Part shown: positions 1 through 64,000 of the stretch, piece after piece | How the letters are laid out: the number at the start of each line of letters is the position of its first letter | How positions within the stretch are numbered: position 1 is the first letter of the stretch | Assembly: GCA_009779935.1 (NCBI GenBank) | Contig: WRAX01000001.1 | Location: 37,758 to 101,757 of the forward strand | From: Defluviitaleaceae bacterium | GTDB taxonomy: Bacteria > Bacillota > Clostridia > Lachnospirales > WRAX01 | Length of the DNA stretch: 64,000 nt | Reading direction: 5' to 3' | Position numbers and translations under genes: made by a program | The notes under the pieces: generated by a model | Database searches by the model: none | What the model was told of the DNA's origin: nothing | What the model saw: the letters and a program-made list of their open reading frames with translations, nothing else

Positions 1-1335
1 GCTAAACGCATAATCCACCATTTCCAAGGCCAAGCCTAACTGCAACGGGTTAATCCCCCCAAGCATGGTTTCCAAATCAAAGGTTTCCGCTAAAAGCTCC
101 CTAAACGCATATTCAAAAGCCGTATCCACATTCCAGCTGGTAAAAATATTATAGGCGGCTTGCACACGAAATGCATGCTCTGCTTCCCATTGCATGCGCA
201 ACAAAACCTCAAAATTCTGCAAAATATCTTGATACACATCAAAAAAATCATCCGCCGCCCAAAGGGTAAATGGGGCACTCATCCTCTCCAAGGCCTCCAA
301 ATTTTGGCTAATTTGGGTCATATCCACGGCCTCCACATCATCCCCAAAGGAATTAAGCCAGGAATATCCTGTGTAAACATCAAAGGTTGCCCCCGTTAAA
401 TAAATTAGCCCGCCAATTTCCCGCCTGTCGGGGCTTATGCGCATAAACACACGGTTGTTGGTGGCAACATTTCCCCCAAGCTGCCTTCCGCCGCCACCCC
501 CAAAGCCCGTTTGCGCCAGGGAAAAATGGCGGGGTTGCAAAAATGCCGCTATTTGGTCATTTACGGCATTAAATGGGCGTGTTATCAATGTTTCCCGCAT
601 CCTTGCAGCATGTCCCGCCTCGGGGGATGGTATGACAATTGCAGGTATCAGCACAATTGCCGTAATAGGCACTGCATATAGGGAAAAGGGCGTTTTTTTG
701 TTGTTTTTGCCCAGGGTTTTCATATTAAGATGGCGGATAAGGTAGGCAATGATGCAAAAAACATACACATAAAAACCAAAATCATAAATAAACAGTCCCG
801 AGCTAAACATAATGCCCATGGTTACAGCGGATACCGCCAATAGGGCATAAAAGTTAAACCACAACAAACCAAAAGCCATAACAAAAATACCCAAAACAAT
901 AGCCAGCGTCCACACGATAACCATGTCATATTCCGGGGTGTAGCTAATAAAGCCTGTGGCATAGCGTATTGCACCTGATATGGGCTGGAAAATGTTTTGG
1001 ACAATGGTGGTGTGGTTTGCAGCTTCATATACATCACTTGGCACCAAAAACAGGGCATCTACCGCCAAAATAGCAATGGCAACCACCGCCACAATGCCGC
1101 TGAAAATTAGGGTGTATTTGTTGTAGAAAATTATCCACAAAGCGGCCATCACCGCAAAAGCCCGCCATAGGGCGGCGGCAGGGAAGAAGTTAAGCTCCGT
1201 CCCGCTGATGATGGTGATTGATAAGCTCCAAACAAGCAATGTGCCAACGGTTAGCAAAAACAGCCCTTCTTGCCACTTAAATTTGCTTACCTTTAACTTT
1301 ATGCTAAAGCTATTAGCATCCCTTTCATCAAACAT
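1..1335 (-). CDS. Multi-pass membrane protein, N-terminal part only (3' end lies beyond the window start). Probably the transglutaminase-domain (TgpA-like) partner of the MoxR/DUF58 operon.
   Basis: The minus-strand frame is open from ATG at 1335-1333 to position 1. It is absent from the ORF track because there is no stop in the window. GGAGG precedes the ATG, and the ATG overlaps the DUF58 stop (ATGTTTGA). Translation gives several hydrophobic helices followed by a soluble region. The call rests on the MoxR-DUF58-TGase operon context. Confidence 0.55.
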   Translation of the reverse strand, partial: MFDERDANSFSIKLKVSKFKWQEGLFLLTVGTLLVWSLSITIISGTELNFFPAAALWRAFAVMAALWIIFYNKYTLIFSGIVAVVAIAILAVDALFLVPSDVYEAANHTTIVQNIFQPISGAIRYATGFISYTPEYDMVIVWTLAIVLGIFVMAFGLLWFNFYALLAVSAVTMGIMFSSGLFIYDFGFYVYVFCIIAYLIRHLNMKTLGKNNKKTPFSLYAVPITAIVLIPAIVIPSPEAGHAARMRETLITRPFNAVNDQIAAFLQPRHFSLAQTGFGGGGGRQLGGNVATNNRVFMRISPDRREIGGLIYLTGATFDVYTGYSWLNSFGDDVEAVDMTQISQNLEALERMSAPFTLWAADDFFDVYQDILQNFEVLLRMQWEAEHAFRVQAAYNIFTSWNVDTAFEYAFRELLAETFDLETMLGGINPLQLGLALEMVDYAFS

Positions 1336-2488
1336 AATAGTACCTCCGAAAATCCACACAAAACACATCCATATCCCGCAAAACCTCTATTTTTTCCATC
1401 TGGTCCTGCTTGGGCTCTTCGCAATACAGCAAAATCACATTACAGCCAAACATGCGCAGGTTTTGCACACTTGCCAAAATCCCCTCCGCCACCCGTTTAA
1501 CGATTATTACAATGTTTTCCACATCACTTTGCACATTAAAGAAAGTGGCAAAGCGGGCTTCAAAATCCCTTGGGGCAAATTGGTTAAAGTGGATATCGCA
1601 TGCTTGTTTATACAAAAAATCAAAACTACCGCTATGCTCCTGCATAAAACCTTCATCCATGCCAAGGTAAATAAGCTGGCACAGTTGCTGCCTTGCCACC
1701 GCCTGGGACAGGGTGGACACTAAGGCCTCCATCATCATATCTTCAATAATTGCGGGGTTAAGCCCGCTAATTTTGGAATTATCAATTATAAAAGTTGTGG
1801 AACTGCGCTTAAAGTTTTGGAAGTTTTTACTAATTAACTCATTTTTCTTAGCGGACACTTTCCAGTGGATTTTTTTGTAACCATCAGTTGGCTGATACTT
1901 GCGCAAATCGGCGATAATGGCGTAATCTTCTTGTTGGTTTAGGTTTTGTGCCCCATCCACGCCGCCTTGGGCAAGCGCCAGCGGCAAGCTATCCATATCC
2001 ACAACCTTTGGCCGCACTTCCACTGATAAAACTTCATCAAACTTTTGCTTAAAGGCAAAAAGCCCTAAAAAATCATACAAAACAATATCCGACAGCCCAA
2101 TTTCAAAATTACCCCTATATTTAGCGGATAAATTAAAAACCACCTGCGCAGAACCCCGTGCGGAAAGGGAGAAAAACTGCTCCTCAAAATCCGCTGAAAT
2201 GGCGGCAGAGCTCGCCCTAAACCTCGCCCGCACTGATGACACGGGCAAAACAGCACGGTTGCCCACCGTAAGCAAGTACTGGGTGGCATCCCCCTTGATA
2301 ATAACTGCATCCGCCACCCGCTGGCTTATGCTAAGCCGCCGCCGCAAAACCAAACCAAGCCCCAGCGAAAGCAAGGGCAAAGCCAAAACGGCATACAAAG
2401 CCATATATGTAATTGCATCATCATACAGATACACCAGCAGCAGCATCACAACCACTACCACTATGTACGTTAAGCGATTTTTAGCCAT
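1328..2488 (-). CDS. DUF58 domain protein (MoxR-associated, vWA-like)
   Basis: 386-aa ORF with an N-terminal pair of TM helices and then a DUF58-like body. RBS AAGGGA. It lies in an operon with the MoxR ATPase. Confidence 0.7.
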   Translation of the reverse strand: MAKNRLTYIVVVVVMLLLVYLYDDAITYMALYAVLALPLLSLGLGLVLRRRLSISQRVADAVIIKGDATQYLLTVGNRAVLPVSSVRARFRASSAAISADFEEQFFSLSARGSAQVVFNLSAKYRGNFEIGLSDIVLYDFLGLFAFKQKFDEVLSVEVRPKVVDMDSLPLALAQGGVDGAQNLNQQEDYAIIADLRKYQPTDGYKKIHWKVSAKKNELISKNFQNFKRSSTTFIIDNSKISGLNPAIIEDMMMEALVSTLSQAVARQQLCQLIYLGMDEGFMQEHSGSFDFLYKQACDIHFNQFAPRDFEARFATFFNVQSDVENIVIIVKRVAEGILASVQNLRMFGCNVILLYCEEPKQDQMEKIEVLRDMDVFCVDFRRYYYV

Positions 2489-2510
2489 TTTAATCCCTTG
2501 TCCTTTGTAA

Positions 2511-3038
2511 TCAGCTAATTACTTTTTTATCCAAAAGCTCTTTGTAAGCATTTTCGATAGTTGCAATGTCAAAATGGGGCTTGATGTCTTTTACCACACC
2601 AAAAATGGTGTCACCACCTCCCCCCCATCCATGTTTTTCAAATCTGTTTGCCACATATACAATGGTTGATAAAAGCTCCAGTCGGGTTGCTGTTTCGTGT
2701 CCAAACAAATTAATAACAGCATCAATCTTCTCCTGGTCTTCTTCTGACAAGTCTTTAACAATCCCCTTAGAATTTTCAGTTAAATTAATTTTGTAGCCGG
2801 AATAACCATCGGCAATATAAAACTCTGTATCAGCCAAACCTTCAAATGCCACAGCATCCAAATCCTCTAAAACTTCGCCATCATAAGGGCCATAGGTGTA
2901 AATATTAAAGTCGTAATCCAAATCCATATCAAAAGATTCTTGCAAAAAGAATACAAATTTCATCAAGGCAGTTTTGCCCATATCCGGCCTTTGCTTTATC
3001 AGGTTTAGTATTATGTTTTTATTGCAGTCCAAACTCAT
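2511..3038 (-). CDS. YwgA-like small protein (DUF4065/Panacea-like fold suspected)
   Basis: 175 aa. The motif KTALMKFVFFLQ...YTYGPYDGEVLEDLD resembles B. subtilis YwgA and the KLqKLlY...yGPv pattern of DUF4065. Its start lies 1 nt after the stop of the HD gene. Confidence 0.5.
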   Translation of the reverse strand: MSLDCNKNIILNLIKQRPDMGKTALMKFVFFLQESFDMDLDYDFNIYTYGPYDGEVLEDLDAVAFEGLADTEFYIADGYSGYKINLTENSKGIVKDLSEEDQEKIDAVINLFGHETATRLELLSTIVYVANRFEKHGWGGGGDTIFGVVKDIKPHFDIATIENAYKELLDKKVIS

Positions 3039-3039
3039 C

Positions 3040-4311
3040 CTACTCCCTCCCTAAGGGGCATAAAACCTTATTATTTTTCGGCTGACCAATTTTGGTTATC
3101 ATGTCAGAAATTTCGCTTAAAGGCACTGTGATGCCATCACCTCTCAGTATATGTATTTCTTTCTCTCTATCCTTTGATTTGTAATAGTCGGTTACTGCGC
3201 CTTCATCGATGAAATAATCACTGTGTTTCTTTTTAAGCTTTCTTGTATCGCTATCAAACTTCTTTCTATCGTTTTTCTCATCTCTAATTTTCCAAGGGCT
3301 GGGTCTCTTTTCTTTGTAATGGTTGCGGTCTATAATAATATCACCATGTACACCGCCATCGCCCTTAGCCATGGCACTTATAACACTATAGTCATCAAAC
3401 TTAAAGTATTCATTAAGTTTGATGGGGTCATCTGAAGGGGGAGGGAAAAGCCCATCTTTTAATCCAGAGGCTTTTAGAACATCTTTCAAAGCTCTCTCAG
3501 CATGGCAATCGTAAGCCCGCCTTACTTTGTGAAAGTATACGGAAGAAAACATGCTGTATCTTGCCATCACCATATGTTCTGCCATTTGCAAACCACTTTC
3601 TTTTATAGCCAAAATAGCTGAGTTGCCCTCGGTTTTTCCAACAGTTATGCATCTTATAAATCTTTCTTTGTCATATTCTCCGTAACGCACACCCAAGTGA
3701 TATGAGTCACGTAATAAATAGTCAGCTCTATCCGCATCCATTTGGCTGCTTATCAAGCCCTTCAAGGCAATAAGGTATTTTGGAGGTTTTATGTCCTCAC
3801 CGATAAGATAACAAACCTCATCCACCGTAATGCCGTAAGCATTACCTTCGATAATCGACTTAAAAAACACTCTAATGGCTTTCACGCTATATGTTTCGTG
3901 CTTATACTGCTTCTTTTTGTTTTTTGGTAAAAAAGGCATCATCTTCTCACCGGCATGGGCAAAGCAAGGGTGGCCCACATCATGTAACAAAGCTGCCAAC
4001 CTTACAATTTTTCTTACCCTTGTTACATTATCCACGGTTAAACCTAACTTTTCAAGGTTTTGCTCGTCAGATGCAAGGCTGTTAAGCATTTCTGTAGCCA
4101 TGTACATAACTCCAAGAGAATGTTCAAACCTTGTATGTGTAGCAGATGGGTACACCATATCGGTCAAGGCAAGCTGTTTGATGCGTTTTAACCTTTGAAA
4201 AATGCGATGGTTAATAATTTCTGTTTCCAGCTCATCAAGCTCAATAAAACCATGTATGGGGCATCTGATTTTTGTTGTTTTGCCCTTCTCTGTTTCTGTT
4301 GATTTGCCCAA
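3040..4311 (-). CDS. HD-domain phosphohydrolase, SAMHD1/EF1143/YwfO-like putative dNTP triphosphohydrolase
   Basis: 423 aa with a TTG start and RBS AGGGGG. The N-terminus (PIHGFIELDELE...FQRLKRIKQL...THTRFEHSLGV...LLHDVGHPCFAH) matches the SAMHD1-type HD signature. Confidence 0.75.
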   Translation of the reverse strand: MGKSTETEKGKTTKIRCPIHGFIELDELETEIINHRIFQRLKRIKQLALTDMVYPSATHTRFEHSLGVMYMATEMLNSLASDEQNLEKLGLTVDNVTRVRKIVRLAALLHDVGHPCFAHAGEKMMPFLPKNKKKQYKHETYSVKAIRVFFKSIIEGNAYGITVDEVCYLIGEDIKPPKYLIALKGLISSQMDADRADYLLRDSYHLGVRYGEYDKERFIRCITVGKTEGNSAILAIKESGLQMAEHMVMARYSMFSSVYFHKVRRAYDCHAERALKDVLKASGLKDGLFPPPSDDPIKLNEYFKFDDYSVISAMAKGDGGVHGDIIIDRNHYKEKRPSPWKIRDEKNDRKKFDSDTRKLKKKHSDYFIDEGAVTDYYKSKDREKEIHILRGDGITVPLSEISDMITKIGQPKNNKVLCPLGRE

Positions 4312-4320
4312 ATTAACCCC

Positions 4321-5256
4321 CTATGTAACTTTAACGGTTTTTAAGATGCCTTCAACCGCCTGTTTCGCATCAATACGGCGCAAACGTGCTTCCTGCTTCA
4401 TCACAAGGCGGTGTGCAAGCACCGGCATGGCCATTTTAAGCACATCATCGGGTATTACATAGTCCCTGCGGCTGTACATGGCCCAGGCTTGGCTGGCTTT
4501 GTACAGGCACAGGCTGGCACGGGGGCTTGCGCCAAGGGCAATGTCGGCATTTTCACGGGTTGCCCTTACTATATCAATTATATACTTATTAATTTCACCA
4601 CTTACGCCGATTTTGGTTACTGCTTCTTGCGCCTCTTCCAATTGCTTGGTGTTGGCAACGGATTGTAGGGTTTTCATGGGATTTTCTTCCTTAAAGCGGG
4701 TTAGCATTTGCCCTTCTTCGCCGGCACTGGGATATCCGAGGGATATACGCATAAAAAAGCGGTCCAGCTGAGCCTCCGGCAATGGGTATGTGCCTAAATA
4801 TTCGATGGGATTTTGGGTGGCAAAAACGATGAAGGGGGTTGGCACGGTATAGGTTTTGCCATCCACCGTAACTTGGTTTTCCTCCATTACCTCCAAAAGT
4901 GCCGCTTGTGTTTTGGGGGATGTGCGGTTAATCTCGTCCGCAAGCACAATTTGGGACATTACCGCCCCTTGGTGATAATCAAATTCCCCTGTTTTTTGGT
5001 TAAACATGGAAAAGCCCGTAATATCCGACGGTAAAATGTCCGGTGTAAACTGTATACGTCTAAAACTTGCATCAAAAGACTTGGCAAGGGCAGAAACCAG
5101 CGATGTTTTGCCAACCCCGGGCATATCCTCTATCAGCACATGGCCTTGGCATAAAAATGAACACAAAGCCATTTCAATAGCTTCCCGCTTGCCAATAATT
5201 ACCTTTTCTACATTTTCCACAACAGCCTGCATCATTGCATTTATTTGTTCTGACAT
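4321..5256 (-). CDS. MoxR-family AAA+ ATPase
   Basis: 311 aa with Walker A (GVGKT) and the typical MoxR length and sequence (LADEINR, RASLCL...). Confidence 0.9.
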   Translation of the reverse strand: MSEQINAMMQAVVENVEKVIIGKREAIEMALCSFLCQGHVLIEDMPGVGKTSLVSALAKSFDASFRRIQFTPDILPSDITGFSMFNQKTGEFDYHQGAVMSQIVLADEINRTSPKTQAALLEVMEENQVTVDGKTYTVPTPFIVFATQNPIEYLGTYPLPEAQLDRFFMRISLGYPSAGEEGQMLTRFKEENPMKTLQSVANTKQLEEAQEAVTKIGVSGEINKYIIDIVRATRENADIALGASPRASLCLYKASQAWAMYSRRDYVIPDDVLKMAMPVLAHRLVMKQEARLRRIDAKQAVEGILKTVKVT

Positions 5257-5362
5257 TTAACTGCCCCCTACATTTTTTTCAATTTTTGAATTGGAAACTA
5301 AATAGACATTACTAAAAACGTCATATCACCGTTTTTTACAATGTATTTTCATAATCCAATAT

Positions 5363-5614
5363 CTAAACCTCCCGCATCAGCTGGTAAATCTCCTCTTTTG
5401 TAGCAAGCATTGGTGTGCCGTCCGGGTTTAGCAGGGGTGTCATAAAAGTGCCTCCCACCATCACATTGGCAAGGCATATAAACTTCATGCGGCTTTCAAT
5501 ATGTATCACTTCTGTAAAGGTAGAGCCTGCAGCACTGCTTTTTTTGGATACCTCTAAGTTTTTGAACAGCAAGTCCGGGCGTTTTCTTTCCTTATCTTTA
5601 TCTTTTCTAAACAT
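5363..5614 (-). CDS. Small hypothetical protein (DUF6440-like, tentative)
   Basis: 83-aa ORF. The C-terminal GGTFMTPLLNPDGTPM resembles the motif I recall for DUF6440. Confidence 0.4.
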   Translation of the reverse strand: MFRKDKDKERKRPDLLFKNLEVSKKSSAAGSTFTEVIHIESRMKFICLANVMVGGTFMTPLLNPDGTPMLATKEEIYQLMREV

Positions 5615-5629
5615 AACTTCATCCTCCGT

Positions 5630-6991
5630 CTATAATTTAGCAATCGCTGTTTTAATTCTATCCACGCTTTCGTTTTTACCAAATATAACCAACAAATCCG
5701 TTGCACCCCCCGGGGATGCTTCTTTGCCTGACAAGGCACAGCGCAAAGGCCACATTATTTGGGCAGGCTTAATCCCTTCGGTTTCTGCAAATCCTTTTAT
5801 CATGGGGGAAATGGCTTCCGCCGTCCAATCCGTCAGCTCTTCAATTTGTGGTATGATTTTACTTAACATGTCCTTTGCAACTGCTTCATCCACCTTATTT
5901 TTTGGGTTAACAAAAAGCTGATTGTCATAATCAGGCAATTGCGCTACAAAATCCATCATTTCGGGTATTTCGGCAAGCACAGCAATGCGGTCTTTTACAA
6001 GTGTTGCAAGGGCTTTTTTGTCCACATTATCATAGTTAAGATAGGGTAAGGCCAGTGGGTAAAAATCATCCACACACATTGCCTTCAAATATTCGCCATT
6101 CATCCACTTTAATTTTCCTAAATCAAAGGTGGAAGGTGACTTGGAAAGCCCCTCCACACTAAAAATCTGTTCCAGCTCCGATAGGCTGTAAATTTCACGG
6201 TTTTCCGGGGGGCTCCAACCTAACAGCGCAATGTAATTTACAATGGCTTCGGGTAAAAAGCCTTGCTCCAAAAAATCCTCAAAAAAGGCATCTCCCCGCC
6301 GCTTGGACAGCTTACCCCCATCCGCACTTAAAATTAAAGGCAAGTGCACATATGTGGGCACTTCCCAGCCAAAAGCTTGGTACAGCAGGTTATATTTTGG
6401 GGTGCTTGGCAAATATTCACTACCCCGCATCACATGGGTTATTTCCATCAAATGGTCATCCACCACATTTGCGAAGTTGTAGGTAGGAAAGCCGTCAGAC
6501 TTAATCAAAACTTGATTTTCAAGCTCATTATTGTTAACGGTTATTTCACCAAAAACTTCATCAACAAAAGCCGTCTGCCCTTCTTTTGGAATAACCTGCC
6601 GGATAACGTGGGGCTGGCTGGCATCACCTGCCGTATTTTGGCAGGCACAATCCGCAGGGTCATCTTCCTTATCACAAAAACAGCGATAAGCAAAACCCCC
6701 GTCAAGCAACTGCCGGGCATACTTCATATAAACATTTTCCCGTTGGCTTTGGATGTACGGGCCATAATCGCCCCCCACATCAGGCCCCTCATCATGGGTT
6801 ATGCCTGCAATTTTCAGCGTTTCGTAAATCTTTTCTATGGCACCTTCCACCAACCGCTCTTGGTCAGTATCTTCAATGCGCAGGGCAAAAACCCCGCCCA
6901 TCTTCCGTGCCAGCAAATACCCAAATAAAGCTGACCGTAAATTACCAATATGCATAAACCCCGTGGGTGACGGGGCAAAACGTGTTCTCAA
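5630..6991 (-). CDS. gltX: Glutamate--tRNA ligase
   Basis: RFAPSPTGFMHIGN (HIGH) and KLSKR (KMSKS) motifs. The ORF track starts at GTG 7000, but TTG at 6991 has better spacing to AGGAG. Confidence 0.95.
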   Translation of the reverse strand: MRTRFAPSPTGFMHIGNLRSALFGYLLARKMGGVFALRIEDTDQERLVEGAIEKIYETLKIAGITHDEGPDVGGDYGPYIQSQRENVYMKYARQLLDGGFAYRCFCDKEDDPADCACQNTAGDASQPHVIRQVIPKEGQTAFVDEVFGEITVNNNELENQVLIKSDGFPTYNFANVVDDHLMEITHVMRGSEYLPSTPKYNLLYQAFGWEVPTYVHLPLILSADGGKLSKRRGDAFFEDFLEQGFLPEAIVNYIALLGWSPPENREIYSLSELEQIFSVEGLSKSPSTFDLGKLKWMNGEYLKAMCVDDFYPLALPYLNYDNVDKKALATLVKDRIAVLAEIPEMMDFVAQLPDYDNQLFVNPKNKVDEAVAKDMLSKIIPQIEELTDWTAEAISPMIKGFAETEGIKPAQIMWPLRCALSGKEASPGGATDLLVIFGKNESVDRIKTAIAKL

Positions 6992-7068
6992 TCCAATCAC
7001 TCCTAACTTGTAATATAATTGTAACTTAAAACTTGAAAAAAGTAAAGTAAAATTTACAACCCCTTATA

Positions 7069-7098
7069 TTGACGAAGCCTGTGGCTGTGTGGTATAAT
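7069..7098 (+). promoter_or_regulatory. Sigma-A type promoter (TTGACG-18-TGgTATAAT)
   Basis: -35 at 7069-7074. Extended -10 with TATAAT at 7093-7098. It lies upstream of the YheC/D-like gene. Confidence 0.6.
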
Positions 7099-7129
7099 GT
7101 ATGGGCTGATAGATTTAGGGGGTTGGGAA

Positions 7130-8224
7130 ATGGACGAGAAGTTGATTGATGTTGGTGTTTTGTTGCCTGCGGCTCATATGAAGAAATATACAAGACCGAT
7201 TCCCTACTGTTTTTCGGGATTGTTTCCAAAAGGTAGGGATATAGCAAGAAAAAATGGCATAAACCTATTTATGTTTAGCGTTGATGGCATCGATCCCACA
7301 GCAAAAACAATAAACGGCCGTTTTTTCGATAGAAAAGGTAGGCCATACAGGGATACGATAGGCTACCCTGCCATTGTGGACAACTTTACTCCGGGTCATG
7401 CCATTAGAAGCAAAGCATTAAATCACCTATCAAAGTTTGCAACATTCACCCGCTCTTTAACGAAAGAAACGAAAAAAGAAAAAATGGATGCCATGAGTCA
7501 AATTAAAAGCCTGCAACCATTTTTGACAATGGAAAACGACATAATACACTCGCAAGAAGATTTAATGGCATCACTTTCAAAAAATGGAGGAAGTGTTTTT
7601 GTAAAGCCAGCATCAGGCGGAGGAGGAATAACAACCAGCCGCTCCATGTACGCCAAAATAATCCAAAATGGTGACATTATAACTATCACCGACAACGAAG
7701 GGGAGCGAACACTGACTAAAGAAGAGATGTCTGAATTTTACCAAAACACTTTTGCTAAATTCTCACACGTGTCAGAATCTTTTATAAATTCTACTGCAAA
7801 AAATGGTGATGCGCTTGTTTTGCGCCTTACCATTAAAAGAGGTGCAGAAGGCAAGTTTGTGAACACGGCCTACTATTGCACAACAACCCCGGGAGTTACC
7901 GCCAAACTAAACGCAAGGGGATCTGTACAAAAACCTGCGGAGTCATTTTTGGATGAGGAGTTTTTGGAGCACAAGGAGCACATAGAAGAACAAGTTGCAA
8001 TGATACGCTCCATACTTATTAATGAATTTGCCTATTACAGGGGCAGAGAAATTTTTAATTTTGGTATTGATTTGGGAATAGAGGCGAAGACGAACGGAAA
8101 GCCTGTGGTGAAAATTTTTGAAGTTAATATAGGCTCGGTAGCAGTTCGTGATGCCCAGTTAAATGCAGAGGTTTGCTTTGGCTATTACAAATACCTTAAC
8201 AAAAAGCGTCAACAGAATTTATAG
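7130..8224 (+). CDS. YheC/YheD-family ATP-grasp protein
   Basis: The internal ATG at 7130 follows AGGGGG, whereas the ORF-track start at 7097 lies inside the -10 box. The motifs VFVKPASGGGG and YPAIVDN fit the YheC/D pattern. Confidence 0.6.
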   Translation: MDEKLIDVGVLLPAAHMKKYTRPIPYCFSGLFPKGRDIARKNGINLFMFSVDGIDPTAKTINGRFFDRKGRPYRDTIGYPAIVDNFTPGHAIRSKALNHLSKFATFTRSLTKETKKEKMDAMSQIKSLQPFLTMENDIIHSQEDLMASLSKNGGSVFVKPASGGGGITTSRSMYAKIIQNGDIITITDNEGERTLTKEEMSEFYQNTFAKFSHVSESFINSTAKNGDALVLRLTIKRGAEGKFVNTAYYCTTTPGVTAKLNARGSVQKPAESFLDEEFLEHKEHIEEQVAMIRSILINEFAYYRGREIFNFGIDLGIEAKTNGKPVVKIFEVNIGSVAVRDAQLNAEVCFGYYKYLNKKRQQNL

Positions 8225-8242
8225 AAAGAGGGAATCACATCA

Positions 8243-8980
8243 ATGGCAGGACATTCCAAATTCGCAAACATTAAACATAAAAAGGAAAAGCAAGACAGCA
8301 AGCGTGCCAAGCTGTTTACCAAGTTTGGCAAGGAGATTTCTGTGGCGGTAAAGCTTGGTGGCTCGGATATATCCACAAACAGCCGCTTGAAGGATGTTAT
8401 TACCAAGGCAAGGGCAAATAATATGCCCAATGATAATATTGACCGTGCCATTAAAAAAGCGGCGGGGGATAAGGGCAGTGCTAATTTTGAAGCGGCCACA
8501 TACGAGGGGTTTGGCCCATCAGGGGTTGCTGTTATCGTGGAAACCCTTACAGACAACAAAACACGCACCGTAAGCAATGTGCGTGCATCTTTTAATAAGG
8601 GCGAGGGTAATTTAGGCGTTAGCGGCTCTGTTGCCTTTCAATTTGACCATATTGGGCAAATTACCGTGCTTGCCGCCGATGATATTTGTGAAGAAGATTT
8701 GATGATGCTTACCATAGATGCAGGGGCAACAGACTTTACCGCCGAAGATGAGGGTTATGTGATAACTACCGAGCCCTTAGGGCTTGGGGCGGTGCTGGAA
8801 GCCATGGAAGCGGCAAATATCCCTGTGCTGACAGCAGAAGTGATAATGCAGCCACACATGTACACAAAGCTAACAAACCCGCTGGATATTAAAAATATGA
8901 ACAAAATACTTAATGCCCTTGAAGATGACGATGATGTGCAGGCGGTTTTCCATAACTGGGAAGATGGCGATGGCAACTAA
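8243..8980 (+). CDS. yebC: YebC/PmpR-family transcriptional regulator
   Basis: MAGHSKFANIKHKKEKQD... is the canonical N-terminus. 245 aa. Confidence 0.95.
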   Translation: MAGHSKFANIKHKKEKQDSKRAKLFTKFGKEISVAVKLGGSDISTNSRLKDVITKARANNMPNDNIDRAIKKAAGDKGSANFEAATYEGFGPSGVAVIVETLTDNKTRTVSNVRASFNKGEGNLGVSGSVAFQFDHIGQITVLAADDICEEDLMMLTIDAGATDFTAEDEGYVITTEPLGLGAVLEAMEAANIPVLTAEVIMQPHMYTKLTNPLDIKNMNKILNALEDDDDVQAVFHNWEDGDGN

Positions 8981-10013
8981 GGTTAAAAGCACTGCCAAAA
9001 ACATTATATTGGTTATTTTAGCAGGGGTTTGCCTTGCTTTGGTGGTTAGGCTGTGGTATGGGGAATTGCCCTTGCACGGCCTTATTCCCGTTGTAGGGGG
9101 AGAGGCCACAGGGATTAACCCTTGGGACGAAGCATCTGCCCAATTAATGCTATCATCTGCCCGTTTGGCAATTTATCAACAGGGCGAGACGGACTTTGTG
9201 TACAACAACCTGCAAAGCCATATGGGATGGCAATTAATTACCGATGCCATGCGCAGGCTTATTGAGGAGGGTGACTTTGTATCTGCCGCAGCTGTGCAAA
9301 GTGGCACGGATGGCCTATCCATACAATACAATTTCCCCATGCCCTCCAACTTTTTTAGAGAATCTTTCGGCAGGCGGCCGGGCTTTTTATCTTCCCATTT
9401 TGATGATTTTGAAAGCCTGCGCATAACCCCAACAGGGGGCGGACTGGAATTTGTATTCACAAGCAAATCTGCGGAAGACGGCTTCCTGTTCATCTTAGAG
9501 CAAAGCCCCTTATATAGCGAATTTACCCATTTTTTATCCAGCCACATAAAACAGCAAAGCACGCCCAATATACAATATGTAAGCCCCATCGGCACATTAT
9601 CACTTAGTGCGGTAAACCCTCATATCAGCTTTCTTTTCCCCAATCCTGCCGCCATAAGCCAAGCCAGCATCAATGGCATTTTCACTTACAGCGATAATCG
9701 CCGTGTTGCCCGCTTTTTCCCTAATAATGTGGTGGAATTTAATGCAATCCCAAACCCCGGGCCTTTGGGAGATTTTGCCCAATCCCTTTTGGTGGCTTTT
9801 GACATGATAAGCGGGGATAGCATAGGAAACGGGATCATATTGAGCCATTATGAACACAATGCGGATTCCGGCCGCTGGCATTTTTATTTTGACTACACTT
9901 TGAACCATAAAACCATACCCTTGGAACGTGCGCCCTTAGAAGTGCATGTATTGCGGCGGGATGTGGTTTTTTACCGACGACTTATGCTGGATTTTTTTGA
10001 GGAAGACATATGA
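8964..10013 (+). CDS. Membrane-anchored extracytoplasmic protein (YycH-like, tentative)
   Basis: The likely start is ATG 8964, overlapping the yebC end. It has a single N-terminal TM (IILVILAGVCLALVVRLW) and a large external domain. Confidence 0.35.
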   Translation: MAMATKVKSTAKNIILVILAGVCLALVVRLWYGELPLHGLIPVVGGEATGINPWDEASAQLMLSSARLAIYQQGETDFVYNNLQSHMGWQLITDAMRRLIEEGDFVSAAAVQSGTDGLSIQYNFPMPSNFFRESFGRRPGFLSSHFDDFESLRITPTGGGLEFVFTSKSAEDGFLFILEQSPLYSEFTHFLSSHIKQQSTPNIQYVSPIGTLSLSAVNPHISFLFPNPAAISQASINGIFTYSDNRRVARFFPNNVVEFNAIPNPGPLGDFAQSLLVAFDMISGDSIGNGIILSHYEHNADSGRWHFYFDYTLNHKTIPLERAPLEVHVLRRDVVFYRRLMLDFFEEDI

Positions 10014-10927
10014 ATACAGACCGAATTAAAAACATAATGATAGTGCTTTTGTCTGCTGCAATTGTAGCTTTTTCTGTTTTAATTGTGATGGAGGGGGACA
10101 GGTATACCCTAACCGTTGCAATGGAAGAGAATGTGGCAGCAGTGCTCGATAGGAACAACATGAGCATATCAACAGAAATTGTACGGGATTTTAACCCACG
10201 CCGCCAGCTTAGTTTAGAATTTTATGATTACGATTTGGAAGGGATTGCTGCACGCTTTTTTGGTGATGCCGTACCCCCAAGGGAATTTATGCAAAACACA
10301 ATTGAATATTATTGCGAGCATACAGGCAAAATTATGACCCATAACAACCGAAGCGGCTCCATATTTTTCGGTGTTCCAAACGGCATGTTTGTCGGTGTTT
10401 GCGGGGGTGATTTTTATAAAAATGCCGCATCTGCTGAAGCCCTTGCCCGCACCTTTGTGGAAGAGGTTTTGGGTGCGGATGTAATGCCCTTACATTCCAC
10501 CATACTAACAAGGCAAGGTAATTATGTTATAACATTTTTTGAAGGTTATGGGGATTATTTGATGTTTAACAACCAAATCCGTGTACGCATAACTGACATG
10601 GGTGTTGTTTATGTTTTCTACTCCCGCATGCAAAGCCATGGTTTTGCGGGATATGCCCAACCCATTTTTTCGGCGGATGAAATGCTTATTACCTTGCTTG
10701 CCCACCTGCGGGCAGAAGGTTATGAGAAGCAGGACCATATAAGCGTTATAGACATGCAATTGGTTTATGCTTTTGATGCCCACGCAGGCATATCCCGTGG
10801 TGTGCCCGCATATTTTTTCACCATATCCATCGGTACGGAGGTTTGGATTTATTACCGTGTTTTTAATGCCCATACAGGCCGCCCCATACATGGCGAAACC
10901 ACCTTAATCAGCGGGCCGCATTTATAA
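10010..10927 (+). CDS. Membrane-anchored extracytoplasmic protein (YycI-like, tentative)
   Basis: ATGA start/stop overlap with the upstream gene. The N-terminus (RIKNIMIVLLSAAIVAFSVLIV) resembles YycI-type anchors. Confidence 0.35.
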   Translation: MNTDRIKNIMIVLLSAAIVAFSVLIVMEGDRYTLTVAMEENVAAVLDRNNMSISTEIVRDFNPRRQLSLEFYDYDLEGIAARFFGDAVPPREFMQNTIEYYCEHTGKIMTHNNRSGSIFFGVPNGMFVGVCGGDFYKNAASAEALARTFVEEVLGADVMPLHSTILTRQGNYVITFFEGYGDYLMFNNQIRVRITDMGVVYVFYSRMQSHGFAGYAQPIFSADEMLITLLAHLRAEGYEKQDHISVIDMQLVYAFDAHAGISRGVPAYFFTISIGTEVWIYYRVFNAHTGRPIHGETTLISGPHL

Positions 10928-10932
10928 AAAAA

Positions 10933-10957
10933 TCACCCAAATAAGGGTGATTTTTTT
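10933..10957. terminator. Bidirectional rho-independent terminator
   Basis: tcaccc-aaataa-gggtga stem-loop flanked by an A-run (10925-10932) and a T-run (10951-10957). Confidence 0.75.
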
Positions 10958-10968
10958 AGTTGCGGGCT

Positions 10969-11077
10969 AATACCAATTCCATTCTCAATCATGGAAAAGC
11001 ACATTTTGAAAACGCACTGAAACCTGCGATTTTCAAAATATCCTTTTCCATGTTTCGAATTGGAATTGGTATCAGTA
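10969..11077. repeat. Long imperfect inverted repeat (extended hairpin of about 104 nt)
   Basis: Paired segments: 10970-10980 with 11062-11072 (11 bp perfect), 10991-10999 with 11043-11051, 11003-11012 with 11030-11039, and 11013-11015 with 11026-11028. The loop is 11016-11025. Confidence 0.7.
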
Positions 11078-11078
11078 G

Positions 11079-11243
11079 CTACCTGCCGCCCATCATCATC
11101 ATAAGCATCAACATCATCATATTGTCACCACCAAAGGCATGTGGGTTCATCATCATCATAAGCATGAACATCATCATCATGTCATTGCCGCCCGGATGTG
11201 GGTGTGGCATGTGGTGGTGGGTGCCGCTAATTGGATTGCTCAT
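11079..11243 (-). CDS. 54-aa Met/His-rich peptide (MSNPISGTHHHMPHPHPGGNDMMMMFMLMMMMNPHAFGGDNMMMLMLMMMMGGR)
   Basis: AGGAGG lies 8 nt upstream of the ATG (11243-11241). The stop TAG is at 11081-11079. There is an internal two-fold repeat. It falls below the ORF-track size cutoff. Confidence 0.5.
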   Translation of the reverse strand: MSNPISGTHHHMPHPHPGGNDMMMMFMLMMMMNPHAFGGDNMMMLMLMMMMGGR

Positions 11244-11352
11244 AGGAAATTCCTCCTGATTTGATAATCATTCTAAACTATCCTATGAGATATTTGGCGA
11301 ATATTGCTTGTCACCAAAAAATAGTACGAACTGTGGTGTACAATATGCGCCG

Positions 11353-12264
11353 CTACCTTGGTTTTATGGGCAACAGAAGGTCCAGTTGTTTTTCACCTGC
11401 GGGGATGTTTGGCGAGATAAAGTCCTCGTAATTCATCACCATCTCCTCCAACCATTGCCGGGCAAAGTCATTTTCATATTTTTCGCTTTGTGTGGACCAA
11501 TTGTACAAGGCCTCCCAACGCTCTCCAATTTCATTCATATTGGCGGAAACGCTGGCGAATAAGCCACCTGCAAAGCTTTTTTTAACAAAGGGGGCAGGCA
11601 CCACAAAATCATCGGGAATTGTCGTCCACAACTCGTAACCATATCGGGGGGATGACTGGCAGGGTTCGGGGTTATTAAATCCAAAACTGCGGTGGCCTGC
11701 ACGGGTGTGCAGCTTATGCTCCAATATAAACGGGTCAAAGATGGCAGAGCAGTCCATCTCCGGCGTTTCGCTTATTACATTGTGGGTGGCAAATGTCATG
11801 GCCGGCAATTCAACAATCCTCACATTTTTCAAGTTCTCCATGGTTATTATCCTTTCGGAGAGGTTAATTTTGGGGATGTCTTCATAAACGGTATCCGCCG
11901 CCGCCAAATGTTGCAGCATTTGGGTTAAATTTTGGCTTTGATGTATGCGCCCTATAATACTTTCCACAATATGGCTTAATGTAGCATACACGGCCGTTTT
12001 TTGCCGCAATTTTTCCAGATGGGAAGTTAGTATTTCAAGTGCCGTTTTTGGGTTATTTGCGGCAAAAATACGCTCGATATCCCCAATGGGCATTTTTAGC
12101 TTGCGCAGCAGCACAATATGCTGGATGCGTGCGGTGTTTTCTTCGTCATAATAACGATAGCCATTTTCTGCACGTTTGCTGGCAAGGATGCCGTTTTGCT
12201 CCCAATGGCGCAGGGTGCGGTTAGATATATTGTGCATTTTGGCAACTTCACCTATTCTAATCAT
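11353..12264 (-). CDS. MerR-family transcriptional regulator with a C-terminal GyrI-like/effector-binding domain
   Basis: MIRIGEVAKMHNISNRTLRHWE is the MerR helix-turn-helix. The start at 12264 follows GAGGAGGGG. The C-terminal ~150 aa resemble small-molecule-binding GyrI-like domains. Confidence 0.8.
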   Translation of the reverse strand: MIRIGEVAKMHNISNRTLRHWEQNGILASKRAENGYRYYDEENTARIQHIVLLRKLKMPIGDIERIFAANNPKTALEILTSHLEKLRQKTAVYATLSHIVESIIGRIHQSQNLTQMLQHLAAADTVYEDIPKINLSERIITMENLKNVRIVELPAMTFATHNVISETPEMDCSAIFDPFILEHKLHTRAGHRSFGFNNPEPCQSSPRYGYELWTTIPDDFVVPAPFVKKSFAGGLFASVSANMNEIGERWEALYNWSTQSEKYENDFARQWLEEMVMNYEDFISPNIPAGEKQLDLLLPIKPR

Positions 12265-12384
12265 GGCTTGCCCCTCCTCTCTATACACTATCATAAACCA
12301 TTACGCCGTGTTAAGGTCAATACCTTTTTGGGACGGGGCAAAAATGGCAGAACAAAAGCCAAAGGGCGGGGACAAGCCCCCGCC

Positions 12385-14838
12385 CTACATGTGTTCTTCG
12401 CTTATTTTGGCAAGGCCTACCACGGTAACGCCTTCTTCCAGGTTAATAAGTTTAACCCCTGCTGCCCCCCTGCCTGTGGTGCGTATGTCGCTAACACGTA
12501 TGCGAATAATAACACCATTGGAGTTTATCAGCATCAGTTCTTCATTATCTGTCACACGGGCTATGCCGATTAGATTGCCCGTTTTTTCGTTGGGTTTGTA
12601 GGCAATCAGTCCCTTACCTCTACGCCCTTGCGCTCTAAATTCCTCTTGGTCGGTACATTTTCCAAATCCTTTTTCGGATACAAACAAAAGTTTCATATCC
12701 TCGCAGGCAATTTCTGCCCCGATAACATAGTCATCTTCATCCAGCTTCATGGACAAGCTGCCCATGGACTGCCTGCCGGTGGTGCGCACGGCACTTTCCG
12801 CAAAGCGCAAACCCTTGCCTTTGCTGCTGGATATGAATATATCATCATCCCCCGTGGTTTGGATTGCTGCCACAAGGCTGTCACCGTCTTTAATATTAAT
12901 TGCCAAAAGCCCGTTTTTGTTGGTTTTTTGGAAGGCGGATAAAGGCGTGCGCTTGATAACGGCAGAGCGGGTAACCATGGTTAGGTATCCCTGTGTATAA
13001 TCACTAACCGGCATGGCGGCGGCTATTTTCTCCCCTTCGCTAAGCTTTAATAGGTTAACAATTGCCGTACCCTTAGCGGATCTTCCGGATTCCGGTATTT
13101 GGTAGCCCCGCAATTTGAAGGCCCGCCCCATGGTGGTTATAAACAAAATATCATCATGGGTGGAGGATATGAAGATTTTTTTAATAAAATCCTCATCCCG
13201 GGTGGTAAGGCCTAAAACGCCCTTGCCACCCCTGCTTTGGGTTTTATATGTGTCCAGGGTTGTGCGCTTTACATAATCCAAATGGGTTAGGGTGATAACG
13301 CACATGCCCTCCTCAATCAAATCCTCAATATCAATTTCGCTGTCATCATGCAGGATGGCGGTGCGGCGGCCGTCCCCGAATTTATCACGGATAAGGATGA
13401 TTTCATCTTTAATAACGCCCAAAAGCTTCATCTCATCCGCTAAAATGGATTTTAAGTATTCGATGGTAGCGGTTAACTTGTCAAACTCATCTTGCAACCG
13501 CTCCCGTTCTAATCCGGATAGGGCACGCAGGCGCATTTCCACAATGGCATCTGCCTGCTCTTGGGTAAAACCAAAACGCTCCATAATTTCCGGTTTGGAG
13601 CCGTCGTTTACGCTTCTGTGCTTGCGTATTATGGCAATAATTTCGTCAATAAAATCTAAGGCTTTCAGGAAACCCTCCACAAGATGGATGCGCCTTTGTG
13701 CTTTTGCCAAATCAAAATTGGTGCGGCGTGTTACCACATCTTTTTGATGGTCCAGATAATAGGCTAACATTTGTTTAAGGTTTAGCACCCGTGGCTCGCC
13801 ATTAACAAGGGACAGCATGTTTACGCCAAAGCTTTCTTGCAGCTGGGTGTATTTGTACAGCAAATTAAGCACCACATGGGCATTGGCATCTTTTTTAAGC
13901 TCGATAACCACCCGCACGCCGTTTCGGTCACTTTCATCCCTTATATCGCTTATGCCTTCAATTTTTTTGTCCTTTACCAGCTCTGCCACTTTTTCCTGCA
14001 TTTTGCCTTTGTTTACTTGGTAGGGCATTTGGGTAACGATTATGGCTTCCCTGCCGCCTGCCATCTGTTCTATATCACAGGTTGCACGCATAACAACACG
14101 CCCACGCCCCGTTGTATAGGCAGATTTAATGCCGCTAACCCCAAGGATATTTGCACCCGTAGGAAAGTCAGGGCCCGTTACAATGCGTAAAAGCTCCTCA
14201 ATCTCCGTTTCCCGCCCTTCTTCCACAAAGTTATCAATAATTTTAACAACGGCATTTATAACCTCTGTTAAATTATGGGGCGGTATGTTGGTTGCCATGC
14301 CCACCGCAATACCGGACGAGCCATTAACAAGTAAATTGGGATAGCGTGCAGGCAACACCCGTGGCTCTTTTAACTCCTCGGTGTAGTTGGGTGCAAATTC
14401 CACAGTATCTTTTTCTATATCGGTTATCATTTCCATGGATATGGGCGATAGACGGGCTTCTGTATAACGCTCTGCCGCCGCCTCGTCCCCGTCCATGGAG
14501 CCAAAGTTGCCGTGGCCATCCACCAGCATATAGCGCATAGAAAAATCCTGCGCCATGCGCACCAAAGCATCATAAATTGACGAATTGCCATGGGGATGGT
14601 ATTTACCCATAACATCACCCGTTATACGGGCGCATTTTTTATAGGGTTTGTTAGGCTCCAAATTAAGCTCGTTCATAGAATACAAAATGCGCCTATGCAC
14701 GGGCTTTAAGCCGTCCCGCACATCGGGCAAAGCCCTTGCCACAATAACCGACATGGCATAGTCGATATAAGACTTGCGCATCTCGTCTGCTATATTTGTG
14801 GTTATTATTTTGTCTGTTTTTTGGTTTTCGTCCATCAC
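12385..14838 (-). CDS. gyrA: DNA gyrase subunit A
   Basis: 817 aa with [23 protein letters not shown] and the QRDR region [11 protein letters not shown]. Confidence 0.98.
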
Positions 14839-14849
14839 TTTTACCTTTC

Positions 14850-15077
14850 CTATACGATTTGATATGTCTTGTATATGGCTGGTCTGTACATAGGTTCAGG
14901 AATTTCTTTTCCTATGGATTCCGCCGCATCAATCCATAATTCAATTGCGATCAAAACTTCTCTCGCTGCTTCTTCGGGCGTTTCGCCAAAAGCAGAGCAA
15001 CCTCTCAAATCAGGTACATCAGCAATAAAGCCATCGTCGTCTTTGCTATAAAATATATTGATATGATACTTAAACAT
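14850..15077 (-). CDS. hicB: HicB-family antitoxin (short form)
   Basis: 75 aa. The motif [28 protein letters not shown] is typical of the HicB N-terminal domain. It lies 2 nt downstream of hicA. Confidence 0.8.
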
Positions 15078-15079
15078 AA

Positions 15080-15328
15080 TTAATCCTCCATCTGCAAATT
15101 GTATTGGTCAACATAGCCCAAAAACTCATTAACTTGATAGGGTTTCGCTTCACCCTTCACATTTTGGATACTCAACAATTCAACAACATATGGATGTTTA
15201 TAGATTCTGTGACTGCCATTCGTCCTGTGCAACTTAAAACCAAAGGATTCTATCAGTCGCACAAAATCATTAAAACTCACATTTTTAGAGCCATTCATAA
15301 CAACCAGCAATAATTTCTTTTTGTTCAT
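15080..15328 (-). CDS. hicA: HicA-family mRNA interferase toxin
   Basis: 82 aa with FVRLIESFGFKLHRTNGSHRIYKH (HicA/YcfA signature). Confidence 0.8.
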   Translation of the reverse strand: MNKKKLLLVVMNGSKNVSFNDFVRLIESFGFKLHRTNGSHRIYKHPYVVELLSIQNVKGEAKPYQVNEFLGYVDQYNLQMED

Positions 15329-15438
15329 TTTTTAACTCCACCAAACTTATTAGCGAATTGCATCAAGCTTTCGATGCTTTCTGGATTTTTCATAAGCTCA
15401 GGTATAAGATTCCTGAGCATCTCTTGCTCCGTATCCAT
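15325..15438 (-). CDS. Possible 37-aa micro-ORF (MDTEQEMLRNLIPELMKNPESIESLMQFANKFGGVKK)
   Basis: Its stop TGA overlaps the hicA ATG (ATGA coupling). The RBS is weak. It is supported only by ORF geometry. Confidence 0.25.
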   Translation of the reverse strand: MDTEQEMLRNLIPELMKNPESIESLMQFANKFGGVKK

Positions 15439-15443
15439 TTTCT

Positions 15444-15647
15444 TTAATTGTGTTTGTTTTTCATTTCTAACTCCATCATTTCCATTCGATGTTCGTGTTC
15501 TTTTATCAGTTTTTCAAGAGCTGATTGGTTTTCTTTGTCTAGTTTTTTCAAATCAGTCTTATTTTTGTGTCTAGCACCTAGATATGCTAATATGGGTCCA
15601 ACAACGGTTAACGAAGCTGTAACTACTTGAAAAGTGTTTATTTCCAT
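15444..15647 (-). CDS. Small membrane protein, unknown function
   Basis: The likely start at 15647 (MEINTFQV...) follows AGGGG just after the gyrB stop. It has one TM helix and a charged coiled tail. Confidence 0.4.
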   Translation of the reverse strand: MEINTFQVVTASLTVVGPILAYLGARHKNKTDLKKLDKENQSALEKLIKEHEHRMEMMELEMKNKHN

Positions 15648-15657
15648 TTTGATACCC

Positions 15658-17601
<1,944 letters not shown>

Positions 17602-17732
17602 TCATTCAATTTTCAAAAGCTTAACTGTATGATTATACCACAAAACCCCCGTTGGCACAAGCTTTTTTTGCCTTATTTACTGCAAACAAAAGCAAGCTTT
17701 GGCGAAAAATGATAAAAAGTGTAAAAAAGTTA

Positions 17733-17761
17733 TTGACATCGGGAGTAAGATTTGGTAAAAT
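17733..17761 (+). promoter_or_regulatory. Sigma-A promoter (TTGACA-17-TGgTAAAAT) for the ABC transporter operon
   Basis: -35 at 17733-17738 and -10 at 17756-17761, followed by a leader of about 215 nt. Confidence 0.6.
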
Positions 17762-17921
17762 TATGTAAAGTGGTTGACAAAGATGCTTGGATATGCCAAA
17801 ATCTTAGCAAGCAAGCGAATCTATCTAAACGTAATTCTTTGCTCGCCCTCCGAAAGGGGGTGCTCAAAGTGGATATGTTATAGCTATTATATTCTTCTTG
17901 ATTTACTGGTAATATTTTACA

Positions 17922-17961
17922 ATACCAAACTCCGTTGCTTGTCTGCCACGGAGTTTGGTAT
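17922..17961 (+). promoter_or_regulatory. Perfect 13-bp stem-loop in the ABC-transporter leader (possible attenuator or binding site)
   Basis: ataccaaactccg (17922-17934) pairs with cggagtttggtat (17949-17961). Only a short T-tract follows it. Confidence 0.3.
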
Positions 17962-17984
17962 ATTTCAAGAAAAGGGGATTGCTA

Positions 17985-18722
17985 ATGAAGATGGCTTTGG
18001 AAATCAATGAACTATCCAAAAATTATGACAGTTTTCATCTGGATAGCATTAGCTTTAATGTGCCAATGGGCAAAATTGTTGGCCTAATTGGCGCAAATGG
18101 CGCAGGCAAAACCACAACGCTTAATTTGATACAAAATAATATACGCAAAGACAGCGGCCAAGTGCTATTTTTTGGCAACCCCAGTGAGGACAGATTGCCA
18201 CAGAGCGTAGCGGTGGTGGCAGACACCATTTTATACGATGAAACATGGAGCATAAGTCAACTTAGTAAAATCGTGCAAAAATTTCACAAAAACTGGGATA
18301 ATATGGAATTTGAACGTTTGCTTGGCAAATTTAGGCTTGCTGCTGGCAAAAAAATAAGCCAGTTAAGCAAGGGCATGGGTATTAAGCTGATGATTGCCGT
18401 AGCAATTGCCCAAAACGCCCGGCTTTTGATTTTAGACGAACCCACCAGTGGGCTGGATCCCATGGCAAGGGATGACATATGCCAAATTTTACTTGATTTT
18501 GTGGCGGAGGGGGATAAAAGCGTGCTTTTATCCACCCATATCACCCATGACTTGGAAAAAGCGGCGGATGAGGTGGTTTTTTTAGTAAACGGGCAAGTTC
18601 GCCTTAACGACAGAAAACACAGTATTTTGGAAAAACATTCCAACGACCGGTTAAAGACCTTGGATGATATAATTTTACACTTACATGAAGGGAAGTGGGC
18701 GGCCGATGGGCAAGGTGCTTAG
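17985..18722 (+). CDS. ABC transporter ATP-binding protein (ABC-2 type)
   Basis: Walker A GANGAGKTT, signature LSKGMG and Walker B LLILDEP. The start at 17985 follows AAGGGGA. Confidence 0.9.
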   Translation: MKMALEINELSKNYDSFHLDSISFNVPMGKIVGLIGANGAGKTTTLNLIQNNIRKDSGQVLFFGNPSEDRLPQSVAVVADTILYDETWSISQLSKIVQKFHKNWDNMEFERLLGKFRLAAGKKISQLSKGMGIKLMIAVAIAQNARLLILDEPTSGLDPMARDDICQILLDFVAEGDKSVLLSTHITHDLEKAADEVVFLVNGQVRLNDRKHSILEKHSNDRLKTLDDIILHLHEGKWAADGQGA

Positions 18723-19362
18723 TTTTGCGGCACTTGATATACTAAGCCTTAAAAATGGTTTTGGTATAAAAGCATTGGTCATTTTTGCGACGATTTCCGT
18801 GGGTGGTTGGTTTATCATGGGGCTGGACGGCATTTCCTTTGGCGGCACTTTTATCATTCCCCTTATTGCCACCCAAGCTTTTACAGCAGGCAACAACGGG
18901 CTTGATAGGTTTTATGTCACCCTATCCCTTTCCCGTAAAGATGTGCTACTTGGCAGGTATACTTTTGTATCAATTGCCATGCTTACAATTATTGCCTTTT
19001 ATTTTGCGGTGGGTGGGTTTTTGATGCTTTTTACTGACCGGGTTACGGGCTTATCTCATTTGCCCATGCTTGTTTCTGTTTATTTTTTGGCTAATTTAAT
19101 TACGTCGATAACATTGCCGTTTTTGTTTGGGCTGGGTTTTAAGCGTGCCAGACCTATCACCCATTTTTTGCCGCTAAAAACCATATTGCTTATAATGTTG
19201 ATTGAAAGGCAGTTGGCAAACGGGCTTGTGTACAGTGTTGTGCAGATTTTAGGGTCTGTTTCAGGCGGCTTGGTTGCACTTATTGTCATTGTAACCTCTT
19301 TGATGATTTTTGGAGCATCCATGCTAATCTCCATGGCACTATACAAAAAGCGGGAGTTGTAG
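18706..19362 (+). CDS. ABC-2 type transporter permease
   Basis: Multi-TM ORF overlapping the ATPase stop. The family is inferred from context. Confidence 0.6.
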   Translation: MGKVLSFAALDILSLKNGFGIKALVIFATISVGGWFIMGLDGISFGGTFIIPLIATQAFTAGNNGLDRFYVTLSLSRKDVLLGRYTFVSIAMLTIIAFYFAVGGFLMLFTDRVTGLSHLPMLVSVYFLANLITSITLPFLFGLGFKRARPITHFLPLKTILLIMLIERQLANGLVYSVVQILGSVSGGLVALIVIVTSLMIFGASMLISMALYKKREL

Positions 19363-19385
19363 TTGTAGTTGTAGTTGTAGCAAAA

Positions 19386-19421
19386 AAGCCGTTGCGCACA
19401 GTTGCAACGGCTTTTTGTTTT
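19386..19421. terminator. Bidirectional rho-independent terminator
   Basis: aagccgttgc / gcaacggctt 10-bp stem flanked by A- and T-runs, between convergent genes. Confidence 0.8.
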
Positions 19422-19425
19422 TGGG

Positions 19426-20625
19426 TTAATCCACCAAAACAGGGTTAAAACACTCACGCCATGGTAGGCCCCATTTGTTTAGGGCTTCCATAAACGGGTC
19501 CGGGTCAAATTCTTCCACATTAAACACGCCGGCATCTTTCCAAATGCCTTTCATCATAAGCATTGCGCCTATCATGGCCGGCACACCTGTGGTGTAGGAA
19601 ATAGCCTGGCTGCCCACTTCCTTATAGCACTCCTGATGGTCACAAATATTGTAAAGGTAGTAGGTTTTTGGCTTGCCATCTTTAATGCCTTGGAAAATGC
19701 AGCCAATGTTGGTTTTGCCGTGGGTGCGGGGCCCAAGGCTGGCAGGGTCCGGTAGTACGGCCTTCAAAAATTCGATTGGTGCAATTTGCTGGCCGTTAAA
19801 ATCAATTGGCTCTATGGATGTCATACCAACATTTTCCAGCACATTTAGATGGGTGATGTATTTTTGCCCAAATGTCATAAAAAAGCGGATTTTTTTAAGC
19901 CCCTTGATGTTTTTCACAAGGGATTCCAACTCCTCATGGTACAGCAGATACATATCTTTTTTGCCAACTTCTGCAAAATCATATTCCCTTTTAATTTCCA
20001 GCGGCTCGGTTTCAATCCATTCCCCATTTTCCCAGTATTTACCTTTGGATGTAATTTCACGGATATTAATTTCCGGGTTAAAGTTGGTGGCAAAGGGGTA
20101 GCCATGGTCGCCGCCATTGGCATCCAGTATATCAATTTGGTGTATTTCGTCAAAATGGTGCTTCATGGCGTAAGCGGAGAAAACTTGGGTAACGCCCGGG
20201 TCAAAACCGCTGCCAAGCAGTGCCATCAAGCCTTTTTCCTTAAACCTGTCATGGTATGCCCATTGCCATTTGTATTCAAATTTAGCAGTGTCTTTTGGTT
20301 CGTAATTGGCGGTATCTAGGTAATGCACGCCGGTTTCCAAGCAGGCATCCATAATTGTTAAATCTTGGTAGGGCAGTGCCAGGTTTATCACAAGCTCGGG
20401 CTTAAAATTGTTGATAAGTGCAACAAGTTCCGGCACATTATCTGCATCCACCTGTGCGGTGGTTATTTTTACGCCCTTGCCGCCCCATTTTTCTGCAAGC
20501 TCGTCACATCTTGCTTTGGTGCGGCTTGCAATCATAAGCTCGCTAAAAACCTCACTGTTTTGCACGCATTTGGCAACGGCCACGCTGGCCACGCCGCCAG
20601 CACCGATAATTAAAGCTTTTCCCAT
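19426..20625 (-). CDS. Saccharopine dehydrogenase-family protein, probably carboxynorspermidine/carboxyspermidine dehydrogenase
   Basis: MGKALIIGAGGVASVAVAK Rossmann N-terminus, ~399 aa, AGGAGG RBS at the 20625 start. It neighbours speB, giving a polyamine context. Confidence 0.7.
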   Translation of the reverse strand: MGKALIIGAGGVASVAVAKCVQNSEVFSELMIASRTKARCDELAEKWGGKGVKITTAQVDADNVPELVALINNFKPELVINLALPYQDLTIMDACLETGVHYLDTANYEPKDTAKFEYKWQWAYHDRFKEKGLMALLGSGFDPGVTQVFSAYAMKHHFDEIHQIDILDANGGDHGYPFATNFNPEINIREITSKGKYWENGEWIETEPLEIKREYDFAEVGKKDMYLLYHEELESLVKNIKGLKKIRFFMTFGQKYITHLNVLENVGMTSIEPIDFNGQQIAPIEFLKAVLPDPASLGPRTHGKTNIGCIFQGIKDGKPKTYYLYNICDHQECYKEVGSQAISYTTGVPAMIGAMLMMKGIWKDAGVFNVEEFDPDPFMEALNKWGLPWRECFNPVLVD

Positions 20626-20678
20626 ATTATTTCCTCCTGTTATTTTAATGTAATCCGGCACACCCTATTATAAACACT

Positions 20679-21185
20679 TCACAAATTTAATTTATATACG
20701 AATGTGGGATATACAATATCTGTACCACTTTTCTTAAACGAACTTTCTCCATTAATGAAAAAACCGCATTTCTCCAACACCTTAATTGATGCTTTGTTTT
20801 CCTTGGCAACGGGTGCTGTGATGAATTTAATGCCCAACTCACGAGCAAAATCAATTAAGGCATTAACCATTTCGCCGGCATAACCATTGCCCCAATAGTC
20901 TTTTTTAACATTGTAGCCGATGGAATACTCATTTGCAGCGGCGTTTTCAAATCCCAAGCTGCAAGTGCCCATTATTTCATCACAATTTGTGCGAAACGCC
21001 ACAAAGTAATAAACAGGGCAATCAGGGTCCTCTTCAAGAATCTCTGTTATTTCGGAACCGCTTTTGTAATTTGGGTCGGGCATATATTTACCGCTTTCAA
21101 CATCGCCCCAGATGGATGCAACGGCATCTAAATCCTCTTGCTTTGTGGTTCTAAGTAATAATCTTTGTGTGTTAATTCTTAGCAT
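20679..21185 (-). CDS. GNAT-family N-acetyltransferase (RimJ/RimL-like)
   Basis: 168 aa with RLLLR...WGNGYAGE... motifs. Confidence 0.8.
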   Translation of the reverse strand: MLRINTQRLLLRTTKQEDLDAVASIWGDVESGKYMPDPNYKSGSEITEILEEDPDCPVYYFVAFRTNCDEIMGTCSLGFENAAANEYSIGYNVKKDYWGNGYAGEMVNALIDFARELGIKFITAPVAKENKASIKVLEKCGFFINGESSFKKSGTDIVYPTFVYKLNL

Positions 21186-21271
21186 GCGGTGGCACCTCCA
21201 TTTAGAACGTATACTGATAAGGGCGGAAATAACACTATTTTGTTTGTTATTAGCTGTTGTGGTGATTTTCT

Positions 21272-22054
21272 CTATAAAGAGGAATCTTTTTCATATACAA
21301 TCAAGGCGTCCAACATCGCTTGCAATATAAACTCAATAAACTTAGTGCAACCAACAACTCTATCTGTAATAGACAAAATATCGTAATATTCGTGTCGGCG
21401 TTCGTATATAACATTCATTGTCGGTATTCTATTGCTTACATATATGCCATTTCTCTGATTAAGCAAAAGCATGTGCCATATTCGGGAAACATGTTCGCTA
21501 CCTTCACCAAAAGGCTTCATGACGATAAGTTCATAATGAAACACACAGGCTTTGATGAGCATATTTTCCTTTGAATCCTTTAACCATTCAACTAAGTTTT
21601 CAAAATCTCTATGCAATTTTCCGAAAGAATCATCGGAGGTGAAGCACCCTGCTTCTTTCGGCAGACCTGTCATAAGCACGCCATGGATATTCTGCATTGC
21701 TGATATGCTGTATGCGACTGTGTGTGCCGTGTTGTGAAAGTGGTCATGGTATAGCTGGCTGTAGGCTTCATAAGCATTTTTAACAGCAATAATGTCTTTA
21801 GGCGCAAGCTCGGTATATTCGCCATTAATAACATGGGATGCTTGCACAAGCGTTAGCTCGCTATTTTTCATTGCGATTGTTGCATGAGCAAAGCGAATAC
21901 AGATATCACGGTGCATTTGCTTTACTGTTTTGCCGTTTAATTGGTGCATTTTTCCTCGTTCAACATAGAGCGAATGCTGACTTTTTGCTCGTTTGATAAT
22001 TTGCCCCACCAGATTTTGACTTTTATCTGTTATGGTATATTTTAACTTTTTCAT
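21272..22054 (-). CDS. Fic/DOC-family protein with a degenerate active-site motif
   Basis: FHYELIVMKPFGEGSEHVSR aligns to fH..f..IHPFxDGNGRxxR, with His replaced by Lys and GNGR replaced by GSEH. The start at 22054 follows AAAGGA. Confidence 0.5.
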   Translation of the reverse strand: MKKLKYTITDKSQNLVGQIIKRAKSQHSLYVERGKMHQLNGKTVKQMHRDICIRFAHATIAMKNSELTLVQASHVINGEYTELAPKDIIAVKNAYEAYSQLYHDHFHNTAHTVAYSISAMQNIHGVLMTGLPKEAGCFTSDDSFGKLHRDFENLVEWLKDSKENMLIKACVFHYELIVMKPFGEGSEHVSRIWHMLLLNQRNGIYVSNRIPTMNVIYERRHEYYDILSITDRVVGCTKFIEFILQAMLDALIVYEKDSSL

Positions 22055-22245
22055 GTAATACATCCTTTTCGCATGTACCACACTCGCAGTGGTACATAAG
22101 TGCGCCCTCTAAATTTTAGCTTACCGGAAAACATAATCAATTAAAAATATTCCAATTCAGCCAGTAAAGTCATTTTATCATAACTTTGGTGTTGCGTGGC
22201 AAAGTTATCCGAATTGCGTTGCTTGCACCCTTTGCAGCACACATC

Positions 22246-23094
22246 TTATATCTTTATGGTTAGCAAAATTTCACGCAAAACTTTGCATGCGGTGGCGGTG
22301 GATACGCCGCTGGGGTCGTAATTTGGGGCAAGTTCCACAATATCACAGCCCACTATATTTAGGTCACGCAGAAAAGTGAGATTATGGCGCAGTTCCTCAA
22401 AACTTATGCCGCCGGCTTCCGGCGTGCCGGTACCTGCGAATATGGAGGGGTCCAACACATCCAAGTCCAGCGTAAAGTAGAAGGGTGCATTGAGCGCAGA
22501 AAGCTCTGCTACCATTTTAGGTTGCACCCCATTGGCAATATGTTGCCTTGCCCAATAAAACTCCTCTTTTGTGCCGCTGCGTATGCCATATTGAAAAATG
22601 CGACCATCCCCTAAAATATCGTGGCAACGACGCATTACCGTGGCATGTGACAGTTTTTCGCCTAAATACTCATCCCGCAGGTCGGTGTGGGCATCAAAGT
22701 GGATAATGTGCAGGTTGGGGTGCTTTTTTGCTAAGGCACGCACTGCCCCAAGGGTTACAAGATGCTCGCCGCCCAGCATTAGGGGTGTTTTTCCATCTGC
22801 TGCAATTTCTGCCGTGGTTTGCTCTATGGTATTAAGCACACCTTCTGCGCCGCCGTAAAGCTCCAAATCCCCTGCATCATAAACTTTTACATCATCTTCC
22901 AAATCCTTATCCAGGTATGGGCTGTAAGTTTCAAGTCCATAGCTTTCTTGCCGCATTGTGGCAGGCGCAAAGCGGGTGCCGGGGCGGTTGGATGTGGTTG
23001 CGTCATAAGGTGCACCAAATATGACAATTTGGGCATCATCATAGCTTGCATCACATCCTAAAAAGTTTTGTACATTTCCTGTTTTATTCAGCAT
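22246..23094 (-). CDS. speB: Agmatinase
   Basis: Ureohydrolase motifs GGEHLVT, HFDAHTDL and DLDVLDP. Confidence 0.9.
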   Translation of the reverse strand: MLNKTGNVQNFLGCDASYDDAQIVIFGAPYDATTSNRPGTRFAPATMRQESYGLETYSPYLDKDLEDDVKVYDAGDLELYGGAEGVLNTIEQTTAEIAADGKTPLMLGGEHLVTLGAVRALAKKHPNLHIIHFDAHTDLRDEYLGEKLSHATVMRRCHDILGDGRIFQYGIRSGTKEEFYWARQHIANGVQPKMVAELSALNAPFYFTLDLDVLDPSIFAGTGTPEAGGISFEELRHNLTFLRDLNIVGCDIVELAPNYDPSGVSTATACKVLREILLTIKI

Positions 23095-23113
23095 CTTTCT
23101 ACCACCTCCTTAA

Positions 23114-25723
23114 CTATGATATTGTAGCTTTTGCGGCATTTATGGCATCCTGCATTTTGGCAATATCTTTTATGCCTGCCTGTGCCATATTTGGGCGGCC
23201 GCCGCCGCCGCCGCCGGCAGCTGTTGCCGCCGCTTTAACCATATTGCCGCAATGGATGCCCGCTTTAACGGCGGAATCTGTTGCACGGATTAGAATATTG
23301 CCGCTCCCACCTAACCTTGCGGATAACAGGAGAACACTGTCGCCCTGCATTTTGCTGATAAGCTCATCAGACAGGTTGCGCAACCCGTCCATATCCACCC
23401 CTTCCAAATTGGAGGCATATAGGGTTATCTGTCCAATTTGCTCCCCTTGGGATAGAATGTCACCGGTGGCGGCTTGTGCCACTTTGGTTTTTAGGGTTTC
23501 CAGCTGGTTTTCCAATTCCTTATTGGTCGTCATTAACTGCTCGATGCGCTTAATAAGATTATGTGCAGGGGTTTTTAGTGCGGTGGCAATTTCTGCCAGC
23601 TTGTCCTCCATTTGTTTGAAGTGGTCGAGGGCATATTTGCCCACAACTGCTTCAATGCGGCGCACGCCGGCGGCTATGCCGGATTCAGATATAATTTTGA
23701 ATGCCCCAATACCGCCTGTGGATGTTAAGTGGGTTCCGCCGCACAGCTCCACCGAATCCCCGCCGATATCTACCACACGCACCACATCGCCATACTTTTC
23801 ACCGAAAAGTGCCATTGCACCCCTTGCTTTGGCGGCATCCATGCCCATTTCCTCGATAACTACAGGGATATTTTGCAAAATGAAATCATTAACAATATTT
23901 TCCAATTGCATTATTTCGTCTTTGGTTAAACCTTGGTGGTGATTAAAGTCAAAACGCAAACCATCATGCCCCTTGCTTGCGCCTGCCTGCGTTGCGCCTG
24001 CACCCAGCACCTTGGAAAGGGCGGCGTGTAGCAGATGGGTGGCGGTGTGATGGCGCATGGTGTCCATCCTGTGGGTTTGGTCCACATTTAATACTGCCGT
24101 TTGCCCGGCAACTATTTCCCCGGAAATAATTTTAGCAATATGGGCAAATTGCCCGCCTTCCACCTTAACACAACCCACAACTTCCGCTTTACCGCTGTCG
24201 GTTTGGATAATGCCCGCATCCCCCTTTTGTCCGCCGGATTCGGCATAAAAAGGCGTGCGGTTGGTCGCAATCATCAAATTATCGCCTTGTGGTACAACAT
24301 GCAAAATTTTTGCGTCATTAGTGGTTAAAAAGTCATATCCTATAAATTCCACAGGTGCAAGCGCAAGCCCTTCAAAAGCGGAACTGTCTCCCCCTGTATA
24401 TCCTGCATCCTCACGGGCGGCACGGGCACGGGACTTTTGCGCCTCCATTTCGGCATGGAAGCCTGCTTCATCCAATCCAATTCCATTTTCTTCCAAAATT
24501 TCCCTTGTAAGCTCTAATGGAAAACCATAAGTGTCGTGTAGCTTAAAGGCATCCGCTCCCGCTAACATGCCGCCTTGTTTCACCTCTGACATTTTAACCT
24601 TTAACAATGCCATACCGCTATCCAAGGTGTCGTAAAAACGGGCTTCTTCGGCGGTAATAAGCTTCAAAATGCGGTCTGCCTGCTCCACAAGTGTAGGGTA
24701 AGCATTTTTGCTATTATCAATCACCACTTGCGCCAATTTTGTTAGGAAAAGCCCATCAATACCCAAAAGTTTACCGTGGCGGGCGGCACGGCGCAACAGG
24801 CGGCGCAACACATAACCCCGCCCTTCGCCTGATGGGGCTATATGGTCGCTCATCATAAACACTACCGAGCGCACATGGTCGGTAACAAGGCGTATGGACA
24901 CATCCTGTTTGGCTTCGGGCGCAAAGGAATTGCCGTATGTTTTGCCCGATAAAGCGCAGACCTCATCCCGCACAGCTTTGATGGTGTCCACATCAAAAAT
25001 AGACCCCACATTTTGCATAACCATCGCCATGCGCTCCAAGCCCATGCCTGTGTCAATGCCCTTTGCGGGCAGGTCGCTGTAATTACCTGCTTCATCCTTT
25101 TCAAATTGAATGAAAACTAAGTTCCAAACTTCCAAAAACCTATCCTCGCCTGCTGTTACGGATTTTACAAAGTCATCCTGCCCAAATTCCGCACCACGGT
25201 CATAAAAAATTTCCGAACATGGGCCGCAGGGGCCTACGGACAGCTCCCAAAAATTGTCATCTTTGCCAAGGCGGTGTATGCGGTCGGGGGCAACACCCAC
25301 CTCTTTCTCCCAAATCCCGTGGGATTCATCATCATCCAAATATACGGTAACATACAGCTTGTCCACAGGTATTTCCAGGTTTTTTGTAATAAATTCCCAA
25401 GCCCAATTTATGGTGTCCCGCTTAAAATAATCTGCAAAAGAAAAGTTGCCCAACATTTCAAAAAAAGTGCCGTGGCGGGCGGTTTTGCCCACTTCCTCAA
25501 TATCACAGGTGCGCACACATTTTTGGCAGGTGGTTACACGTGGGCTTGGCGGTGTGGCCTGTCCCATAAAAAAGGGCTTCATGGGTGCCATGCCTGCATT
25601 TATCAGCAATAACGACTTGTCCCCATCAGGCACAAGGGAAAAGCCGGGCAAACGCTTGTGCCCCTTACCCTCAAAAAATGCCAAATACCGCTCTCTTATC
25701 TCATTTACTCCTAATTTTTCCAT
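23114..25723 (-). CDS. alaS: Alanine--tRNA ligase
   Basis: 869 aa with the canonical N-terminus (EIRERYLAFFEGKGH) and the editing-domain HTATHLL motif. Confidence 0.98.
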   Translation of the reverse strand: MEKLGVNEIRERYLAFFEGKGHKRLPGFSLVPDGDKSLLLINAGMAPMKPFFMGQATPPSPRVTTCQKCVRTCDIEEVGKTARHGTFFEMLGNFSFADYFKRDTINWAWEFITKNLEIPVDKLYVTVYLDDDESHGIWEKEVGVAPDRIHRLGKDDNFWELSVGPCGPCSEIFYDRGAEFGQDDFVKSVTAGEDRFLEVWNLVFIQFEKDEAGNYSDLPAKGIDTGMGLERMAMVMQNVGSIFDVDTIKAVRDEVCALSGKTYGNSFAPEAKQDVSIRLVTDHVRSVVFMMSDHIAPSGEGRGYVLRRLLRRAARHGKLLGIDGLFLTKLAQVVIDNSKNAYPTLVEQADRILKLITAEEARFYDTLDSGMALLKVKMSEVKQGGMLAGADAFKLHDTYGFPLELTREILEENGIGLDEAGFHAEMEAQKSRARAAREDAGYTGGDSSAFEGLALAPVEFIGYDFLTTNDAKILHVVPQGDNLMIATNRTPFYAESGGQKGDAGIIQTDSGKAEVVGCVKVEGGQFAHIAKIISGEIVAGQTAVLNVDQTHRMDTMRHHTATHLLHAALSKVLGAGATQAGASKGHDGLRFDFNHHQGLTKDEIMQLENIVNDFILQNIPVVIEEMGMDAAKARGAMALFGEKYGDVVRVVDIGGDSVELCGGTHLTSTGGIGAFKIISESGIAAGVRRIEAVVGKYALDHFKQMEDKLAEIATALKTPAHNLIKRIEQLMTTNKELENQLETLKTKVAQAATGDILSQGEQIGQITLYASNLEGVDMDGLRNLSDELISKMQGDSVLLLSARLGGSGNILIRATDSAVKAGIHCGNMVKAAATAAGGGGGGRPNMAQAGIKDIAKMQDAINAAKATIS

Positions 25724-25933
25724 ATTTGTTTGCCTCCGAATTTTCTTTATCCCTCATTATACCATAATGACTTAGTTAAACACAACGAAGCCGAGCAAAA
25801 AATCTCAACGATTAGCTGAGTTTTTTGCGAAGGCTTAATTGATGTTTAGCTTATACCATTATACCATTTTGCCGGCGGATACACAAGCAACATTTGGGCA
25901 AACTTTTATAAGCACAAGATTGGAGGCGACAAA

Positions 25934-26068
25934 ATGGCAAAAGCAGGTATGAGAAGACCAAGCCCAAAAGAGCCACATGGCACAGAATCCAATAAAAAGC
26001 AAAATTTTCCCAAAAATGATGTGCCGCCCGTGCCGGAAATACAGGGCAAGGCAAAAACAGGTAAATAA
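25934..26068 (+). CDS. 44-aa basic hypothetical protein (MAKAGMRRPSPKEPHGTESNKKQNFPKNDVPPVPEIQGKAKTGK)
   Basis: GGAGG lies 7 nt upstream of the ATG, and a perfect terminator follows immediately. It falls below the ORF-track cutoff. Confidence 0.45.
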   Translation: MAKAGMRRPSPKEPHGTESNKKQNFPKNDVPPVPEIQGKAKTGK

Positions 26069-26071
26069 ACC

Positions 26072-26109
26072 AAAAACACCATTGCCGCAAAGCCAGCAAT
26101 GGTGTTTTT
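26072..26109. terminator. Bidirectional rho-independent terminator
   Basis: aaaaacaccattgc / gcaatggtgttttt 14-bp stem between the small + ORF and the end of sigG. Confidence 0.85.
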
Positions 26110-26111
26110 GA

Positions 26112-26605
26112 TTAGGATATATACTTTCGCATATTCTTTAACGCATTTTTCTCCAAACGGCTTACTTGTGCTTGGCTTATGCCTATTTCATCCGCCACCT
26201 CCATTTGGGTTTTGCCTTCAAAAAAGCGTAGGTTGATAATATGCCTTTCCCGCTCGCCCAGCCTTTTCATGGCTTCTGAAAGGGAGATGTTTTCCAGCCA
26301 CATGGCATCGGTATTTTTGTCATCACTTAGCTGGTCCATAACAAAAAGTGCATCTGTGCCGTCGTTATAAACGGGTTCGAAAAGTGATACGGGCTCCTGT
26401 ATGGCATCAAGGGCAAAAACCACTTCTTGCCGGGAAACGCCCAACTCCACAGCAATTTCTTCGATGGTGGGTTCTTTGCTGTTTTGGTTTATCAGCCGCT
26501 CCTTAGCTTGCAGGGCTTTGTAGGCAATGTCCCTTAAACTTCGGCTTACCCTGATGGAATTATTGTCCCTTAAATATCGCCTAATTTCACCTATTATCAT
26601 TGGTA
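26112..26605 (-). CDS. sigG: sigG 3' segment (regions 2.4-4 of sporulation sigma factor G), separated from its 5' segment
   Basis: PMIIGEIRRYLRDNNSIRVSRSLRDIAYKAL...GISQAQVSRLEK is near-identical to my recollection of B. subtilis SigG from residue ~100. The MAFI- start in the ORF track is element-derived. Confidence 0.85.
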
Positions 26606-26629
26606 TGAATGCCATTAGACGAAAAACTA

Positions 26630-28000
26630 TTATAGCCCTTCAAACTTATAAAACACTTCAACATTCTCATCATCAATCACAATTTTTTCCACACACGAGC
26701 GCACGATGTTGCGTTGCTCATGCTTTGTCATATACTCCCAAGTTTCTTCAAGGGTTTCCAATGTTTTTTTCACACTTTCAATTTTATCGGCAATCACATT
26801 GCGTTCCTGCTCCCTTGTAATTTGGGCTCCCATATTGGCAAGTTGCTTTTGCTGCTCTTTTATGGTGTTTATCAAAATTTCGTCACCATTGTCTGCATAA
26901 AGGTTGTACAGACGTTTAATTTTTTTGGCAACCTCATCATATCTACCCTGCAACACTTCCAGCACCGATTGGGTTGCAGCCCGCACATTGTCCACCTGCT
27001 TTTGTTTTATGGAAAAAGAGAATAAATCACTAATTATAACGCTTTCCACATCACTGGCCCACAGCCTTTTGTTGTTGCAATGGGGGTCTTTTACCAAATG
27101 GGGCTTGCTTGTATCTTGGGAATAGCATACGATTTTACAATCATGCTTGCCCCATTTTTGATAGCGCATTTTAGCCCCGCATTTACCACAAAGCATTAGC
27201 CCGGTAAACAGATAGTTGCTGTGGGTTGCACGGTTAATGGACCGCTCCGCCATATAATCCATGGCTTTTTGATAAACATCTAAGCTGATAAGCGGTTCGT
27301 GCTTGCCCAAAAACTCTTCATCATTATAAATTATGTAACCGGCGTTGGATTTGCGCTCCAAAATCTGTATGGCAAGCTTTTCGTATTTAAGCCCCAGGGT
27401 TTGGGCAATCTTGCCGGTGGAATAACCTTCCAAATACAGGTCATAAATTTTGCGCACTGTTTCCGCATCTTTATTTGGCACAAGTATGCCCTGCCCCTTA
27501 TCATAATCATAACCAAAGGGTATGCGGCCGCCGCCGGGCCAAAGCCCTGCTTTTACACGCTCTCTCATACCCATACGGGTGCGCTCTCTTATATTTTCCC
27601 GCTCCAATTGGGCAAATGCGGATAAAATGCCCAGCATAAGCCGCCCAAGGGGGGTAGATGTGTCCATACTTTCCTGCGTGGAAATGAAGTCCACGCCATG
27701 GGGGTTAAACACATCTTCAATCAAATACAATGTGTCCTTTTGGCTGCGGGAAAGCCTGTCCAATTTATAAACCAGCACCGTGCTGATGGTTTTATTTTTC
27801 ACATCAGCAATCATCCTTTGCAATTCCGGCCTATCCATATTGCTGCCGCTGTATCCGCCGTCAATATAATAATCAAAATCTTTAATACCCTTGGAAGCGC
27901 AGTGTCCTGCAAGCATCTGCTTTTGCGCTTCTATGGAGTAACCTTCCTCCCGCTGGGCATCTGTGGAAACCCTGATATAAATCGCTGCTTTGTGCTGCAT
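26630..28000 (-). CDS. Large serine recombinase (SpoIVCA/CcrB-like)
   Basis: 456 aa with AAIYIRVSTDAQ (catalytic Ser), a resolvase domain, a recombinase domain, a Cys-rich zinc ribbon (CGKCGAKM...C) and a coiled-coil. Confidence 0.92.
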   Translation of the reverse strand: MQHKAAIYIRVSTDAQREEGYSIEAQKQMLAGHCASKGIKDFDYYIDGGYSGSNMDRPELQRMIADVKNKTISTVLVYKLDRLSRSQKDTLYLIEDVFNPHGVDFISTQESMDTSTPLGRLMLGILSAFAQLERENIRERTRMGMRERVKAGLWPGGGRIPFGYDYDKGQGILVPNKDAETVRKIYDLYLEGYSTGKIAQTLGLKYEKLAIQILERKSNAGYIIYNDEEFLGKHEPLISLDVYQKAMDYMAERSINRATHSNYLFTGLMLCGKCGAKMRYQKWGKHDCKIVCYSQDTSKPHLVKDPHCNNKRLWASDVESVIISDLFSFSIKQKQVDNVRAATQSVLEVLQGRYDEVAKKIKRLYNLYADNGDEILINTIKEQQKQLANMGAQITREQERNVIADKIESVKKTLETLEETWEYMTKHEQRNIVRSCVEKIVIDDENVEVFYKFEGL

Positions 28001-28011
28001 AAAGCACCCCC

Positions 28012-28203
28012 TTAGCCATTAGCTTCATCATAACACAAAGTGGTGATGTTTTCAACGGCATTTTTTACCAATGTATCTTGGGGAGAAAGTCGCACATTAA
28101 CTGCTTGAATGGCTTCCAAAACCACATTGCTGTCCAGTATATATTTTTCCAAATCAGCCTTATTCACCTTTTTTCCATTAATGTATCTGGTTACACTTAG
28201 CAT
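28012..28203 (-). CDS. 63-aa hypothetical protein upstream of the recombinase
   Basis: The start at 28203 follows AAGGAG. Its stop lies 11 nt before the recombinase ATG. The longer ORF-track version lacks an RBS. Confidence 0.45.
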   Translation of the reverse strand: MLSVTRYINGKKVNKADLEKYILDSNVVLEAIQAVNVRLSPQDTLVKNAVENITTLCYDEANG

Positions 28204-28300
28204 GGCAACGCTCCTTTTTTGCATTGTTGCCATCAAATGCGGTGCGTAATCCCGGGTTACAAAAAACACCGTGTACATGCGCCACGGTGCCAAGGATATA

Positions 28301-28371
28301 CAGGGGTAGAGAGAATCGAACTCCCACTAAAGGTTTTGGAGACCTCTGTCATGCCACTTGACCATACCCCT
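28301..28371 (-). tRNA. tRNA-Trp (anticodon CCA)
   Basis: The reverse complement AGGGGTATGGTCAAGTGGCATGACAGAGGTCTCCAAAACCTTTAGTGGGAGTTCGATTCTCTCTACCCCTG folds as a cloverleaf. It has a 7-bp acceptor stem, the anticodon loop CUCCAAA and the T-loop TTCGATT. No CCA end is encoded. Confidence 0.9.
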
Positions 28372-28414
28372 AAATAAGATGCAGGGCGCACAATGTGCGC
28401 CGCTACAACCAATA

Positions 28415-28488
28415 TGCTGGTACCGAGATTCGAACTCGGGAGCCTCTCCCTTACCAAGGGAGCGCTCTACCTACTGAGCTATACCAGC
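28415..28488 (-). tRNA. tRNA-Thr (anticodon GGT)
   Basis: The reverse complement GCTGGTATAGCTCAGTAGGTAGAGCGCTCCCTTGGTAAGGGAGAGGCTCCCGAGTTCGAATCTCGGTACCAGCA folds as a canonical cloverleaf with the anticodon loop TTGGTAA. Confidence 0.92.
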
Positions 28489-28554
28489 AAATATTTCAAC
28501 AAAAGATATTCTACCACGCCAAAGGGCATTTGTCAACAAAAATTTTTGGGAAAT

Positions 28555-29112
28555 TTATATTTGGGGACAGGAAGGGTTTGACAGCTTTTTTATCAGGTCA
28601 TCATGGGTGGTTAAGTTGATTTGGGTGCCTTTGGCTGCGGTTAGGTTGCAGTGTTTTAACCAATCACGCCATTTTTGTATACCAAACATGGTGGATATGG
28701 TTTGCCACGATGGTGTGCCTTGTGTCCTTACGGCATTGTGTTGCCGTGCTGATGGGGGGCGGTTTTTTATGTAGTCGTCTATAAATTGCGCTTGCCAGTG
28801 CTCCTTGGTTTGATGGGAGTAAGGGCGGGAAGGGGATGGTTGGTTTTGGGGGTAGTGTTTTTCCAAAAAGTCTTTTAAGTTTATTCCAAAGCGCAGTTTT
28901 ATGACGGTGTGGGGCGGCAAGGTTTTTTTCTTAAATTCTGCTGTGCGCGGCGGGCGGCCATTGTCTATGATAAACTGATTTATGGTATCGAAGATGGTTT
29001 GCTCGCTCCAGCCCATAAAGGGCATGTGGTCAAGGATTTCTTGTATTTTTTCTTTTGTGCCTTGGTCTGTCACCACATCCAATGCTGCCTGTAAGGCTTG
29101 TTTTCGTGTCAT
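28555..29112 (-). CDS. Hypothetical protein with two homing-endonuclease-associated-repeat-like (HEARO-like) modules
   Basis: 185 aa. It has two repeats of the pattern W..Q.I...I..F....GR.P...EF......P....I...FG....W/FL. AGGAGG lies 7 nt upstream, directly after the premature stop of the sigG 5' fragment. Confidence 0.5.
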   Translation of the reverse strand: MTRKQALQAALDVVTDQGTKEKIQEILDHMPFMGWSEQTIFDTINQFIIDNGRPPRTAEFKKKTLPPHTVIKLRFGINLKDFLEKHYPQNQPSPSRPYSHQTKEHWQAQFIDDYIKNRPPSARQHNAVRTQGTPSWQTISTMFGIQKWRDWLKHCNLTAAKGTQINLTTHDDLIKKLSNPSCPQI

Positions 29113-29149
29113 TTAGCATCCTCCTATTATCAATTTCGCTTAATGACAT

Positions 29150-29450
29150 TCATTGGTACAGCATATGTGGAAAATTTTACGCCATGGCTGGTGTCAAAAT
29201 TGTCTATAGCTTTAATAAGGCCAATGCAGCCCACTTGGAATATATCATCAATATTTTCGCCACGGTTGTTGAAGCGTTGGATAACGCTAAGTACAAGGCG
29301 CAGGTTGCCGTATATATATTCCCTGCGGGCATGTTTACAGCCCTGCAAAATCTTTGCAAAAAGTATATCTTTTTCCGCTTGTTTTAGAATAGGAAGTTTG
29401 GCAGTGTTTACGCCGCAAATTTCCACCTTGGTGCGCTGTGTGCCGCTCAT
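29150..29450 (-). CDS. sigG: sigG 5' segment (regions 1.2-2.3). As it stands, the ORF runs 6 codons into the element and stops at 29130.
   Basis: MSGTQRTKVEICGVNTAKLPILK...GNLRLVLSVIQRFNNRGENIDDIFQVGCIGLIKAIDNFDTSHGVKFSTYAVPM matches the SigG N-terminal ~100 aa. Confidence 0.85.
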
Positions 29451-29484
29451 ATATGGTCGCCCGCTCTCTGCAATAATATAAAGA

Positions 29485-29513
29485 TATTTTTTCCAAGGCA
29501 GGCAAGTTTATAC
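29485..29513 (-). promoter_or_regulatory. Sigma-F-like forespore promoter upstream of sigG (GTATA-N14-GGAAAAAATA)
   Basis: On the minus strand, GTATA lies at 29513-29509 and GGAAAAAATA at 29494-29485. This fits the GYATA / GGnnAnAnTR pattern as I recall it. Confidence 0.45.
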
Positions 29514-29579
29514 CAGCAAAATATTCCAATCTATTCCAAAGCCAAGCAAAAAGGGACGGTTAATGCCCGCCCCTGTATA

Positions 29580-30203
29580 TTATGGTGTTATGGTTAAAAT
29601 GCCGCCGCAATGGGAAATTTGCCGGTATGCCCAGCTAAATTGCCCAAGTTTGGGGGTTAGGGTTTCGGTTACCAAGTAAAACTCGTCATCATCCCATTCG
29701 TCGCCACTTTCTGTGCGGCAGGTGTTTTGGGCTTCTTCTGTTTCAAAGGCAATATCGCCGATGATAATTTGCCCGCCCGGGGCAAGCAGTTTTGCCGCAT
29801 CTTGTATTAGATTGATTTTTGCAGCATCATCCAAGTGATGCATGGCGTAGGTGGATATTATAAAGTCAAATTGCAGCCCTTCCAATATTTTTGGCAGGCC
29901 TTTTGTAAAGTCATGTTTAATTAAGGTGGTTTGGGGTATTTTGGATGCGGTTATTGCCAGCATTTCCTCAGAAAAATCTATACCCGTTACTTTGTTGCCG
30001 CCATCTTCTAATTTGGATGCCAAAACCCCTGTGCCAATGCCAATATCAAGCACATTGCAAGGGCTTTTTAACATGATGGTGGTGTAGATTTGTGCCAAAA
30101 TATCTTTATAGCCTGCAAATGGATATTTACCATCATCATCTGTAAGATTTACATCGGCATCATATCCATTTGCCCATAGGTCAAACCCTTTTTCTCCTAA
30201 CAT
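29580..30203 (-). CDS. Class I SAM-dependent methyltransferase
   Basis: VLDIGIGTGVLA motif I. 207 aa. Confidence 0.8.
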   Translation of the reverse strand: MLGEKGFDLWANGYDADVNLTDDDGKYPFAGYKDILAQIYTTIMLKSPCNVLDIGIGTGVLASKLEDGGNKVTGIDFSEEMLAITASKIPQTTLIKHDFTKGLPKILEGLQFDFIISTYAMHHLDDAAKINLIQDAAKLLAPGGQIIIGDIAFETEEAQNTCRTESGDEWDDDEFYLVTETLTPKLGQFSWAYRQISHCGGILTITP

Positions 30204-30251
30204 AATTCCTCTTTCCTCAAAGCCCCACGGAGCTTAGCAGCCACCCGGCCC

Positions 30252-30476
30252 TCACCCATCAGTATTTTTGGGTTCTAAGGCTCTAAAACCGATGTCATTA
30301 ATCTCGTTTTGGATTTCTTTTAGGGATACAACGGCCGGGTCAAATTCCACGGTTACTTTGTTGTTTCTGGTGTTGGCGGTGGCTTCTACCACGCCAAGGT
30401 CTTTTAGTGCGTTCACGACGCTTTGTTCGCAACGGCCTCAAGACATACCTATAACATCAAATGTAATTTTTTGCAT
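30252..30476 (-). CDS. CopZ-like heavy-metal-associated (HMA) domain protein with an in-frame TGA at the first Cys of the metal-binding motif (GMS-U/stop-GRC)
   Basis: MQKITFDVIGMS[TGA]GRCEQSVVNALKDLGVVEATANTRNNKVTVEFDPAVVSLKEIQNEINDIGFRALEPKNTDG. The TGA is at 30440-30438. The same frame stays open to TGA at 30254-30252. The RBS is GAAAGGA. Confidence 0.6.
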
Positions 30477-30507
30477 AATAACCATCCTTTCGTGTGTTTG
30501 TGGGTTT

Positions 30508-30536
30508 AGTATACCACAGCCCACAGGGGTTGGCAA
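30508..30536 (-). promoter_or_regulatory. Promoter of the CopZ-like gene (TTGCCA-17-TATACT) with a CsoR-operator-like spacer
   Basis: -35 at 30536-30531 and -10 at 30513-30508. The spacer ACCCCTGTGGGCTGTGG resembles the csoR promoter spacer TACCCATAGGGGGTATGG. Confidence 0.5.
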
Positions 30537-30547
30537 GCAAAAAATAC

Positions 30548-30576
30548 TTGACAAATGCGGGTTTGTATGGTATATT
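30548..30576 (+). promoter_or_regulatory. Consensus sigma-A promoter (TTGACA-17-TGgTATATT), divergent from the CopZ-like gene
   Basis: -35 at 30548-30553 and -10 at 30571-30576. No plausible protein gene lies downstream on the + strand. Confidence 0.55.
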
Positions 30577-30588
30577 TGGGGTGTATAT

Positions 30589-30659
30589 AGCAGATGCAGC
30601 GAAAATGGCGCATGTGCAAGGTTTTGCCTTGTAAGCAGGTTCAAATCCCGCCAACTGCT
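30589..30659 (+). ncRNA. tRNA-like RNA or degenerate tRNA remnant
   Basis: The acceptor-like pairing AGCAGATG/CAACTGCT matches at 7 of 8 positions. There is a D-like arm (GCG-AAAATGG-CGC), a CAAGG-TTTTG-CCTTG arm, and a T-arm-like GCAGGTTCAAATCCCGC. It is not a canonical cloverleaf. Confidence 0.3.
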
Positions 30660-30740
30660 TGGCTGGAAACCCAGCAATTACCACCTTTTGTTATACCCCC
30701 CCCTTTCTTGCGCCGGCACATACCCCTGTGTTGGCGCATT

Positions 30741-31892
30741 TTATTCACCCTCTTCTTCATTTATGGCGGGCAGGGCAACTATTTCGCTACCGGCAATGCC
30801 TTGCAAATCCCCATACATGCCATACATACTAGCGGACATTTTTTGGATAATTTTTTCCTGCTTTGCCCAGCGTGTGTGGGTTTGTTTTTTCTCCTGTTCC
30901 AGTTGTTTTGCCATTTCGTTGTGGGCTTCCATTAAATAGCTGATACGGTTTGCAAATTCCTGCCCTGTAAGGTAGTTGTACATCATTTCTATTTTTGTGT
31001 CCTTGCCTGCGGCATTGCGGCGGTTGGTAATTGCCACACGTATTATACTATCCCTTAAAAGGGTGGCAAGCATGGTTACATGGCGGGGCTTTACCATCCA
31101 AATGCCCGGGGCAAGCTCCCTAAAATCATCCCCGCCGCCTTCGGTGGGGTTAAATACGATAACGCCGAACTGGGCTTTTTCCTCTGCCATTTGGTCTTTT
31201 AGCTTGCTTGTCCAGCCGTCCTGAAAGTTTTTGGCATTTTTGCATTCCCATAAAATAAGTCCGCAATTGGTCAGGCTGTGGTGGTTAACGGTTTGGCGCA
31301 CATCCGAGCCCCTTTGCCCTTTTTTCACTTCCTCAACAACATCAAGGGGGAAATTGGCATGCAGGTTTTGCTCCACATCCAGCTCCAAAACCTCCCCTTG
31401 CAGTTGCTGGGAGCCTTGCTCGGCCGTTTGTTTGGCGGTTATTAACTGCTCTCTCAATTTACTTATGGTTTCGTCCCGCTCCCGTATTTTCATATGGGAA
31501 TCTTCCATGGCTTTTTTTGCGGCTTCCTCCCTTATGTGGGCGGCTTTTTCCAGCAATTCCTTGCGGGCTGATATTTCTGCATCTTCCTTGGCTTTTTCTG
31601 CTTCCATAAGCTTATCCAGTGCGGCCTTGTATTGTTGGCGAAGTTGCTTTTCCACTTCTTTGGCGTTTTCGGATTGGTAGCGCAATTTGTCCGCTTCCAA
31701 TTGTGCGCCTTGCCTTTCTTTTGCCAAGGCGGCTTCCACGGCCTGCTGTGTCATTTTTTGGGCGGTTTGGTCAAATTCTTTGCGCAATGTTTCTATTTGT
31801 TGGTTTTTTGCCTGCTCTAATTGATGTTGGAAGGCATCGTTTATCTCAAAGGCATTTTGGCATTTGGGGCAGGTTATGCTGGTATTTTGCAT
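30741..31892 (-). CDS. DUF2130-family protein (N-terminal zinc ribbon, long coiled coil, C-terminal nuclease-like domain)
   Basis: 383 aa with CPKCQNAFE at the N-terminus and an E/K/Q-rich coiled coil. The family is assigned from memory. Confidence 0.55.
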   Translation of the reverse strand: MQNTSITCPKCQNAFEINDAFQHQLEQAKNQQIETLRKEFDQTAQKMTQQAVEAALAKERQGAQLEADKLRYQSENAKEVEKQLRQQYKAALDKLMEAEKAKEDAEISARKELLEKAAHIREEAAKKAMEDSHMKIRERDETISKLREQLITAKQTAEQGSQQLQGEVLELDVEQNLHANFPLDVVEEVKKGQRGSDVRQTVNHHSLTNCGLILWECKNAKNFQDGWTSKLKDQMAEEKAQFGVIVFNPTEGGGDDFRELAPGIWMVKPRHVTMLATLLRDSIIRVAITNRRNAAGKDTKIEMMYNYLTGQEFANRISYLMEAHNEMAKQLEQEKKQTHTRWAKQEKIIQKMSASMYGMYGDLQGIAGSEIVALPAINEEEGE

Positions 31893-31898
31893 TTCGTT

Positions 31899-33422
31899 TT
31901 ACCTCCAATATTTCCTGTCCAGCGCACGGCATTGGACGGCTTCTGCAATATGGCTTTGGTTGATATCCGGGGCATTATCAAGGTCTGCAATTGTTCTTGC
32001 TAATTTTAGAATTTTGTGATAACCCCTTGCGGACAAGTCCATGGCATCATAAACCCGTTTTAACAGGACTTTGCCCTCCTCATCCAGCTGGCAATATTTA
32101 TCAATAAGCCCACCCGATAATTGTGCGTTGCTGTAAATTTTTTCGCCTGCATAGCGTTTGCGCTGTATTTCCTGCGCCCGCTCCACATGTGCTTTAATTT
32201 CTGCACTGGTTTCCTGTTTGCCGCCGCTAAAATCCTCATAATTAACCCTGGATGCTTCCACGTGTATGTCAATTCTGTCCAGCAGGGGGCCTGATATTTT
32301 GTCCAGATACTTGCTTACATTGCGCTCGGTGCAGCTGCATTTATCCCCTTCACCAAAATAGCCGCATGGGCAGGGGTTCATACTAGCAACCAGCACAAAA
32401 TTACAGGGATATGTAATAGTGGAATTTACACGGGAAATGGTGACATTGCCATCCTCCATGGGTTGGCGCAGGGCTTCTAGTACATTGCGGGCAAACTCCG
32501 GCAATTCATCTAAAAACAGCACACCGTTGTGGGCCAGGGAAACCTCCCCCGGCCGGGGCACTTTACCGCCGCCAACCAATGCAGAGTAAGAAATTGTGTG
32601 GTGGGGACTGCGAAAAGGCCGGGAGTCAATCAGCTGCCCTTTGTCCTGTATAAGCCCTGCTACAGAGTATATTTTGGTAACATCCAAACTTTGCTCGAAT
32701 GCCAGGCTGCCCAAAATCCCGGGCATGCGCCTTGCCATCATGGTTTTGCCGCTGCCGGGCGGCCCAATAAGCAAAATATTATGCCCGCCCGCCGCCGAAA
32801 TTTTTAATGCCCGCTTTACCCCTTCCTGCCCATGCACATCGGCAAAGTCCAGTGGGGTTTCGCCCTCATTAAAGCCGGCTTCTTTGTGGCTTGGTTTATA
32901 TTCGGGCAACAGCTTACCCTTAAAATGCTGTATAAGTTGCCCAAGATTTTCGGGGGCGATAATACGTGCACCATCCACCAAAGCCGCTTCACGGGCATTA
33001 TCCGGGGGCACGATGCAAATGCAGTTGCCGCCCGCCACAGCGGAATGTACCATGGGCAACACCCCATGGATGGGGCGCAACTGGCCATCCAGCGACAGCT
33101 CTCCCGCCACAAAAACCCCATGCAGTGCATTGGCGGGCAACATGCCGGCGGATACCAAAATGCCAAGGGCAATGGGCAAATCATAGGCGGGCCCTTCTTT
33201 ACGTATATCGGCAGGGGCAAGGTTTATGGTAAAACGCTTGGGCGGCATAGCCATCCCAGAATTGCGCAGGGCGGTACGCACCCTCTCCTTACTCTCTTTC
33301 ACCGCCGAATCGGGCAAGCCAACAATGTCCACGGCAGGCATGCCGCCCACCATATCCACTTCCACCTCAATTTTAATGCCATCTACGCCGTGCAATGCAC
33401 CGGATAGGATTTTAGCAACCAA
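31899..33422 (-). CDS. comM: YifB/ComM-family Mg-chelatase-like ATPase
   Basis: 507 aa with a Lon-like N-terminal domain (DIVGLPDSAVKESKERV), Walker A GPPGSGKT and the C-terminal ChlI region. Confidence 0.92.
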   Translation of the reverse strand: MVAKILSGALHGVDGIKIEVEVDMVGGMPAVDIVGLPDSAVKESKERVRTALRNSGMAMPPKRFTINLAPADIRKEGPAYDLPIALGILVSAGMLPANALHGVFVAGELSLDGQLRPIHGVLPMVHSAVAGGNCICIVPPDNAREAALVDGARIIAPENLGQLIQHFKGKLLPEYKPSHKEAGFNEGETPLDFADVHGQEGVKRALKISAAGGHNILLIGPPGSGKTMMARRMPGILGSLAFEQSLDVTKIYSVAGLIQDKGQLIDSRPFRSPHHTISYSALVGGGKVPRPGEVSLAHNGVLFLDELPEFARNVLEALRQPMEDGNVTISRVNSTITYPCNFVLVASMNPCPCGYFGEGDKCSCTERNVSKYLDKISGPLLDRIDIHVEASRVNYEDFSGGKQETSAEIKAHVERAQEIQRKRYAGEKIYSNAQLSGGLIDKYCQLDEEGKVLLKRVYDAMDLSARGYHKILKLARTIADLDNAPDINQSHIAEAVQCRALDRKYWR

Positions 33423-33464
33423 AATACCACCTCATCTAAAAAGGCGGCACTTTAGCCGCCAACA

Positions 33465-33845
33465 TTATTTTTTGTCACGTTCTACAAAGCGGTCGTACAC
33501 CCTTCCCAGCAATGTTGTGACAACAATCGTTGCCAAAGCTATTGTTGCAGGTTGTACAAGCGACCTAAGTGCATATGAGTAAAGGATGACCACGTCCCAC
33601 AACCCGGCTTCGCCCGGGATTTCCATATCCGCCATAGGGAATACGCCAAAAACAACTATAAAAGCAGTCACTCCAAAGAAAACAGCAGAGAACCTTATGG
33701 CTCTACGTACAAATATCCTCCCATTGCTTGCATCAATCTTTTCTCGGGCTTGCAATCTTGCGTCAAGGTCTTTGTCCCAATCCTTATTGCCAACGTCCGC
33801 CTGTATCTCCTTAATACTTTTTGTATTAATCCTCTTCCTGCTCAT
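33465..33845 (-). CDS. Small two-TM membrane protein, candidate toxin partner of the upstream Panacea-domain gene
   Basis: 126 aa with two hydrophobic helices. Its start overlaps the upstream gene by 20 nt. Confidence 0.45.
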   Translation of the reverse strand: MSRKRINTKSIKEIQADVGNKDWDKDLDARLQAREKIDASNGRIFVRRAIRFSAVFFGVTAFIVVFGVFPMADMEIPGEAGLWDVVILYSYALRSLVQPATIALATIVVTTLLGRVYDRFVERDKK

Positions 33846-34266
33846 CCACTAAAATCCTCTCAAAATCTGATCTTATTGCTTTGTCATCCATTGTGCCCAG
33901 CATTTTTTTGCTCCATTGCTTTTCCCAAGCCCCGCCAAGCATATGCGTCCAAAGCACAAGTTCGCTTGCTTTCCAATCTCCAAAATTATCCAGTGTTTCA
34001 TCCACAATATGTTCTAATTCTGAAAAATCTTCAAGTGGAAGACCTTCCAAATTATTGCTTGACTTTTGCTTTTCGTATACATCAACAAAAACGGGCCCAT
34101 ATTGCCACGCTTTGGGTTTTTCATTAAAAAGCCGTTTTTCATAAGCGGCGAGATAAAATCCGTAGCAAACATATAGCCATTTCTGAATCTGGGTCACATT
34201 TGGGTCGAGCCCTCTTTCGAGCGCCCTATGCCGAAGATACACCGCAAAATCAACACTATTAACCAT
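33826..34266 (-). CDS. DUF4065 (Panacea/SocA-like) domain protein, candidate antitoxin
   Basis: VTQIQKWLYVCYGFYLAAYEKRLFNEKPKAWQYGPVFVDVYEK matches the DUF4065 core pattern. The start at 34266 follows AAGGGGGGG. Confidence 0.7.
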   Translation of the reverse strand: MVNSVDFAVYLRHRALERGLDPNVTQIQKWLYVCYGFYLAAYEKRLFNEKPKAWQYGPVFVDVYEKQKSSNNLEGLPLEDFSELEHIVDETLDNFGDWKASELVLWTHMLGGAWEKQWSKKMLGTMDDKAIRSDFERILVDEQEED

Positions 34267-34460
34267 GGATTTATCCCCCCCTTTTCTTTTTTCGACAAAA
34301 AAGCCATTTCCTTCTAACATTATAATACCACAAATCCAATTTCCGGGCAAGTCCTATTTTCTTCATACACATCACCCCCTATACATAAATTATGCTCAAA
34401 TCCCCCAAAACAAAACAAAGACCCGTTAGGCACAGGTCTTTGTTATAACATTATATCACA

Positions 34461-36119
34461 TTACAAACCAACATTTACTATACTTTTTTTATCGGGCAAA
34501 ATGGAAAACGCCATATTGTTTGCATGGTCACCGCTTCTTTCCAAGTCACCAATCATATCGGTAAATATTGCGCCGCAGCGGGGGTCGCAGGTTTCGGAAA
34601 TAAGTCTTTTTATATGGTTTTCGGTATATTTGCCTGCAAGCTTATCCACTTCATCCTCCAAAGCTTGTATTTGGGGCAACTTGCTTTCGTCCTCATTTTC
34701 ATACACATCTAAAGCCCCATGCACAAGTTCCATGGTTACTTCCCCTATTTTTTTAAGCTCTTCCAAAGCCTCGTCGGAAAACTTTATTTTTTCATTGTCA
34801 ATTAAAATTTCGGTATATTCTGCAATGTTTTCTGCATGGTCGCTAATCCTCTCCACATCCGACAAAAGCCAGAACATTTTGCCAACCTTTTCCGCTTCTG
34901 TTTTGGTAAGGGGCATGCGGTTTATCCAAGCCAACTTAGCGGAAATGTTGTGGTTAAGGTAGTTTACAACCCCTTCGTTTTTATATACCTTTGCCACCTT
35001 ATCCGCATCCTTAGCAAAAAAAGCTTTTAGGGAAAGTTCCAAATTTTCACTGGCAATTTTGCCCATTCGGCACAGCTCCATATGGGCATTAAACACAGCA
35101 ACGGATGGGGTTGCCGCCACCTTGGTGTCTATAAACATAAGCTTTTTTTCGTAGGTTGTATCCAGGTCTTCGCTGGGGTGCTTTGGTAGCACCCGCTCCA
35201 TCAATTTTGCCAATAGGTTGGAGAAGGGCAAAAGCAGAAACAGGGTGGCAAAATTGTATATGGTGTGGAACATGGCAATTTGGCGGGAAGGTTCCGTCCA
35301 AGCGGTTTGGAACCATGCTAAAATATGAGGCACAAAAAAGATAAGTAAACCAAACACCATACTACCAATAATATCAAAGGTTATGTGGAAAATGGCGGCC
35401 CGCTTGCTGGCGCGGTTAGCGGAGATGGATGCAATTATGGTGGTAATGCTGGTGCCCAAATTTGTGCCAAGAATAATAAAAGCCCCCGTTTCAAAGGGGA
35501 TTGGCACACCTTGGGCATACATCATAACTAAAACGCCCGTAGCGGCAGTGGAGCTTTGCACGGCGGCAGTAAAAGCAAAACCGGCCAACAAAGCCAAAAA
35601 GGGATTTTCAAAAGCAACCAAAATACTTTGGAAAACATCCGTCCCACCCATTTCCCGCAGGGGTCCACCCATGGTGGTTATGCCAAAAAACAGTATACCA
35701 AAGCCTAAAATTACATATCCAATATTTTTTACTTTTTTCTTTTTGATGAATAGATACATAACAATGCCAATGAAGATAAACAAAGGGGCATATGCGTCAA
35801 TCCTAAATGTGAAAAGGTGCGCACTTAGGGTTGTGCCCACATTTGCACCCATAATAACGCCGATAGCTTGTGAAAGATTCATCAAGCCCGAATTTACGAA
35901 ACTAACAGTCATAACTGTGGAGGCGGTGGAGCTGTTAAGGCCAATGGTTGCCACAATGCCCACAAAAACCCCTAAAAACCTATTTGTGGTGGCTTTTTGT
36001 AAAAAGCCCTGCAACCTGTCCCCTGCAATGGTTTGCAAACCTGTTGACATAATGCGCATGCCAAATAAAAACAGGCCTAAACCACCCAAAACCAAAATAA
36101 CGCTTGTAAATGCGTCCAT
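34461..36119 (-). CDS. Na/Pi cotransporter family protein with C-terminal PhoU-like repeats
   Basis: 552 aa with multiple TM helices, the NptA-type repeats (GANVGTT / GTNLGTS) and a PhoU-like C-terminus. Confidence 0.88.
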   Translation of the reverse strand: MDAFTSVILVLGGLGLFLFGMRIMSTGLQTIAGDRLQGFLQKATTNRFLGVFVGIVATIGLNSSTASTVMTVSFVNSGLMNLSQAIGVIMGANVGTTLSAHLFTFRIDAYAPLFIFIGIVMYLFIKKKKVKNIGYVILGFGILFFGITTMGGPLREMGGTDVFQSILVAFENPFLALLAGFAFTAAVQSSTAATGVLVMMYAQGVPIPFETGAFIILGTNLGTSITTIIASISANRASKRAAIFHITFDIIGSMVFGLLIFFVPHILAWFQTAWTEPSRQIAMFHTIYNFATLFLLLPFSNLLAKLMERVLPKHPSEDLDTTYEKKLMFIDTKVAATPSVAVFNAHMELCRMGKIASENLELSLKAFFAKDADKVAKVYKNEGVVNYLNHNISAKLAWINRMPLTKTEAEKVGKMFWLLSDVERISDHAENIAEYTEILIDNEKIKFSDEALEELKKIGEVTMELVHGALDVYENEDESKLPQIQALEDEVDKLAGKYTENHIKRLISETCDPRCGAIFTDMIGDLERSGDHANNMAFSILPDKKSIVNVGL

Positions 36120-36298
36120 AATACCGACACCAAATCCTCTCTTGTTTTTTTGAAAAATCGTGTCGAGAACAATGTATCACAGCATCATATATAAGTCAAT
36201 AGTTAATTTTCTTCTTGCATAAAACTGTAATATGTGTTGCAATGGTAAAAAGGCAATCGATTAGCCAGCCACCTCGCTTTTTGATTGCCCCACATTCA

Positions 36299-37060
36299 CT
36301 AATTTGTAATAATGATGTTTATAAGGAGCAGTGCAAGCACACCAACCAAAATAGGCTTGATAATTTTCGGGCCTATTTTTATTGCCAAAGATGAGCCTAT
36401 AATGTTGCCTAAAATACCGAAAACAGCAGCGGGTACTGCCAGTTGAAAAACCACATGCCCACCAATTAGAAAAGTAACCAGCGAGCCCACATTGGATGAT
36501 AAGTTGATGATTTTGGCATTGCCATTGGCCGTAACCAAATCAAAACGCAAAAGGGCGGTAAAAATTAGGATTAAGAAAGTGCCTGTACCGGGCCCAAAAA
36601 AACCATCATAAAAGCCAATGGTAAGAGCCGCCGCCCCTGCGCCAAGTATTATGGTGCTTTTGCGCAAAGTATCTATACGGCTTTCCTTGCCAAAACCTTT
36701 TTTGGTAAGCACCACAATGGCGACAACGGGTATCATCACCATAAGCAAATACCGCAAAAAATCATCCCCCGTAAGCAGGGCAACATATGCCCCAAGGGAC
36801 GAGCCCCCAAGGGCGCACACCACAGAAATGGGAATTGCCTTAATATAAACCTTGCCATTGCGCAAAAAGTTAAAAGCAGAAAATGCCGTGCCAAAGGTGG
36901 ATGAAAATTTGTTGCTGGCAAGGGCGGCGTGCATGGGTATGCCTGTTAAAACATAAGCCGGCAGGGATATTAGCCCGCCGCCGCCCGCTATGGCATCTAT
37001 AAAACCACCCAAAAACACCAGACCACTTACCATAACTATATGTACAATTTCAAATTCCAT
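36299..37060 (-). CDS. TauE/SafE (TSUP) family anion exporter
   Basis: 253 aa with 7-8 TM helices and a G-rich repeat pattern typical of TSUP. Confidence 0.8.
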   Translation of the reverse strand: MEFEIVHIVMVSGLVFLGGFIDAIAGGGGLISLPAYVLTGIPMHAALASNKFSSTFGTAFSAFNFLRNGKVYIKAIPISVVCALGGSSLGAYVALLTGDDFLRYLLMVMIPVVAIVVLTKKGFGKESRIDTLRKSTIILGAGAAALTIGFYDGFFGPGTGTFLILIFTALLRFDLVTANGNAKIINLSSNVGSLVTFLIGGHVVFQLAVPAAVFGILGNIIGSSLAIKIGPKIIKPILVGVLALLLINIIITN

Positions 37061-37143
37061 ACAAGCCTCCCGATTTATGTCGATTACCTTCCTAATTGTA
37101 AGCCCTATCCAAGCTTTTTGTCAAGAACTTTTGCATAAATATC

Positions 37144-37172
37144 TTGACAATGCCCGGCGGTGGCGTTATAAT
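37144..37172 (+). promoter_or_regulatory. Perfect consensus sigma-A promoter (TTGACA-17-TATAAT)
   Basis: -35 at 37144-37149 and -10 at 37167-37172. It is divergent from the TauE promoter (TTGACA 37124-37119, TACAAT 37100-37095). Confidence 0.7.
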
Positions 37173-37178
37173 ATACAC

Positions 37179-37372
37179 ACAACGCCGCAAAATTTTCGGA
37201 TGGCATAAGCGTTTGCAAGCAAACGCAAAAAAGAACACGCTGGGCGGCCACCAACTCGCAAAGTTAAGCCACCCAGCGTGTCTTGAAGGCCATAACAGCC
37301 TAAGTGAAATCTTACCTCACTCAGGCTTATTTGTCAACCACAAATTTTGAGCCGAGAGGAGGATTTTTTTAT
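37179..37372 (+). ncRNA. Structured leader or sRNA of about 190 nt with mutually exclusive antiterminator and terminator helices (unassigned riboswitch/attenuator candidate)
   Basis: Hairpins at 37209-37226, 37235-37281 (14-bp stem, 1 mismatch) and 37297-37327. The segment 37315-37326 can instead pair with 37351-37362, which is followed by T7 (37364-37370). Confidence 0.4.
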
Positions 37373-37429
37373 TATTTTACGTAACTTTGAAGTGATGGGT
37401 TGTATAAAAATACAGGGAGGATGGAGACT

Positions 37430-37801
37430 ATGGGATTTTTTATCTTTCTTATAATTGTAGCTGTCGCAGGCGCAATCATAAGCAAGGTAGTTAACAAGCA
37501 AAAAGAGGACGCTTTAAGAAATGAAATAGTTGGAGAATGGGAAGACGATTATGGGAATATAATCAAGTTTACCCATGGTACATATAGTGGCGGTTTAACC
37601 GACCCACCACATGGCAGTTATACCGTATTAGGTAAGGGAAAAGTCTCTCTTGTACCATCAGGGGCTTCGTATTCAACAGATGGCCCTTCATTTATGACTG
37701 TTTGCTTAGTCCAAATAAATGGAAGCCGTATAGCTCTCGATGTTATGGCTAAAAGCGGGCATCGCAGGGTAGTATGTGTAAGAACCGATAACAATCAATA
37801 A
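37430..37801 (+). CDS. Small membrane-anchored hypothetical protein
   Basis: The start at 37430 follows GGGAGGA. It has an N-terminal TM (FFIFLIIVAVAGAII) and a soluble beta-rich domain. Confidence 0.5.
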   Translation: MGFFIFLIIVAVAGAIISKVVNKQKEDALRNEIVGEWEDDYGNIIKFTHGTYSGGLTDPPHGSYTVLGKGKVSLVPSGASYSTDGPSFMTVCLVQINGSRIALDVMAKSGHRRVVCVRTDNNQ

Positions 37802-37839
37802 TAACTCCAACTCCGCTTTACATAACGAATAGGCAGCAC

Positions 37840-37874
37840 AAAACCCCGCCATTGCACCCATAAGGCGGGGTTTT
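37840..37874. terminator. Bidirectional rho-independent terminator
   Basis: aaaaccccgcc / ggcggggtttt stem between convergent genes. Confidence 0.85.
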
Positions 37875-37883
37875 GTATGAAAG

Positions 37884-39656
37884 TTAGCGTGTATTGGTCA
37901 AAAATAGGTAGCTATAACCCGTACCATAAGCATTTAGAGATGTGCCCGGACCCACATATCTATGCTCTGGGGCAAGTATAAAACGCCTATGCCCGTCGGA
38001 GTTCATCCAGCCATCCACAAGGGCTTGTGGGGTGCTTGGCCCAGGCAAAAAGGCATTACCCCCATTCCAACGGGAATCCCGCCCGAAGGCACGCAAAACC
38101 TCACGGGAAGCACCGTGCTGTGCCCCTGCAATGGCATATGGCCCTTGGTTATGTCCCGTGGTGTGGGGGTTACGCCCGCCGGGCAAATGTGCCACAATTT
38201 GGCTATAATAACGGGCGGCCATAACCATGGTTTCATCCAGTTGCACAGGGCTAAGGCCGTGGGATACCCTAACTTCACTTACAAGCCTTGCCACTTCCCT
38301 TTCAAAATCACTTACGCCGCCCATTGTGTTAAATTCCACAATCCAAGCTTGCCTTTCGGCATCAGTGCCACGCCTGTCCTGCGCCAAGGTTATGCTTGAT
38401 TGGGGTATCCTGCCCATCAGCATCATATTAGTGATGTTAAAGGGGTGAGCCGCCGGAGCCATTGCCGTTGGCGTGGCCATAAGCATTATAGCCTGCCCCC
38501 TCTCCCTGTCATTCATCTGGTCTATGGGCAAAACTCTGAACGCGCCACCCATACGGGTTGCGGCCGGGTTCAAAACCCTATCCCTGTTATGGTCAATACC
38601 CATCCACCAGCTTACAACCGATTCGGGTGATTGTCTGTTGGTCATATTCGTGGTCATCCACTGCAATGTTAAGTCGCCGGAGGCACTTAATCCATTTTCA
38701 AGCCTTAAATTAGTGATGTTGGTAATTTCTGTATCCCAACTTAGGGTGCCTAAATTTGCCGCTCTACGGTATTCATTAATCGTTTCAAAAATTATTTGGG
38801 CAAACAGTGCGGGATCGGTTATGGCAGGCCTGCCCAGTTTTACAGATATATAAATGCGGTCGGCTTGCCTGTCCCTTCGCTCAATTTCCACAGCAATGCC
38901 TGCAATGGTTACAAATTCTTCCAGCACAGCCCGCTCTCTGGCGGCTGTGTTTATCCAGCGTTCAAAAATATCCTCCGCACTTTCTATGTTAAAGCGTGCA
39001 GCATGCCCTGCTATATGGGCAATTTCCAGCCCCGCATTGTTTATCCTCTCCACAGTCATAACCCCATCGGAGCCTGCAACGCCGGTTAAGTTGTTTTCCA
39101 GCATATCACGGGCATGGGCGGAAGATAGGGTTGTTAAGCCCCCATCCACAGCAACTGGTGGCAAGCCATTTTGTGCCCTATGTTTATTAAGCAAGCGCAA
39201 AAACTCATCTGCAAAACCATCTGCATCAAAAGGTGTTGTTATAAGCACGGTGTTTGCTGCCCCGTCCCAACCCACTTCATAACCAACAGATTCCACTACC
39301 GCACGTATGGGCAGCATGGTTCTGCCGCCAATTATTTGTGCCGGCACTTCCAAGTTGTGGTTTGTGCCGTTGCGGGTAAATACAGCATTGTCGATGGTGA
39401 TAATCACAGTGTCACCTGTGCGTGTAAGTGTTACCTGCCGCAAATCGGGGTTCCAATTCACTTCAAATCCTAAACGTTCAAAAACCCCGCTAACAGGCAC
39501 AAGGGTGCGCCCGTCCACATTTGCTGGTTGTTGGTCTGCAAAATTTACCCGCTCGCCATCAATGGCTACATTAATTTGGCTGGCATATACGGGCAGGGCG
39601 GCAACAAATACTGCAATAAGGGCAAAAACGCCCCCTGCCAACAATTTCCTAATCAC
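37884..39656 (-). CDS. Secreted protein with a copper-amine-oxidase-N-terminal-like (stalk) domain plus two CAP/SCP (YkwD-like) domains
   Basis: The GTG start at 39656 follows GGGGGA. The signal peptide is ...ALPVYA. The stalk-domain motif is VDGRTLVPVSGVFERLG...GRTMLPIRAV. The CAP-like segments are HRAQNGLPP... and ...GHRRFIL. Confidence 0.6.
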   Translation of the reverse strand: MIRKLLAGGVFALIAVFVAALPVYASQINVAIDGERVNFADQQPANVDGRTLVPVSGVFERLGFEVNWNPDLRQVTLTRTGDTVIITIDNAVFTRNGTNHNLEVPAQIIGGRTMLPIRAVVESVGYEVGWDGAANTVLITTPFDADGFADEFLRLLNKHRAQNGLPPVAVDGGLTTLSSAHARDMLENNLTGVAGSDGVMTVERINNAGLEIAHIAGHAARFNIESAEDIFERWINTAARERAVLEEFVTIAGIAVEIERRDRQADRIYISVKLGRPAITDPALFAQIIFETINEYRRAANLGTLSWDTEITNITNLRLENGLSASGDLTLQWMTTNMTNRQSPESVVSWWMGIDHNRDRVLNPAATRMGGAFRVLPIDQMNDRERGQAIMLMATPTAMAPAAHPFNITNMMLMGRIPQSSITLAQDRRGTDAERQAWIVEFNTMGGVSDFEREVARLVSEVRVSHGLSPVQLDETMVMAARYYSQIVAHLPGGRNPHTTGHNQGPYAIAGAQHGASREVLRAFGRDSRWNGGNAFLPGPSTPQALVDGWMNSDGHRRFILAPEHRYVGPGTSLNAYGTGYSYLFLTNTR

Positions 39657-39802
39657 ACAAAATCCCCCATTTTTTTGCTTTAATTGTATCACAGGTACCA
39701 CCCAAAAGCAATCACCTAATTTTTGAAAAAAGCTGGACTTTGTGCGGGGGTTGTGATATAATGGCAAAAAATATGAAAACATGAAAACACAGGAGGAACA
39801 CC

Positions 39803-41149
39803 ATGGCCCAGTCCACATTAACGCAAATGGAAGAAAACTTAGTAAACATCAGCTTTGAGGTAAGTGCGGAGGATTTTGAGGCCGCATTACAAGCGGCTTA
39901 TATGAAAAACCGCAATAAAATTAACATGCCCGGCTTTCGCAAGGGGCGTGTGCCACGCAAGATGATAGAATCCCAATACGGCAAAAACTTTTTTTATGAA
40001 GAGGCTTTGGAGGGCGTTTTCCCCCAGCGTTACGAAAATGCGCTGGATGAACATGATGTGGACCCCGTAGCCCGCCCATCCATCACCAAATTTGAGGTAA
40101 GTGATGCAGGCGTTGCCACCATTGTAGCGGAGGTTTGGACAAAACCCCACGCCACCTTGGCGGATTTTAAGGGCGTGGAATATATCAAGCCCATCACCGA
40201 TGCCACCGAGCAGGAAATTGAAGCAGAACTTAAAAGAGAGCAGGATGCCAGCGCACGCCTTGTAAATGTAACAGACCGCCCCGCCCAAAACAGCGACCAG
40301 GTTAATATCGATTTTGAAGGGTTTGTGGATGGTATAGCCTTCCCCGGCGGCAAGGCGGAGGGGTTTGATTTAACCCTTGGCAGCGGCCAATTTATCCCCG
40401 GTTTTGAAGCCCAAATTGTGGACAAAAGTATTGGGGATGATTTTGATGTGGATGTCACTTTCCCGGAGGAATACCATGCGCCGGAACTTGCAGGCAAACC
40501 TGCCGTGTTCAAAGTAAAGTTAAACGACATACACGAAAAGCAGCTGCCGGAGCTGGATGATATTTTTGCCCAAGAAGTGTCCGAGCACAATACCCTTGAA
40601 GAATACAAGCAAGAAATTAGGGAAAGAATTGAAGATGGCAAGCGCAAAGCCACCAACCGTGAAGTGGAAGAGCAACTGGCAATGGGCCTTGGGGAACGGG
40701 TGGAAGTTAATATACCACAAGCCATGCTGGATACGGAGATTGAAAGGCAAATTTCCGATTTTGCCCGCATGATACATCAGCAAACCGGGATGAGCCTTGA
40801 CCAGTATATGCAGATGAGCGGCATGGACCAAGCAACAATGCGCCTTGCCTATGAGGACCAAGCACCCAAAAACGTACGCAGCCGCCTTGCCATAGAAGCA
40901 GTGGTGCGTATGGAGAATATTGAGGCCACAGAGGAAGAAATTGATAAAGAATTGGATATGGTTGCCCCCATGTACCGCCTTACCAAACCCCAGTTTGTGG
41001 AAGCCGTAGGCAAAGACGGGATGAGAGCTATTGAAAATGATGTTAAAGCCCAAAAAGCAATGGCACTTATCCGTGAGCATGGTAAACCAATAACCGCCGA
41101 AGAAGCTGCCGCAAAAAAAGCCGCAAAAGCCGAGGAGGCCGCTGAGTAA
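39803..41149 (+). CDS. tig: Trigger factor
   Basis: 448 aa with GFRKGRVPRKMIE and an FKBP-type middle domain. AGGAGG RBS. Confidence 0.95.
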   Translation: MAQSTLTQMEENLVNISFEVSAEDFEAALQAAYMKNRNKINMPGFRKGRVPRKMIESQYGKNFFYEEALEGVFPQRYENALDEHDVDPVARPSITKFEVSDAGVATIVAEVWTKPHATLADFKGVEYIKPITDATEQEIEAELKREQDASARLVNVTDRPAQNSDQVNIDFEGFVDGIAFPGGKAEGFDLTLGSGQFIPGFEAQIVDKSIGDDFDVDVTFPEEYHAPELAGKPAVFKVKLNDIHEKQLPELDDIFAQEVSEHNTLEEYKQEIRERIEDGKRKATNREVEEQLAMGLGERVEVNIPQAMLDTEIERQISDFARMIHQQTGMSLDQYMQMSGMDQATMRLAYEDQAPKNVRSRLAIEAVVRMENIEATEEEIDKELDMVAPMYRLTKPQFVEAVGKDGMRAIENDVKAQKAMALIREHGKPITAEEAAAKKAAKAEEAAE

Positions 41150-41700
41150 TGGGTGGTTTTTACAACCACGACAAACAAACCATCACAACTGACAGGCTAA
41201 TTTTGCGCCGCTTTGAAATGTCGGATGCCCAGCGGATTTACCAGCTTTGCAATAATTACAACATTTATAAAAGCACCCTTTACCTGCCCTATCCCTATCC
41301 CATAGAGGCTGCCACAAATTGGATACCAACCCATGAAGAAAACTTCAAAAACGACAAAAGCTATGACTTTGCCATAACAGACAAAGCCACAGGCGAGCTG
41401 CTTGGTGCAATTGGGCTTTCCAATAACAAAACCCATAAAAATGGCGAGGTGGCTTATTGGGTTGGTGAGGAGTATTGGGGCAAAGGCTATGGCACAGAAG
41501 CCCTTAAAGCTGTAATTGACTTTGCTTTTGATGAAAAGGGTTATAATAGGGTGTGGGCTAGGTTTTTCGCCAGCAACCCGGCATCCGGTAAGATGATGGA
41601 AAAAGTTGGTATGGTTAGAGAGGGTGTGCAATCCCAGCACATCATTAAAGAAGGTAATTTTGAAGATTTGGTTTTTTATGGAATTGTAAGGGAGAAGTAA
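41149..41700 (+). CDS. GNAT-family N-acetyltransferase (RimJ/RimL-like)
   Basis: 183 aa with RLILRRFE...YWGKGYGTEA. TAATG overlap with tig. Confidence 0.8.
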   Translation: MGGFYNHDKQTITTDRLILRRFEMSDAQRIYQLCNNYNIYKSTLYLPYPYPIEAATNWIPTHEENFKNDKSYDFAITDKATGELLGAIGLSNNKTHKNGEVAYWVGEEYWGKGYGTEALKAVIDFAFDEKGYNRVWARFFASNPASGKMMEKVGMVREGVQSQHIIKEGNFEDLVFYGIVREK

Positions 41701-42254
41701 TGCAAAGAGGTAAAATTATATATCTGAACGGGGTATCCAGCTCCGGTAAGACAACTTTGGCAAAGGCATTACAGGGCAGGTTAGATGAGCCATATTACTG
41801 GTTTTCTGTTGACACTTTTGTGAACATGACACCAGAAAAGTTCATAGACAATGATTTGTGGTTAAATGCCATTTCGGGGATGTACCGCTCAATCAAAACA
41901 TTTTCTGATATGGGGCTTAATGTGATTGTTGACGATGTTTTTGATGATTCGCAGGAGCTTTTGGATGAGGTTGTTGAGATTTTACATGGCCATCCTGTGC
42001 TGTTTGTCCATGTAACTTGTCCGCTTGACGAGCTTGTGAGGCGGGAGAAAGAGCGTGGAGACCGTGAAATTGGTCTATCTGAAAATCAGTTGCCCCAATT
42101 ATGTCCTTTGTGTCAAACATACGACATAACTGTGGACACCCACAACAACACCATAGAGGAATGTGCAGACCGAATTATAGAAATGTTGGTGAATGACGAA
42201 AATTCCACCGCATTTAATAAGCTTTATAAGAATAGAACCCAGGAGGAAGCATGA
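41700..42254 (+). CDS. Chloramphenicol-phosphotransferase-like (CPT family) P-loop kinase
   Basis: [22 protein letters not shown] Walker A, ~184 aa. The pattern fits the CPT family from memory. Confidence 0.6.
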
Positions 42255-42871
42255 ATAGTTTTGATTTTTTTGATAAACCGCAAGCAGGGCTTGTGCCCAT
42301 GGTCGTGGAGCAAACCAACCGTGGCGAGCGCAGTTACGACATATATTCCCGCCTGTTAAAAGATGGCATAATCTTTTTAGGCGAACCCGTTACAGACCAT
42401 ACTGCCAACCTAATTGTGGCACAATTGCTGTTTTTAGCAGCAGAATATCCTGAAAGGGATATTAGCTTTTATATCAACAGCCCGGGCGGCTCTGTAACCG
42501 CCGGCCTTGCTATTTATGACACCATGCAGTTTATTAAACCGGATGTATCCACCATTTGTGTGGGCATGGCGGCAAGCATGGGTGCGTTTTTGCTTTGCGG
42601 CGGCGCAAAGGGCAAGCGTTTCGCCCTGCCAAATTCCGAAATTATGATACACCAGCCATCCGGTGGTATTGGGCGCAGCCCGGCAAGTGACTTTGAGATT
42701 TATGCAAACCGTATTTTGAAAAATAAGCAAAGGTTAAACGAGATGTTTGCCGAAATGACAGGGCAAACCATTGACCAAATCGAAAAGGCCTCTGATAGGG
42801 ACAACTTTATGTCATCAGAAGAAGCTAAGGCTTTCGGATTAGTTGACGAAATTATAACAAAAGCGCAGTAG
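42251..42871 (+). CDS. clpP: ATP-dependent Clp protease proteolytic subunit
   Basis: [22 protein letters not shown], with the catalytic Ser in GMAASMG and His in IMIHQP. Confidence 0.97.
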
Positions 42872-42916
42872 CAAGAAAACAGTAATACCTTTACAAAAGA
42901 AAAGAGGTGGTTCCAC

Positions 42917-44245
42917 TTGTCATATAACGACGGGGGAAATATACATTGCAGCTTTTGCGGCAAATCCAGAGATAAGTACAGGCGGTTTGTGGCAGGAGTT
43001 GGCGGTGTTTTTATCTGTAACGAGTGTATAGAGATTTGTGTTGAAACAATGATAGAAAATTCCGCTTTACAAATGCCCGGCGAAGATGATATTGCGCCGC
43101 TGGAATTTTCTGATTTTAAGCTTTATAAGCCCCATGACATTGTTGCCCATCTGGATAAATATGTTATCGGGCAAGATGATGCCAAAAAGGCCTTGTCTGT
43201 GGCGGTTTACAACCACTACAAACGTATTTCCAAATTCCTTGATATGCCGGAAGATGAAAAGCCCGAAGTGGAGCTTGCCAAAAGCAATGTGCTAATGCTT
43301 GGCCCCACGGGTACAGGTAAAACATTTTTAGCACAAACCTTGGCAAAACTTCTGGATGTGCCTTTTGCCATTGCCGATGCCACATCCCTTACAGAAGCGG
43401 GATATGTGGGTGAAGATGTGGAAAATATCCTATTGCGCCTTATCCAAGCCGCCGATGGGGATATGGACCGTGCCGAGCGTGGCATTATCTATATTGACGA
43501 AATTGATAAGATTGCCCGCCGCTCGGAAAACCGCTCCATCACCCGTGATGTAAGCGGCGAGGGGGTGCAGCAAGCCCTGTTAAAAATTTTAGAAGGCACA
43601 GTTGCCAATGTACCCCCCCAAGGCGGGCGCAAACATCCCCATCAGGAATTTATCCAAATGGATACCACCAATATCCTGTTCATCTGCGGCGGCGCATTTG
43701 ATGGCATAGATAAGGTTATTGAAGAGCGGCTAAACAAAAAGATGATTGGTTTTAGCTCCAAAATGATAACCGATGATAAAAAGCCCATTGCCGAAGTTAT
43801 GAAGCAGGTAACAACTAAGGATTTGCAACGCTTTGGCGTAATACCGGAGGTTATCGGCCGCCTGCCCATCATCGTCAGCCTTAACGCTTTGGATGAAGAG
43901 GCATTGATTAATATTTTAACCCAACCCAAAAATGCTTTGATAAAACAATACAAACAGCTTTTCAAAATGGATGGTGTGGAATTGGAGTTTGAAGAAGAAG
44001 CCCTAAAAGCCATTGCCAAGCTTGCCATAGAGCGCAATATAGGTGCCCGTGGTTTGCGCTCCATCATCGAAGGGTTTATGGTGGATATTATGTACGATGT
44101 GCCATCGGACGAGGGTATGTCCAAAGTTATCATTACCAAAGATGTGGTGGAAAAAACCGCCCAGCCCGTCACCTTCCGCCATTTGGCTGCCCAAGATGAG
44201 GGGGATTTGGGGCTTAGTGCCAATATCTTAGAAGACGGGGCGTAG
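42917..44245 (+). CDS. clpX: ATP-dependent Clp protease ATP-binding subunit ClpX
   Basis: TTG start, zinc ribbon CSFCGK...CNEC, Walker A GPTGTGKT and the IGF-type loop region. Confidence 0.97.
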
Positions 44246-44458
44246 AAATAAGTTTATGGCTGCCAACTTAGAAGTTCAAGTAGAACAAAGAAAGCGGCTA
44301 TATATGCTTTTGATGCTAAAGCCGAAATGCAACAAGAAGATGTGGCATGGGTGGAAAAGGTCGTTGCCAAATCCGACCTTGATGAATAGCATTTGTGGCA
44401 GGAATTTTGCTTTTTAAGGTTGGGAGTATGGATTTAGAAAATACAGGGAGGGATTAAT

Positions 44459-46087
44459 TTGCAAGGAAATTTTATAGAGCGGCATATACAAGAGGATTTA
44501 GGTGCTGACACACAGCGGCTGCAAACCCGCTTCCCTCCCGAGCCCAGTGGCTACCCCCACATAGGCAACGCCAAGGGCATTTGGATAAATTTTAGCTTGG
44601 CCGCCCAGTTTGGAGGCAAATGCAACCTGCGCATTGATGATACCGACCCCACCAAGGAAAATATGGCCGCATCAGTAGAAGCTTTGAAAGATGGCATCCG
44701 GTGGATGGGTTTTAAGTGGGATGGGTTTTTCTATGCCTCCAACTATTTTGATAAGTTGTATGAATTTGCCGTAACCCTCATTAAAAAGGGCAAGGCTTAT
44801 GTTTGCGACTTAGACGGGGAGCAATTGCGGGATTACCGTGGCTCGTTTACCCAGCCGGGCAAAAACAGCCCGTTTAGGGAGCGCAGCGTAGAAGAAAATT
44901 TGAACTTATTTACACGCATGAAGGCGGGGGAGTTTGAAAACGGCGCACGCACCCTGCGGGCAAAAATTGACATGGCAAGCCCAAATATGAACATGCGGGA
45001 CCCCGTTATTTACCGCATTATCCATCACGAGCATTATAATGCCCCCGGCTGGTGCATTTACCCCACTTATGACTATGCCCACCCCCTTTCTGATGCCATC
45101 GAAGGTATTACCCACAGCCTTTGCGGTGTGGAGTTTGAGGACCACAGACCCCTTTATGAATGGTGCGTGGAAAATGTAGGTGGTTTTGACCCCGCCCCAA
45201 GGCAAATTGAGTTTGGAGAGCTTAACTTAACAAATGCCATACTTGGCAAACGCTTTATCCGAAAGCTGATTGAGGACGGGGTTATCGGTTATTGGGACGA
45301 CCCCCGCCTTGTAACCCTTGCAGGCATGCGCCGCAGGGGTTATCGCCCCGCAGCCCTGCATAACTTTTTTGAGGCGGCAGGGGTTGCCAAAAGCATTGCC
45401 AATGTGGATATTTCTGTGTTAGAGCAGTTTGTAAGGGATGATTTGGCACAGGATAGCAAGGTTGTAATGGCGGTGCTGGACCCCATAAAACTGGTTATTA
45501 CCAATTACCCCGAAGGGCAGACGGAAATGTTGGAAATGCCCAACAACCCCAAAAACCCGGAAATGGGTACACGCCAAATCCCTTTTGGGCGGGAATTGTA
45601 TATCGAGGCGGATGATTTTACAGAAACCCCACCACCAAAATACCACCGCCTATATCCGGGTAACGAGGTGCGGCTGGCCGGCGCATATTTTGTAACCTGC
45701 ACCAATGTAATTAAGGACGAAAGCGGCAAAATTACAGAAATACACGCCACCTATGACCCCGCCACAAAAAGCGGTAGCGGGTTTAGCCAGCGCAAGGTAA
45801 AAGGCACCATCCATTGGGTTTGTGCAGAGCGGGCAGTGCCGATACAGGCCAATTTATACAGCTATCTGGTGTTTGATGATGAAAATGCCGAGGAAGGTTT
45901 TGTTTTCAATCCAAACAGCCTTGTGGTGGCGGAAAATGCTTTGGCGGAGCCATCCATAAAACAAGCTGCGCCAGATGACCGCTTCCAGTTTATGCGCAAT
46001 GCCTTTTTCTGCCTTGATGCCAAAGACTCGGCGGAGGGCAAAATGACCTTTAACCGTATTGTAGAGCTTAAATCATCTTTTAAATAA
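44459..46087 (+). CDS. glnS: Glutamine--tRNA ligase
   Basis: TTG start. RFPPEPSGYPHIGNAK (HIGH), 542 aa with a GlnRS-type C-terminal beta-barrel region. Confidence 0.93.
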   Translation: MQGNFIERHIQEDLGADTQRLQTRFPPEPSGYPHIGNAKGIWINFSLAAQFGGKCNLRIDDTDPTKENMAASVEALKDGIRWMGFKWDGFFYASNYFDKLYEFAVTLIKKGKAYVCDLDGEQLRDYRGSFTQPGKNSPFRERSVEENLNLFTRMKAGEFENGARTLRAKIDMASPNMNMRDPVIYRIIHHEHYNAPGWCIYPTYDYAHPLSDAIEGITHSLCGVEFEDHRPLYEWCVENVGGFDPAPRQIEFGELNLTNAILGKRFIRKLIEDGVIGYWDDPRLVTLAGMRRRGYRPAALHNFFEAAGVAKSIANVDISVLEQFVRDDLAQDSKVVMAVLDPIKLVITNYPEGQTEMLEMPNNPKNPEMGTRQIPFGRELYIEADDFTETPPPKYHRLYPGNEVRLAGAYFVTCTNVIKDESGKITEIHATYDPATKSGSGFSQRKVKGTIHWVCAERAVPIQANLYSYLVFDDENAEEGFVFNPNSLVVAENALAEPSIKQAAPDDRFQFMRNAFFCLDAKDSAEGKMTFNRIVELKSSFK

Positions 46088-46091
46088 AATT

Positions 46092-46126
46092 AACAACCCG
46101 CCCTACAAATTAGGTGGGTTGTTTTA
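46092..46126. terminator. Rho-independent terminator between glnS and the convergent 3-gene cassette
   Basis: aacaacccgcc / ggtgggttgtt stem followed by a short T-tract. Confidence 0.65.
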
Positions 46127-46134
46127 GTGTAATA

Positions 46135-46434
46135 TCACTTCTTAAATGTGTGGCGATATATTTCGTTTATCTTGTGCTGTGCTTCTAAGTCCGCCTTTGT
46201 TTTTTCATCAATTTCTTCAACATTGCTTTCTATGCTTAGGCGGGATAATTTTATAACGATGCAGATAAACCTAAAAAACGAAACCATTGACGCAATTATC
46301 AACATTGACAAAAACATGGAGTGCAGAAAAATCCCCTTAGGAACAAAGGTTACAAAAACTACCACTAAAAAGGAAAACGCTATGGCAAAAGATATGATGA
46401 CGGACAACCCTTTGTCAAGTTTTCGTGACAGCAT
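46135..46434 (-). CDS. Small 2-TM membrane protein with a charged C-terminal helix (cassette gene 3)
   Basis: The likely start is Met12 of the ORF-track entry (MLSRKLDKG...). It overlaps the upstream gene by about 20 nt. Confidence 0.45.
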   Translation of the reverse strand: MLSRKLDKGLSVIISFAIAFSFLVVVFVTFVPKGIFLHSMFLSMLIIASMVSFFRFICIVIKLSRLSIESNVEEIDEKTKADLEAQHKINEIYRHTFKK

Positions 46435-46684
46435 TTCCTTCGTCCCATTTAGAGGTGGATGTAGCAAAAATTGACCACACTGTGATGTAAATACCTATTT
46501 TAATAGCGAAGAAGCTGTTAATATTGGAAACACGACCTCCTGTTAAGTAGTTACTCAAGTACATATACCACCACGGGGCATACTCCAATGCGAAAAAAAG
46601 ACTTATGCCTGTCATTAAAAATATCAGCAGTACATGCAGTTCGTACATTTTGTTTTGATGTAAAATTTTGAAAACTTGGTCCAT
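46415..46684 (-). CDS. Small 2-TM membrane protein (cassette gene 2)
   Basis: The likely start at ATG 46684 lies 1 nt after the stop of the 345-aa gene. It has two hydrophobic helices. Confidence 0.45.
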   Translation of the reverse strand: MDQVFKILHQNKMYELHVLLIFLMTGISLFFALEYAPWWYMYLSNYLTGGRVSNINSFFAIKIGIYITVWSIFATSTSKWDEGNAVTKT

Positions 46685-46685
46685 T

Positions 46686-47723
46686 TTATGCCACAGGCGC
46701 AGTACCGTCGAATTCTTCTTGGACTTCATAGTCATCACCCAGTTCTATTTGCCCTTTAAAGTATGTATCAATCTGACCTCTAAATCTTGTGATATTATCA
46801 CGAAGGACATCATCCATATTATTTACAATATATTCGCCCGCCATGCGCTCTTTTGCGCTTGAAGGGAACTCTATATCAGAATCAAATTCAGAGTTCCTTA
46901 ATCGGGCAGTTTTAGGCTTGGTTTCACCACCACTTTTGTATTTCACCTCAATCTCCTTTATGCAGTCCACATCCCAGTTTATAAAGTCAATCAACTCTAT
47001 AATTGCATCTAAATTAAGGTTTGCTTTTCTTCCGCTTTCCCTATCAAAGCACATCTTGAAAGTAAATACGTCTGACCTCAGCAACTCCTTAGATACTTTG
47101 CCCATCGCCAGCATGCCTTGCAATCCCTCGAGTACAGATTTATTTTCTTTGATAGCTTGTTTGCCTGCAAAAAAGTTATCAAGGGGCCTACCTAGATTCA
47201 TTGTGAATTTAATATCCCTAACAGAATCAGCCTGCCTTATTTTTTGTAGGTCGTTTAGCATGGATATTGGGCGCAAACACACCTGATAGTCTTTTCGCTC
47301 ACTAATCGCCAAAAATGTAGTCAAATAATTTTCAATGGCATTCCAGCGGGGTCCCTCATTGCTTGTAGTAAGTAAGGCTATGTTGTGCCGCTTGTGATAG
47401 GCCAGATAATTAACATCATACAAATCCCCATCTATGCCTTTGAATATGTTATCAGCGGGGTCCGCTCTATACGGCTTTTTAGTTTCAGGCTTTAGTTTGC
47501 CAAAAGGTATGACAACATAGTCCTTCTGATGTACATCTTGTATATGCCGCCAAACAAAGTCGTTTATCATAATGGTATCTTTGTTAATATCCCTTTTTGC
47601 TTTAAGGTTATCCTTTGTAAATAAGGCTCTTATTTTTTCTAAAAAAGTCATTGTACATCTGTCTGTTGGATTGCCGCCTTTATTCTCAATAGCAATTGTG
47701 TAGGCTTTCATCTTATTAGACAT
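46686..47723 (-). CDS. 345-aa soluble protein of unknown family (cassette gene 1)
   Basis: The start at 47723 follows AGGTGA. I recognise no nucleotide-binding or catalytic motif. It looks AT-richer than its neighbours by eye. Confidence 0.6.
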   Translation of the reverse strand: MSNKMKAYTIAIENKGGNPTDRCTMTFLEKIRALFTKDNLKAKRDINKDTIMINDFVWRHIQDVHQKDYVVIPFGKLKPETKKPYRADPADNIFKGIDGDLYDVNYLAYHKRHNIALLTTSNEGPRWNAIENYLTTFLAISERKDYQVCLRPISMLNDLQKIRQADSVRDIKFTMNLGRPLDNFFAGKQAIKENKSVLEGLQGMLAMGKVSKELLRSDVFTFKMCFDRESGRKANLNLDAIIELIDFINWDVDCIKEIEVKYKSGGETKPKTARLRNSEFDSDIEFPSSAKERMAGEYIVNNMDDVLRDNITRFRGQIDTYFKGQIELGDDYEVQEEFDGTAPVA

Positions 47724-47773
47724 AACTCTCACCTTTTCCTCGGTTATTTTATTAACTGCATAATTAAAAGTGT

Positions 47774-50254
47774 TTATTGCAACTTAACCCGCCGCAAACG
47801 CAAGGCATTTAACAGCACAGAAATGGACGAAAATGTCATGGCAATAGCAGCTATCATGGGGTCCAGCAGCGGGCCGCCCGCCAAAAACCACAAGCCCATT
47901 GCAATTGGAATGCAAAGCACATTGTAAAAGAATGCCCAAAACAGGTTTTGCTTGATATTGGTGATGGTTTTGCGGCTTAGTGTAATAGCAGAAACCACGC
48001 TGGACAAATCACCCCGCATAAGCACAATATCAGCGGATTCGATTGCAACATCCGTGCCTTGCCCAATGGCAATGCCCACATCGGCTTGGGCAAGGGCGGG
48101 GGCGTCATTAATACCGTCGCCTACCATGGCAACCTTTTTGCCGTCTGTTTGCAGCTTTTTGATGGTATCCGCTTTATCGGCAGGTAGCACCTCTGCCAGC
48201 ACTTGTGTTATGCCTGCTTGTTTCGCCACCGCTTCGGCGGTTTTTTTGTTGTCGCCTGTTAGCATAATAACTTCTATGCCCATGGCCTGCATCTTTTCCA
48301 CAGCGGCCTTGCTGTCGGCTTTAATAACATCTGCCACAGCAATAATTGCCGCCATTTTCCCGTCAACAGCCATATACATGGGGGTTTTGCCTTCTTCTGC
48401 CAAGGTTTGGGCGTGGTCCACTGCCCACCCAGTGATATTATTTTCGGACATTAGCCGTTGGTTGCCTATAAGTAGGGCTTTGCCATCAATTTCGGCCTTA
48501 ATGCCTTGGCCTGTTATGGCGGTAAAGCCGGTTGGTTCAGTTAGGACAAGCTCCCGCTTCAAAGCTTCGGCAACAATGGCTTCACCCAAAGGATGTTCGG
48601 ACTTTTTTTCGGCAGATGCGGCAAGGCGCAGTATTTCTGCGATATTATAAGCCTCGTCTGCCACGATATCGGTAACATGGGGCTTGCCCACAGTAATCGT
48701 GCCTGTTTTATCCAAAACCACCGTCTGGATTTTATAGGCAGTTTCCAAAGATTCTCCGGATTTGATAAGTACACCGTTTTCGGCCCCCTTGCCCGTACCC
48801 ACCATAATGGATGTAGGTGTGGCAAGCCCCAAGGCGCATGGGCAAGCAACAATCAAAATAGCTATAAAAATGCGCATGGCAAACCAAATTGTGCTGGGCT
48901 CACCTGCTGCATTGGTTGCAATAAAATCCCCGCCAAAAATTGCCCAACCCGCAAGGCTTAAAATGGCTATAATGATAATGGCAGGCACAAACTTTTCGCT
49001 TATGGCATCCGCAAGGGCGGCAATTGGGGCTTTGCTGCCCTGCGCCTGCTCCACCAATTTAATTATTTGGGACAGGGCAGTGTCACGCCCAACCTTGGTG
49101 GCACGATATTTTATGGATCCGTTTTTGTTGATACTTGCGCCAATTACAGCATCACCAACAGCCTTGCCAACAGGCATGGATTCCCCTGTAAGCATGGATT
49201 CGTCCACACTGGTTTCGCCTTCGGTTACAATGCCATCCACGGGCATTTTCTCCCCCGGGCGCACGATGATGATATCGCCCACGGCAACCTCATCAATATA
49301 AACCTCCACTTCCTCGCCATTGCGGATGATTTTGGCGGTTTTTGGGGCAAGCCCCATTAGCTTTTTAATGGCTTCACCGGTTTTGCCTTTGGCAATACTT
49401 TCCATATACTTGCCCATAACGATAAGGGTTAAAATCACACCTACAATCTCAAAAAACGGCTCGTAATTGGCGGCAAAGAAGATATTGGCAAAGGTTAGGT
49501 ACAAGCTGTAAACAAACGCCGCCGCTGTACCCTTAGCGATTAGCGAATCCATATTGGGGCTGCGCTTAACAAATAGGGCATTAAATCCACGTGTATAAAT
49601 TTTCCAATTTACAATTACCACGGGCAGGGTTAGTGCCAGTTGGATTATGGTGTTTTGCCAAGCAAATTCATGTAAAATCCAATGGTGTAACTGCGGCCGC
49701 CCAAAAAGGTGCAGGGCATGGGGTCCCATGGCAATCAAAAACAAGGGTAGGGTAAAAATTGCAGATATTATCAGCCTTTTGCGCAGGGCAAGGGTTTCTT
49801 GTTGTTTACGGGCGGCTTCCACATCCACACTTTCTTCTTCCAAAAGCTCAAAGCCGGCCTTTTTTGCAGCTTTTATCACATCCACCACCGAAACCTCGGT
49901 CATATTATAGGTAAGATGCAGTTTTTCGGCGGCAAAGTTTACGCTTGCTTCCGTAACACCATTAAGCCGCTTAACTGTGCGCTCCAATGCGCCCGAGCAG
50001 GCTGCGCATGTCATACCCCCCACCTTAAAAATACGGGTGCCTGATGGTATTTCCAAGCCAAAGCCGGCTTTTTTTGCAGCGGCTATCACTTCATCCAAGC
50101 TTATAACATCCTTATCAAAAGTTAGGGACAGTTTTTCCGTGGCAAAGTTTACGCTGGCTTGCAAAACCCCTTCTTTGCGGCCCAGGGTGCGTTCCAATGC
50201 GCCAGAGCAGGCTGCGCATGTCATACCTGATATATTTAGTAACATGGTTTCCAT
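47774..50254 (-). CDS. copA: Copper-translocating P-type ATPase with two N-terminal HMA domains
   Basis: Two copies of [13 protein letters not shown], the CPC motif ([11 protein letters not shown]), DKTGT and GDGINDAP. Confidence 0.97.
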
Positions 50255-50255
50255 T

Positions 50256-50525
50256 TTACATCATCCTTCCCACGGTTTTTATTAAATCTTCTGTCGCTTG
50301 CCCATCACCTTTTTCAAGGCGGGGGGTTATGCAGGTTTTTATGTGGCTTGCCACCAAAAGCTGCGCCACCGAGCCGATAGACTTTTGTACAGACAAAATT
50401 TGGGCAATTACATCATCACAATTTGCGCCTTCTTCTACCATGCGCTTAATACCCCTCACCTGACCTTCTATTCGGTTAAGGTGGGTGGTTGTTTTTTTGA
50501 TAATTTCAGGGGGTCGGTTATTCAT
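50256..50525 (-). CDS. csoR: CsoR-family copper-sensing repressor
   Basis: 89 aa with [26 protein letters not shown]...H..C, the CsoR W-X-Y-Z ligand pattern. Confidence 0.9.
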
Positions 50526-50542
50526 TTTATCACCTCAAATTA

Positions 50543-50572
50543 AATATACCATACCCCCTATGGGTATGTCAA
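50543..50572 (-). promoter_or_regulatory. csoR-copA promoter (TTGACA-18-TATATT) with a CsoR operator palindrome in the spacer
   Basis: ATACCCCCTATGGGTAT dyad at 50551-50567, between -35 (50572-50567) and -10 (50548-50543). Confidence 0.7.
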
Positions 50573-50688
50573 GTATTTTTATTAATTAAAAATACATAAT
50601 GGTGACATTTGTCACTGTTATAGTTTAATCTTTGATGGTACACTTATTTTAGTTTCAAAACAAAAACCAAACTTGGAGGTAGTACATA

Positions 50689-51375
50689 ATGAAAATTTTA
50701 GTAATAGACGGTTCGCCAAGGGGCGAGCAAAGCAACACCATGGTATTGACAAAGGCATTTTTAGAAGGTGCCGGCTGGGCAGAAAATGCGGAATTTGTTT
50801 CTGTGCCGAAATTAGACATCAAGGGTTGTGTTGGCTGCTTTACCTGTTGGACAGCAACACCGGGTGTTTGCGATTTTAAAGACGACATGGCAGAGATTTT
50901 GCCCAAGATTGTGGCAGCAGATGTACTGATTTGGTCTTTCCCGCTATATTCTTCAATTATGCCGGGTCAATTAAAAATCTTTATGGACCGCATGTTGCCA
51001 TTAAATTTGCCGGAAATGATGGCAGGCACCGAAAGCGGCCAACACCCATTGCGTTACGATATGAGCAAGAAAAAGTATATGATGATTTCCACTTGCGGCT
51101 TTTGGACACACAAGGGCAACTACGATGCTGTAATGGCAATGTTTAGCCGTGGTGCTATGGATTTCCAAACCATTTTTGCAGGACAAGGCGAGCTTTTCAA
51201 AATCGCTAAGGTTGATGATGAATTAAAGGAATTGGTAACGCCATTTTTGAACAATGTACGCAAAGCAGGCAAAGAGTTTGCTGAGGGTGAAATTGCGCCC
51301 GAAACCCAAGCCGTACTTGCAGAACCCCTTTTGCCGCAGGAGGTTTATGAAAGCTTCGCAAACGCTTCTTGGTAA
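50689..51375 (+). CDS. Flavodoxin-family / NADPH-dependent FMN reductase-like (iron-sulfur flavoprotein-like) protein
   Basis: MKILVIDGSPRGEQSNT, a CVGCFTCW cysteine cluster and LIWSFPLY. Confidence 0.7.
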   Translation: MKILVIDGSPRGEQSNTMVLTKAFLEGAGWAENAEFVSVPKLDIKGCVGCFTCWTATPGVCDFKDDMAEILPKIVAADVLIWSFPLYSSIMPGQLKIFMDRMLPLNLPEMMAGTESGQHPLRYDMSKKKYMMISTCGFWTHKGNYDAVMAMFSRGAMDFQTIFAGQGELFKIAKVDDELKELVTPFLNNVRKAGKEFAEGEIAPETQAVLAEPLLPQEVYESFANASW

Positions 51376-51386
51376 TCACCCTTAAT

Positions 51387-51424
51387 AAAACGCCACTCAG
51401 CCTGCAATGGCAAGTGGCGTTTTA
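51387..51424. terminator. Bidirectional rho-independent terminator
   Basis: aaaacgccact / agtggcgtttt stem between convergent genes. Confidence 0.85.
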
Positions 51425-52249
51425 TTAATTTAACACAAATTTTTGTATGGCTTCCGCCACAGCACCTTGTTCTGCATTTTTTTGGGTTACATGCCCCGCT
51501 ATGGCTTTGGCGGCATCCACGCCATTTGCTACGGCAACGCCCATTCCTGCCGTTTCCAGCATGGTTAGGTCGTTATAATTGTCTCCCATGGCCATGGTTT
51601 CGGCTACATCTATGCCCAGCTTTTCGCAAAGCCATTGTAAAGCAATCCCCTTACTGGCCCGTGGCGAACCAATTTCCAGCAAATATTCTGATGAGAAGAA
51701 AACCTCGGCGGCATCACCAAGCTCCATTATAAGCTCCCGCCTAAATGCTTCCAGCGGCTCCCGCCAGCCAATAAAAACAACCTTTACGGCATGCCCTGCC
51801 GCTTCTGTGTCACCTTGCACATCGTGGGTAAAATGTATCTCTGTCTGGGATATTTTGGAATAGTTTTCGGCAGTGGTACTGCCATGTTCCGTTAAAATGT
51901 TATCCGAATCTCTATATACAAAAATCTCAATTTCGCCTTTGCGGGGGCGGTTGTTAAACAACCTAATAGCCCCCAACACCGCATCAAATTGTGGATGCTC
52001 TTCATGCACAACCGCTTCCTGCTCCACACTATACACTGCACCGCCGTTAAAGCTTATTATATAGGCGTTTTTGGTGGGCAAGCCCAAATCGTCATGCAAC
52101 TGCCGCAGGCTTTTATGGGAACGGCCCGAACACAGCACAAAAGCCACCCCTGCATCCACAGCGGCACTTATGGCTGCGCGGTTGTCAGGATGAATGACCA
52201 AATCCTCGCCCATAAGCGTACCATCCACATCACTTGCAATTAATTTATA
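51425..52249 (-). CDS. Cof-type HAD-IIB phosphatase
   Basis: KLIASDVDGTL motif I and a C-terminal GDNYNDLTML motif. Confidence 0.88.
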   Translation of the reverse strand, partial: YKLIASDVDGTLMGEDLVIHPDNRAAISAAVDAGVAFVLCSGRSHKSLRQLHDDLGLPTKNAYIISFNGGAVYSVEQEAVVHEEHPQFDAVLGAIRLFNNRPRKGEIEIFVYRDSDNILTEHGSTTAENYSKISQTEIHFTHDVQGDTEAAGHAVKVVFIGWREPLEAFRRELIMELGDAAEVFFSSEYLLEIGSPRASKGIALQWLCEKLGIDVAETMAMGDNYNDLTMLETAGMGVAVANGVDAAKAIAGHVTQKNAEQGAVAEAIQKFVLN

Positions 52250-52263
52250 CATAAATACCCCCA

Positions 52264-52755
52264 TTAAAATACTATTCGTGTAACCACTTCATCTTCGTTA
52301 ATCTTTCCGGTTTCCACAAAGCCACAGGCCGCAATAAATTTTCGCATAACTTCATTTTCAGGCTTAAACGATGTGTAAAACGACCCGGCTTCGCCAAGTG
52401 GGCGGGTTTTTACATATTCGATAATCAAAGCCATTGCCACCTTGCCAAAACCGCACCCTTGAAACCGCTTATCAAGCATAAAGCGGGATAGGTAGTAACA
52501 AGATTCACCATCACCGCCTGCATAGCTTTTCTTGCCGCTTGGCAAATAGTAAATCATGGCAAAGCCTACCACTTCATCATCATTACAAATAGTAAATACG
52601 GTGAAGGGCTCGCCATCATCACCTGCTGCCAATTCCAAATAGGCCTCTGCAAGGCTTGCGTAATTTGGTGCAAGAAAGCCCTTTTGATGCTCTTCCACTT
52701 GCAGCTGGCACACAGCTACATAGTTATCCCATGAAATGGGTTGTAAGTTTATCAT
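52264..52755 (-). CDS. GNAT-family acetyltransferase (paralog 3 of a tandem trio, diamine-acetyltransferase-like)
   Basis: The start at 52755 (MINLQPISWDNY...) follows GGGGG. The ORF-track extension overlaps the upstream paralog. Confidence 0.75.
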   Translation of the reverse strand: MINLQPISWDNYVAVCQLQVEEHQKGFLAPNYASLAEAYLELAAGDDGEPFTVFTICNDDEVVGFAMIYYLPSGKKSYAGGDGESCYYLSRFMLDKRFQGCGFGKVAMALIIEYVKTRPLGEAGSFYTSFKPENEVMRKFIAACGFVETGKINEDEVVTRIVF

Positions 52756-52768
52756 TATTATGCCCCCA

Positions 52769-53215
52769 TTAAAATACCAGCTGCGCCACCACTTCATTGC
52801 GAAAAAGTTGTCCGGTTTCCGCAAATCCAAGGTTTGCAAAAAAAATGCGGGCGGCTTGGTTGCCTTGAGAATAGCGTAAATGTATGTGGGTAGCATCATT
52901 TCTCACCTTTACATGTTGCACAAATATTTCCATTGCCGCCCTGCCAAACCCTCGGCTCTGAAACCTTTTGTCAATCATAAGGGTGTCCAGATAGCAGTCA
53001 CCTTCGCCATAAATGGCCATGATAAATCCCACAACCACATCACCATCGCAAACAGCCAAAGTGACAACTTCTTCACCATCCTCGGCTATAACTTCCACAT
53101 AAGCCCCTGCCAAGCAGGCGGCATTAGATACCAAAAAGCCTTTTTGGTCGTCAGCCACTTCCAGCTCAATAACATTCTCAAAATTATACCTTGTTACCGG
53201 TTTTAGGGTTATCAT
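52769..53215 (-). CDS. GNAT-family acetyltransferase (paralog 2)
   Basis: MITLKPVTRYNFENVIELEVADDQKGFL... is parallel to its neighbours. It carries the RFQSRGFGRAAM motif A. Confidence 0.75.
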   Translation of the reverse strand: MITLKPVTRYNFENVIELEVADDQKGFLVSNAACLAGAYVEVIAEDGEEVVTLAVCDGDVVVGFIMAIYGEGDCYLDTLMIDKRFQSRGFGRAAMEIFVQHVKVRNDATHIHLRYSQGNQAARIFFANLGFAETGQLFRNEVVAQLVF

Positions 53216-53276
53216 TGTAGCACCTCTTCGCCCTTGGGCTTATACTCATTTCCTGCAAAAATAGCACCAATCCAAT

Positions 53277-53759
53277 TCAAATACCCATCCGTGCCACAAC
53301 TTCGCCCCACTTAACTTCCCCGGTTTCTACAAAACCAAGGCTTTCATAAAGCTTGCGGGCGTTTTCATTTTCCGGCATAAAGCACACGTAAAAACATGCG
53401 CCCTTACCATAGGGCTGGGTTTTAACATGGTCAATAACCAGTTGTGCCGCCGCTTTGCCATATCCTTTGCCCTGAAACTGCTTGCCAATCATAAAACGGT
53501 TAAAGAGATAAAATGGCTGGTCATCACCGTTAAATGGGTTTGGATCTGTGGCGGCATCTTCAAAACGTATCATGGCAAAGCCCACGGGGTTTTCTCCGTC
53601 AAAAATTCCAAAAACATGCCGTGTTGCAACACTATCATCGTTCATGGCGGCATAAGCTTCGGCAATACTGTTGGCATTGGGGGAAATAAACCCCTTTTGG
53701 CACTCATGCACTTCCAAATCACAAATTAAGTCCACATTTTCCCAATTTATTGGCTGCAA
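53277..53759 (-). CDS. GNAT-family acetyltransferase (paralog 1)
   Basis: MQPINWENVDLICDLEVHECQKGFI..., with the QFQGKGYGKAAA motif A. Confidence 0.75.
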   Translation of the reverse strand: MQPINWENVDLICDLEVHECQKGFISPNANSIAEAYAAMNDDSVATRHVFGIFDGENPVGFAMIRFEDAATDPNPFNGDDQPFYLFNRFMIGKQFQGKGYGKAAAQLVIDHVKTQPYGKGACFYVCFMPENENARKLYESLGFVETGEVKWGEVVARMGI

Positions 53760-53785
53760 AGTTATTATTTCATCATCCCCCCATC

Positions 53786-54925
53786 CTACTTTTTGCGCTT
53801 ACCAAAAAAGCTTTTTTTGCCGCTGTCCATATTATCCACATCTTCCCCGCCTTCGCCTGCAAATTGGCGCAAAAGCTCCTTTTGGCTGTCGGAAAGGTTT
53901 TTAGGCACAACCAATTTTAAGTTTACAAGCAAATCCCCGTTACGGTTTGGGGCATTTATCAGGGGCATGCCTTTGTTTTTAAGGGTTACAACGGTTTCGG
54001 GCTGTGTGCCTGCAGGTATGTTGTGCCTCTCCTCGCCATAGGGGGTTTCAAAGGTTATTTCTGCCCCTAAAGCCGCCTGCGCAAAGGATATATTTTTCTC
54101 CATAAACAGGTGGTTGCCTTTGCGCTTAAAAAGCTTGTGGGCACTTACCATTATGCGCACATAAAGGTCACCACGGGGGGCGCCTGCATCGCCGGCCTCG
54201 CCTTGCCCGGAGTATTTGATGTGCTGGCCATTTTCGATACCCTTCGGCACCTTAACCACAATGTTGCGTGATTTGTTAATTTTACCACGGCCGCCGCAGG
54301 GCGCACACTTTTCTTTGATTATTTTGCCCGTACCACGGCACACTTTACAAGCATTGGTGGTTTCCATGTAACCAAGAATGGTTTGCATGGTTTGGCGCAC
54401 CTGGCCGGATCCGCCGCAACCGCCGCAATTTTCCGCAACCGTACCAGCTTTTGCCCCACTACCTTTACAGTCCTCACAGTTATCCTTTATGGACAGCTGC
54501 ACCTCCCGCTCTGCCCCGTTCACCGCATCCATAAAGTCCACGGTTATGCTGGCTTCCACATCATTTCCGCGGGCGGGCCCACGGCGGCGCCCGCCGCCAC
54601 GGTTCCCAAAGCCACTAAAGCTTCCTGTCATATTTCGCAAAATTTCTTCCAAATCATCAAAGCCGGTGCCTCTAAAACCGCCGGCTCCGCCGCCAAAGCC
54701 GCCTTGGGGCGCATGCCCAAACTGGTCATATTTGGCACGCTTTTGGGGGTCGCTAAGCACATCATAAGCTTCGCTAACCTGGCTAAATTTTTCTGCTGCC
54801 GCATCATCCCCCGGATTGTTATCGGGGTGGTATTTTTTCACCGCCGCCCGATATGCTTTTTTAATCTCGTCCTCCCCGGCCCCTTTGCTTATGCCCAAAA
54901 GCTGGTAATAATCTTGCTTTGCCAT
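53786..54925 (-). CDS. dnaJ: Molecular chaperone DnaJ
   Basis: J domain (YYQLLGISKGA...HPD), a G/F region and four CxxCxGxG zinc motifs. Confidence 0.97.
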   Translation of the reverse strand: MAKQDYYQLLGISKGAGEDEIKKAYRAAVKKYHPDNNPGDDAAAEKFSQVSEAYDVLSDPQKRAKYDQFGHAPQGGFGGGAGGFRGTGFDDLEEILRNMTGSFSGFGNRGGGRRRGPARGNDVEASITVDFMDAVNGAEREVQLSIKDNCEDCKGSGAKAGTVAENCGGCGGSGQVRQTMQTILGYMETTNACKVCRGTGKIIKEKCAPCGGRGKINKSRNIVVKVPKGIENGQHIKYSGQGEAGDAGAPRGDLYVRIMVSAHKLFKRKGNHLFMEKNISFAQAALGAEITFETPYGEERHNIPAGTQPETVVTLKNKGMPLINAPNRNGDLLVNLKLVVPKNLSDSQKELLRQFAGEGGEDVDNMDSGKKSFFGKRKK

Positions 54926-55292
54926 TTCTTATCCCCTTCACTTTCTTCAAAATCGTTGTTATTTCAGAACCTGTCTAGGCGTGTTAACATAAATGGGCCA
55001 TGCGAATTTGCACAGCGGGTTTTCGTCCTACACGGACTGGGCAATAGTACATAACCTCCTGGAGCCGATTTTTGCAACCGCTAGGCTTTTTAACTTGGCA
55101 AAGCCAAGGGTGGTGAAAGCGTACTTTTTTGAACAAGTTCCAAAAAGTAGAGAGCAGAAAAATCGTGTGAGGGGTTATGCACCATTGCCGCTGGGTTTTA
55201 CCGTGTACCCAAAGGCACACAAGAAACACGGGATGCAGCAGGTGGGAAAGCAAGCCCGCAAAGACGTATGGCAGCTTATTGCAGGCAGGTTC

Positions 55293-55706
55293 TTAGTGCG
55301 GGTCTTTTCTCATAGCAAACCCTCTGCTTGTTTTGAAGCCGTATTTTTCATATAAACTATGCGCATCCTTTGTTTCAAGTATGCCTAACAGGGGTGCAAA
55401 CGTTTCGTGTTCTGTAATAAATTTAATTAAAATTTTACCTAAGCCCTGCCCTCTGTACTTATCATCAATAACCACATCGGCTAAATAATACAGTGTGGAG
55501 AAATCTGTTACGCATCTGGCAAACCCAATTAAAGCACTATCTTTATAAATCCCGAAACAAAATGAATTTTCTACCGATAAATCTACCATTTCTCTTGTTA
55601 TCCACTTCTCTGTCCAATATTGTTGTTTAAGAAGTTCATAAACACGGTCAATTTGAATTAACGATTTGTCGTCGCTTAATAAAAATCCATTGTAATTTAT
55701 CTCCAC
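55293..55706 (-). CDS. GNAT-family N-acetyltransferase
   Basis: 137 aa with the YRGQGLGKILI motif A. Confidence 0.8.
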   Translation of the reverse strand: MEINYNGFLLSDDKSLIQIDRVYELLKQQYWTEKWITREMVDLSVENSFCFGIYKDSALIGFARCVTDFSTLYYLADVVIDDKYRGQGLGKILIKFITEHETFAPLLGILETKDAHSLYEKYGFKTSRGFAMRKDPH

Positions 55707-55763
55707 TTATGCACTCCTCTTCATCTTGGCTTTTTGTGAATAAACAAACTAAAATGGCAATGG

Positions 55764-56348
55764 TCAGTAGCATAAAGCCATCTGCCGCAGTTTTTCATAA
55801 TCATCTCTGGTTAGTCCAAATAGGATTTCATCATGATGCATCCCGCCGGAATATATCATTTGTCGGCGAACCCCTTCTTGCTGGCAACCCAGCTTTTTAA
55901 GCATGGCGGCAGATGCCACATTGCCGTCAAGCACCGAGCCGTAATATTTATTTAAGCGACGTTCTTCAAAAGCGTATTTCATCATCAATTTCATTGCAGC
56001 CGTGCCGTATCCCTTGCCCCTGTGTTGCCCATCAATCTGCAATCCGATAGAGAATGTGCCGTTTCGCTCATTAACGCTGTTTAGGTTTATAGCACCGACT
56101 ACGTTACCTTCCAAATCTTCAATGGCAAGCATTGTATTTTTACGGATGGTTTCTGGGTTTGTAAAGGTTTCGATTACCTCACGGGCTTCCTTTTCGGTTG
56201 GTGGTAATTCAACTATATAATCTACAAGCAGGCGGGCAGGGGTGTCGAACCTATTAACATAGAACATTTCCCAGTCACTTTCCTGCAACCACCGCAACCG
56301 TACCAAGTCATTTTGCCAAAAATAATCTCTATGTCCAATTTTTCTCAT
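55764..56348 (-). CDS. GNAT-family N-acetyltransferase (RimJ/RimL-like)
   Basis: 194 aa with HRGKGYGTAAM motif A. Confidence 0.8.
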   Translation of the reverse strand: MRKIGHRDYFWQNDLVRLRWLQESDWEMFYVNRFDTPARLLVDYIVELPPTEKEAREVIETFTNPETIRKNTMLAIEDLEGNVVGAINLNSVNERNGTFSIGLQIDGQHRGKGYGTAAMKLMMKYAFEERRLNKYYGSVLDGNVASAAMLKKLGCQQEGVRRQMIYSGGMHHDEILFGLTRDDYEKLRQMALCY

Positions 56349-56412
56349 AAAATTACCTCATTCGTATTGTTCGGAAAAAGGGCGGAAGGTTTCCGCCCCT
56401 GCACCCTTGTTT

Positions 56413-58269
56413 TTATTCGTCGTCTTTCTTTTCTTCATACTCCCCTTCAAATGTGCCGTCATCATTTACATTGCCTGTTTCCGCTTCTGCACCCTGCGCT
56501 GCTTCGGCGGCGGCTTGGTATACCTTTGCGGCAACTTCGTGCATAACTTTTGTTAGGGCTTCAATTTCCACCTTTAACTTATCTGCATCGTCTTTTGTCA
56601 TTCCATCGGCAACCATGCCTTCGTTGATGGATTTTAGGCTTTCCAATGCTGTATTTAACGCTTCTTTGTCCTCTTCTGTAATAACTTCCGGGTTATCGCT
56701 CATCAGCTTTTCGGTTTGGAATATTATGCTGTCCGCTTCGTTTTTGGTATCAACAATTTCTTTGCGGGCACGGTCCGCTTCTTCAAATTGGGCGGCTTCG
56801 TCCACAGCTTTTTTAATATCCTCATCACTCATCTTAGATGAAGCTGTTATGGTTATTTTCTGCTCCTTACCCGTACCCAAATCTTTGGCGGCAACATTTA
56901 CAATGCCGTTGGCATCAATGTTAAAGCTAACCTCTATTTGTGGCACGCCACGTGGGGCGGGCAAAATACCATCTAAGCGGAATTGGCCAAGCACTTTATT
57001 ATCCCTTGCAAATTGGCGTTCGCCTTGCACAATTACAATGTCCACAGCTGTTTGGTTGTCCGCCGCCGTAGAAAACACTTGGCTGTGGGTTTTGGGGATG
57101 GATGTGTTGCGTTCGATAAGCTTGGTTGCTACGCCGCCAAGGGTTTCAATACCCAGGGACAATGGTGTTACATCAACCAAAATCAAATCCTTCAAAGCAT
57201 CATCACCGGACAGCTTGCCGCCTTGTATTGCAGCACCAATTGCAACACATTCGTCGGGGTTAATGCCCTTAAACGGCTCATGCCCTGTAATATTTTTAAC
57301 AGCATCTTGGATTGCAGGGATGCGTGTGCTGCCACCCACCAACAATACACGGGTAAGCCCGGATGCGGAAATGCCTGCATCTTTCAAGGCTGTGTGTACT
57401 GGCTCTATGGTCTGTTTCACCAAATCGTCACTTAACTCGTTAAACTTGGCACGGGTAAGCTTTACATCAAGGTGCTTTGGGCCATCCTGGTTTGCCGTGA
57501 TAAATGGAATGTTAATATCCGTCTGGGTAACAGTGGAAAGTTCCTTTTTGGCCTTTTCCGCTTCCACTTTAATGCGCTGCATGGCGGCCTTATCTTTGCT
57601 AAGGTCAATGCCCTCGGTGTTTTTGAACTCCTTCACCAAAAAGTCAATTATGCGCTCATCAAAATCATCACCGCCAAGGTGGTTTACGCCGTTGGTGGAT
57701 AAAACCTCCACCACCCCATCACCAATATCGATAACAGACACGTCAAATGTGCCGCCGCCAAGGTCATAAACAAGTATTTTTTCGCTTTTTTCTGTATCCA
57801 AGCCATAGGCCAGGGAAGCGGATGTGGGCTCGTTTATAATGCGCTTTACATCAAAGCCGGCAATACGCCCGGCATCCACGGTGGCTTGCCGCTCGTCATC
57901 ACCAAAATAGGCGGGTACGGTAATAACGGCCTCTGTCACTTCTCCGCCTAAATAGGCTTCCGCATCTGCTTTAAGCTTTTGCAAAATCATGGCAGATACT
58001 TCCTGCGGGTTGTATTGTTTGCCTTCGATTGTAATTTTCTCTTTTGTACCCATCAAACGCTTAATGGACATAACTGTGTTTTCGGGGTTTGTAATGGCTT
58101 GGCGTTTAGCCGCCTCGCCTACCAAACGCTCGCCGCCCTTGGTAAAGCCCACGATGGATGGGGTTGTGCGCCCACCCTCGCTGTTAGGGATAACAACGGG
58201 CTTTCCGCCCTCCATAACCGCTACACATGAATTTGTTGTTCCTAAATCAATTCCGATAATTTTTGACAT
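56413..58269 (-). CDS. dnaK: Molecular chaperone DnaK
   Basis: [28 protein letters not shown]. 618 aa. Confidence 0.98.
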
Positions 58270-58283
58270 ATTTTTTCTTCCTC

Positions 58284-58478
58284 CTAAATCTTTTCTTTTA
58301 TTCCTGCTAATTTTAAGTATTCATTGGCACTATGCCTATTTTCGATTTTTCCATCAATAGCGAATCTCTTGCCCGTTATTGGGCTGAACCAAATCTCATG
58401 GTCACCCTTACCATGGCGCACAAATTGACAGCCTTTATTTAATAGCAAATTCTTGACTCTGCGTGTATAATTTGCCAT
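58284..58478 (-). CDS. hicA: HicA-family toxin (second copy in the window)
   Basis: 64 aa with [22 protein letters not shown] (HicA-like GxH..W core). Its stop lies 14 nt before the dnaK ATG. Confidence 0.65.
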
Positions 58479-58701
58479 CGTCCAGCCCTTTCAAAACATC
58501 CATTCGTTCGGTTTCAAATATCAGTTGCACAGGCCCTGTGTATTGGTAACTTAACTCAAACATCTCCCTCACAGCCATGCGAACCCGCTCCACCAAAGCG
58601 TCAAAAGAGCCTGATTCCAGCGTCAAGCCAAATTTTTCATCATCAATGGAGCTGTACCAGATTCCATTATCCCAAATCATTTTAACTTTGCAAGTTCTCA
58701 T
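58435..58701 (-). CDS. DUF1902-domain protein (HicB-like antitoxin N-terminal domain)
   Basis: 88 aa. IWDNGIWYSSIDDEKFGLTLESGSFDALVERV fits the DUF1902 pattern. It overlaps the hicA start by 44 nt. Confidence 0.55.
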   Translation of the reverse strand: MRTCKVKMIWDNGIWYSSIDDEKFGLTLESGSFDALVERVRMAVREMFELSYQYTGPVQLIFETERMDVLKGLDDGKLYTQSQEFAIK

Positions 58702-58713
58702 GGGGTTACCTCC

Positions 58714-58914
58714 TTATTTCCGCTCAAAATAGTCATAAAAGCAATTTCTGTCGATATAGGCGGTATATTTAGAAAAAGGGACGGCAACATCCGCTCTTTT
58801 ACCACAAAAAATTCTTATTTCATTATCCTTTTCAGAAGCTACATAGTATTCCATTCCTTTTATGAAATGGATGCCATGGTCTTGCACATTCTCTGTACAT
58901 ATCACTTTATCCAT
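58714..58914 (-). CDS. 66-aa hypothetical protein
   Basis: ORF only. It lies between grpE and the HicA/DUF1902 pair. Confidence 0.35.
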   Translation of the reverse strand: MDKVICTENVQDHGIHFIKGMEYYVASEKDNEIRIFCGKRADVAVPFSKYTAYIDRNCFYDYFERK

Positions 58915-58941
58915 ATTTGCCTCCTATTTTAATTTGCATCA

Positions 58942-59445
58942 TTAATTGGCAACCACCACCACCGAATGTCGGATAACCGCACCTTTGTAGATATAGCCCG
59001 TTTGCAATTCTTCGGCAATTTCCTGCGTGCCAAGGTTTTCATCCTCAATGGTACTGACCGCATTATGAAATTTCGTATTAAAGGTTTCGCCAACGGCAAG
59101 GATTTTTGTGATGCCCATATTTTCAAACATGCTGTTTAGTTGGCTTTGTATCATCAACACACCTTTGACAAAGTTATCACCATGGTCGGCATTTTTGGTG
59201 GCAAGGGCAAAATTGTCCATTATGGGCAAAAGCTCTGTGGCAAAGGCCATTATGCCCCTATCATACATGCCTGCCTTTTCTTTTTCGCTTCGCTTGCGGT
59301 AATTTTCATAATCCGCCGCTGTCTGCTTTAATTTATTTACCAGTGCCGCCACAAAATCCTCTGTCTGCACCGCATCATCCTGCTCTTGCATTGCTTCTTC
59401 TTCTAAAACGGATTGTTGCTCGTTTTCAATATTTTCGTTGTCCAT
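58942..59445 (-). CDS. grpE: Nucleotide exchange factor GrpE
   Basis: The start at 59445 (MDNENIENEQQ...) follows GGAGGA. The GrpE core is YENYRKRSEKE...GYIYKGAVIRHSVVVVA. Confidence 0.92.
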   Translation of the reverse strand: MDNENIENEQQSVLEEEAMQEQDDAVQTEDFVAALVNKLKQTAADYENYRKRSEKEKAGMYDRGIMAFATELLPIMDNFALATKNADHGDNFVKGVLMIQSQLNSMFENMGITKILAVGETFNTKFHNAVSTIEDENLGTQEIAEELQTGYIYKGAVIRHSVVVVAN

Positions 59446-59459
59446 TGTACTGTCCTCCA

Positions 59460-60482
59460 TTATTTCAGCCCAAGGGTTGTTAGTGCCGTCTGCAAAACCG
59501 ATATTACCTGTGTATAATCCATCCTTGTGGGTCCGATAATTGCAATATTGCCGCAAAAATGCTGGTCTATGCTAATTTTAGCACGGATTATGGAGCAATC
59601 CCGCAAAACAGCATCATCGTTTTCCTCACCGATGGTGATTTGTATGCTGTCCCCACTTCCCGAAAGCAAAGCCAGCAAACCGTCCTTTTCTTCCAAAACA
59701 CCCATGATGGCACGGGCTTTTTCCAAATCGGCAAATTCGGGATATTCCAGCAGGTTTTTAATGCCTATGGCATGCACCTGCTCCGGTTCATCCATATCCA
59801 AAGCTTTGCAAACCGCCTGCAAAAGGGCATCTGCTGTTGCCGCATCCAAGCCGGCTTGGGCAAATTGGTGGCGCATCATAGAAATATATAGGGGGTTGCC
59901 CAAATCATCCACACTTGTCCCGCCAAGCCCACGTAATAGGGTGGCAGAAATTTTTGATACCATAGATGGGCTTGCAGGCACAGGCAAAACCACGGTGGCA
60001 TTTTTAACTTCGTTTTGCACTGTAACAATAACCATGGCAACCACTGCCCCATCCACGGGGATAAGTTGCACATGTTTGACAACATGCCGCTTTGCCATTT
60101 TTTGGGTGGCAATGGTGGTATAATTGGTTACATAGGCTATGGCCTTGGCCATTTCCTGCATCAGCCCTTCCATGCGCCCCATTTCTGCTTGTAAGGCTTG
60201 CACAATAAGGTTTTGCTGCTCCTGCGTTAGGCGGCCACGCTTCATCACTTGGTCCACATACAGGCGATAGCCTTTGTCAGAAGGGATGCGGCCGGAAGAT
60301 GCGTGGGGGGCAACCACATAACCCATCTCCTCCAAATCACTCATCTCATTACGAATGGTGGCGGAGCTTAGCCCGAAATCATATTTTTTGGCTATGGTGC
60401 GGGAGGCTATCGGCTCGGCAGAGGCTATATAATCCTTTATAATGGCTGCCAAAATTTTCACTTTTCTGTCATTTAAGCCCAT
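59460..60482 (-). CDS. hrcA: Heat-inducible transcription repressor HrcA
   Basis: The start at 60482 (MGLNDRKVKILAAIIKDYI...) is used because the ORF-track start lies inside CIRCE. 340 aa. Confidence 0.93.
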   Translation of the reverse strand: MGLNDRKVKILAAIIKDYIASAEPIASRTIAKKYDFGLSSATIRNEMSDLEEMGYVVAPHASSGRIPSDKGYRLYVDQVMKRGRLTQEQQNLIVQALQAEMGRMEGLMQEMAKAIAYVTNYTTIATQKMAKRHVVKHVQLIPVDGAVVAMVIVTVQNEVKNATVVLPVPASPSMVSKISATLLRGLGGTSVDDLGNPLYISMMRHQFAQAGLDAATADALLQAVCKALDMDEPEQVHAIGIKNLLEYPEFADLEKARAIMGVLEEKDGLLALLSGSGDSIQITIGEENDDAVLRDCSIIRAKISIDQHFCGNIAIIGPTRMDYTQVISVLQTALTTLGLK

Positions 60483-60510
60483 TAAATCACCCCTGACTAA
60501 TAAATCATTG

Positions 60511-60537
60511 TTAGCAGTCATGTATGACGAGTGCTAA
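60511..60537. promoter_or_regulatory. CIRCE operator (TTAGCACTC-N9-GACTGCTAA)
   Basis: The forward strand reads ttagcagtc-atgtatgac-gagtgctaa, with 1 mismatch to the consensus inverted repeat. It sits between the promoter and hrcA. Confidence 0.9.
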
Positions 60538-60545
60538 CAATGGAT

Positions 60546-60574
60546 ATGATACCATGAACCAAGACCTTTGTCAA
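60546..60574 (-). promoter_or_regulatory. Sigma-A promoter of the hrcA operon (TTGACA-17-TATCAT)
   Basis: -35 at 60574-60569 and -10 at 60551-60546. Confidence 0.7.
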
Positions 60575-60594
60575 GAAAAATTTTATAAAAAATT

Positions 60595-60626
60595 AAGGCG
60601 TTTTGACTTGGTGGTCAAAACGCCTT
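60595..60626 (-). terminator. Rho-independent terminator after murA
   Basis: aaggcgttttgac / gtcaaaacgcctt 13-bp stem. The T-run on the minus strand is the complement of 60586-60592. Confidence 0.85.
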
Positions 60627-60635
60627 AATTATAGC

Positions 60636-61925
60636 TTATGCTTCCATTACAATAGGTGCTTCCCCGTCGCCTATGCGGCGCACGCTTGCACCAAGTGCTT
60701 TTAGCTTATCAACAATATTCTCATACCCTCTATCAATAAAGTGCACATTGGAGATTTTTGTTGCACCTTCCGCCGCAAGGGCCGCAACCACAAGGCAGGC
60801 GCCCGCACGCAGGTCGGTTGCCTCCACATGGGCACCTGTTAGGCGGGCGGCACCTTCAATTGCTGCCATCCTGCCTTCAATTTTTACCTTTGCCCCAAGG
60901 CGTGCCAGCTGGTCTATGTATTGAAAGCGGTTTTCAAAAACCGTCTCCGTTACATAAGATGTGCCATTGCCTTGCGTAAGCAATGCAGTCATCTGCGGTT
61001 GCAAATCGGTGGGGAAGCCCGGGTAATACAAGGTTGTTACGGTTGTTGGCTTTAATTCCGTCTTACCCCGCACCTTTATCCAGTCATCCCCCGCAAAAAT
61101 TTCACAACCCATTTCCTGCAATTTAGCGGATAAAGCTTCCATGTGCTTGGGGATAACCTTGCGCACAACAACTTCGCCGCTGGTAATTGCCCCCGCTATC
61201 ATATATGTGCCCGCCTCGATTTGATCGGGAATAATGGTGTAGTCACGATCCTTCATGTCACTTGTTTTAACGCCTAATATGCGGATAACCCCTGTGCCGG
61301 CACCCTTAATATTTGCCCCACACATGTTAAGGAAGTTGGCACAATCTACAATATGCGGCTCTTTGGCGCAGTTTTCTATGGTGGTTTCGCCTTCGGCATA
61401 AACAGCGGCCATCATAATATTAATGGTTGCCCCAACACTGGCCACATCAAGGTAAATTTTTGTGCCAACAAGCCTTTGTGCCGATACAAAAATCGAACCA
61501 TGCTCCTGCACCACGGTTGCACCCAATGCTTCAAAGCCCTTAATATGCTGGTCAATAGGGCGGGAGCCAAAGTTGCAACCCCCGGGCATGGGGACAACAG
61601 CATGCTTGTATCGCCCAAGCAATGCGCCGATAAGGTAATAAGATGCCCGCATACCTTTCAAGTTATCAGGCATATGTACAGTAGAATTGGCCTTGCGTGC
61701 ATCCACCTGCAAGGTTGATGGGTTCAAAAGCCGGCATTTTGCCCCCATGCTTTCCAGCACGGCAATGTAATTGCGCACATCCTCAATTTGCGGCAGGTTT
61801 TCGATTGTGTGTACACCACCCGCACAAAGGGTTGCGGGGATTATGGCAACAGCGGCGTTTTTTGCCCCGCTAATGTCCACCCTGCCTTTCAAAGGTTTGT
61901 TTCCTGATATCACTAAATGCTCCAC
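60636..61925 (-). CDS. murA: UDP-N-acetylglucosamine 1-carboxyvinyltransferase
   Basis: ISGAKNAAVAIIPATL and a typical length of ~430 aa. The start is either GTG 61925 or GTG 61934. Confidence 0.95.
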   Translation of the reverse strand: MEHLVISGNKPLKGRVDISGAKNAAVAIIPATLCAGGVHTIENLPQIEDVRNYIAVLESMGAKCRLLNPSTLQVDARKANSTVHMPDNLKGMRASYYLIGALLGRYKHAVVPMPGGCNFGSRPIDQHIKGFEALGATVVQEHGSIFVSAQRLVGTKIYLDVASVGATINIMMAAVYAEGETTIENCAKEPHIVDCANFLNMCGANIKGAGTGVIRILGVKTSDMKDRDYTIIPDQIEAGTYMIAGAITSGEVVVRKVIPKHMEALSAKLQEMGCEIFAGDDWIKVRGKTELKPTTVTTLYYPGFPTDLQPQMTALLTQGNGTSYVTETVFENRFQYIDQLARLGAKVKIEGRMAAIEGAARLTGAHVEATDLRAGACLVVAALAAEGATKISNVHFIDRGYENIVDKLKALGASVRRIGDGEAPIVMEA

Positions 61926-62055
61926 GGCAAACACGTCCTAAACAATTATTGCCCCACGCAAAAAACATCATAAACAGCGTAGGATAAGTTATTATACCAC
62001 CCCACATCCATTAAATCAACACAAAATTTTCTCATTTAATAAAGTTAATAAAAAG

Positions 62056-62310
62056 TTAATAAATTTCATCCAGTATCTCGTTTAATGATGATGGCATAAC
62101 CAACCCTTCTGATAGGCGTGCAAGCAAACAGTTTACATAGCCTTCATTTTCTGAAATAAACCCGCTGTGCCCCTCCTCTGTCAGTTCATCCCCGACATAC
62201 TTTTCCACATAGATGCCGTAGCAGCATATTCCGTCGCTTTCCATGCGGCTTTGGGTGCGGAAATACTTTACGGCAACTTCAAAATTGGAAACGAAAAGCA
62301 ATTCTTTCAT
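62056..62310 (-). CDS. 84-aa hypothetical protein
   Basis: ORF with an AAGGAGG RBS. I recognise no family. Confidence 0.45.
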   Translation of the reverse strand: MKELLFVSNFEVAVKYFRTQSRMESDGICCYGIYVEKYVGDELTEEGHSGFISENEGYVNCLLARLSEGLVMPSSLNEILDEIY

Positions 62311-62322
62311 AGACTGCCTCCT

Positions 62323-62357
62323 TGTTAAATATTAGACCTGTCCCGAAACAGCTTCGG
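62323..62357. other. Perfect 15-bp hairpin in the 5' region of the 84-aa gene
   Basis: tagacctgtcccgaa (62323-62337) pairs with ttcgggacaggtcta (62343-62357). There is no flanking T-run. Confidence 0.5.
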
Positions 62358-62523
62358 GACAGGTCTATGGCAACGTATTTTTGCCGTATTTTGCATACAA
62401 TATTCCATAAGCGGTTTATCCCAATTAACTGTAAGTATTTTATCATAAAGTTGTAACAATGTCTATATAAAATTTACAACTTTTTCTATTAAAATTTTAT
62501 ATGGCCAAAATTGCACAAAAGGG

Positions 62524-62552
62524 TTGACTTGTGCGTGAAAAAATAGTATACT
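62524..62552 (+). promoter_or_regulatory. Sigma-A promoter of the rpmH-rnpA operon (TTGACT-17-TATACT)
   Basis: -35 at 62524-62529 and -10 at 62547-62552. Confidence 0.65.
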
Positions 62553-62578
62553 GGTGTGTCGAAGGAGGTGCATGTACG

Positions 62579-62713
62579 ATGAAAATGACTTTTCAACCAA
62601 AAAAGCGTCAGCGGTCCAAGGTACACGGCTTTCGCAAGCGGATGAGGACTAAAAACGGCCGCAATGTTATCGCCAGAAGGCGCAAGCGGGGCAGAAAGGT
62701 GCTAACCGCATAA
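62579..62713 (+). CDS. rpmH: 50S ribosomal protein L34
   Basis: [55 protein letters not shown]. The ORF-track N-terminal extension is spurious. Confidence 0.97.
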
Positions 62714-62714
62714 T

Positions 62715-63062
62715 TTGATGAAGTTTACCGTATCTTTGCAAAAAAACCACCAGTTTCAACATATATACAAAAAGGGCAAATCCTGCGGGAACAGGCACCT
62801 TGTTGTTTTTGTGGAAAAAAATGAACTGGAACAAAACCGGCTTGGCATATCTGTCAGCAAAAAGATGGGTGGTGCGGTGGTGCGCAACCTTTTGCGTCGG
62901 CGCATTAAAGAGGCGTATAGGGACATGGAAAAACGGCTTACATATGGGTATGACATAGCCATTTTGCCAAGACAAGGTACATCCTGCGCCACCTATCAAG
63001 AAATTGTATCCGCCCTGCGGCATTTGATGAAAAAACAGGGGTTATGGGGTGGAAGTGAATAA
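62715..63062 (+). CDS. rnpA: Ribonuclease P protein component
   Basis: 115 aa, basic, with the RLGISVSKK...[13 protein letters not shown] motif. Confidence 0.93.
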
Positions 63063-63303
63063 GTTAATAACAAAATTTTTTTTGATACTGATAAGGGGCT
63101 ACCAGCGTTTTGTTTCGCCCCATTTTGCGCCAAGGTGTAGGTTTTACCCAACCTGCTCCGCTTATGCTTATGAAGCCGTTAAAACCCATGGGTTTTTAGC
63201 CGGCAGTTTTTTAGCAACATATCGGCTTTTGCGATGCCACCCTTGGAGCAAGGGCGGCGTGGATTTTGTGCCTGAAAAGGGCTTTCACAAACATTTGTGG
63301 TAG
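63049..63303 (+). CDS. yidD: Membrane protein insertion efficiency factor YidD
   Basis: [30 protein letters not shown] signature. Confidence 0.93.
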
Positions 63304-63312
63304 GAGGATTAA

Positions 63313-64000
63313 ATGGACTTTTTTGCGCAGGGCTTCCCTGTTTTAACCGGAATGATACAAGCACCACCGGGGGCGATTATCGGCCCAATTGCCACCTTTT
63401 TCGGATATATTGTTGACATTTTGTATCGTGGCGCATCAGCCATCACCCCCATCAACGCCCTTGGGATTTCTATTATTGTTTTAACATTAATAGTACGTGG
63501 CGCAATGGTGCCCCAGCAGTTTAAGATGCAGCGCAACAGCCGCAAAGTGCAGCTTGCAAAACCCGAAATGGACAAACTTAAAGAAAAATACGGCGGCAAC
63601 CCCAAGGATCCGGAGTTGCGCCGCAAAATGATGGCAGAGCAGCAAGCCATAAACCAAAAATATGGCATAAATATGTGGGCAAGCTGCATACCGCTAATTG
63701 TTACCATGCCCATCTTTATTGCTTTGTTTGCGGTATTTGGGCGGGCTTTCCTGTTCATACCAAGCATTACTGAGGTATATTCCAGCCTATCCCAGGCTTT
63801 GATTGATACACCCTTTCACACCAATGTGCTGGCAGGGATTGTGGAGCAGTACCGGCCTGCAAACATGTTAATAAGCACCAACAATGTGTATGACCTTAAC
63901 CGTGCCCTGCATGTTTTAACCCAGAATGACTGGAATGTGATTTTTGGAGTACTTGAGGGTCAATCCATATCAGATATTTACAGCAATTACGGCTACACCC
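63313..64000 (+). CDS. yidC: YidC/Oxa1-family membrane insertase (5' part, continues beyond the window)
   Basis: ATG 63313 follows TAGGAGG. The frame is open to the window end, so it is not in the ORF track. The call rests on the motif IIVLTLIVRGAMVPQQFKMQRNSRK...PELRRKMMAEQQAINQKYGIN and on its position after yidD. Confidence 0.85.
   Translation, partial: MDFFAQGFPVLTGMIQAPPGAIIGPIATFFGYIVDILYRGASAITPINALGISIIVLTLIVRGAMVPQQFKMQRNSRKVQLAKPEMDKLKEKYGGNPKDPELRRKMMAEQQAINQKYGINMWASCIPLIVTMPIFIALFAVFGRAFLFIPSITEVYSSLSQALIDTPFHTNVLAGIVEQYRPANMLISTNNVYDLNRALHVLTQNDWNVIFGVLEGQSISDIYSNYGYT

What the first reader, a model, noticed from the sequence alone, without database searches (positions are those of the whole stretch)
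28555..29513. The first element gene is placed to be read from the captured sigG (sigma-F-like) promoter, making it a candidate directionality or timing factor
The truncated sigG 5' ORF stops at 29130. An AGGAGG and the ATG of a 185-aa protein (29112) follow within 18 nt, with no intervening terminator visible. Upstream of sigG there is a GTATA-N14-GGAAAAAATA motif (29513-29485) that fits the forespore sigma-F promoter pattern.

In the integrated state, this element gene would therefore be expressed when and where sigG is first transcribed. After excision it loses that promoter. That is the regulatory logic expected of a recombination directionality factor: ON favours excision, OFF favours integration.

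The protein has two repeats resembling homing-endonuclease-associated (HEARO-like) DNA-binding repeats and does not resemble known RDFs that I can recall. The 63-aa ORF (28012-28203) just upstream of the recombinase is a second RDF candidate.
Basis: inference. Interest (0 to 1): 0.6.

Follow-up and report, generated by a model that had tools for sequence, protein, structure and literature searches.

The report
Accessory gene of sigG-splitting element
A 2.5-kb serine-recombinase element splits the forespore sigma-factor gene sigG, and its first gene can indeed be read from the sigG promoter; but comparison with about 140 related loci suggests that this gene is a dispensable accessory and that a 63-residue protein next to the recombinase more likely sets the direction of recombination.

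Summary
**Observation: confirmed.** sigG is split at a Pro codon by a 2,553-bp large-serine-recombinase (LSR) element. sigG' stops at 29130. AGGAGG and the ATG of a 185-aa gene (X) follow within 17 nt, with no terminator between. GTATA-N14-GGAAAAAATA (29513-29485) fits the sigma-F consensus and is conserved upstream of sigG in relatives.

**Interpretation: partly supported.** Co-transcription of X with sigG' is credible. X belongs to a family of about 290 proteins found only about 42 nt inside the att site of sigG-targeting LSR elements and prophages, and it is often fused in frame to SigG'.

The directionality-factor (RDF) role is not supported:
- About 40% of the elements sit in the opposite orientation, so X diverges from the sigG 3' fragment and cannot use the sigG promoter. 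At least 9 orientation switches occurred.
- Complete elements with intact att arms lack X.
- In the excised circle, X lies directly downstream of the recombinase across attP, so it would be on rather than off.
- The near-universal partner of this recombinase clade is the small ORF directly upstream of it (orf63 here). That is the position of the proven RDFs Skr and SprB.

X is an orphan helical protein with weak HNH-repeat similarity.

**Wider point.** This element family interrupts a forespore (germline) gene that is under strong purifying selection. That implies excision followed by reintegration, and I found no description of it in the literature searched.

The parts
29485..29513 (-). Forespore (sigma-F-type) promoter of sigG: GTATA-N14-GGAAAAAATA
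   Evidence: The sequence is. The same motif is identical in L087 and L060, and a strict -10 match lies upstream of sigG in 25 of 33 relatives. sigG promoters in Clostridia are of the sigma-F type (PMC3789822).
29130..29450 (-). sigG 5' fragment (sigG'). Authentic SigG residues 1-99 end at the Pro codon 29156-29154. Seven element-encoded codons and a stop follow.
   Evidence: Pfam Sigma70_r2, E = 1.6e-14. Joining it to 26600.. restores ...FSTYAVP|MIIGEIRRYLRDNN.... Against L087, dN/dS is 0.022/2.6.
29150..29158 (-). attL core TACCAATGA. The central dinucleotide CC is at 29156-29155. The X-proximal arm ATGAATGTCATTAAGCGAAA extends to about 29133.
   Evidence: The same 9-bp core lies at 26605-26597. 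The reconstructed attP has about 17 of 20 symmetric arm positions.
29120..29125 (-). Shine-Dalgarno sequence AGGAGG of gene X, 7 nt before the ATG
28555..29112 (-). Gene X, 185 aa: an all-helical protein with two HNH_repeat-like modules and an invariant N-terminus MTRKQA
   Evidence: About 290 homologues, whose only Pfam partner is Sigma70_r2, through fusion ORFs. AlphaFold2 model with pLDDT 86.9. No PDB, BFVD, PHROG or NCBIfam match.
28508..28536 (-). Near-consensus sigma-70 promoter TTGACA-17-TAGAAT (TG-extended) driving the tRNA genes
   Evidence: 11 of 12 matches.
28414..28489 (-). tRNA-Thr (GGT), element cargo
   Evidence: ARAGORN. Rfam tRNA, 70.7 bits.
28300..28372 (-). tRNA-Trp (CCA), element cargo
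   Evidence: ARAGORN. Rfam tRNA, 62.8 bits.
28261..28289 (-). Intrinsic-terminator-like hairpin CACCGTG-N9-CACGGTG followed by TTTTTT. It ends the sigG'-X-tRNA transcription unit.
   Evidence: Read from the sequence. The scan missed it because its loop is longer than 8 nt.
28012..28203 (-). orf63: small protein (beta-hairpin plus helices) directly upstream of the recombinase. It is the better RDF candidate.
   Evidence: Family members lie directly upstream of the LSR in 33 loci, including LSRs about 30% identical that are not at sigG. The family has at least 86 proteins. A sigma-F-like -10, GGCAACAATG, lies at 28231-28222; this evidence is weak. The position matches skr and sprB.
28027..28055 (-). 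Sigma-70-like promoter TTGAAA-17-TATGAT (TG-extended) inside the 3' end of orf63. It is the probable constitutive promoter of the recombinase.
   Evidence: Strong sigma-70 promoters lie between the small ORF and the LSR in L054, L004 and L014.
26630..28000 (-). Large serine recombinase, 456 aa, TP901-1/phiFC1-like
   Evidence: Pfam Resolvase, Recombinase and Zn_ribbon_recom. PHROG 95 integrase, E = 2.5e-120. TP901-1 integrase 3bvp, E = 7.5e-39.
26597..26605 (-). attR core TACCAATGA, with CC at 26603-26602. The recombinase-proximal arm is TTTCGTCTAATGGCATTCAT.
26112..26600 (-). sigG 3' fragment (regions 2.4-4), starting MIIGEIRRYL
   Evidence: Pfam Sigma70_r3 and Sigma70_r4. Against L087, dN/dS is 0.056/1.70.

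Best explanation
**What the region is.** The region 28555-29513 holds the sigma-F-type promoter of sigG, the 5' third of sigG, attL, and the first gene (X) of a 2,553-bp LSR element. The element interrupts sigG at the Pro codon of ...YAVP|MIIGE....

**Shown.**
- The two halves of sigG would join in frame by recombination at a 9-bp core flanked by symmetric arms.
- Nothing that resembles a terminator separates the sigG promoter from X.
- The transcript would run through the two tRNA genes and stop at the terminator at 28261.
- X belongs to a family found only at this spot in sigG-targeting LSR prophages and their remnants.

**Inferred mechanism.**
- The recombinase is made constitutively from its own sigma-70 promoter.
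- The direction switch is the 63-aa protein encoded directly upstream of it, the counterpart of Skr and SprB.
- The excised circle cannot replicate. It must persist in the non-dividing forespore and reintegrate through the recombinase alone. Otherwise the element could not stay in a germline gene that remains under strong purifying selection.

**Role of X.** X is not the primary directionality factor. It is a dispensable accessory protein, probably DNA-binding, placed next to att. It is transcribed by whatever reads across the att site:
- the sigG promoter, in integrated elements oriented as here (A-type);
- the recombinase promoter across attP, in the excised or phage form;
- probably nothing, in inverted (B-type) integrated elements.

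Its most likely role is in the episomal or establishment phase, for example helping reintegration or silencing the episome. That part is a guess.
For: - **Anatomy:**
- **Family and fusions:** 74, then about 290, homologues, about a quarter of them annotated as 289-416-aa proteins with a Sigma70_r2 domain. The distance from the Pro codon to the X ATG is 40-43 nt in 26 of 30 A-type loci.
- **Two orientations at the same codon:**. Polarity follows the central dinucleotide, CC versus GG. At least 9 switches occurred on the X tree.
- **Elements without X but with intact arms:** L069, L076, L087.
- **Un-integrated order LSR-attP-X:** seen in L054, next to lysin and tail genes. Prophages have X at their end (L057, L058).
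- **Variable cargo:** only X, the small ORF and the LSR recur.
- **Small ORF upstream of the LSR:** 33 loci by HMM, plus pattern-level matches in L069, L072, L076 and L102.
- **Precedent:** skr overlaps spoIVCA, and SPbeta has the order attL-sprB-sprA-attR (PMC6957869).
- **Selection:** purifying selection on both sigG halves (omega about 0.01-0.03). The recombinase dS equals the sigG dS between the window and L087.
Against: - No experiment and no protein-complex prediction was possible, so neither orf63 nor X has been shown to bind the recombinase or to affect direction.
- X is retained in the smallest element (this one), where almost everything else has been deleted. It is highly conserved, with an invariant N-terminus, so it does something important for the elements that keep it.
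- Large DNA-binding RDFs exist (Bxb1 gp47 and phiC31 gp3; PMC12286644).
- The X-less elements may be recently disabled. L087's X-side arm is poorly symmetric.
- The sigma-F-like signal upstream of the small ORF is weak: the strict bipartite consensus matches 0 of 25, and the -10-like motif lies only 5-7 nt from the Shine-Dalgarno sequence.
- dS values of 1.7-2.6 are near saturation.
- Excision and reintegration in the forespore are inferred, not observed.
Confidence: 0.5

Rival explanations
1. X is the recombination directionality or timing factor. Sigma-F fires the sigG promoter, X is made, X plus the recombinase excise the element, and excision cuts X off from its promoter.
For: - X directly follows sigG' with a strong Shine-Dalgarno sequence and no terminator.
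- The promoter is conserved.
- The arrangement recurs in about 60% of loci, with frequent in-frame fusions.
- X and the recombinase flank attP as a module.
- X is kept in a 2.5-kb minimal element.
- RDFs have diverse folds, and some are larger DNA-binding proteins.
Against: - About 40% of elements are inverted, so X cannot be read from the sigG promoter, yet their sigG halves are intact. The orientation flipped at least 9 times.
- The A:B ratio is the same whether or not loci were selected for X.
- X is absent from complete elements with symmetric att arms.
- In the circle, X is co-oriented 59-103 nt behind the recombinase with no terminator. An RDF there would block reintegration.
- A better-placed candidate, orf63, is near-universal.
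Confidence: 0.15
2. X has nothing to do with recombination. It is a lysogenic-conversion or regulatory gene of the phage lineage, for example a DNA-binding regulator acting on forespore or phage gene expression. It sits at the prophage end, where host transcription can reach it.
For: - X lies at the end of true prophages, next to tail-fibre genes (L057).
- It has weak HNH_repeat (DNA-binding module) similarity.
- It is dispensable in some elements.
- Fusions to SigG residues 1-99 would tether it to RNA polymerase core in some hosts.
Against: - X is retained in tiny non-phage remnants that have nothing to regulate (this window, L014).
- The fixed 42-nt distance from the crossover point and the co-orientation with the recombinase in both element orientations tie X to the att/recombinase module rather than to any cargo.
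Confidence: 0.25
3. The element is a dead insertion. sigG is inactivated, the hosts no longer sporulate, and nothing excises. The juxtaposition of X with the sigG promoter has no function.
For: All hosts are uncultured metagenome-assembled genomes (MAGs) with unknown sporulation ability. No junction reads were examined.
Against: - Both sigG halves are intact in more than 80 loci. They are under strong purifying selection between two lineages that both carry the element (omega 0.01-0.03).
- The recombinase, the att arms and the sigG promoter are conserved.
- The same codon is hit by recombinases down to about 34% identity.
Confidence: 0.07

Closest known systems
skin element of Bacillus subtilis (sigK; SpoIVCA recombinase plus the RDF Skr)
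   Same: - A sporulation sigma-factor gene is split by a prophage-derived element.
- The LSR sits at the element edge, immediately upstream of the 3' gene fragment.
- A small ORF of about 64 aa lies directly upstream of, or overlapping, the recombinase gene (PMC6957869; bioRxiv 2022.02.25.481979).
- Apart from the recombinase, no genes are shared between elements.
   Different: [quoted passage not shown]
- Here the target is sigG, which acts in the forespore, and the forespore chromosome is the germline.
- skin has no counterpart of X at its far end.
- Homology between orf63 and Skr was not tested.
SPbeta prophage in spsM (SprA plus SprB) and phi3T in kamA
   Same: - The order is attL-rdf-int-attR, with a small RDF next to a constitutively expressed LSR.
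- The timing of excision is set by the promoter of the RDF, not of the integrase.
   Different: - SprB has its own sigma-E/K and stress-inducible promoters.
- The target genes are mother-cell genes.
- The recombinase here is TP901-1-like, not SprA-like.
gin element in gerE of Bacillus cereus (GirC plus GirX)
   Same: It is a small non-phage intervening element with a 9-bp core. An LSR plus a small RDF suffice for excision, and the RDF blocks integration in vitro (PMC5595907).
   Different: - The target is a mother-cell gene.
- No promoter-capture geometry is present.
- No X-like gene is present.
Reversible active lysogeny: Listeria phi10403S in comK, SpyCIM1 in mutL
   Same: An element splits a host gene, excises to restore it, persists as an episome without lysis, and reintegrates (PMC13492144). 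This is the life cycle that a germline-resident sigG element would need.
   Different: - Those cases are not developmental and have no spore stage.
- Reintegration here is inferred, not shown.
- This 2.5-kb element has no replication functions.
fdxN element of Anabaena (XisF plus XisH and XisI)
   Same: An LSR carries out developmental excision with more than one accessory protein. NCBIfam recomb_XisF is a distant hit for this recombinase (E = 1.9e-39, below the cut-off).
   Different: - Excision there takes place in a terminally differentiated heterocyst.
- The accessory proteins are unrelated in sequence, as far as was tested.
- The recombinase here is not a member of the XisF equivalog (136 bits against 375 required).
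Control of integration polarity by the central dinucleotide in Bxb1 and phiC31 (from my own knowledge: Ghosh et al. 2003; Smith et al. 2004)
   Same: The two orientations of these elements differ exactly by CC versus GG at the crossover dinucleotide, between otherwise symmetric arms.
   Different: In those systems the switch was engineered. Here it appears as recurrent natural variation, with at least 9 switches.

Membership tests
Sporulation-gene intervening element (skin / SPbeta / gin type) | A sporulation gene is split into two co-oriented fragments that join in frame on precise excision | tested here: met
   Joining at the core gives ...KFSTYAVP|MIIGEIRRYLRDNN..., the canonical SigG sequence.
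Sporulation-gene intervening element (skin / SPbeta / gin type) | A large serine recombinase lies at the element edge, with a short identical core and inverted-repeat arms at both junctions | tested here: met
   The LSR stop codon is 24 nt from the 9-bp core TACCAATGA. The arms TTTCGTCTAATGGCATTCAT and TTTCGCTTAATGACATTCAT (reverse complement) match.
Sporulation-gene intervening element (skin / SPbeta / gin type) | The target gene acts in the mother cell, so excision does not remove the element from the germline | tested here: not met
   The target is sigG, by sequence and by its sigma-F-type promoter. sigG is forespore-specific by established knowledge (PMC3789822).
Sporulation-gene intervening element (skin / SPbeta / gin type) | Excision is observed during sporulation | not testable with these tools
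   No reads or cultures were available. The only indirect evidence is purifying selection on both halves.
LSR recombination directionality factor: candidate X (185 aa) | Present wherever the cognate recombinase clade has to excise | tested here: not met
   Complete sigG-splitting elements L069, L076 and L087 lack X.
LSR recombination directionality factor: candidate X (185 aa) | Expression is coupled to the excision signal and is absent when integration is needed | tested here: inconclusive
   This is met for integrated A-type elements, through the sigG promoter. It is not met for B-type elements. In the circle, X is co-oriented behind the recombinase.
LSR recombination directionality factor: candidate X (185 aa) | Binds the DBD2/coiled-coil junction of the recombinase, enables attL x attR and inhibits attP x attB | not testable with these tools
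   Only monomer structure prediction was available.
LSR recombination directionality factor: candidate orf63 | A small protein encoded next to its integrase and co-occurring with the recombinase clade | tested here: met
   Found in 33 loci by HMM, always directly upstream of the LSR, including relatives about 30% identical that are not at sigG. Similar peptides occur in the X-less elements.
LSR recombination directionality factor: candidate orf63 | Sequence or structural homology to a proven RDF (Skr, SprB, GirX, CD1234, TP901-1 Orf7) | not tested
There was no Pfam, NCBIfam or PHROG match and no Foldseek PDB hit.
LSR recombination directionality factor: candidate orf63 | A sporulation- or forespore-specific promoter | tested here: inconclusive
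   G[GT]NNANAHT occurs in 17 of 25 upstream regions, against about 3 expected. The strict sigma-F bipartite consensus occurs in 0 of 25. The window has GATTA-N15-GGCAACAATG.
Pfam HNH_repeat (PF18780) for X | Score at or above the gathering threshold (26 bits) | tested here: not met
   22.3 bits, E = 1.7e-4. 18 of 47 relatives match at E < 0.01, and none was shown to reach the threshold.
Sigma-F-dependent promoter (the motif at 29513-29485) | Match to GYATA-N14/15-GGnnAnAHTR, conserved in orthologous positions | tested here: met
   The match is exact. It is identical in L087 and L060, and a -10 match occurs in 25 of 33 relatives. Dependence on sigma-F itself cannot be tested here.

The most novel reading that the evidence does not exclude
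These elements live in a germline (forespore) gene. At every sporulation they must leave sigG and return to it. X would be a new kind of state-reading accessory factor for a serine integrase, built from tandem HNH-repeat-like DNA-binding modules. It would be made only when transcription crosses the att site: from the sigG promoter before excision, or from the integrase promoter across the rebuilt attP after excision. It would bias or time the return of the episome to the chromosome. In A-type elements it might act with orf63 in excision.
Probability: 0.15. Interest if true: 0.8.

Novelty: new variant of a known kind. Interest (0 to 1): 0.6.

Why it matters
**The germline problem.** Every described sporulation-gene intervening element (sigK, spoIVFB, spoVR, spsM, gerE, kamA, yabG) sits in a mother-cell gene. 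That explains how such elements survive: they are excised only from a genome that is thrown away.

An element family in sigG breaks that rule, yet it is widespread. I found about 140 loci in Defluviitaleaceae, Oscillospiraceae, Acutalibacteraceae and relatives, from termite, rumen and human gut. It asks for a reversible switch in the spore's own chromosome.

**What could be tested.** If that is confirmed, the 2.5-kb element in this window would be a very small natural cassette for it: one integrase, one or two accessory proteins and two about 50-bp sites. It could be tested directly in E. coli.

**Use for annotation.** The work sorts out which of the two small genes is the likelier directionality factor. 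It also shows that the many 'sigma-70 region 2' proteins of 289-416 aa in metagenome catalogues are read-through fusions of SigG' with X.

Tried and rejected
**Searches that found nothing.**
- A profile search of PDB sequences, PHROGs and NCBIfam found nothing for X. Pfam, PHROGs and NCBIfam found nothing for orf63.
- tblastn of X and orf63 against 50,697 phage genomes gave no match.
- Rfam found only the two tRNAs.

**Ideas tested and dropped.**
- A strict sigma-F bipartite promoter upstream of the small ORF: 0 of 25. Only relaxed, partly post-hoc patterns are enriched.
- A promoter for X in B-type elements. I saw none by eye in the antisense strand of the sigG 3' fragment or in the 42-nt att arm.
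- Selection for SigG'::X fusions. The in-frame spacing of 42 nt is the commonest (15 of 27), but a third of these carry a stop codon, so I do not claim selection.
- The idea that the hairpin before X is a terminator. It has no U-tract, holds the Shine-Dalgarno sequence in its loop, and is weak in this window.
- Ortholog clustering of the cargo. Nothing is shared except X, the small ORF and the LSR.

**Literature.** Searches for a sigG- or forespore-gene-interrupting element found none.
Full report
**1. What is in the sequence**

On the minus strand the window carries the following, in order:
- a methyltransferase gene with its terminator (29574-29552);
- the motif GTATA-N14-GGAAAAAATA (29513-29485);
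- a 106-codon ORF (29450-29130) whose first 99 residues are the N-terminus of SigG (Sigma70_r2, E = 1.6e-14);
- AGGAGG (29125-29120) and the ATG (29112) of a 185-aa gene, here called X;
- a near-consensus sigma-70 promoter (28536-28508);
- tRNA-Thr(GGT) and tRNA-Trp(CCA);
- a hairpin plus T6 terminator (28289-28261);
- a 63-aa ORF (28203-28012);
- a 456-aa large serine recombinase, or LSR (28000-26630);
- the rest of sigG (from 26600; Sigma70_r3 and r4).

The nine bases TACCAATGA occur at both junctions (29158-29150 and 26605-26597). Joining there restores ...FSTYAVP|MIIGEIRRYLRDNN.... The rebuilt attP has symmetric arms around the CC of the Pro codon. The element is 2,553 bp long.

The scan finds no terminator between the sigG promoter and X.

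**2. The promoter**

The motif fits the forespore sigma-F pattern. It is identical in the two closest relatives (L087, L060). A strict GGnnAnAHTR element lies upstream of sigG in 25 of 33 related loci, for example GTATCAAATTTCCCG...GGGAAATACTA in Oscillospiraceae. Mapped sigG promoters in Clostridioides difficile are likewise of the sigma-F type (PMC3789822). Transcription of sigG'-X in the forespore is therefore a reasonable inference for this window.

**3. X is tied to sigG, but not to the sigG promoter**

*Family.* X has 74 homologues by single-sequence search and about 290 by profile search. All are unnamed. The only Pfam domain ever attached to them is Sigma70_r2, because in about a quarter of them the gene caller ran SigG' straight into X.

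*Genomic context.* One scan of species-representative genomes gave 56 loci, all in uncultured Defluviitaleaceae, Oscillospiraceae, Acutalibacteraceae or Ruminococcaceae. X always starts 40-43 nt (most often 42) after the crossover Pro codon. The loci fall into two classes:
- **A-type, about 31 loci.** The sigG 5' fragment lies upstream and co-oriented, as in this window.
- **B-type, about 20 loci.** The sigG 3' fragment lies upstream on the opposite strand, so the whole element is inverted relative to sigG. L014 and the 21-kb element in L141/L142 show complete B-type elements.

*Recombinase-centred loci.* 80 metagenome loci centred on the recombinase show the same two classes, about 18 A to 11 B. 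This holds down to about 34% recombinase identity.

*What sets the orientation.* The junctions show it: recombinase-side arm + CC + sigG 3' in A-type, against the same arm + GG + reverse complement of sigG 5' in B-type. Polarity is set by the central dinucleotide, as is known for serine integrases. On a neighbour-joining tree of 49 X proteins the orientation changes at least 9 times.

*Consequence.* Promoter capture by X is therefore not a conserved property of the family. B-type elements, whose sigG halves are intact, cannot depend on it.

**4. X is dispensable; the small ORF is not**

*Elements without X.* Complete elements with both junctions in view lack X:
- L069: 2.6 kb, A-type, symmetric arms.
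- L076: B-type, symmetric outer arms.
- L087: 8.4 kb with an oligopeptide-transporter cargo, in a host of the same genus as the window (SigG 92-97% identical, recombinase 84% identical).

These are documented.

*The small ORF.* In contrast, a small ORF with the pattern hRhFxxGxxV...DLxxYxI....VDRIVNxV lies directly upstream of the recombinase in 33 loci by HMM. These include recombinases about 30% identical that are not at sigG. Similar peptides occupy the same place in L069, L072, L076 and L102. The family has at least 86 members, all unnamed. Its model is a beta-hairpin followed by helices (pLDDT 68).

*Precedent.* This is exactly where the proven RDFs are encoded. skr (64 aa) overlaps spoIVCA, and SPbeta has the order attL-sprB-sprA-attR (PMC6957869).

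*Separate transcription units.* In L054, L004 and L014 a strong sigma-70 promoter separates the small ORF from the recombinase. In L054 there is also a terminator, so the two are separate units. In the window, a TG-extended sigma-70-like promoter lies inside the 3' end of orf63.

*Promoter of the small ORF.* Upstream of the small ORFs a motif G[G/T]nnAnAHT is enriched: 17 of 25, against about 3 expected. Several have GYATA or GAATA 14-15 nt upstream. However, the strict sigma-F consensus is not met (0 of 25), and the motif lies very close to the Shine-Dalgarno sequence. I treat a forespore promoter for orf63 as suggestive only.

**5. What happens to X after excision**

In the circle, the recombinase stop codon, attP and the X start codon follow one another within about 100 nt on one strand, with no terminator. 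In this window the recombinase stop codon is 24 nt from the core, and the core is 37 nt from the X ATG.

L054, a 130-kb contig with lysin and tail genes, shows this un-integrated order directly: small ORF, recombinase, attP, X. L057 and L058 are viral contigs with X at the very end, next to tail-fibre genes.

X therefore belongs to the att/integrase module of a lineage of temperate phages that target sigG, and of their stripped-down or cargo-swapped descendants. Cargo seen includes restriction-modification systems, GmrSD, Fic and transporters. X would be transcribed with the integrase in the free form. That is the opposite of 'off after excision'.

**6. What X is**

The AlphaFold2 model is confident (pLDDT 86.9). 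It consists of an N-terminal helical hairpin and two four-helix modules. There is no match in PDB or BFVD. The only recurring family is Pfam HNH_repeat, below threshold. 'DNA-binding' is therefore an inference from weak similarity. The name HEARO belongs to an RNA.

**7. The larger puzzle**

sigG acts in the forespore, whose chromosome is inherited. Between the window and L087, which both carry an element, sigG shows dN/dS of 0.022/2.6 (5' half) and 0.056/1.70 (3' half). The recombinase has the same dS, 1.70. This is consistent with long co-inheritance of a split but functional gene, with the caveat that dS is near saturation.

The simplest reading has three steps:
1. Excision in the forespore.
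2. Survival of the non-replicating circle in the non-dividing spore.
3. Reintegration by the recombinase alone.

I found no description of such an element. A 2026 review lists only mother-cell cases as 'irreversible active lysogeny'.

**8. Verdict**

Co-transcription from the sigG promoter is plausible for this element. The RDF role for X is unlikely (about 0.15), and orf63 is the better candidate. X remains a conserved, att-adjacent accessory protein of unknown activity.

The features shown are the anatomy, the conservation, the two orientations, the X-less elements and the purifying selection. The parts inferred are expression, the identity of the RDF, and the excision and reintegration cycle.

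Noticed in passing
window 28300-28536 (minus strand): The 2.5-kb element carries tRNA-Thr(GGT) and tRNA-Trp(CCA) behind a near-consensus sigma-70 promoter and ahead of a terminator. No other element examined had these. If this is the only tRNA-Trp gene of the genome, it would make loss of the element lethal.
   Followed up: no
L008, L009, L011, L015, L023, L056 and others: the 35 nt before the X ATG (window 29113-29147 is the weak counterpart): A hairpin with covarying stems, with the Shine-Dalgarno sequence in its loop, ends at the X start codon. Over 41 distinct sequences the mean z is -2.5, and 61% have z < -2. Its 5' arm is the outer att-arm motif (GTCGAAA-like). Its 3' arm therefore repeats the recombinase-side outer motif. 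It could be an RNA structure or a third recombinase-binding motif.
   Followed up: partly
L046 and L050 (same contig JAGAKF010000007.1, about 23 kb apart): Two diverged copies (85% nucleotide identity over 1,063 bp) of the junction 'sigG 3' fragment | X' lie on one contig. In one copy the Met codon after the Pro has become Leu. This suggests tandem or nested elements, or an element that captured host flank.
   Followed up: partly
L014 10634-10695: In this B-type element a GC-rich hairpin lies between the recombinase stop codon and the inverted sigG 5' fragment. A T-run follows it on the strand read from the sigG promoter. It would stop sigG-promoter transcription from running antisense into the recombinase. 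Other B-type loci lack it.
   Followed up: partly
P0012, P0015, P0026, P0046, P0061, P0069, P0075-P0078 and others: Public catalogues hold many 289-416-aa 'Sigma70_r2' proteins that are read-through products of SigG residues 1-99, a 14-residue att-encoded linker, and X. In the SigG frame the att arm reads AI(M/I/N)GWRK, which mimics the native MIIGEIRR.
   Followed up: yes
L005, L010, L012, L017, L020, L032, L037, L042, L051, L053, L056: Many MAG contigs end within or a few hundred bases after X. This would be expected if the cargo differs between strains, or if integrated and excised forms coexist in the sample.
   Followed up: no
L092 3286-5240: A recombinase of this clade, with its small ORF, lies convergent with the 3' end of the sigG 3' fragment instead of at the junction. 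This fits neither the A nor the B arrangement.
   Followed up: no
L141/L142 (GCA_054266135.1, JAZLPR010000020.1, about 36.4-57.6 kb) and L059: Larger members of the family carry defence cargo: a type I restriction-modification system, Fic, T5orf172, an N6/N4 methylase, and an EcoRI-like methylase plus GmrSD. sigG therefore serves as an integration hotspot for defence islands in these bacteria.
   Followed up: partly
L054 (CALCUH010000010.1, binned as Bacteroidales): A 130-kb contig has the un-integrated order small ORF, recombinase, attP, X, beside lysin and tail genes. It is probably a phage genome placed in the wrong bin.
   Followed up: partly

What the first reader, a model, noticed from the sequence alone, without database searches (positions are those of the whole stretch)
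30252..30476. CopZ-like metallochaperone with TGA exactly at the first Cys of the CxxC motif: selenocysteine or nonsense mutation
The 74-codon frame reads MQKITFDVIGMS-TGA-GRCEQSV... and continues as a complete ferredoxin-like HMA domain to a terminal TGA. In HMA domains the motif is GM(T/S)CxxC, and copA in this same window has GMTCAACSG twice. The TGA (30440-30438) replaces the first metal-ligating Cys, giving U-x-x-C. That position is typical for Sec/Cys pairs in redox or metal-binding selenoproteins.

By eye I see only weak stem-loops downstream: GCGU-CGUGA-ACGC starting 17 nt after the UGA, and a stronger GGCGUGG/CCACCGCC about 43 nt after it. I therefore cannot confirm a bacterial SECIS. 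A TGC/TGT to TGA point mutation (pseudogene) remains equally possible.
Basis: partly seen in the sequence, partly recalled or inferred. Interest (0 to 1): 0.65.

Follow-up and report, generated by a model that had tools for sequence, protein, structure and literature searches.

The report
Two-selenocysteine CopZ-like metal-binding protein
The in-frame TGA is almost certainly a real selenocysteine codon, not a mutation, and the supposed stop TGA is a second one, so this is an unannotated 80-residue, two-selenocysteine copper-chaperone-like protein found so far only in Defluviitaleaceae MAGs and related metagenome contigs (termite-gut origin inferred from MAG names).

Summary
The sequence is as described: window 30476-30252 (-) reads MQKITFDVIGMS-TGA-GRCEQ…NTDG-TGA and is an HMA/CopZ fold.

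Nine distinct relatives (39-92% aa identity) were recovered. All eight that keep the CxxC site have TGA at the first Cys codon and none has TGC/TGT, so the pseudogene reading is rejected.

The "terminal" TGA is very probably a second Sec codon:
- The frame continues G-P-G-G-C-TAA, with the true stop at 30236-30234.
- Relatives keep an in-frame tail that pairs the Sec with a Cys or another TGA.
- One relative has Cys (TGT) at that codon.

Every family UGA is followed 17-33 nt later by a small hairpin, nearly all with a C-GU-N loop. The tail hairpin shows compensatory changes in all 6 stem pairs. The first hairpin has elevated silent-site conservation. The isolated hairpins are weaker than the published bSECIS energy threshold.

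TGA is an ordinary stop elsewhere in the window. The same contig carries a formate dehydrogenase with a canonical Sec codon (CARL-TGA-H), so this organism decodes Sec, although selA/B/C/D were not seen.

The gene forms a two-gene unit with a SAM methyltransferase. NCBI annotates only a 54-aa fragment. It matches no curated selenoprotein model. Function is inferred, not shown.

The parts
30508..30536 (-). Promoter-like site: TTGCCA, 17 nt spacer, TATACT, with a TG extension
   Evidence: Consensus scan, 10 of 12 matches. L036 and L037 have similar TGnTATACT / TGTTATAAT motifs upstream. This is a consensus match only.
30485..30490 (-). Shine-Dalgarno AAAGGA, 8 nt upstream of the ATG
   Evidence: Read directly from the sequence. 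Every family member has a GGAGG-like site 6-9 nt before its first codon, which places the translation start upstream of UGA1.
30234..30476 (-). Full CDS of the two-Sec HMA protein (80 aa): MQKITFDVIGMS-U-GRCEQSVVNALKDLGVVEATANTRNNKVTVEFDPAVVSLKEIQNEINDIGFRALEPKNTDG-U-GPGGC, stop TAA 30236-30234
30438..30440 (-). UGA1, Sec13, at the first ligand of the GM-x-C-x-x-C metal site (U-G-R-C)
   Evidence: TGA in 9 of 9 distinct CxxC-bearing members and TGY in none. Cys at this position in CopZ relatives P0019, P0031, P0281 and others.
30409..30421 (-). Hairpin 1 (putative SECIS for UGA1): GCGU-CGUGA-ACGC, loop starting 20 nt after the UGA
   Evidence: Recovered by RNAalifold. One GC to AU compensatory change in L003, and L006 gains a fifth pair. 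Silent-site identity is 0.87 in the stem codons against 0.50 in the rest of the gene. It is absent in L007, which lacks UGA1. Hairpin dG is only -2.5 kcal/mol.
30252..30254 (-). UGA2, Sec75, previously taken as the stop codon
   Evidence: TGA in 9 of 10 members and TGT (Cys) in L006. An in-frame tail follows in all members.
30237..30251 (-). Tail codons G-P-G-G-C after Sec75. Cys80 (TGC, 30239-30237) is the last residue.
   Evidence: In 7 of 10 members the tail is U/C-x(3-6)-C-stop, with third-position variation in the G-P codons. L036 has C-x-x-U-G-stop. L004 and L029 have U-x7-U-xxx-stop. pLDDT is below 50, suggesting a flexible arm.
30220..30235 (-). Hairpin 2 (putative SECIS for UGA2): AAGCUC-CGUG-GGGCUU. 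It overlaps the TAA stop, and its loop starts 22 nt after UGA2.
   Evidence: 95% of cells paired, 6 of 6 stem pairs with double compensatory changes, covariation score 0.81 against 0.36 shuffled (0 of 500 shuffles), loop C-G-U invariant. Not terminator-like. dG is -4.9 kcal/mol.
29580..30203 (-). Co-transcribed class I SAM-dependent methyltransferase (207 aa), with its ATG 30 nt after the TAA
   Evidence: Pfam Methyltransf_25/11/23/31/12, and TehB at 26.6 bits. Orthologues directly follow the HMA-Sec gene in L036 and L037 even though the upstream contexts differ. No terminator lies between the two genes.
29552..29574 (-). Intrinsic-terminator-like hairpin with a T-run, ending the two-gene unit

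Best explanation
Window 30476..30234 (-) encodes a genuine 80-residue selenoprotein with two selenocysteines. It has an HMA (CopZ-like, beta-alpha-beta-beta-alpha-beta) domain whose metal site is U13-G-R-C16. A flexible C-terminal arm follows, ending U75-G-P-G-G-C80.

Both UGAs are read as Sec by the organism's SelB/tRNA-Sec system. Each UGA is followed about 20-22 nt later by a small hairpin with a C-GU-N apical loop. The second hairpin straddles the true TAA stop.

The gene is transcribed from its own promoter together with a SAM-dependent methyltransferase.

Inferred function: a carrier for a thiophilic metal or metalloid. The selenolate/thiolate pair in the HMA loop binds the ligand. The mobile U...C arm captures it or hands it on to a partner, in this operon probably the methyltransferase. 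This would be analogous to the C-terminal Cys pair plus NmerA domain of MerA, or the GCUG arm of thioredoxin reductase.

Shown: the conserved TGAs, the fold, the conserved hairpins, Sec use on the same contig, and the operon layout. Inferred: actual Sec insertion, the ligand, the role of the arm, and the link to methylation. The confidence given applies to 'genuine two-Sec selenoprotein'. The functional part alone rates about 0.3.
For: (1) TGA at the first CxxC Cys codon in 9 of 9 distinct members at 39-92% aa identity, from independent JGI, ENA and NCBI assemblies. Cys is found there in ordinary CopZ relatives.

(2) Second TGA in 9 of 10 members and TGT (Cys) in L006. The in-frame tail always supplies a partner: U-x3-6-C-stop, C-x-x-U-G-stop, or U-x7-U-xxx-stop. 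The G-P codons vary at third positions. P0005/L007 lost both HMA-site ligands (T..D) but kept the U...C tail.

(3) Hairpin 2: 95% of cells paired, 6 of 6 pairs with compensatory double changes, 0 of 500 shuffles as high, slid controls at or below 49% paired. Hairpin 1: conserved, one compensatory change, silent-site identity 0.87 against 0.50, and absent where UGA1 is absent.

(4) All family UGAs have a hairpin with a 3-5 nt loop (two use a 9-nt loop under the filter), a 4-8 bp stem and 17-33 nt spacing. The UGA1 and most UGA2/UGA3 hairpins have G-U in the first loop positions. This fits three of the four bSECIS constraints quoted in PMC13188914.

(5) TGA is a normal stop in 7 of 48 window genes.

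(6) The window lies on ENA contig k141_1983930 (12,488 nt overlap, 0 mismatches). The same contig has an FDH split at ...SVDVCARL-TGA-HSTTV, followed by a -8.1 kcal/mol hairpin at spacing 22.

(7) HMA fold: Pfam, PDB sequence hits, AF2 model pLDDT 82 with tail below 50, Foldseek to CopZ/HMA7/MerP.

(8) Promoter, no internal terminator, and a terminator after the methyltransferase. The methyltransferase linkage recurs in L036 and L037.
Against: - No selA, selB, selC or selD was seen. There is no tRNA-Sec in the window or in any fetched locus, and none among the roughly 40 window ORFs scanned.
- The isolated hairpins are weak (-1.1 to -6.1 kcal/mol) and fail the -7.5 kcal/mol bSECIS criterion.
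- Hairpin 1 shows little variation, so its covariation statistics are weak: 78 of 500 shuffles reach the observed score.
- UGA2 of L004 and L029 has an atypical loop (UYUGA).
- Hairpin 2 persists in L006, where the codon is Cys, so it could have another role.
- The spacing in L003 and L007 is long (30-33 nt).
- No Rfam match.
- No expression or protein data exist.
- The function is inference only. The methyltransferase is linked in just 3 of 10 members, and its substrate is unknown.
Confidence: 0.85

Rival explanations
1. UGA1 is Sec, but UGA2 is the real stop, giving a 74-residue protein. Hairpin 2 would then be an intercistronic RNA element, for example mRNA stabilisation, processing, or translational coupling to the methyltransferase, rather than a SECIS.
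For: Hairpin 2 is retained in L006, where the codon is TGT. The hairpin energies are weak. Spacing varies from 19 to 33 nt. UGA2 in L004 and L029 needs a different, atypical hairpin.
Against: - The tail after UGA2 stays in frame in all members and always ends at or contains a Cys or another TGA next to the stop.
- The G-P codons vary only at third positions.
- L006 has Cys in place of UGA2, so the tail is unambiguously coding there.
- L036 rearranged its tail yet kept C-x-x-U.
- P0005/L007 lost the HMA ligands but kept the tail.
Confidence: 0.08
2. Pseudogene or sequencing error: a TGC/TGT to TGA point mutation inactivated an ordinary copZ.
For: NCBI's pipeline calls only a 54-aa 'hypothetical protein' (MCL2854052.1). 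No sel genes were seen in the window.
Against: - The same TGA occurs in 9 distinct homologues down to about 44% aa identity, with no frameshifts or other stops.
- The N-terminal beta-strand, the GM motif and the RBS are intact in all members.
- The sequence is identical in independent JGI and ENA assemblies.
- Silent-site constraint surrounds the TGA.
Confidence: 0.02
3. UGA is decoded as a standard amino acid (Trp, Gly or Cys) through a reassigned code or efficient near-cognate read-through, not as Sec.
For: An ENA gene call (P0002) shows W at both TGAs.
Against: - That W is a code-4 gene-caller choice on a 1.9-kb contig.
- In the window TGA ends 7 of 48 genes, and long ORFs are intact under code 11.
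- The TGAs sit exactly at Cys positions.
- The same contig has the canonical FDH Sec site.
Confidence: 0.03

Closest known systems
NF041115 'UxxU metal-binding (seleno)protein' (listed as 'putative mercuric reductase', UxxU, 2 Sec, in PMC13188914 and PMC9312934)
   Same: A small stand-alone HMA-type protein with Sec in the GM-x-C-x-x-C metal loop, and two Sec per protein.
   Different: In that family both Sec lie in the loop (UxxU), whereas here the loop is UxxC and the second Sec is in a C-terminal tail. The window protein scores 50 bits against a cutoff of 95, and other members score 20-47. The window's ordinary CopA N-terminus scores higher on the model (88 bits), so the hit is generic HMA similarity.
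[quoted passage not shown]
   Same: Sec replaces the first Cys of the HMA CxxC motif (UxxC).
   Different: That Sec lies in the N-terminal domain of a large membrane pump. Here the protein is an 80-aa soluble protein with an extra Sec-containing tail. The CopA in this window uses Cys.
CopZ / Atx1 / MerP Cys-type metallochaperones (for example PDB 6ff2, 2qif, 1osd)
   Same: Same fold (TM 0.78-0.93, rmsd 0.9-1.4 A), same size and same ligand positions.
   Different: Those proteins have Cys-Cys ligands, no C-terminal chalcogen arm, and 24-37% identity. The window protein is below the CopZ model cutoffs (58.9 against 91 bits).
MbdU, 'metal-binding double selenoprotein' (NF045648; Haft & Tolstoy 2025, as listed in PMC13188914)
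   Same: By name, a metal-binding protein with two Sec. It is listed beside a methyltransferase-domain selenoprotein (MduS), and the gene here is followed by a methyltransferase.
   Different: The review gives its Sec motif as 'CU', and no family member here has a CU dipeptide. None of five members hit NF045648 even at E<=10. The defining paper could not be read, so identity or relatedness cannot be fully excluded.
C-terminal Sec 'star' families (UXX-star, KCU-star) and swinging-arm redox/metal tails (thioredoxin reductase GCUG; MerA C-terminal Cys pair with NmerA). The mechanistic details of the second group are from my own knowledge.
   Same: Sec lies within a few residues of the C-terminus, so the SECIS must extend past the stop codon. 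A flexible chalcogen pair could shuttle a ligand to or from a fixed site.
   Different: No sequence relationship. The tail motif here (D-G-U-G-P-x-x-C) and its fusion to an HMA domain were not found in the lists consulted.

Membership tests
HMA domain (PF00403) / ferredoxin-like metallochaperone fold | Profile match above the Pfam gathering score | tested here: met
   50.5 bits against 24.8, E 2.7e-13.
HMA domain (PF00403) / ferredoxin-like metallochaperone fold | beta-alpha-beta-beta-alpha-beta fold with the metal loop between beta1 and alpha1 | tested here: met
   AF2 model elements E2-9, H14-27, E31-35, E40-45, H52-62, E65-67; pLDDT 82. Foldseek TM 0.79-0.93 to CopZ, HMA7 and MerP.
HMA domain (PF00403) / ferredoxin-like metallochaperone fold | GM-x-C-x-x-C ligand motif | tested here: met
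   The motif reads GMS-U-GR-C, with Sec in place of the first Cys. One paralogue (L007) has lost it: GLT-T-AR-D.
Bacterial selenoprotein (SelB/SECIS-dependent UGA recoding) | In-frame UGA conserved among homologues and aligned with Cys in other homologues | tested here: met
   UGA1 in 9 of 9 members, with Cys in CopZ relatives. UGA2 in 9 of 10 members, with Cys in L006.
Bacterial selenoprotein (SelB/SECIS-dependent UGA recoding) | bSECIS: loop 3-9 nt, stem 4-16 bp, G in the first two loop positions, 16-37 nt from the UGA, MFE <= -7.5 kcal/mol (PMC13188914, Fig. 2 legend) | tested here: inconclusive
   The loop, stem and spacing criteria are met for all family UGAs, but hairpin dG is only -1.1 to -6.1 kcal/mol. 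UGA2 of L004 and L029 has an atypical loop. Covariation is strong for hairpin 2 and weak for hairpin 1.
Bacterial selenoprotein (SelB/SECIS-dependent UGA recoding) | The genome encodes selA, selB, selC (tRNA-Sec) and selD | not testable with these tools
   None were found in the window or in the fetched flanks, and the rest of the MAG could not be read. Indirect support comes from the canonical Sec-FDH (CARL-TGA-H) on the same contig.
Bacterial selenoprotein (SelB/SECIS-dependent UGA recoding) | Selenium is actually incorporated in the protein | not testable with these tools
   Requires 75Se labelling or mass spectrometry.
NF041115 UxxU metal-binding (seleno)protein | Score at or above the curated cutoff (95 bits), and a UxxU/CxxC loop as the only Sec site | tested here: not met
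   Scores of 20-50 bits. The loop is UxxC and there is an extra tail Sec.
NF045648 MbdU metal-binding double selenoprotein | Profile match, and the 'CU' Sec motif listed in PMC13188914 | tested here: not met
   No hit at E<=10 for five members, and no CU dipeptide in any member. Caveat: I could not verify that the model is in the library, nor read the defining paper.
CopZ (NF033795 / NF033794) | Score at or above the curated cutoff (91 / 95 bits) | tested here: not met
   58.9 and 44.7 bits.

The most novel reading that the evidence does not exclude
This is a previously undescribed selenoprotein family: HMA domain plus a C-terminal D-G-U-G-P-x-x-C selenolate arm, with two or even three Sec in about 80 residues. 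In it the mobile arm, not the classical CxxC site, is the conserved functional core, because the arm survives in a paralogue that lost the CxxC site. Under this reading it serves as a dedicated carrier that presents a metalloid or soft metal (Se, Te, As or Hg) to its co-transcribed SAM methyltransferase, or, in the paralogue beside moeA/FDH genes, takes part in Mo/W-cofactor or selenium trafficking.
Probability: 0.25. Interest if true: 0.7.

Novelty: new variant of a known kind. Interest (0 to 1): 0.55.

Why it matters
- It corrects an annotation. A 54-aa 'hypothetical protein' in several public MAGs is really an 80-aa protein with two selenocysteines.
- It adds a distinct variant to the short list of HMA-type selenoproteins. 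The variant is a stand-alone UxxC chaperone-like domain fused to a C-terminal Sec/Cys arm, with the second recoding hairpin lying across the stop codon.
- It shows that very small hairpins (4-7 bp, C-GU-N loop) recur after every UGA of the family. This is useful for tuning SECIS predictors for Clostridia.
- The recurrent pairing with a methyltransferase gives a testable lead to selenium-dependent metal or metalloid handling in gut anaerobes.

Tried and rejected
- The first genome scan used a peptide pattern containing the Cys I had substituted for Sec, so it could not match TGA and found nothing. A hand-made IUPAC pattern then worked, but its strictness may understate how widely the family is distributed.
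- Rfam found nothing relevant, either at gathering thresholds or in the sensitive mode.
- A scan for other TGA-split ORFs found no other selenoprotein candidate in the window.
- ORFs whose sizes suggested selB/selD/selA (56413-61934) are dnaK, hrcA and murA.
- A 54-aa gene next to gyrA/merR, suspected to be a second copy, is an unrelated Met/His-rich peptide.
- Two look-ups of window-end proteins failed, probably because of start-codon differences. The 10-kb left flank holds no sel genes.
- MAFFT misregistered the two loop sizes of hairpin 2. I re-aligned with an N placeholder in the 4-nt loops.
- The paper defining MbdU could not be obtained.

Full report
**1. The observation**

Window 30476..30252 on the minus strand translates as MQKITFDVIGMS*GRCEQSVVNALKDLGVVEATANTRNNKVTVEFDPAVVSLKEIQNEINDIGFRALEPKNTDG*. 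The internal TGA is at 30440-30438, and an AAAGGA Shine-Dalgarno lies 8 nt before the ATG.

With Cys in place of the TGA, the protein matches Pfam HMA (50.5 bits, cutoff 24.8). It also matches PDB CopZ/CopA/ATP7B metal-binding domains. An AlphaFold2 model of the 72%-identical homologue P0002 has the beta-alpha-beta-beta-alpha-beta fold (pLDDT 82) and superposes on CopZ, HMA7 and MerP at TM 0.79-0.93.

The window's copA (47774..50254, -) does carry GMTCAACSG twice.

**2. Is the TGA conserved?**

A protein search found an 80-aa ENA gene call, P0002, that is 72% identical. It has 'W' at the TGA position and again at the terminal TGA. Its DNA (L001) has TGA at both places, so the W is a code-4 gene-caller artefact.

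An exhaustive HMMER search with P0002 returned several short hits that begin just after the Sec codon. Their DNA, plus hits from a degenerate DNA pattern scanned over the genome and metagenome collections, and two further look-ups, gave ten distinct DNA sequences: window, L001, L014, L003, L004, L029, L006, L007, L036 and L037.

Amino-acid identity among eight of them ranges from 39 to 92%, and nucleotide identity from 51 to 83%.
- All nine that retain the CxxC site have TGA at the first Cys codon. None has TGC or TGT.
- The tenth (L007/P0005) has T..D there.
- Ordinary CopZ-like relatives have Cys at that position (P0019, P0031, P0281 and others).
- Every member has an RBS before the first codon and an intact beta1/GM segment upstream of the TGA.

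A nonsense mutation or a sequencing error is therefore excluded.

**3. The 'stop' TGA is a second Sec codon**

After ...DG-TGA the frame continues as follows:

| Member | Tail after ...DG |
|---|---|
| window | U-G-P-G-G-C-TAA |
| L001, L014, L037 | U-G-P-D-G-C-TAG |
| L003 | U-D-P-F-G-N-N-C-TAA |
| L007 | U-G-P-G-G-I-N-C-TAG |
| L006 | C-G-P-D-C-TAA (codon is TGT) |
| L036 | rearranged: ...T-C-D-S-U-G-TAA |
| L004, L029 | U-G-P-(D/E)-(A/S)-S-L-L-TGA-A-(N/D)-K-stop |

In L006 the tail is unambiguously coding. In L004 and L029 a third in-frame TGA sits where the others have the terminal Cys.

The G-P codons differ only at third positions. A Sec with a nearby Cys or Sec partner is therefore the invariant feature. 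It is kept even in L007, which has lost both HMA-site ligands.

The window CDS is thus 30476..30234, encoding 80 residues with Sec13 and Sec75. The last roughly 9 residues are modelled with pLDDT below 50, consistent with a flexible arm.

**4. RNA signals**

*UGA1.* The 13-nt hairpin GCGU-CGUGA-ACGC (30421-30409) is present in all UGA1-bearing members.
- RNAalifold recovers it.
- L003 has a compensatory GC to AU change plus a UA to UG change.
- L006 changes both sides of the C.A mismatch to a G-C pair, giving GCGUG-GUU-CACGC.
- L004 and L029 extend the stem to 7 bp.
- L007, which lacks UGA1, has no such hairpin.
- Silent-site identity among members is 0.87 in the four stem codons and 0.71 over codons +1..+10. 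It is 0.50 for the rest of the gene, with a maximum of 0.63 for any 10-codon window there. It collapses immediately 3' of the stem: 7 of 28 and 5 of 36 identical pairs at the next two codons.
- With so little variation the covariation statistics are weak: 78 of 500 shuffles reach the observed score.

*UGA2.* A hairpin that overlaps or directly follows the true stop codon is present in every member. Examples are window AAGCUC-CGUG-GGGCUU at 30235-30220, L001 AGUCC-CGUG-GGACU, L014 AGUUC-CGUG-GAACU, L003 AUGUUUC-GUU-GAAACAU, L007 ACAUUC-CGUGA-GAAUGU and L004/L029 ACAUUCC-GUU-GGAAUG.
- On a register-corrected alignment, 95% of cells pair.
- All six stem pairs show double compensatory changes.
- The covariation score is 0.81 against 0.36 for shuffles (0 of 500 reach it), and slid controls pair at 49% or less.
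- The loop C-G-U is invariant.
- It is not a terminator. In the window no T-run follows it, and the methyltransferase RBS and ATG follow within 17 nt.

*Comparison with the published bSECIS model.* The criteria are a loop of 3-9 nt, a stem of 4-16 bp, G in the first two loop positions (N1-G-[G|U]-N-N2), 16-37 nt between UGA and loop, and MFE <= -7.5 kcal/mol (PMC13188914).
- Every family UGA has a hairpin meeting the first three criteria. Spacing is 20-21 nt for UGA1, 19-22 nt for most UGA2, 30-33 nt in L003 and L007, and 18-19 nt for UGA3.
- The isolated hairpins have only -1.1 to -6.1 kcal/mol.
- UGA2 of L004 and L029 uses a different hairpin with a UYUGA loop, which passes the loop rule only if read as a 4-bp stem with a 9-nt loop.
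- The FDH on the same contig has a -8.1 kcal/mol hairpin at spacing 22.
- From my own knowledge, an apical G-U about 23-24 nt from the U of UGA is the SelB-binding determinant in E. coli fdhF. Here the G-U lies at positions 25-28 for UGA1 and for most UGA2.

**5. Can this organism decode Sec?**

- TGA terminates 7 of 48 window genes, so the code is standard.
- No tRNA-Sec or sel gene is in the window or in the fetched loci.
- The window is part of ENA contig ERZ27257297:k141_1983930 (176,805 bp): 12,488 nt overlap with 0 mismatches.
- About 100 kb away, the same contig carries a formate dehydrogenase called as two ORFs of 347 and 559 aa. They are joined by ...SVDVCARL-TGA-HSTTV, the canonical FDH Sec site.
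- The contig carrying paralogue P0005 has the same arrangement (CARL-TGA-HATSV).
- Sec decoding in this genome is therefore strongly implied, although the machinery itself was not seen.

**6. Source, distribution and annotation**

The window comes from a Defluviitaleaceae bacterium MAG with locus tags FWE21_. NCBI annotates only the 54-aa C-terminal fragment, as 'hypothetical protein' MCL2854052.1.

Among 5.8 billion non-redundant proteins the family has 11 entries (one search listed 12, but P0281 is an ordinary Cys-type CopZ). Every entry that carries a source name is a Defluviitaleaceae MAG. All are unnamed, and nearly all are truncated at a TGA. Termite-gut origin is my reading of the MAG isolate names (Lab288P1bin92, Co191P1bin84) and was not checked against sample metadata. 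Among one genome per GTDB species, only two Defluviitaleaceae MAGs matched the strict tail pattern.

**7. Context**

A sigma-70-like promoter (30536-30508) precedes the gene. No terminator separates it from the 207-aa class I SAM methyltransferase (30203..29580). A terminator follows that gene at 29574-29552.

Orthologous methyltransferases directly follow the gene in L036 and L037, although their upstream genes differ. The other members stand alone: after gyrA in L001 and L014, and after rpsT in L004.

The methyltransferase matches only generic families (Methyltransf_25 and similar), with a TehB match at 26.6 bits. Its substrate is unknown.

**8. Comparison with known families**

The 2026 review of prokaryotic selenoproteins (PMC13188914) and the 2022 review (PMC9312934) list three relevant entries:
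- an HMA-type 'metal-binding protein' with UxxU (NF041115);
- a heavy-metal P-type ATPase with UxxC in its HMA domain;

The family here is below the NF041115 cutoff: 20-50 bits against 95, while the window's Cys-type CopA scores 88. It gives no hit to NF045648 and has no CU dipeptide. It is also below the CopZ cutoffs.

The paper defining MbdU could not be read, so that comparison rests on the HMM scan and on the motif given in the review. Sec in an HMA loop, and C-terminal 'star' Sec residues, are both known kinds. The combination seen here was not found in the lists consulted. That combination is a stand-alone UxxC HMA domain, a D-G-U-G-P-x-x-C arm, a second hairpin across the stop codon, and an occasional third Sec.

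**9. Verdict**

This is a real, unannotated selenoprotein gene with two Sec codons (confidence about 0.85). It is a new variant within the known kind of HMA selenoproteins.

The proposed mechanism is a selenolate/thiolate metal site plus a mobile Sec/Cys arm acting as a soft-metal or metalloid carrier, possibly feeding the co-transcribed methyltransferase. This is inference (about 0.3).

Interest is moderate. It is a clean annotation correction, a narrowly distributed new double-Sec family, and a useful set of mini-SECIS examples, but it is not a new principle.

Noticed in passing
window 26597..29158 (-); sigG halves at 29450..29151 and 26615..26112: The forespore sigma factor gene sigG is split by a roughly 2.55-kb element. 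The joined halves score 465.8 bits on NF006071 SigG (cutoff 372). The element carries a large serine recombinase (26630..28000), a 185-aa ORF with no family match (28555..29112), and tRNA-Trp and tRNA-Thr (28300-28489). It is flanked by a 9-bp direct repeat, TACCAATGA (29158-29150 and 26605-26597). The same arrangement appears in an independent JGI contig (L002). To my recollection (not checked), known sporulation-gene intervening elements sit in mother-cell genes such as sigK, spsM and gerE. In one literature search, the papers on intervening elements did not mention sigG.
   Followed up: partly
window 11079..11243 (-): A 54-aa Met/His-rich ORF (MSNPISGTHHHMPHPHPGGNDMMMMFMLMMMMNPHAFGGDNMMMLMLMMMMGGR) lies directly downstream of a MerR+Cass2 regulator (11353..12294) and gyrA, and is followed by a long inverted repeat. 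It is called as a gene in the ENA assembly and has no Pfam match. Its composition suggests a Cu(I)/soft-metal-binding peptide under MerR-type control.
   Followed up: partly
L033 1410-4160 (same ENA contig as the window, about 100 kb away); TGA at 2451-2453: A formate dehydrogenase is called as two ORFs (347 + 559 aa) joined by ...SVDVCARL-TGA-HSTTV, followed by a CUGCAC-UGAUA-GUGCAG hairpin (-8.1 kcal/mol). This is a canonical Sec-FDH misannotated as two proteins. Most of its closest homologues in the database are likewise truncated at about 346-364 aa.
   Followed up: yes
L007 5001-5249 (also L008, L009, L020): Paralogue P0005 has lost both HMA metal ligands (GLT-T-AR-D) but keeps DG-TGA-GPGGINC-TAG and the tail hairpin. 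It sits between two moeA genes, an ABC transporter and DUF6273 on one side and a Sec-FDH on the other. This hints that the tail, not the CxxC site, is the conserved functional element, and at a possible link to Mo/W-cofactor enzymes.
   Followed up: partly
L004 5162-5200; L029 (minus strand) tail region: In this subclade the tail reads U-GP(D/E)(A/S)SLL-TGA-A(N/D)K-stop. A third in-frame TGA replaces the terminal Cys. It lies in the loop of the hairpin that follows UGA2 and is itself followed by the conserved ACAUUCC-GUU-GGAAUG hairpin at spacing 18-19 nt. These may be three-Sec proteins of about 86 residues.
   Followed up: partly
L006 525-555: The one member with Cys (TGT) instead of UGA2 still has the start of the tail hairpin (AACAUUCC-GUU-G...; the contig ends there) at the same spacing. 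Either this is a recent Sec-to-Cys change, or the hairpin has a role beyond Sec insertion.
   Followed up: no
window 33826..34350 (-): A 174-aa ORF has a SocA/Panacea antitoxin domain (PF13274, 39.9 bits). It may be part of a toxin-antitoxin pair near the locus. The neighbouring small ORF at 33465..33845 was not examined.
   Followed up: no
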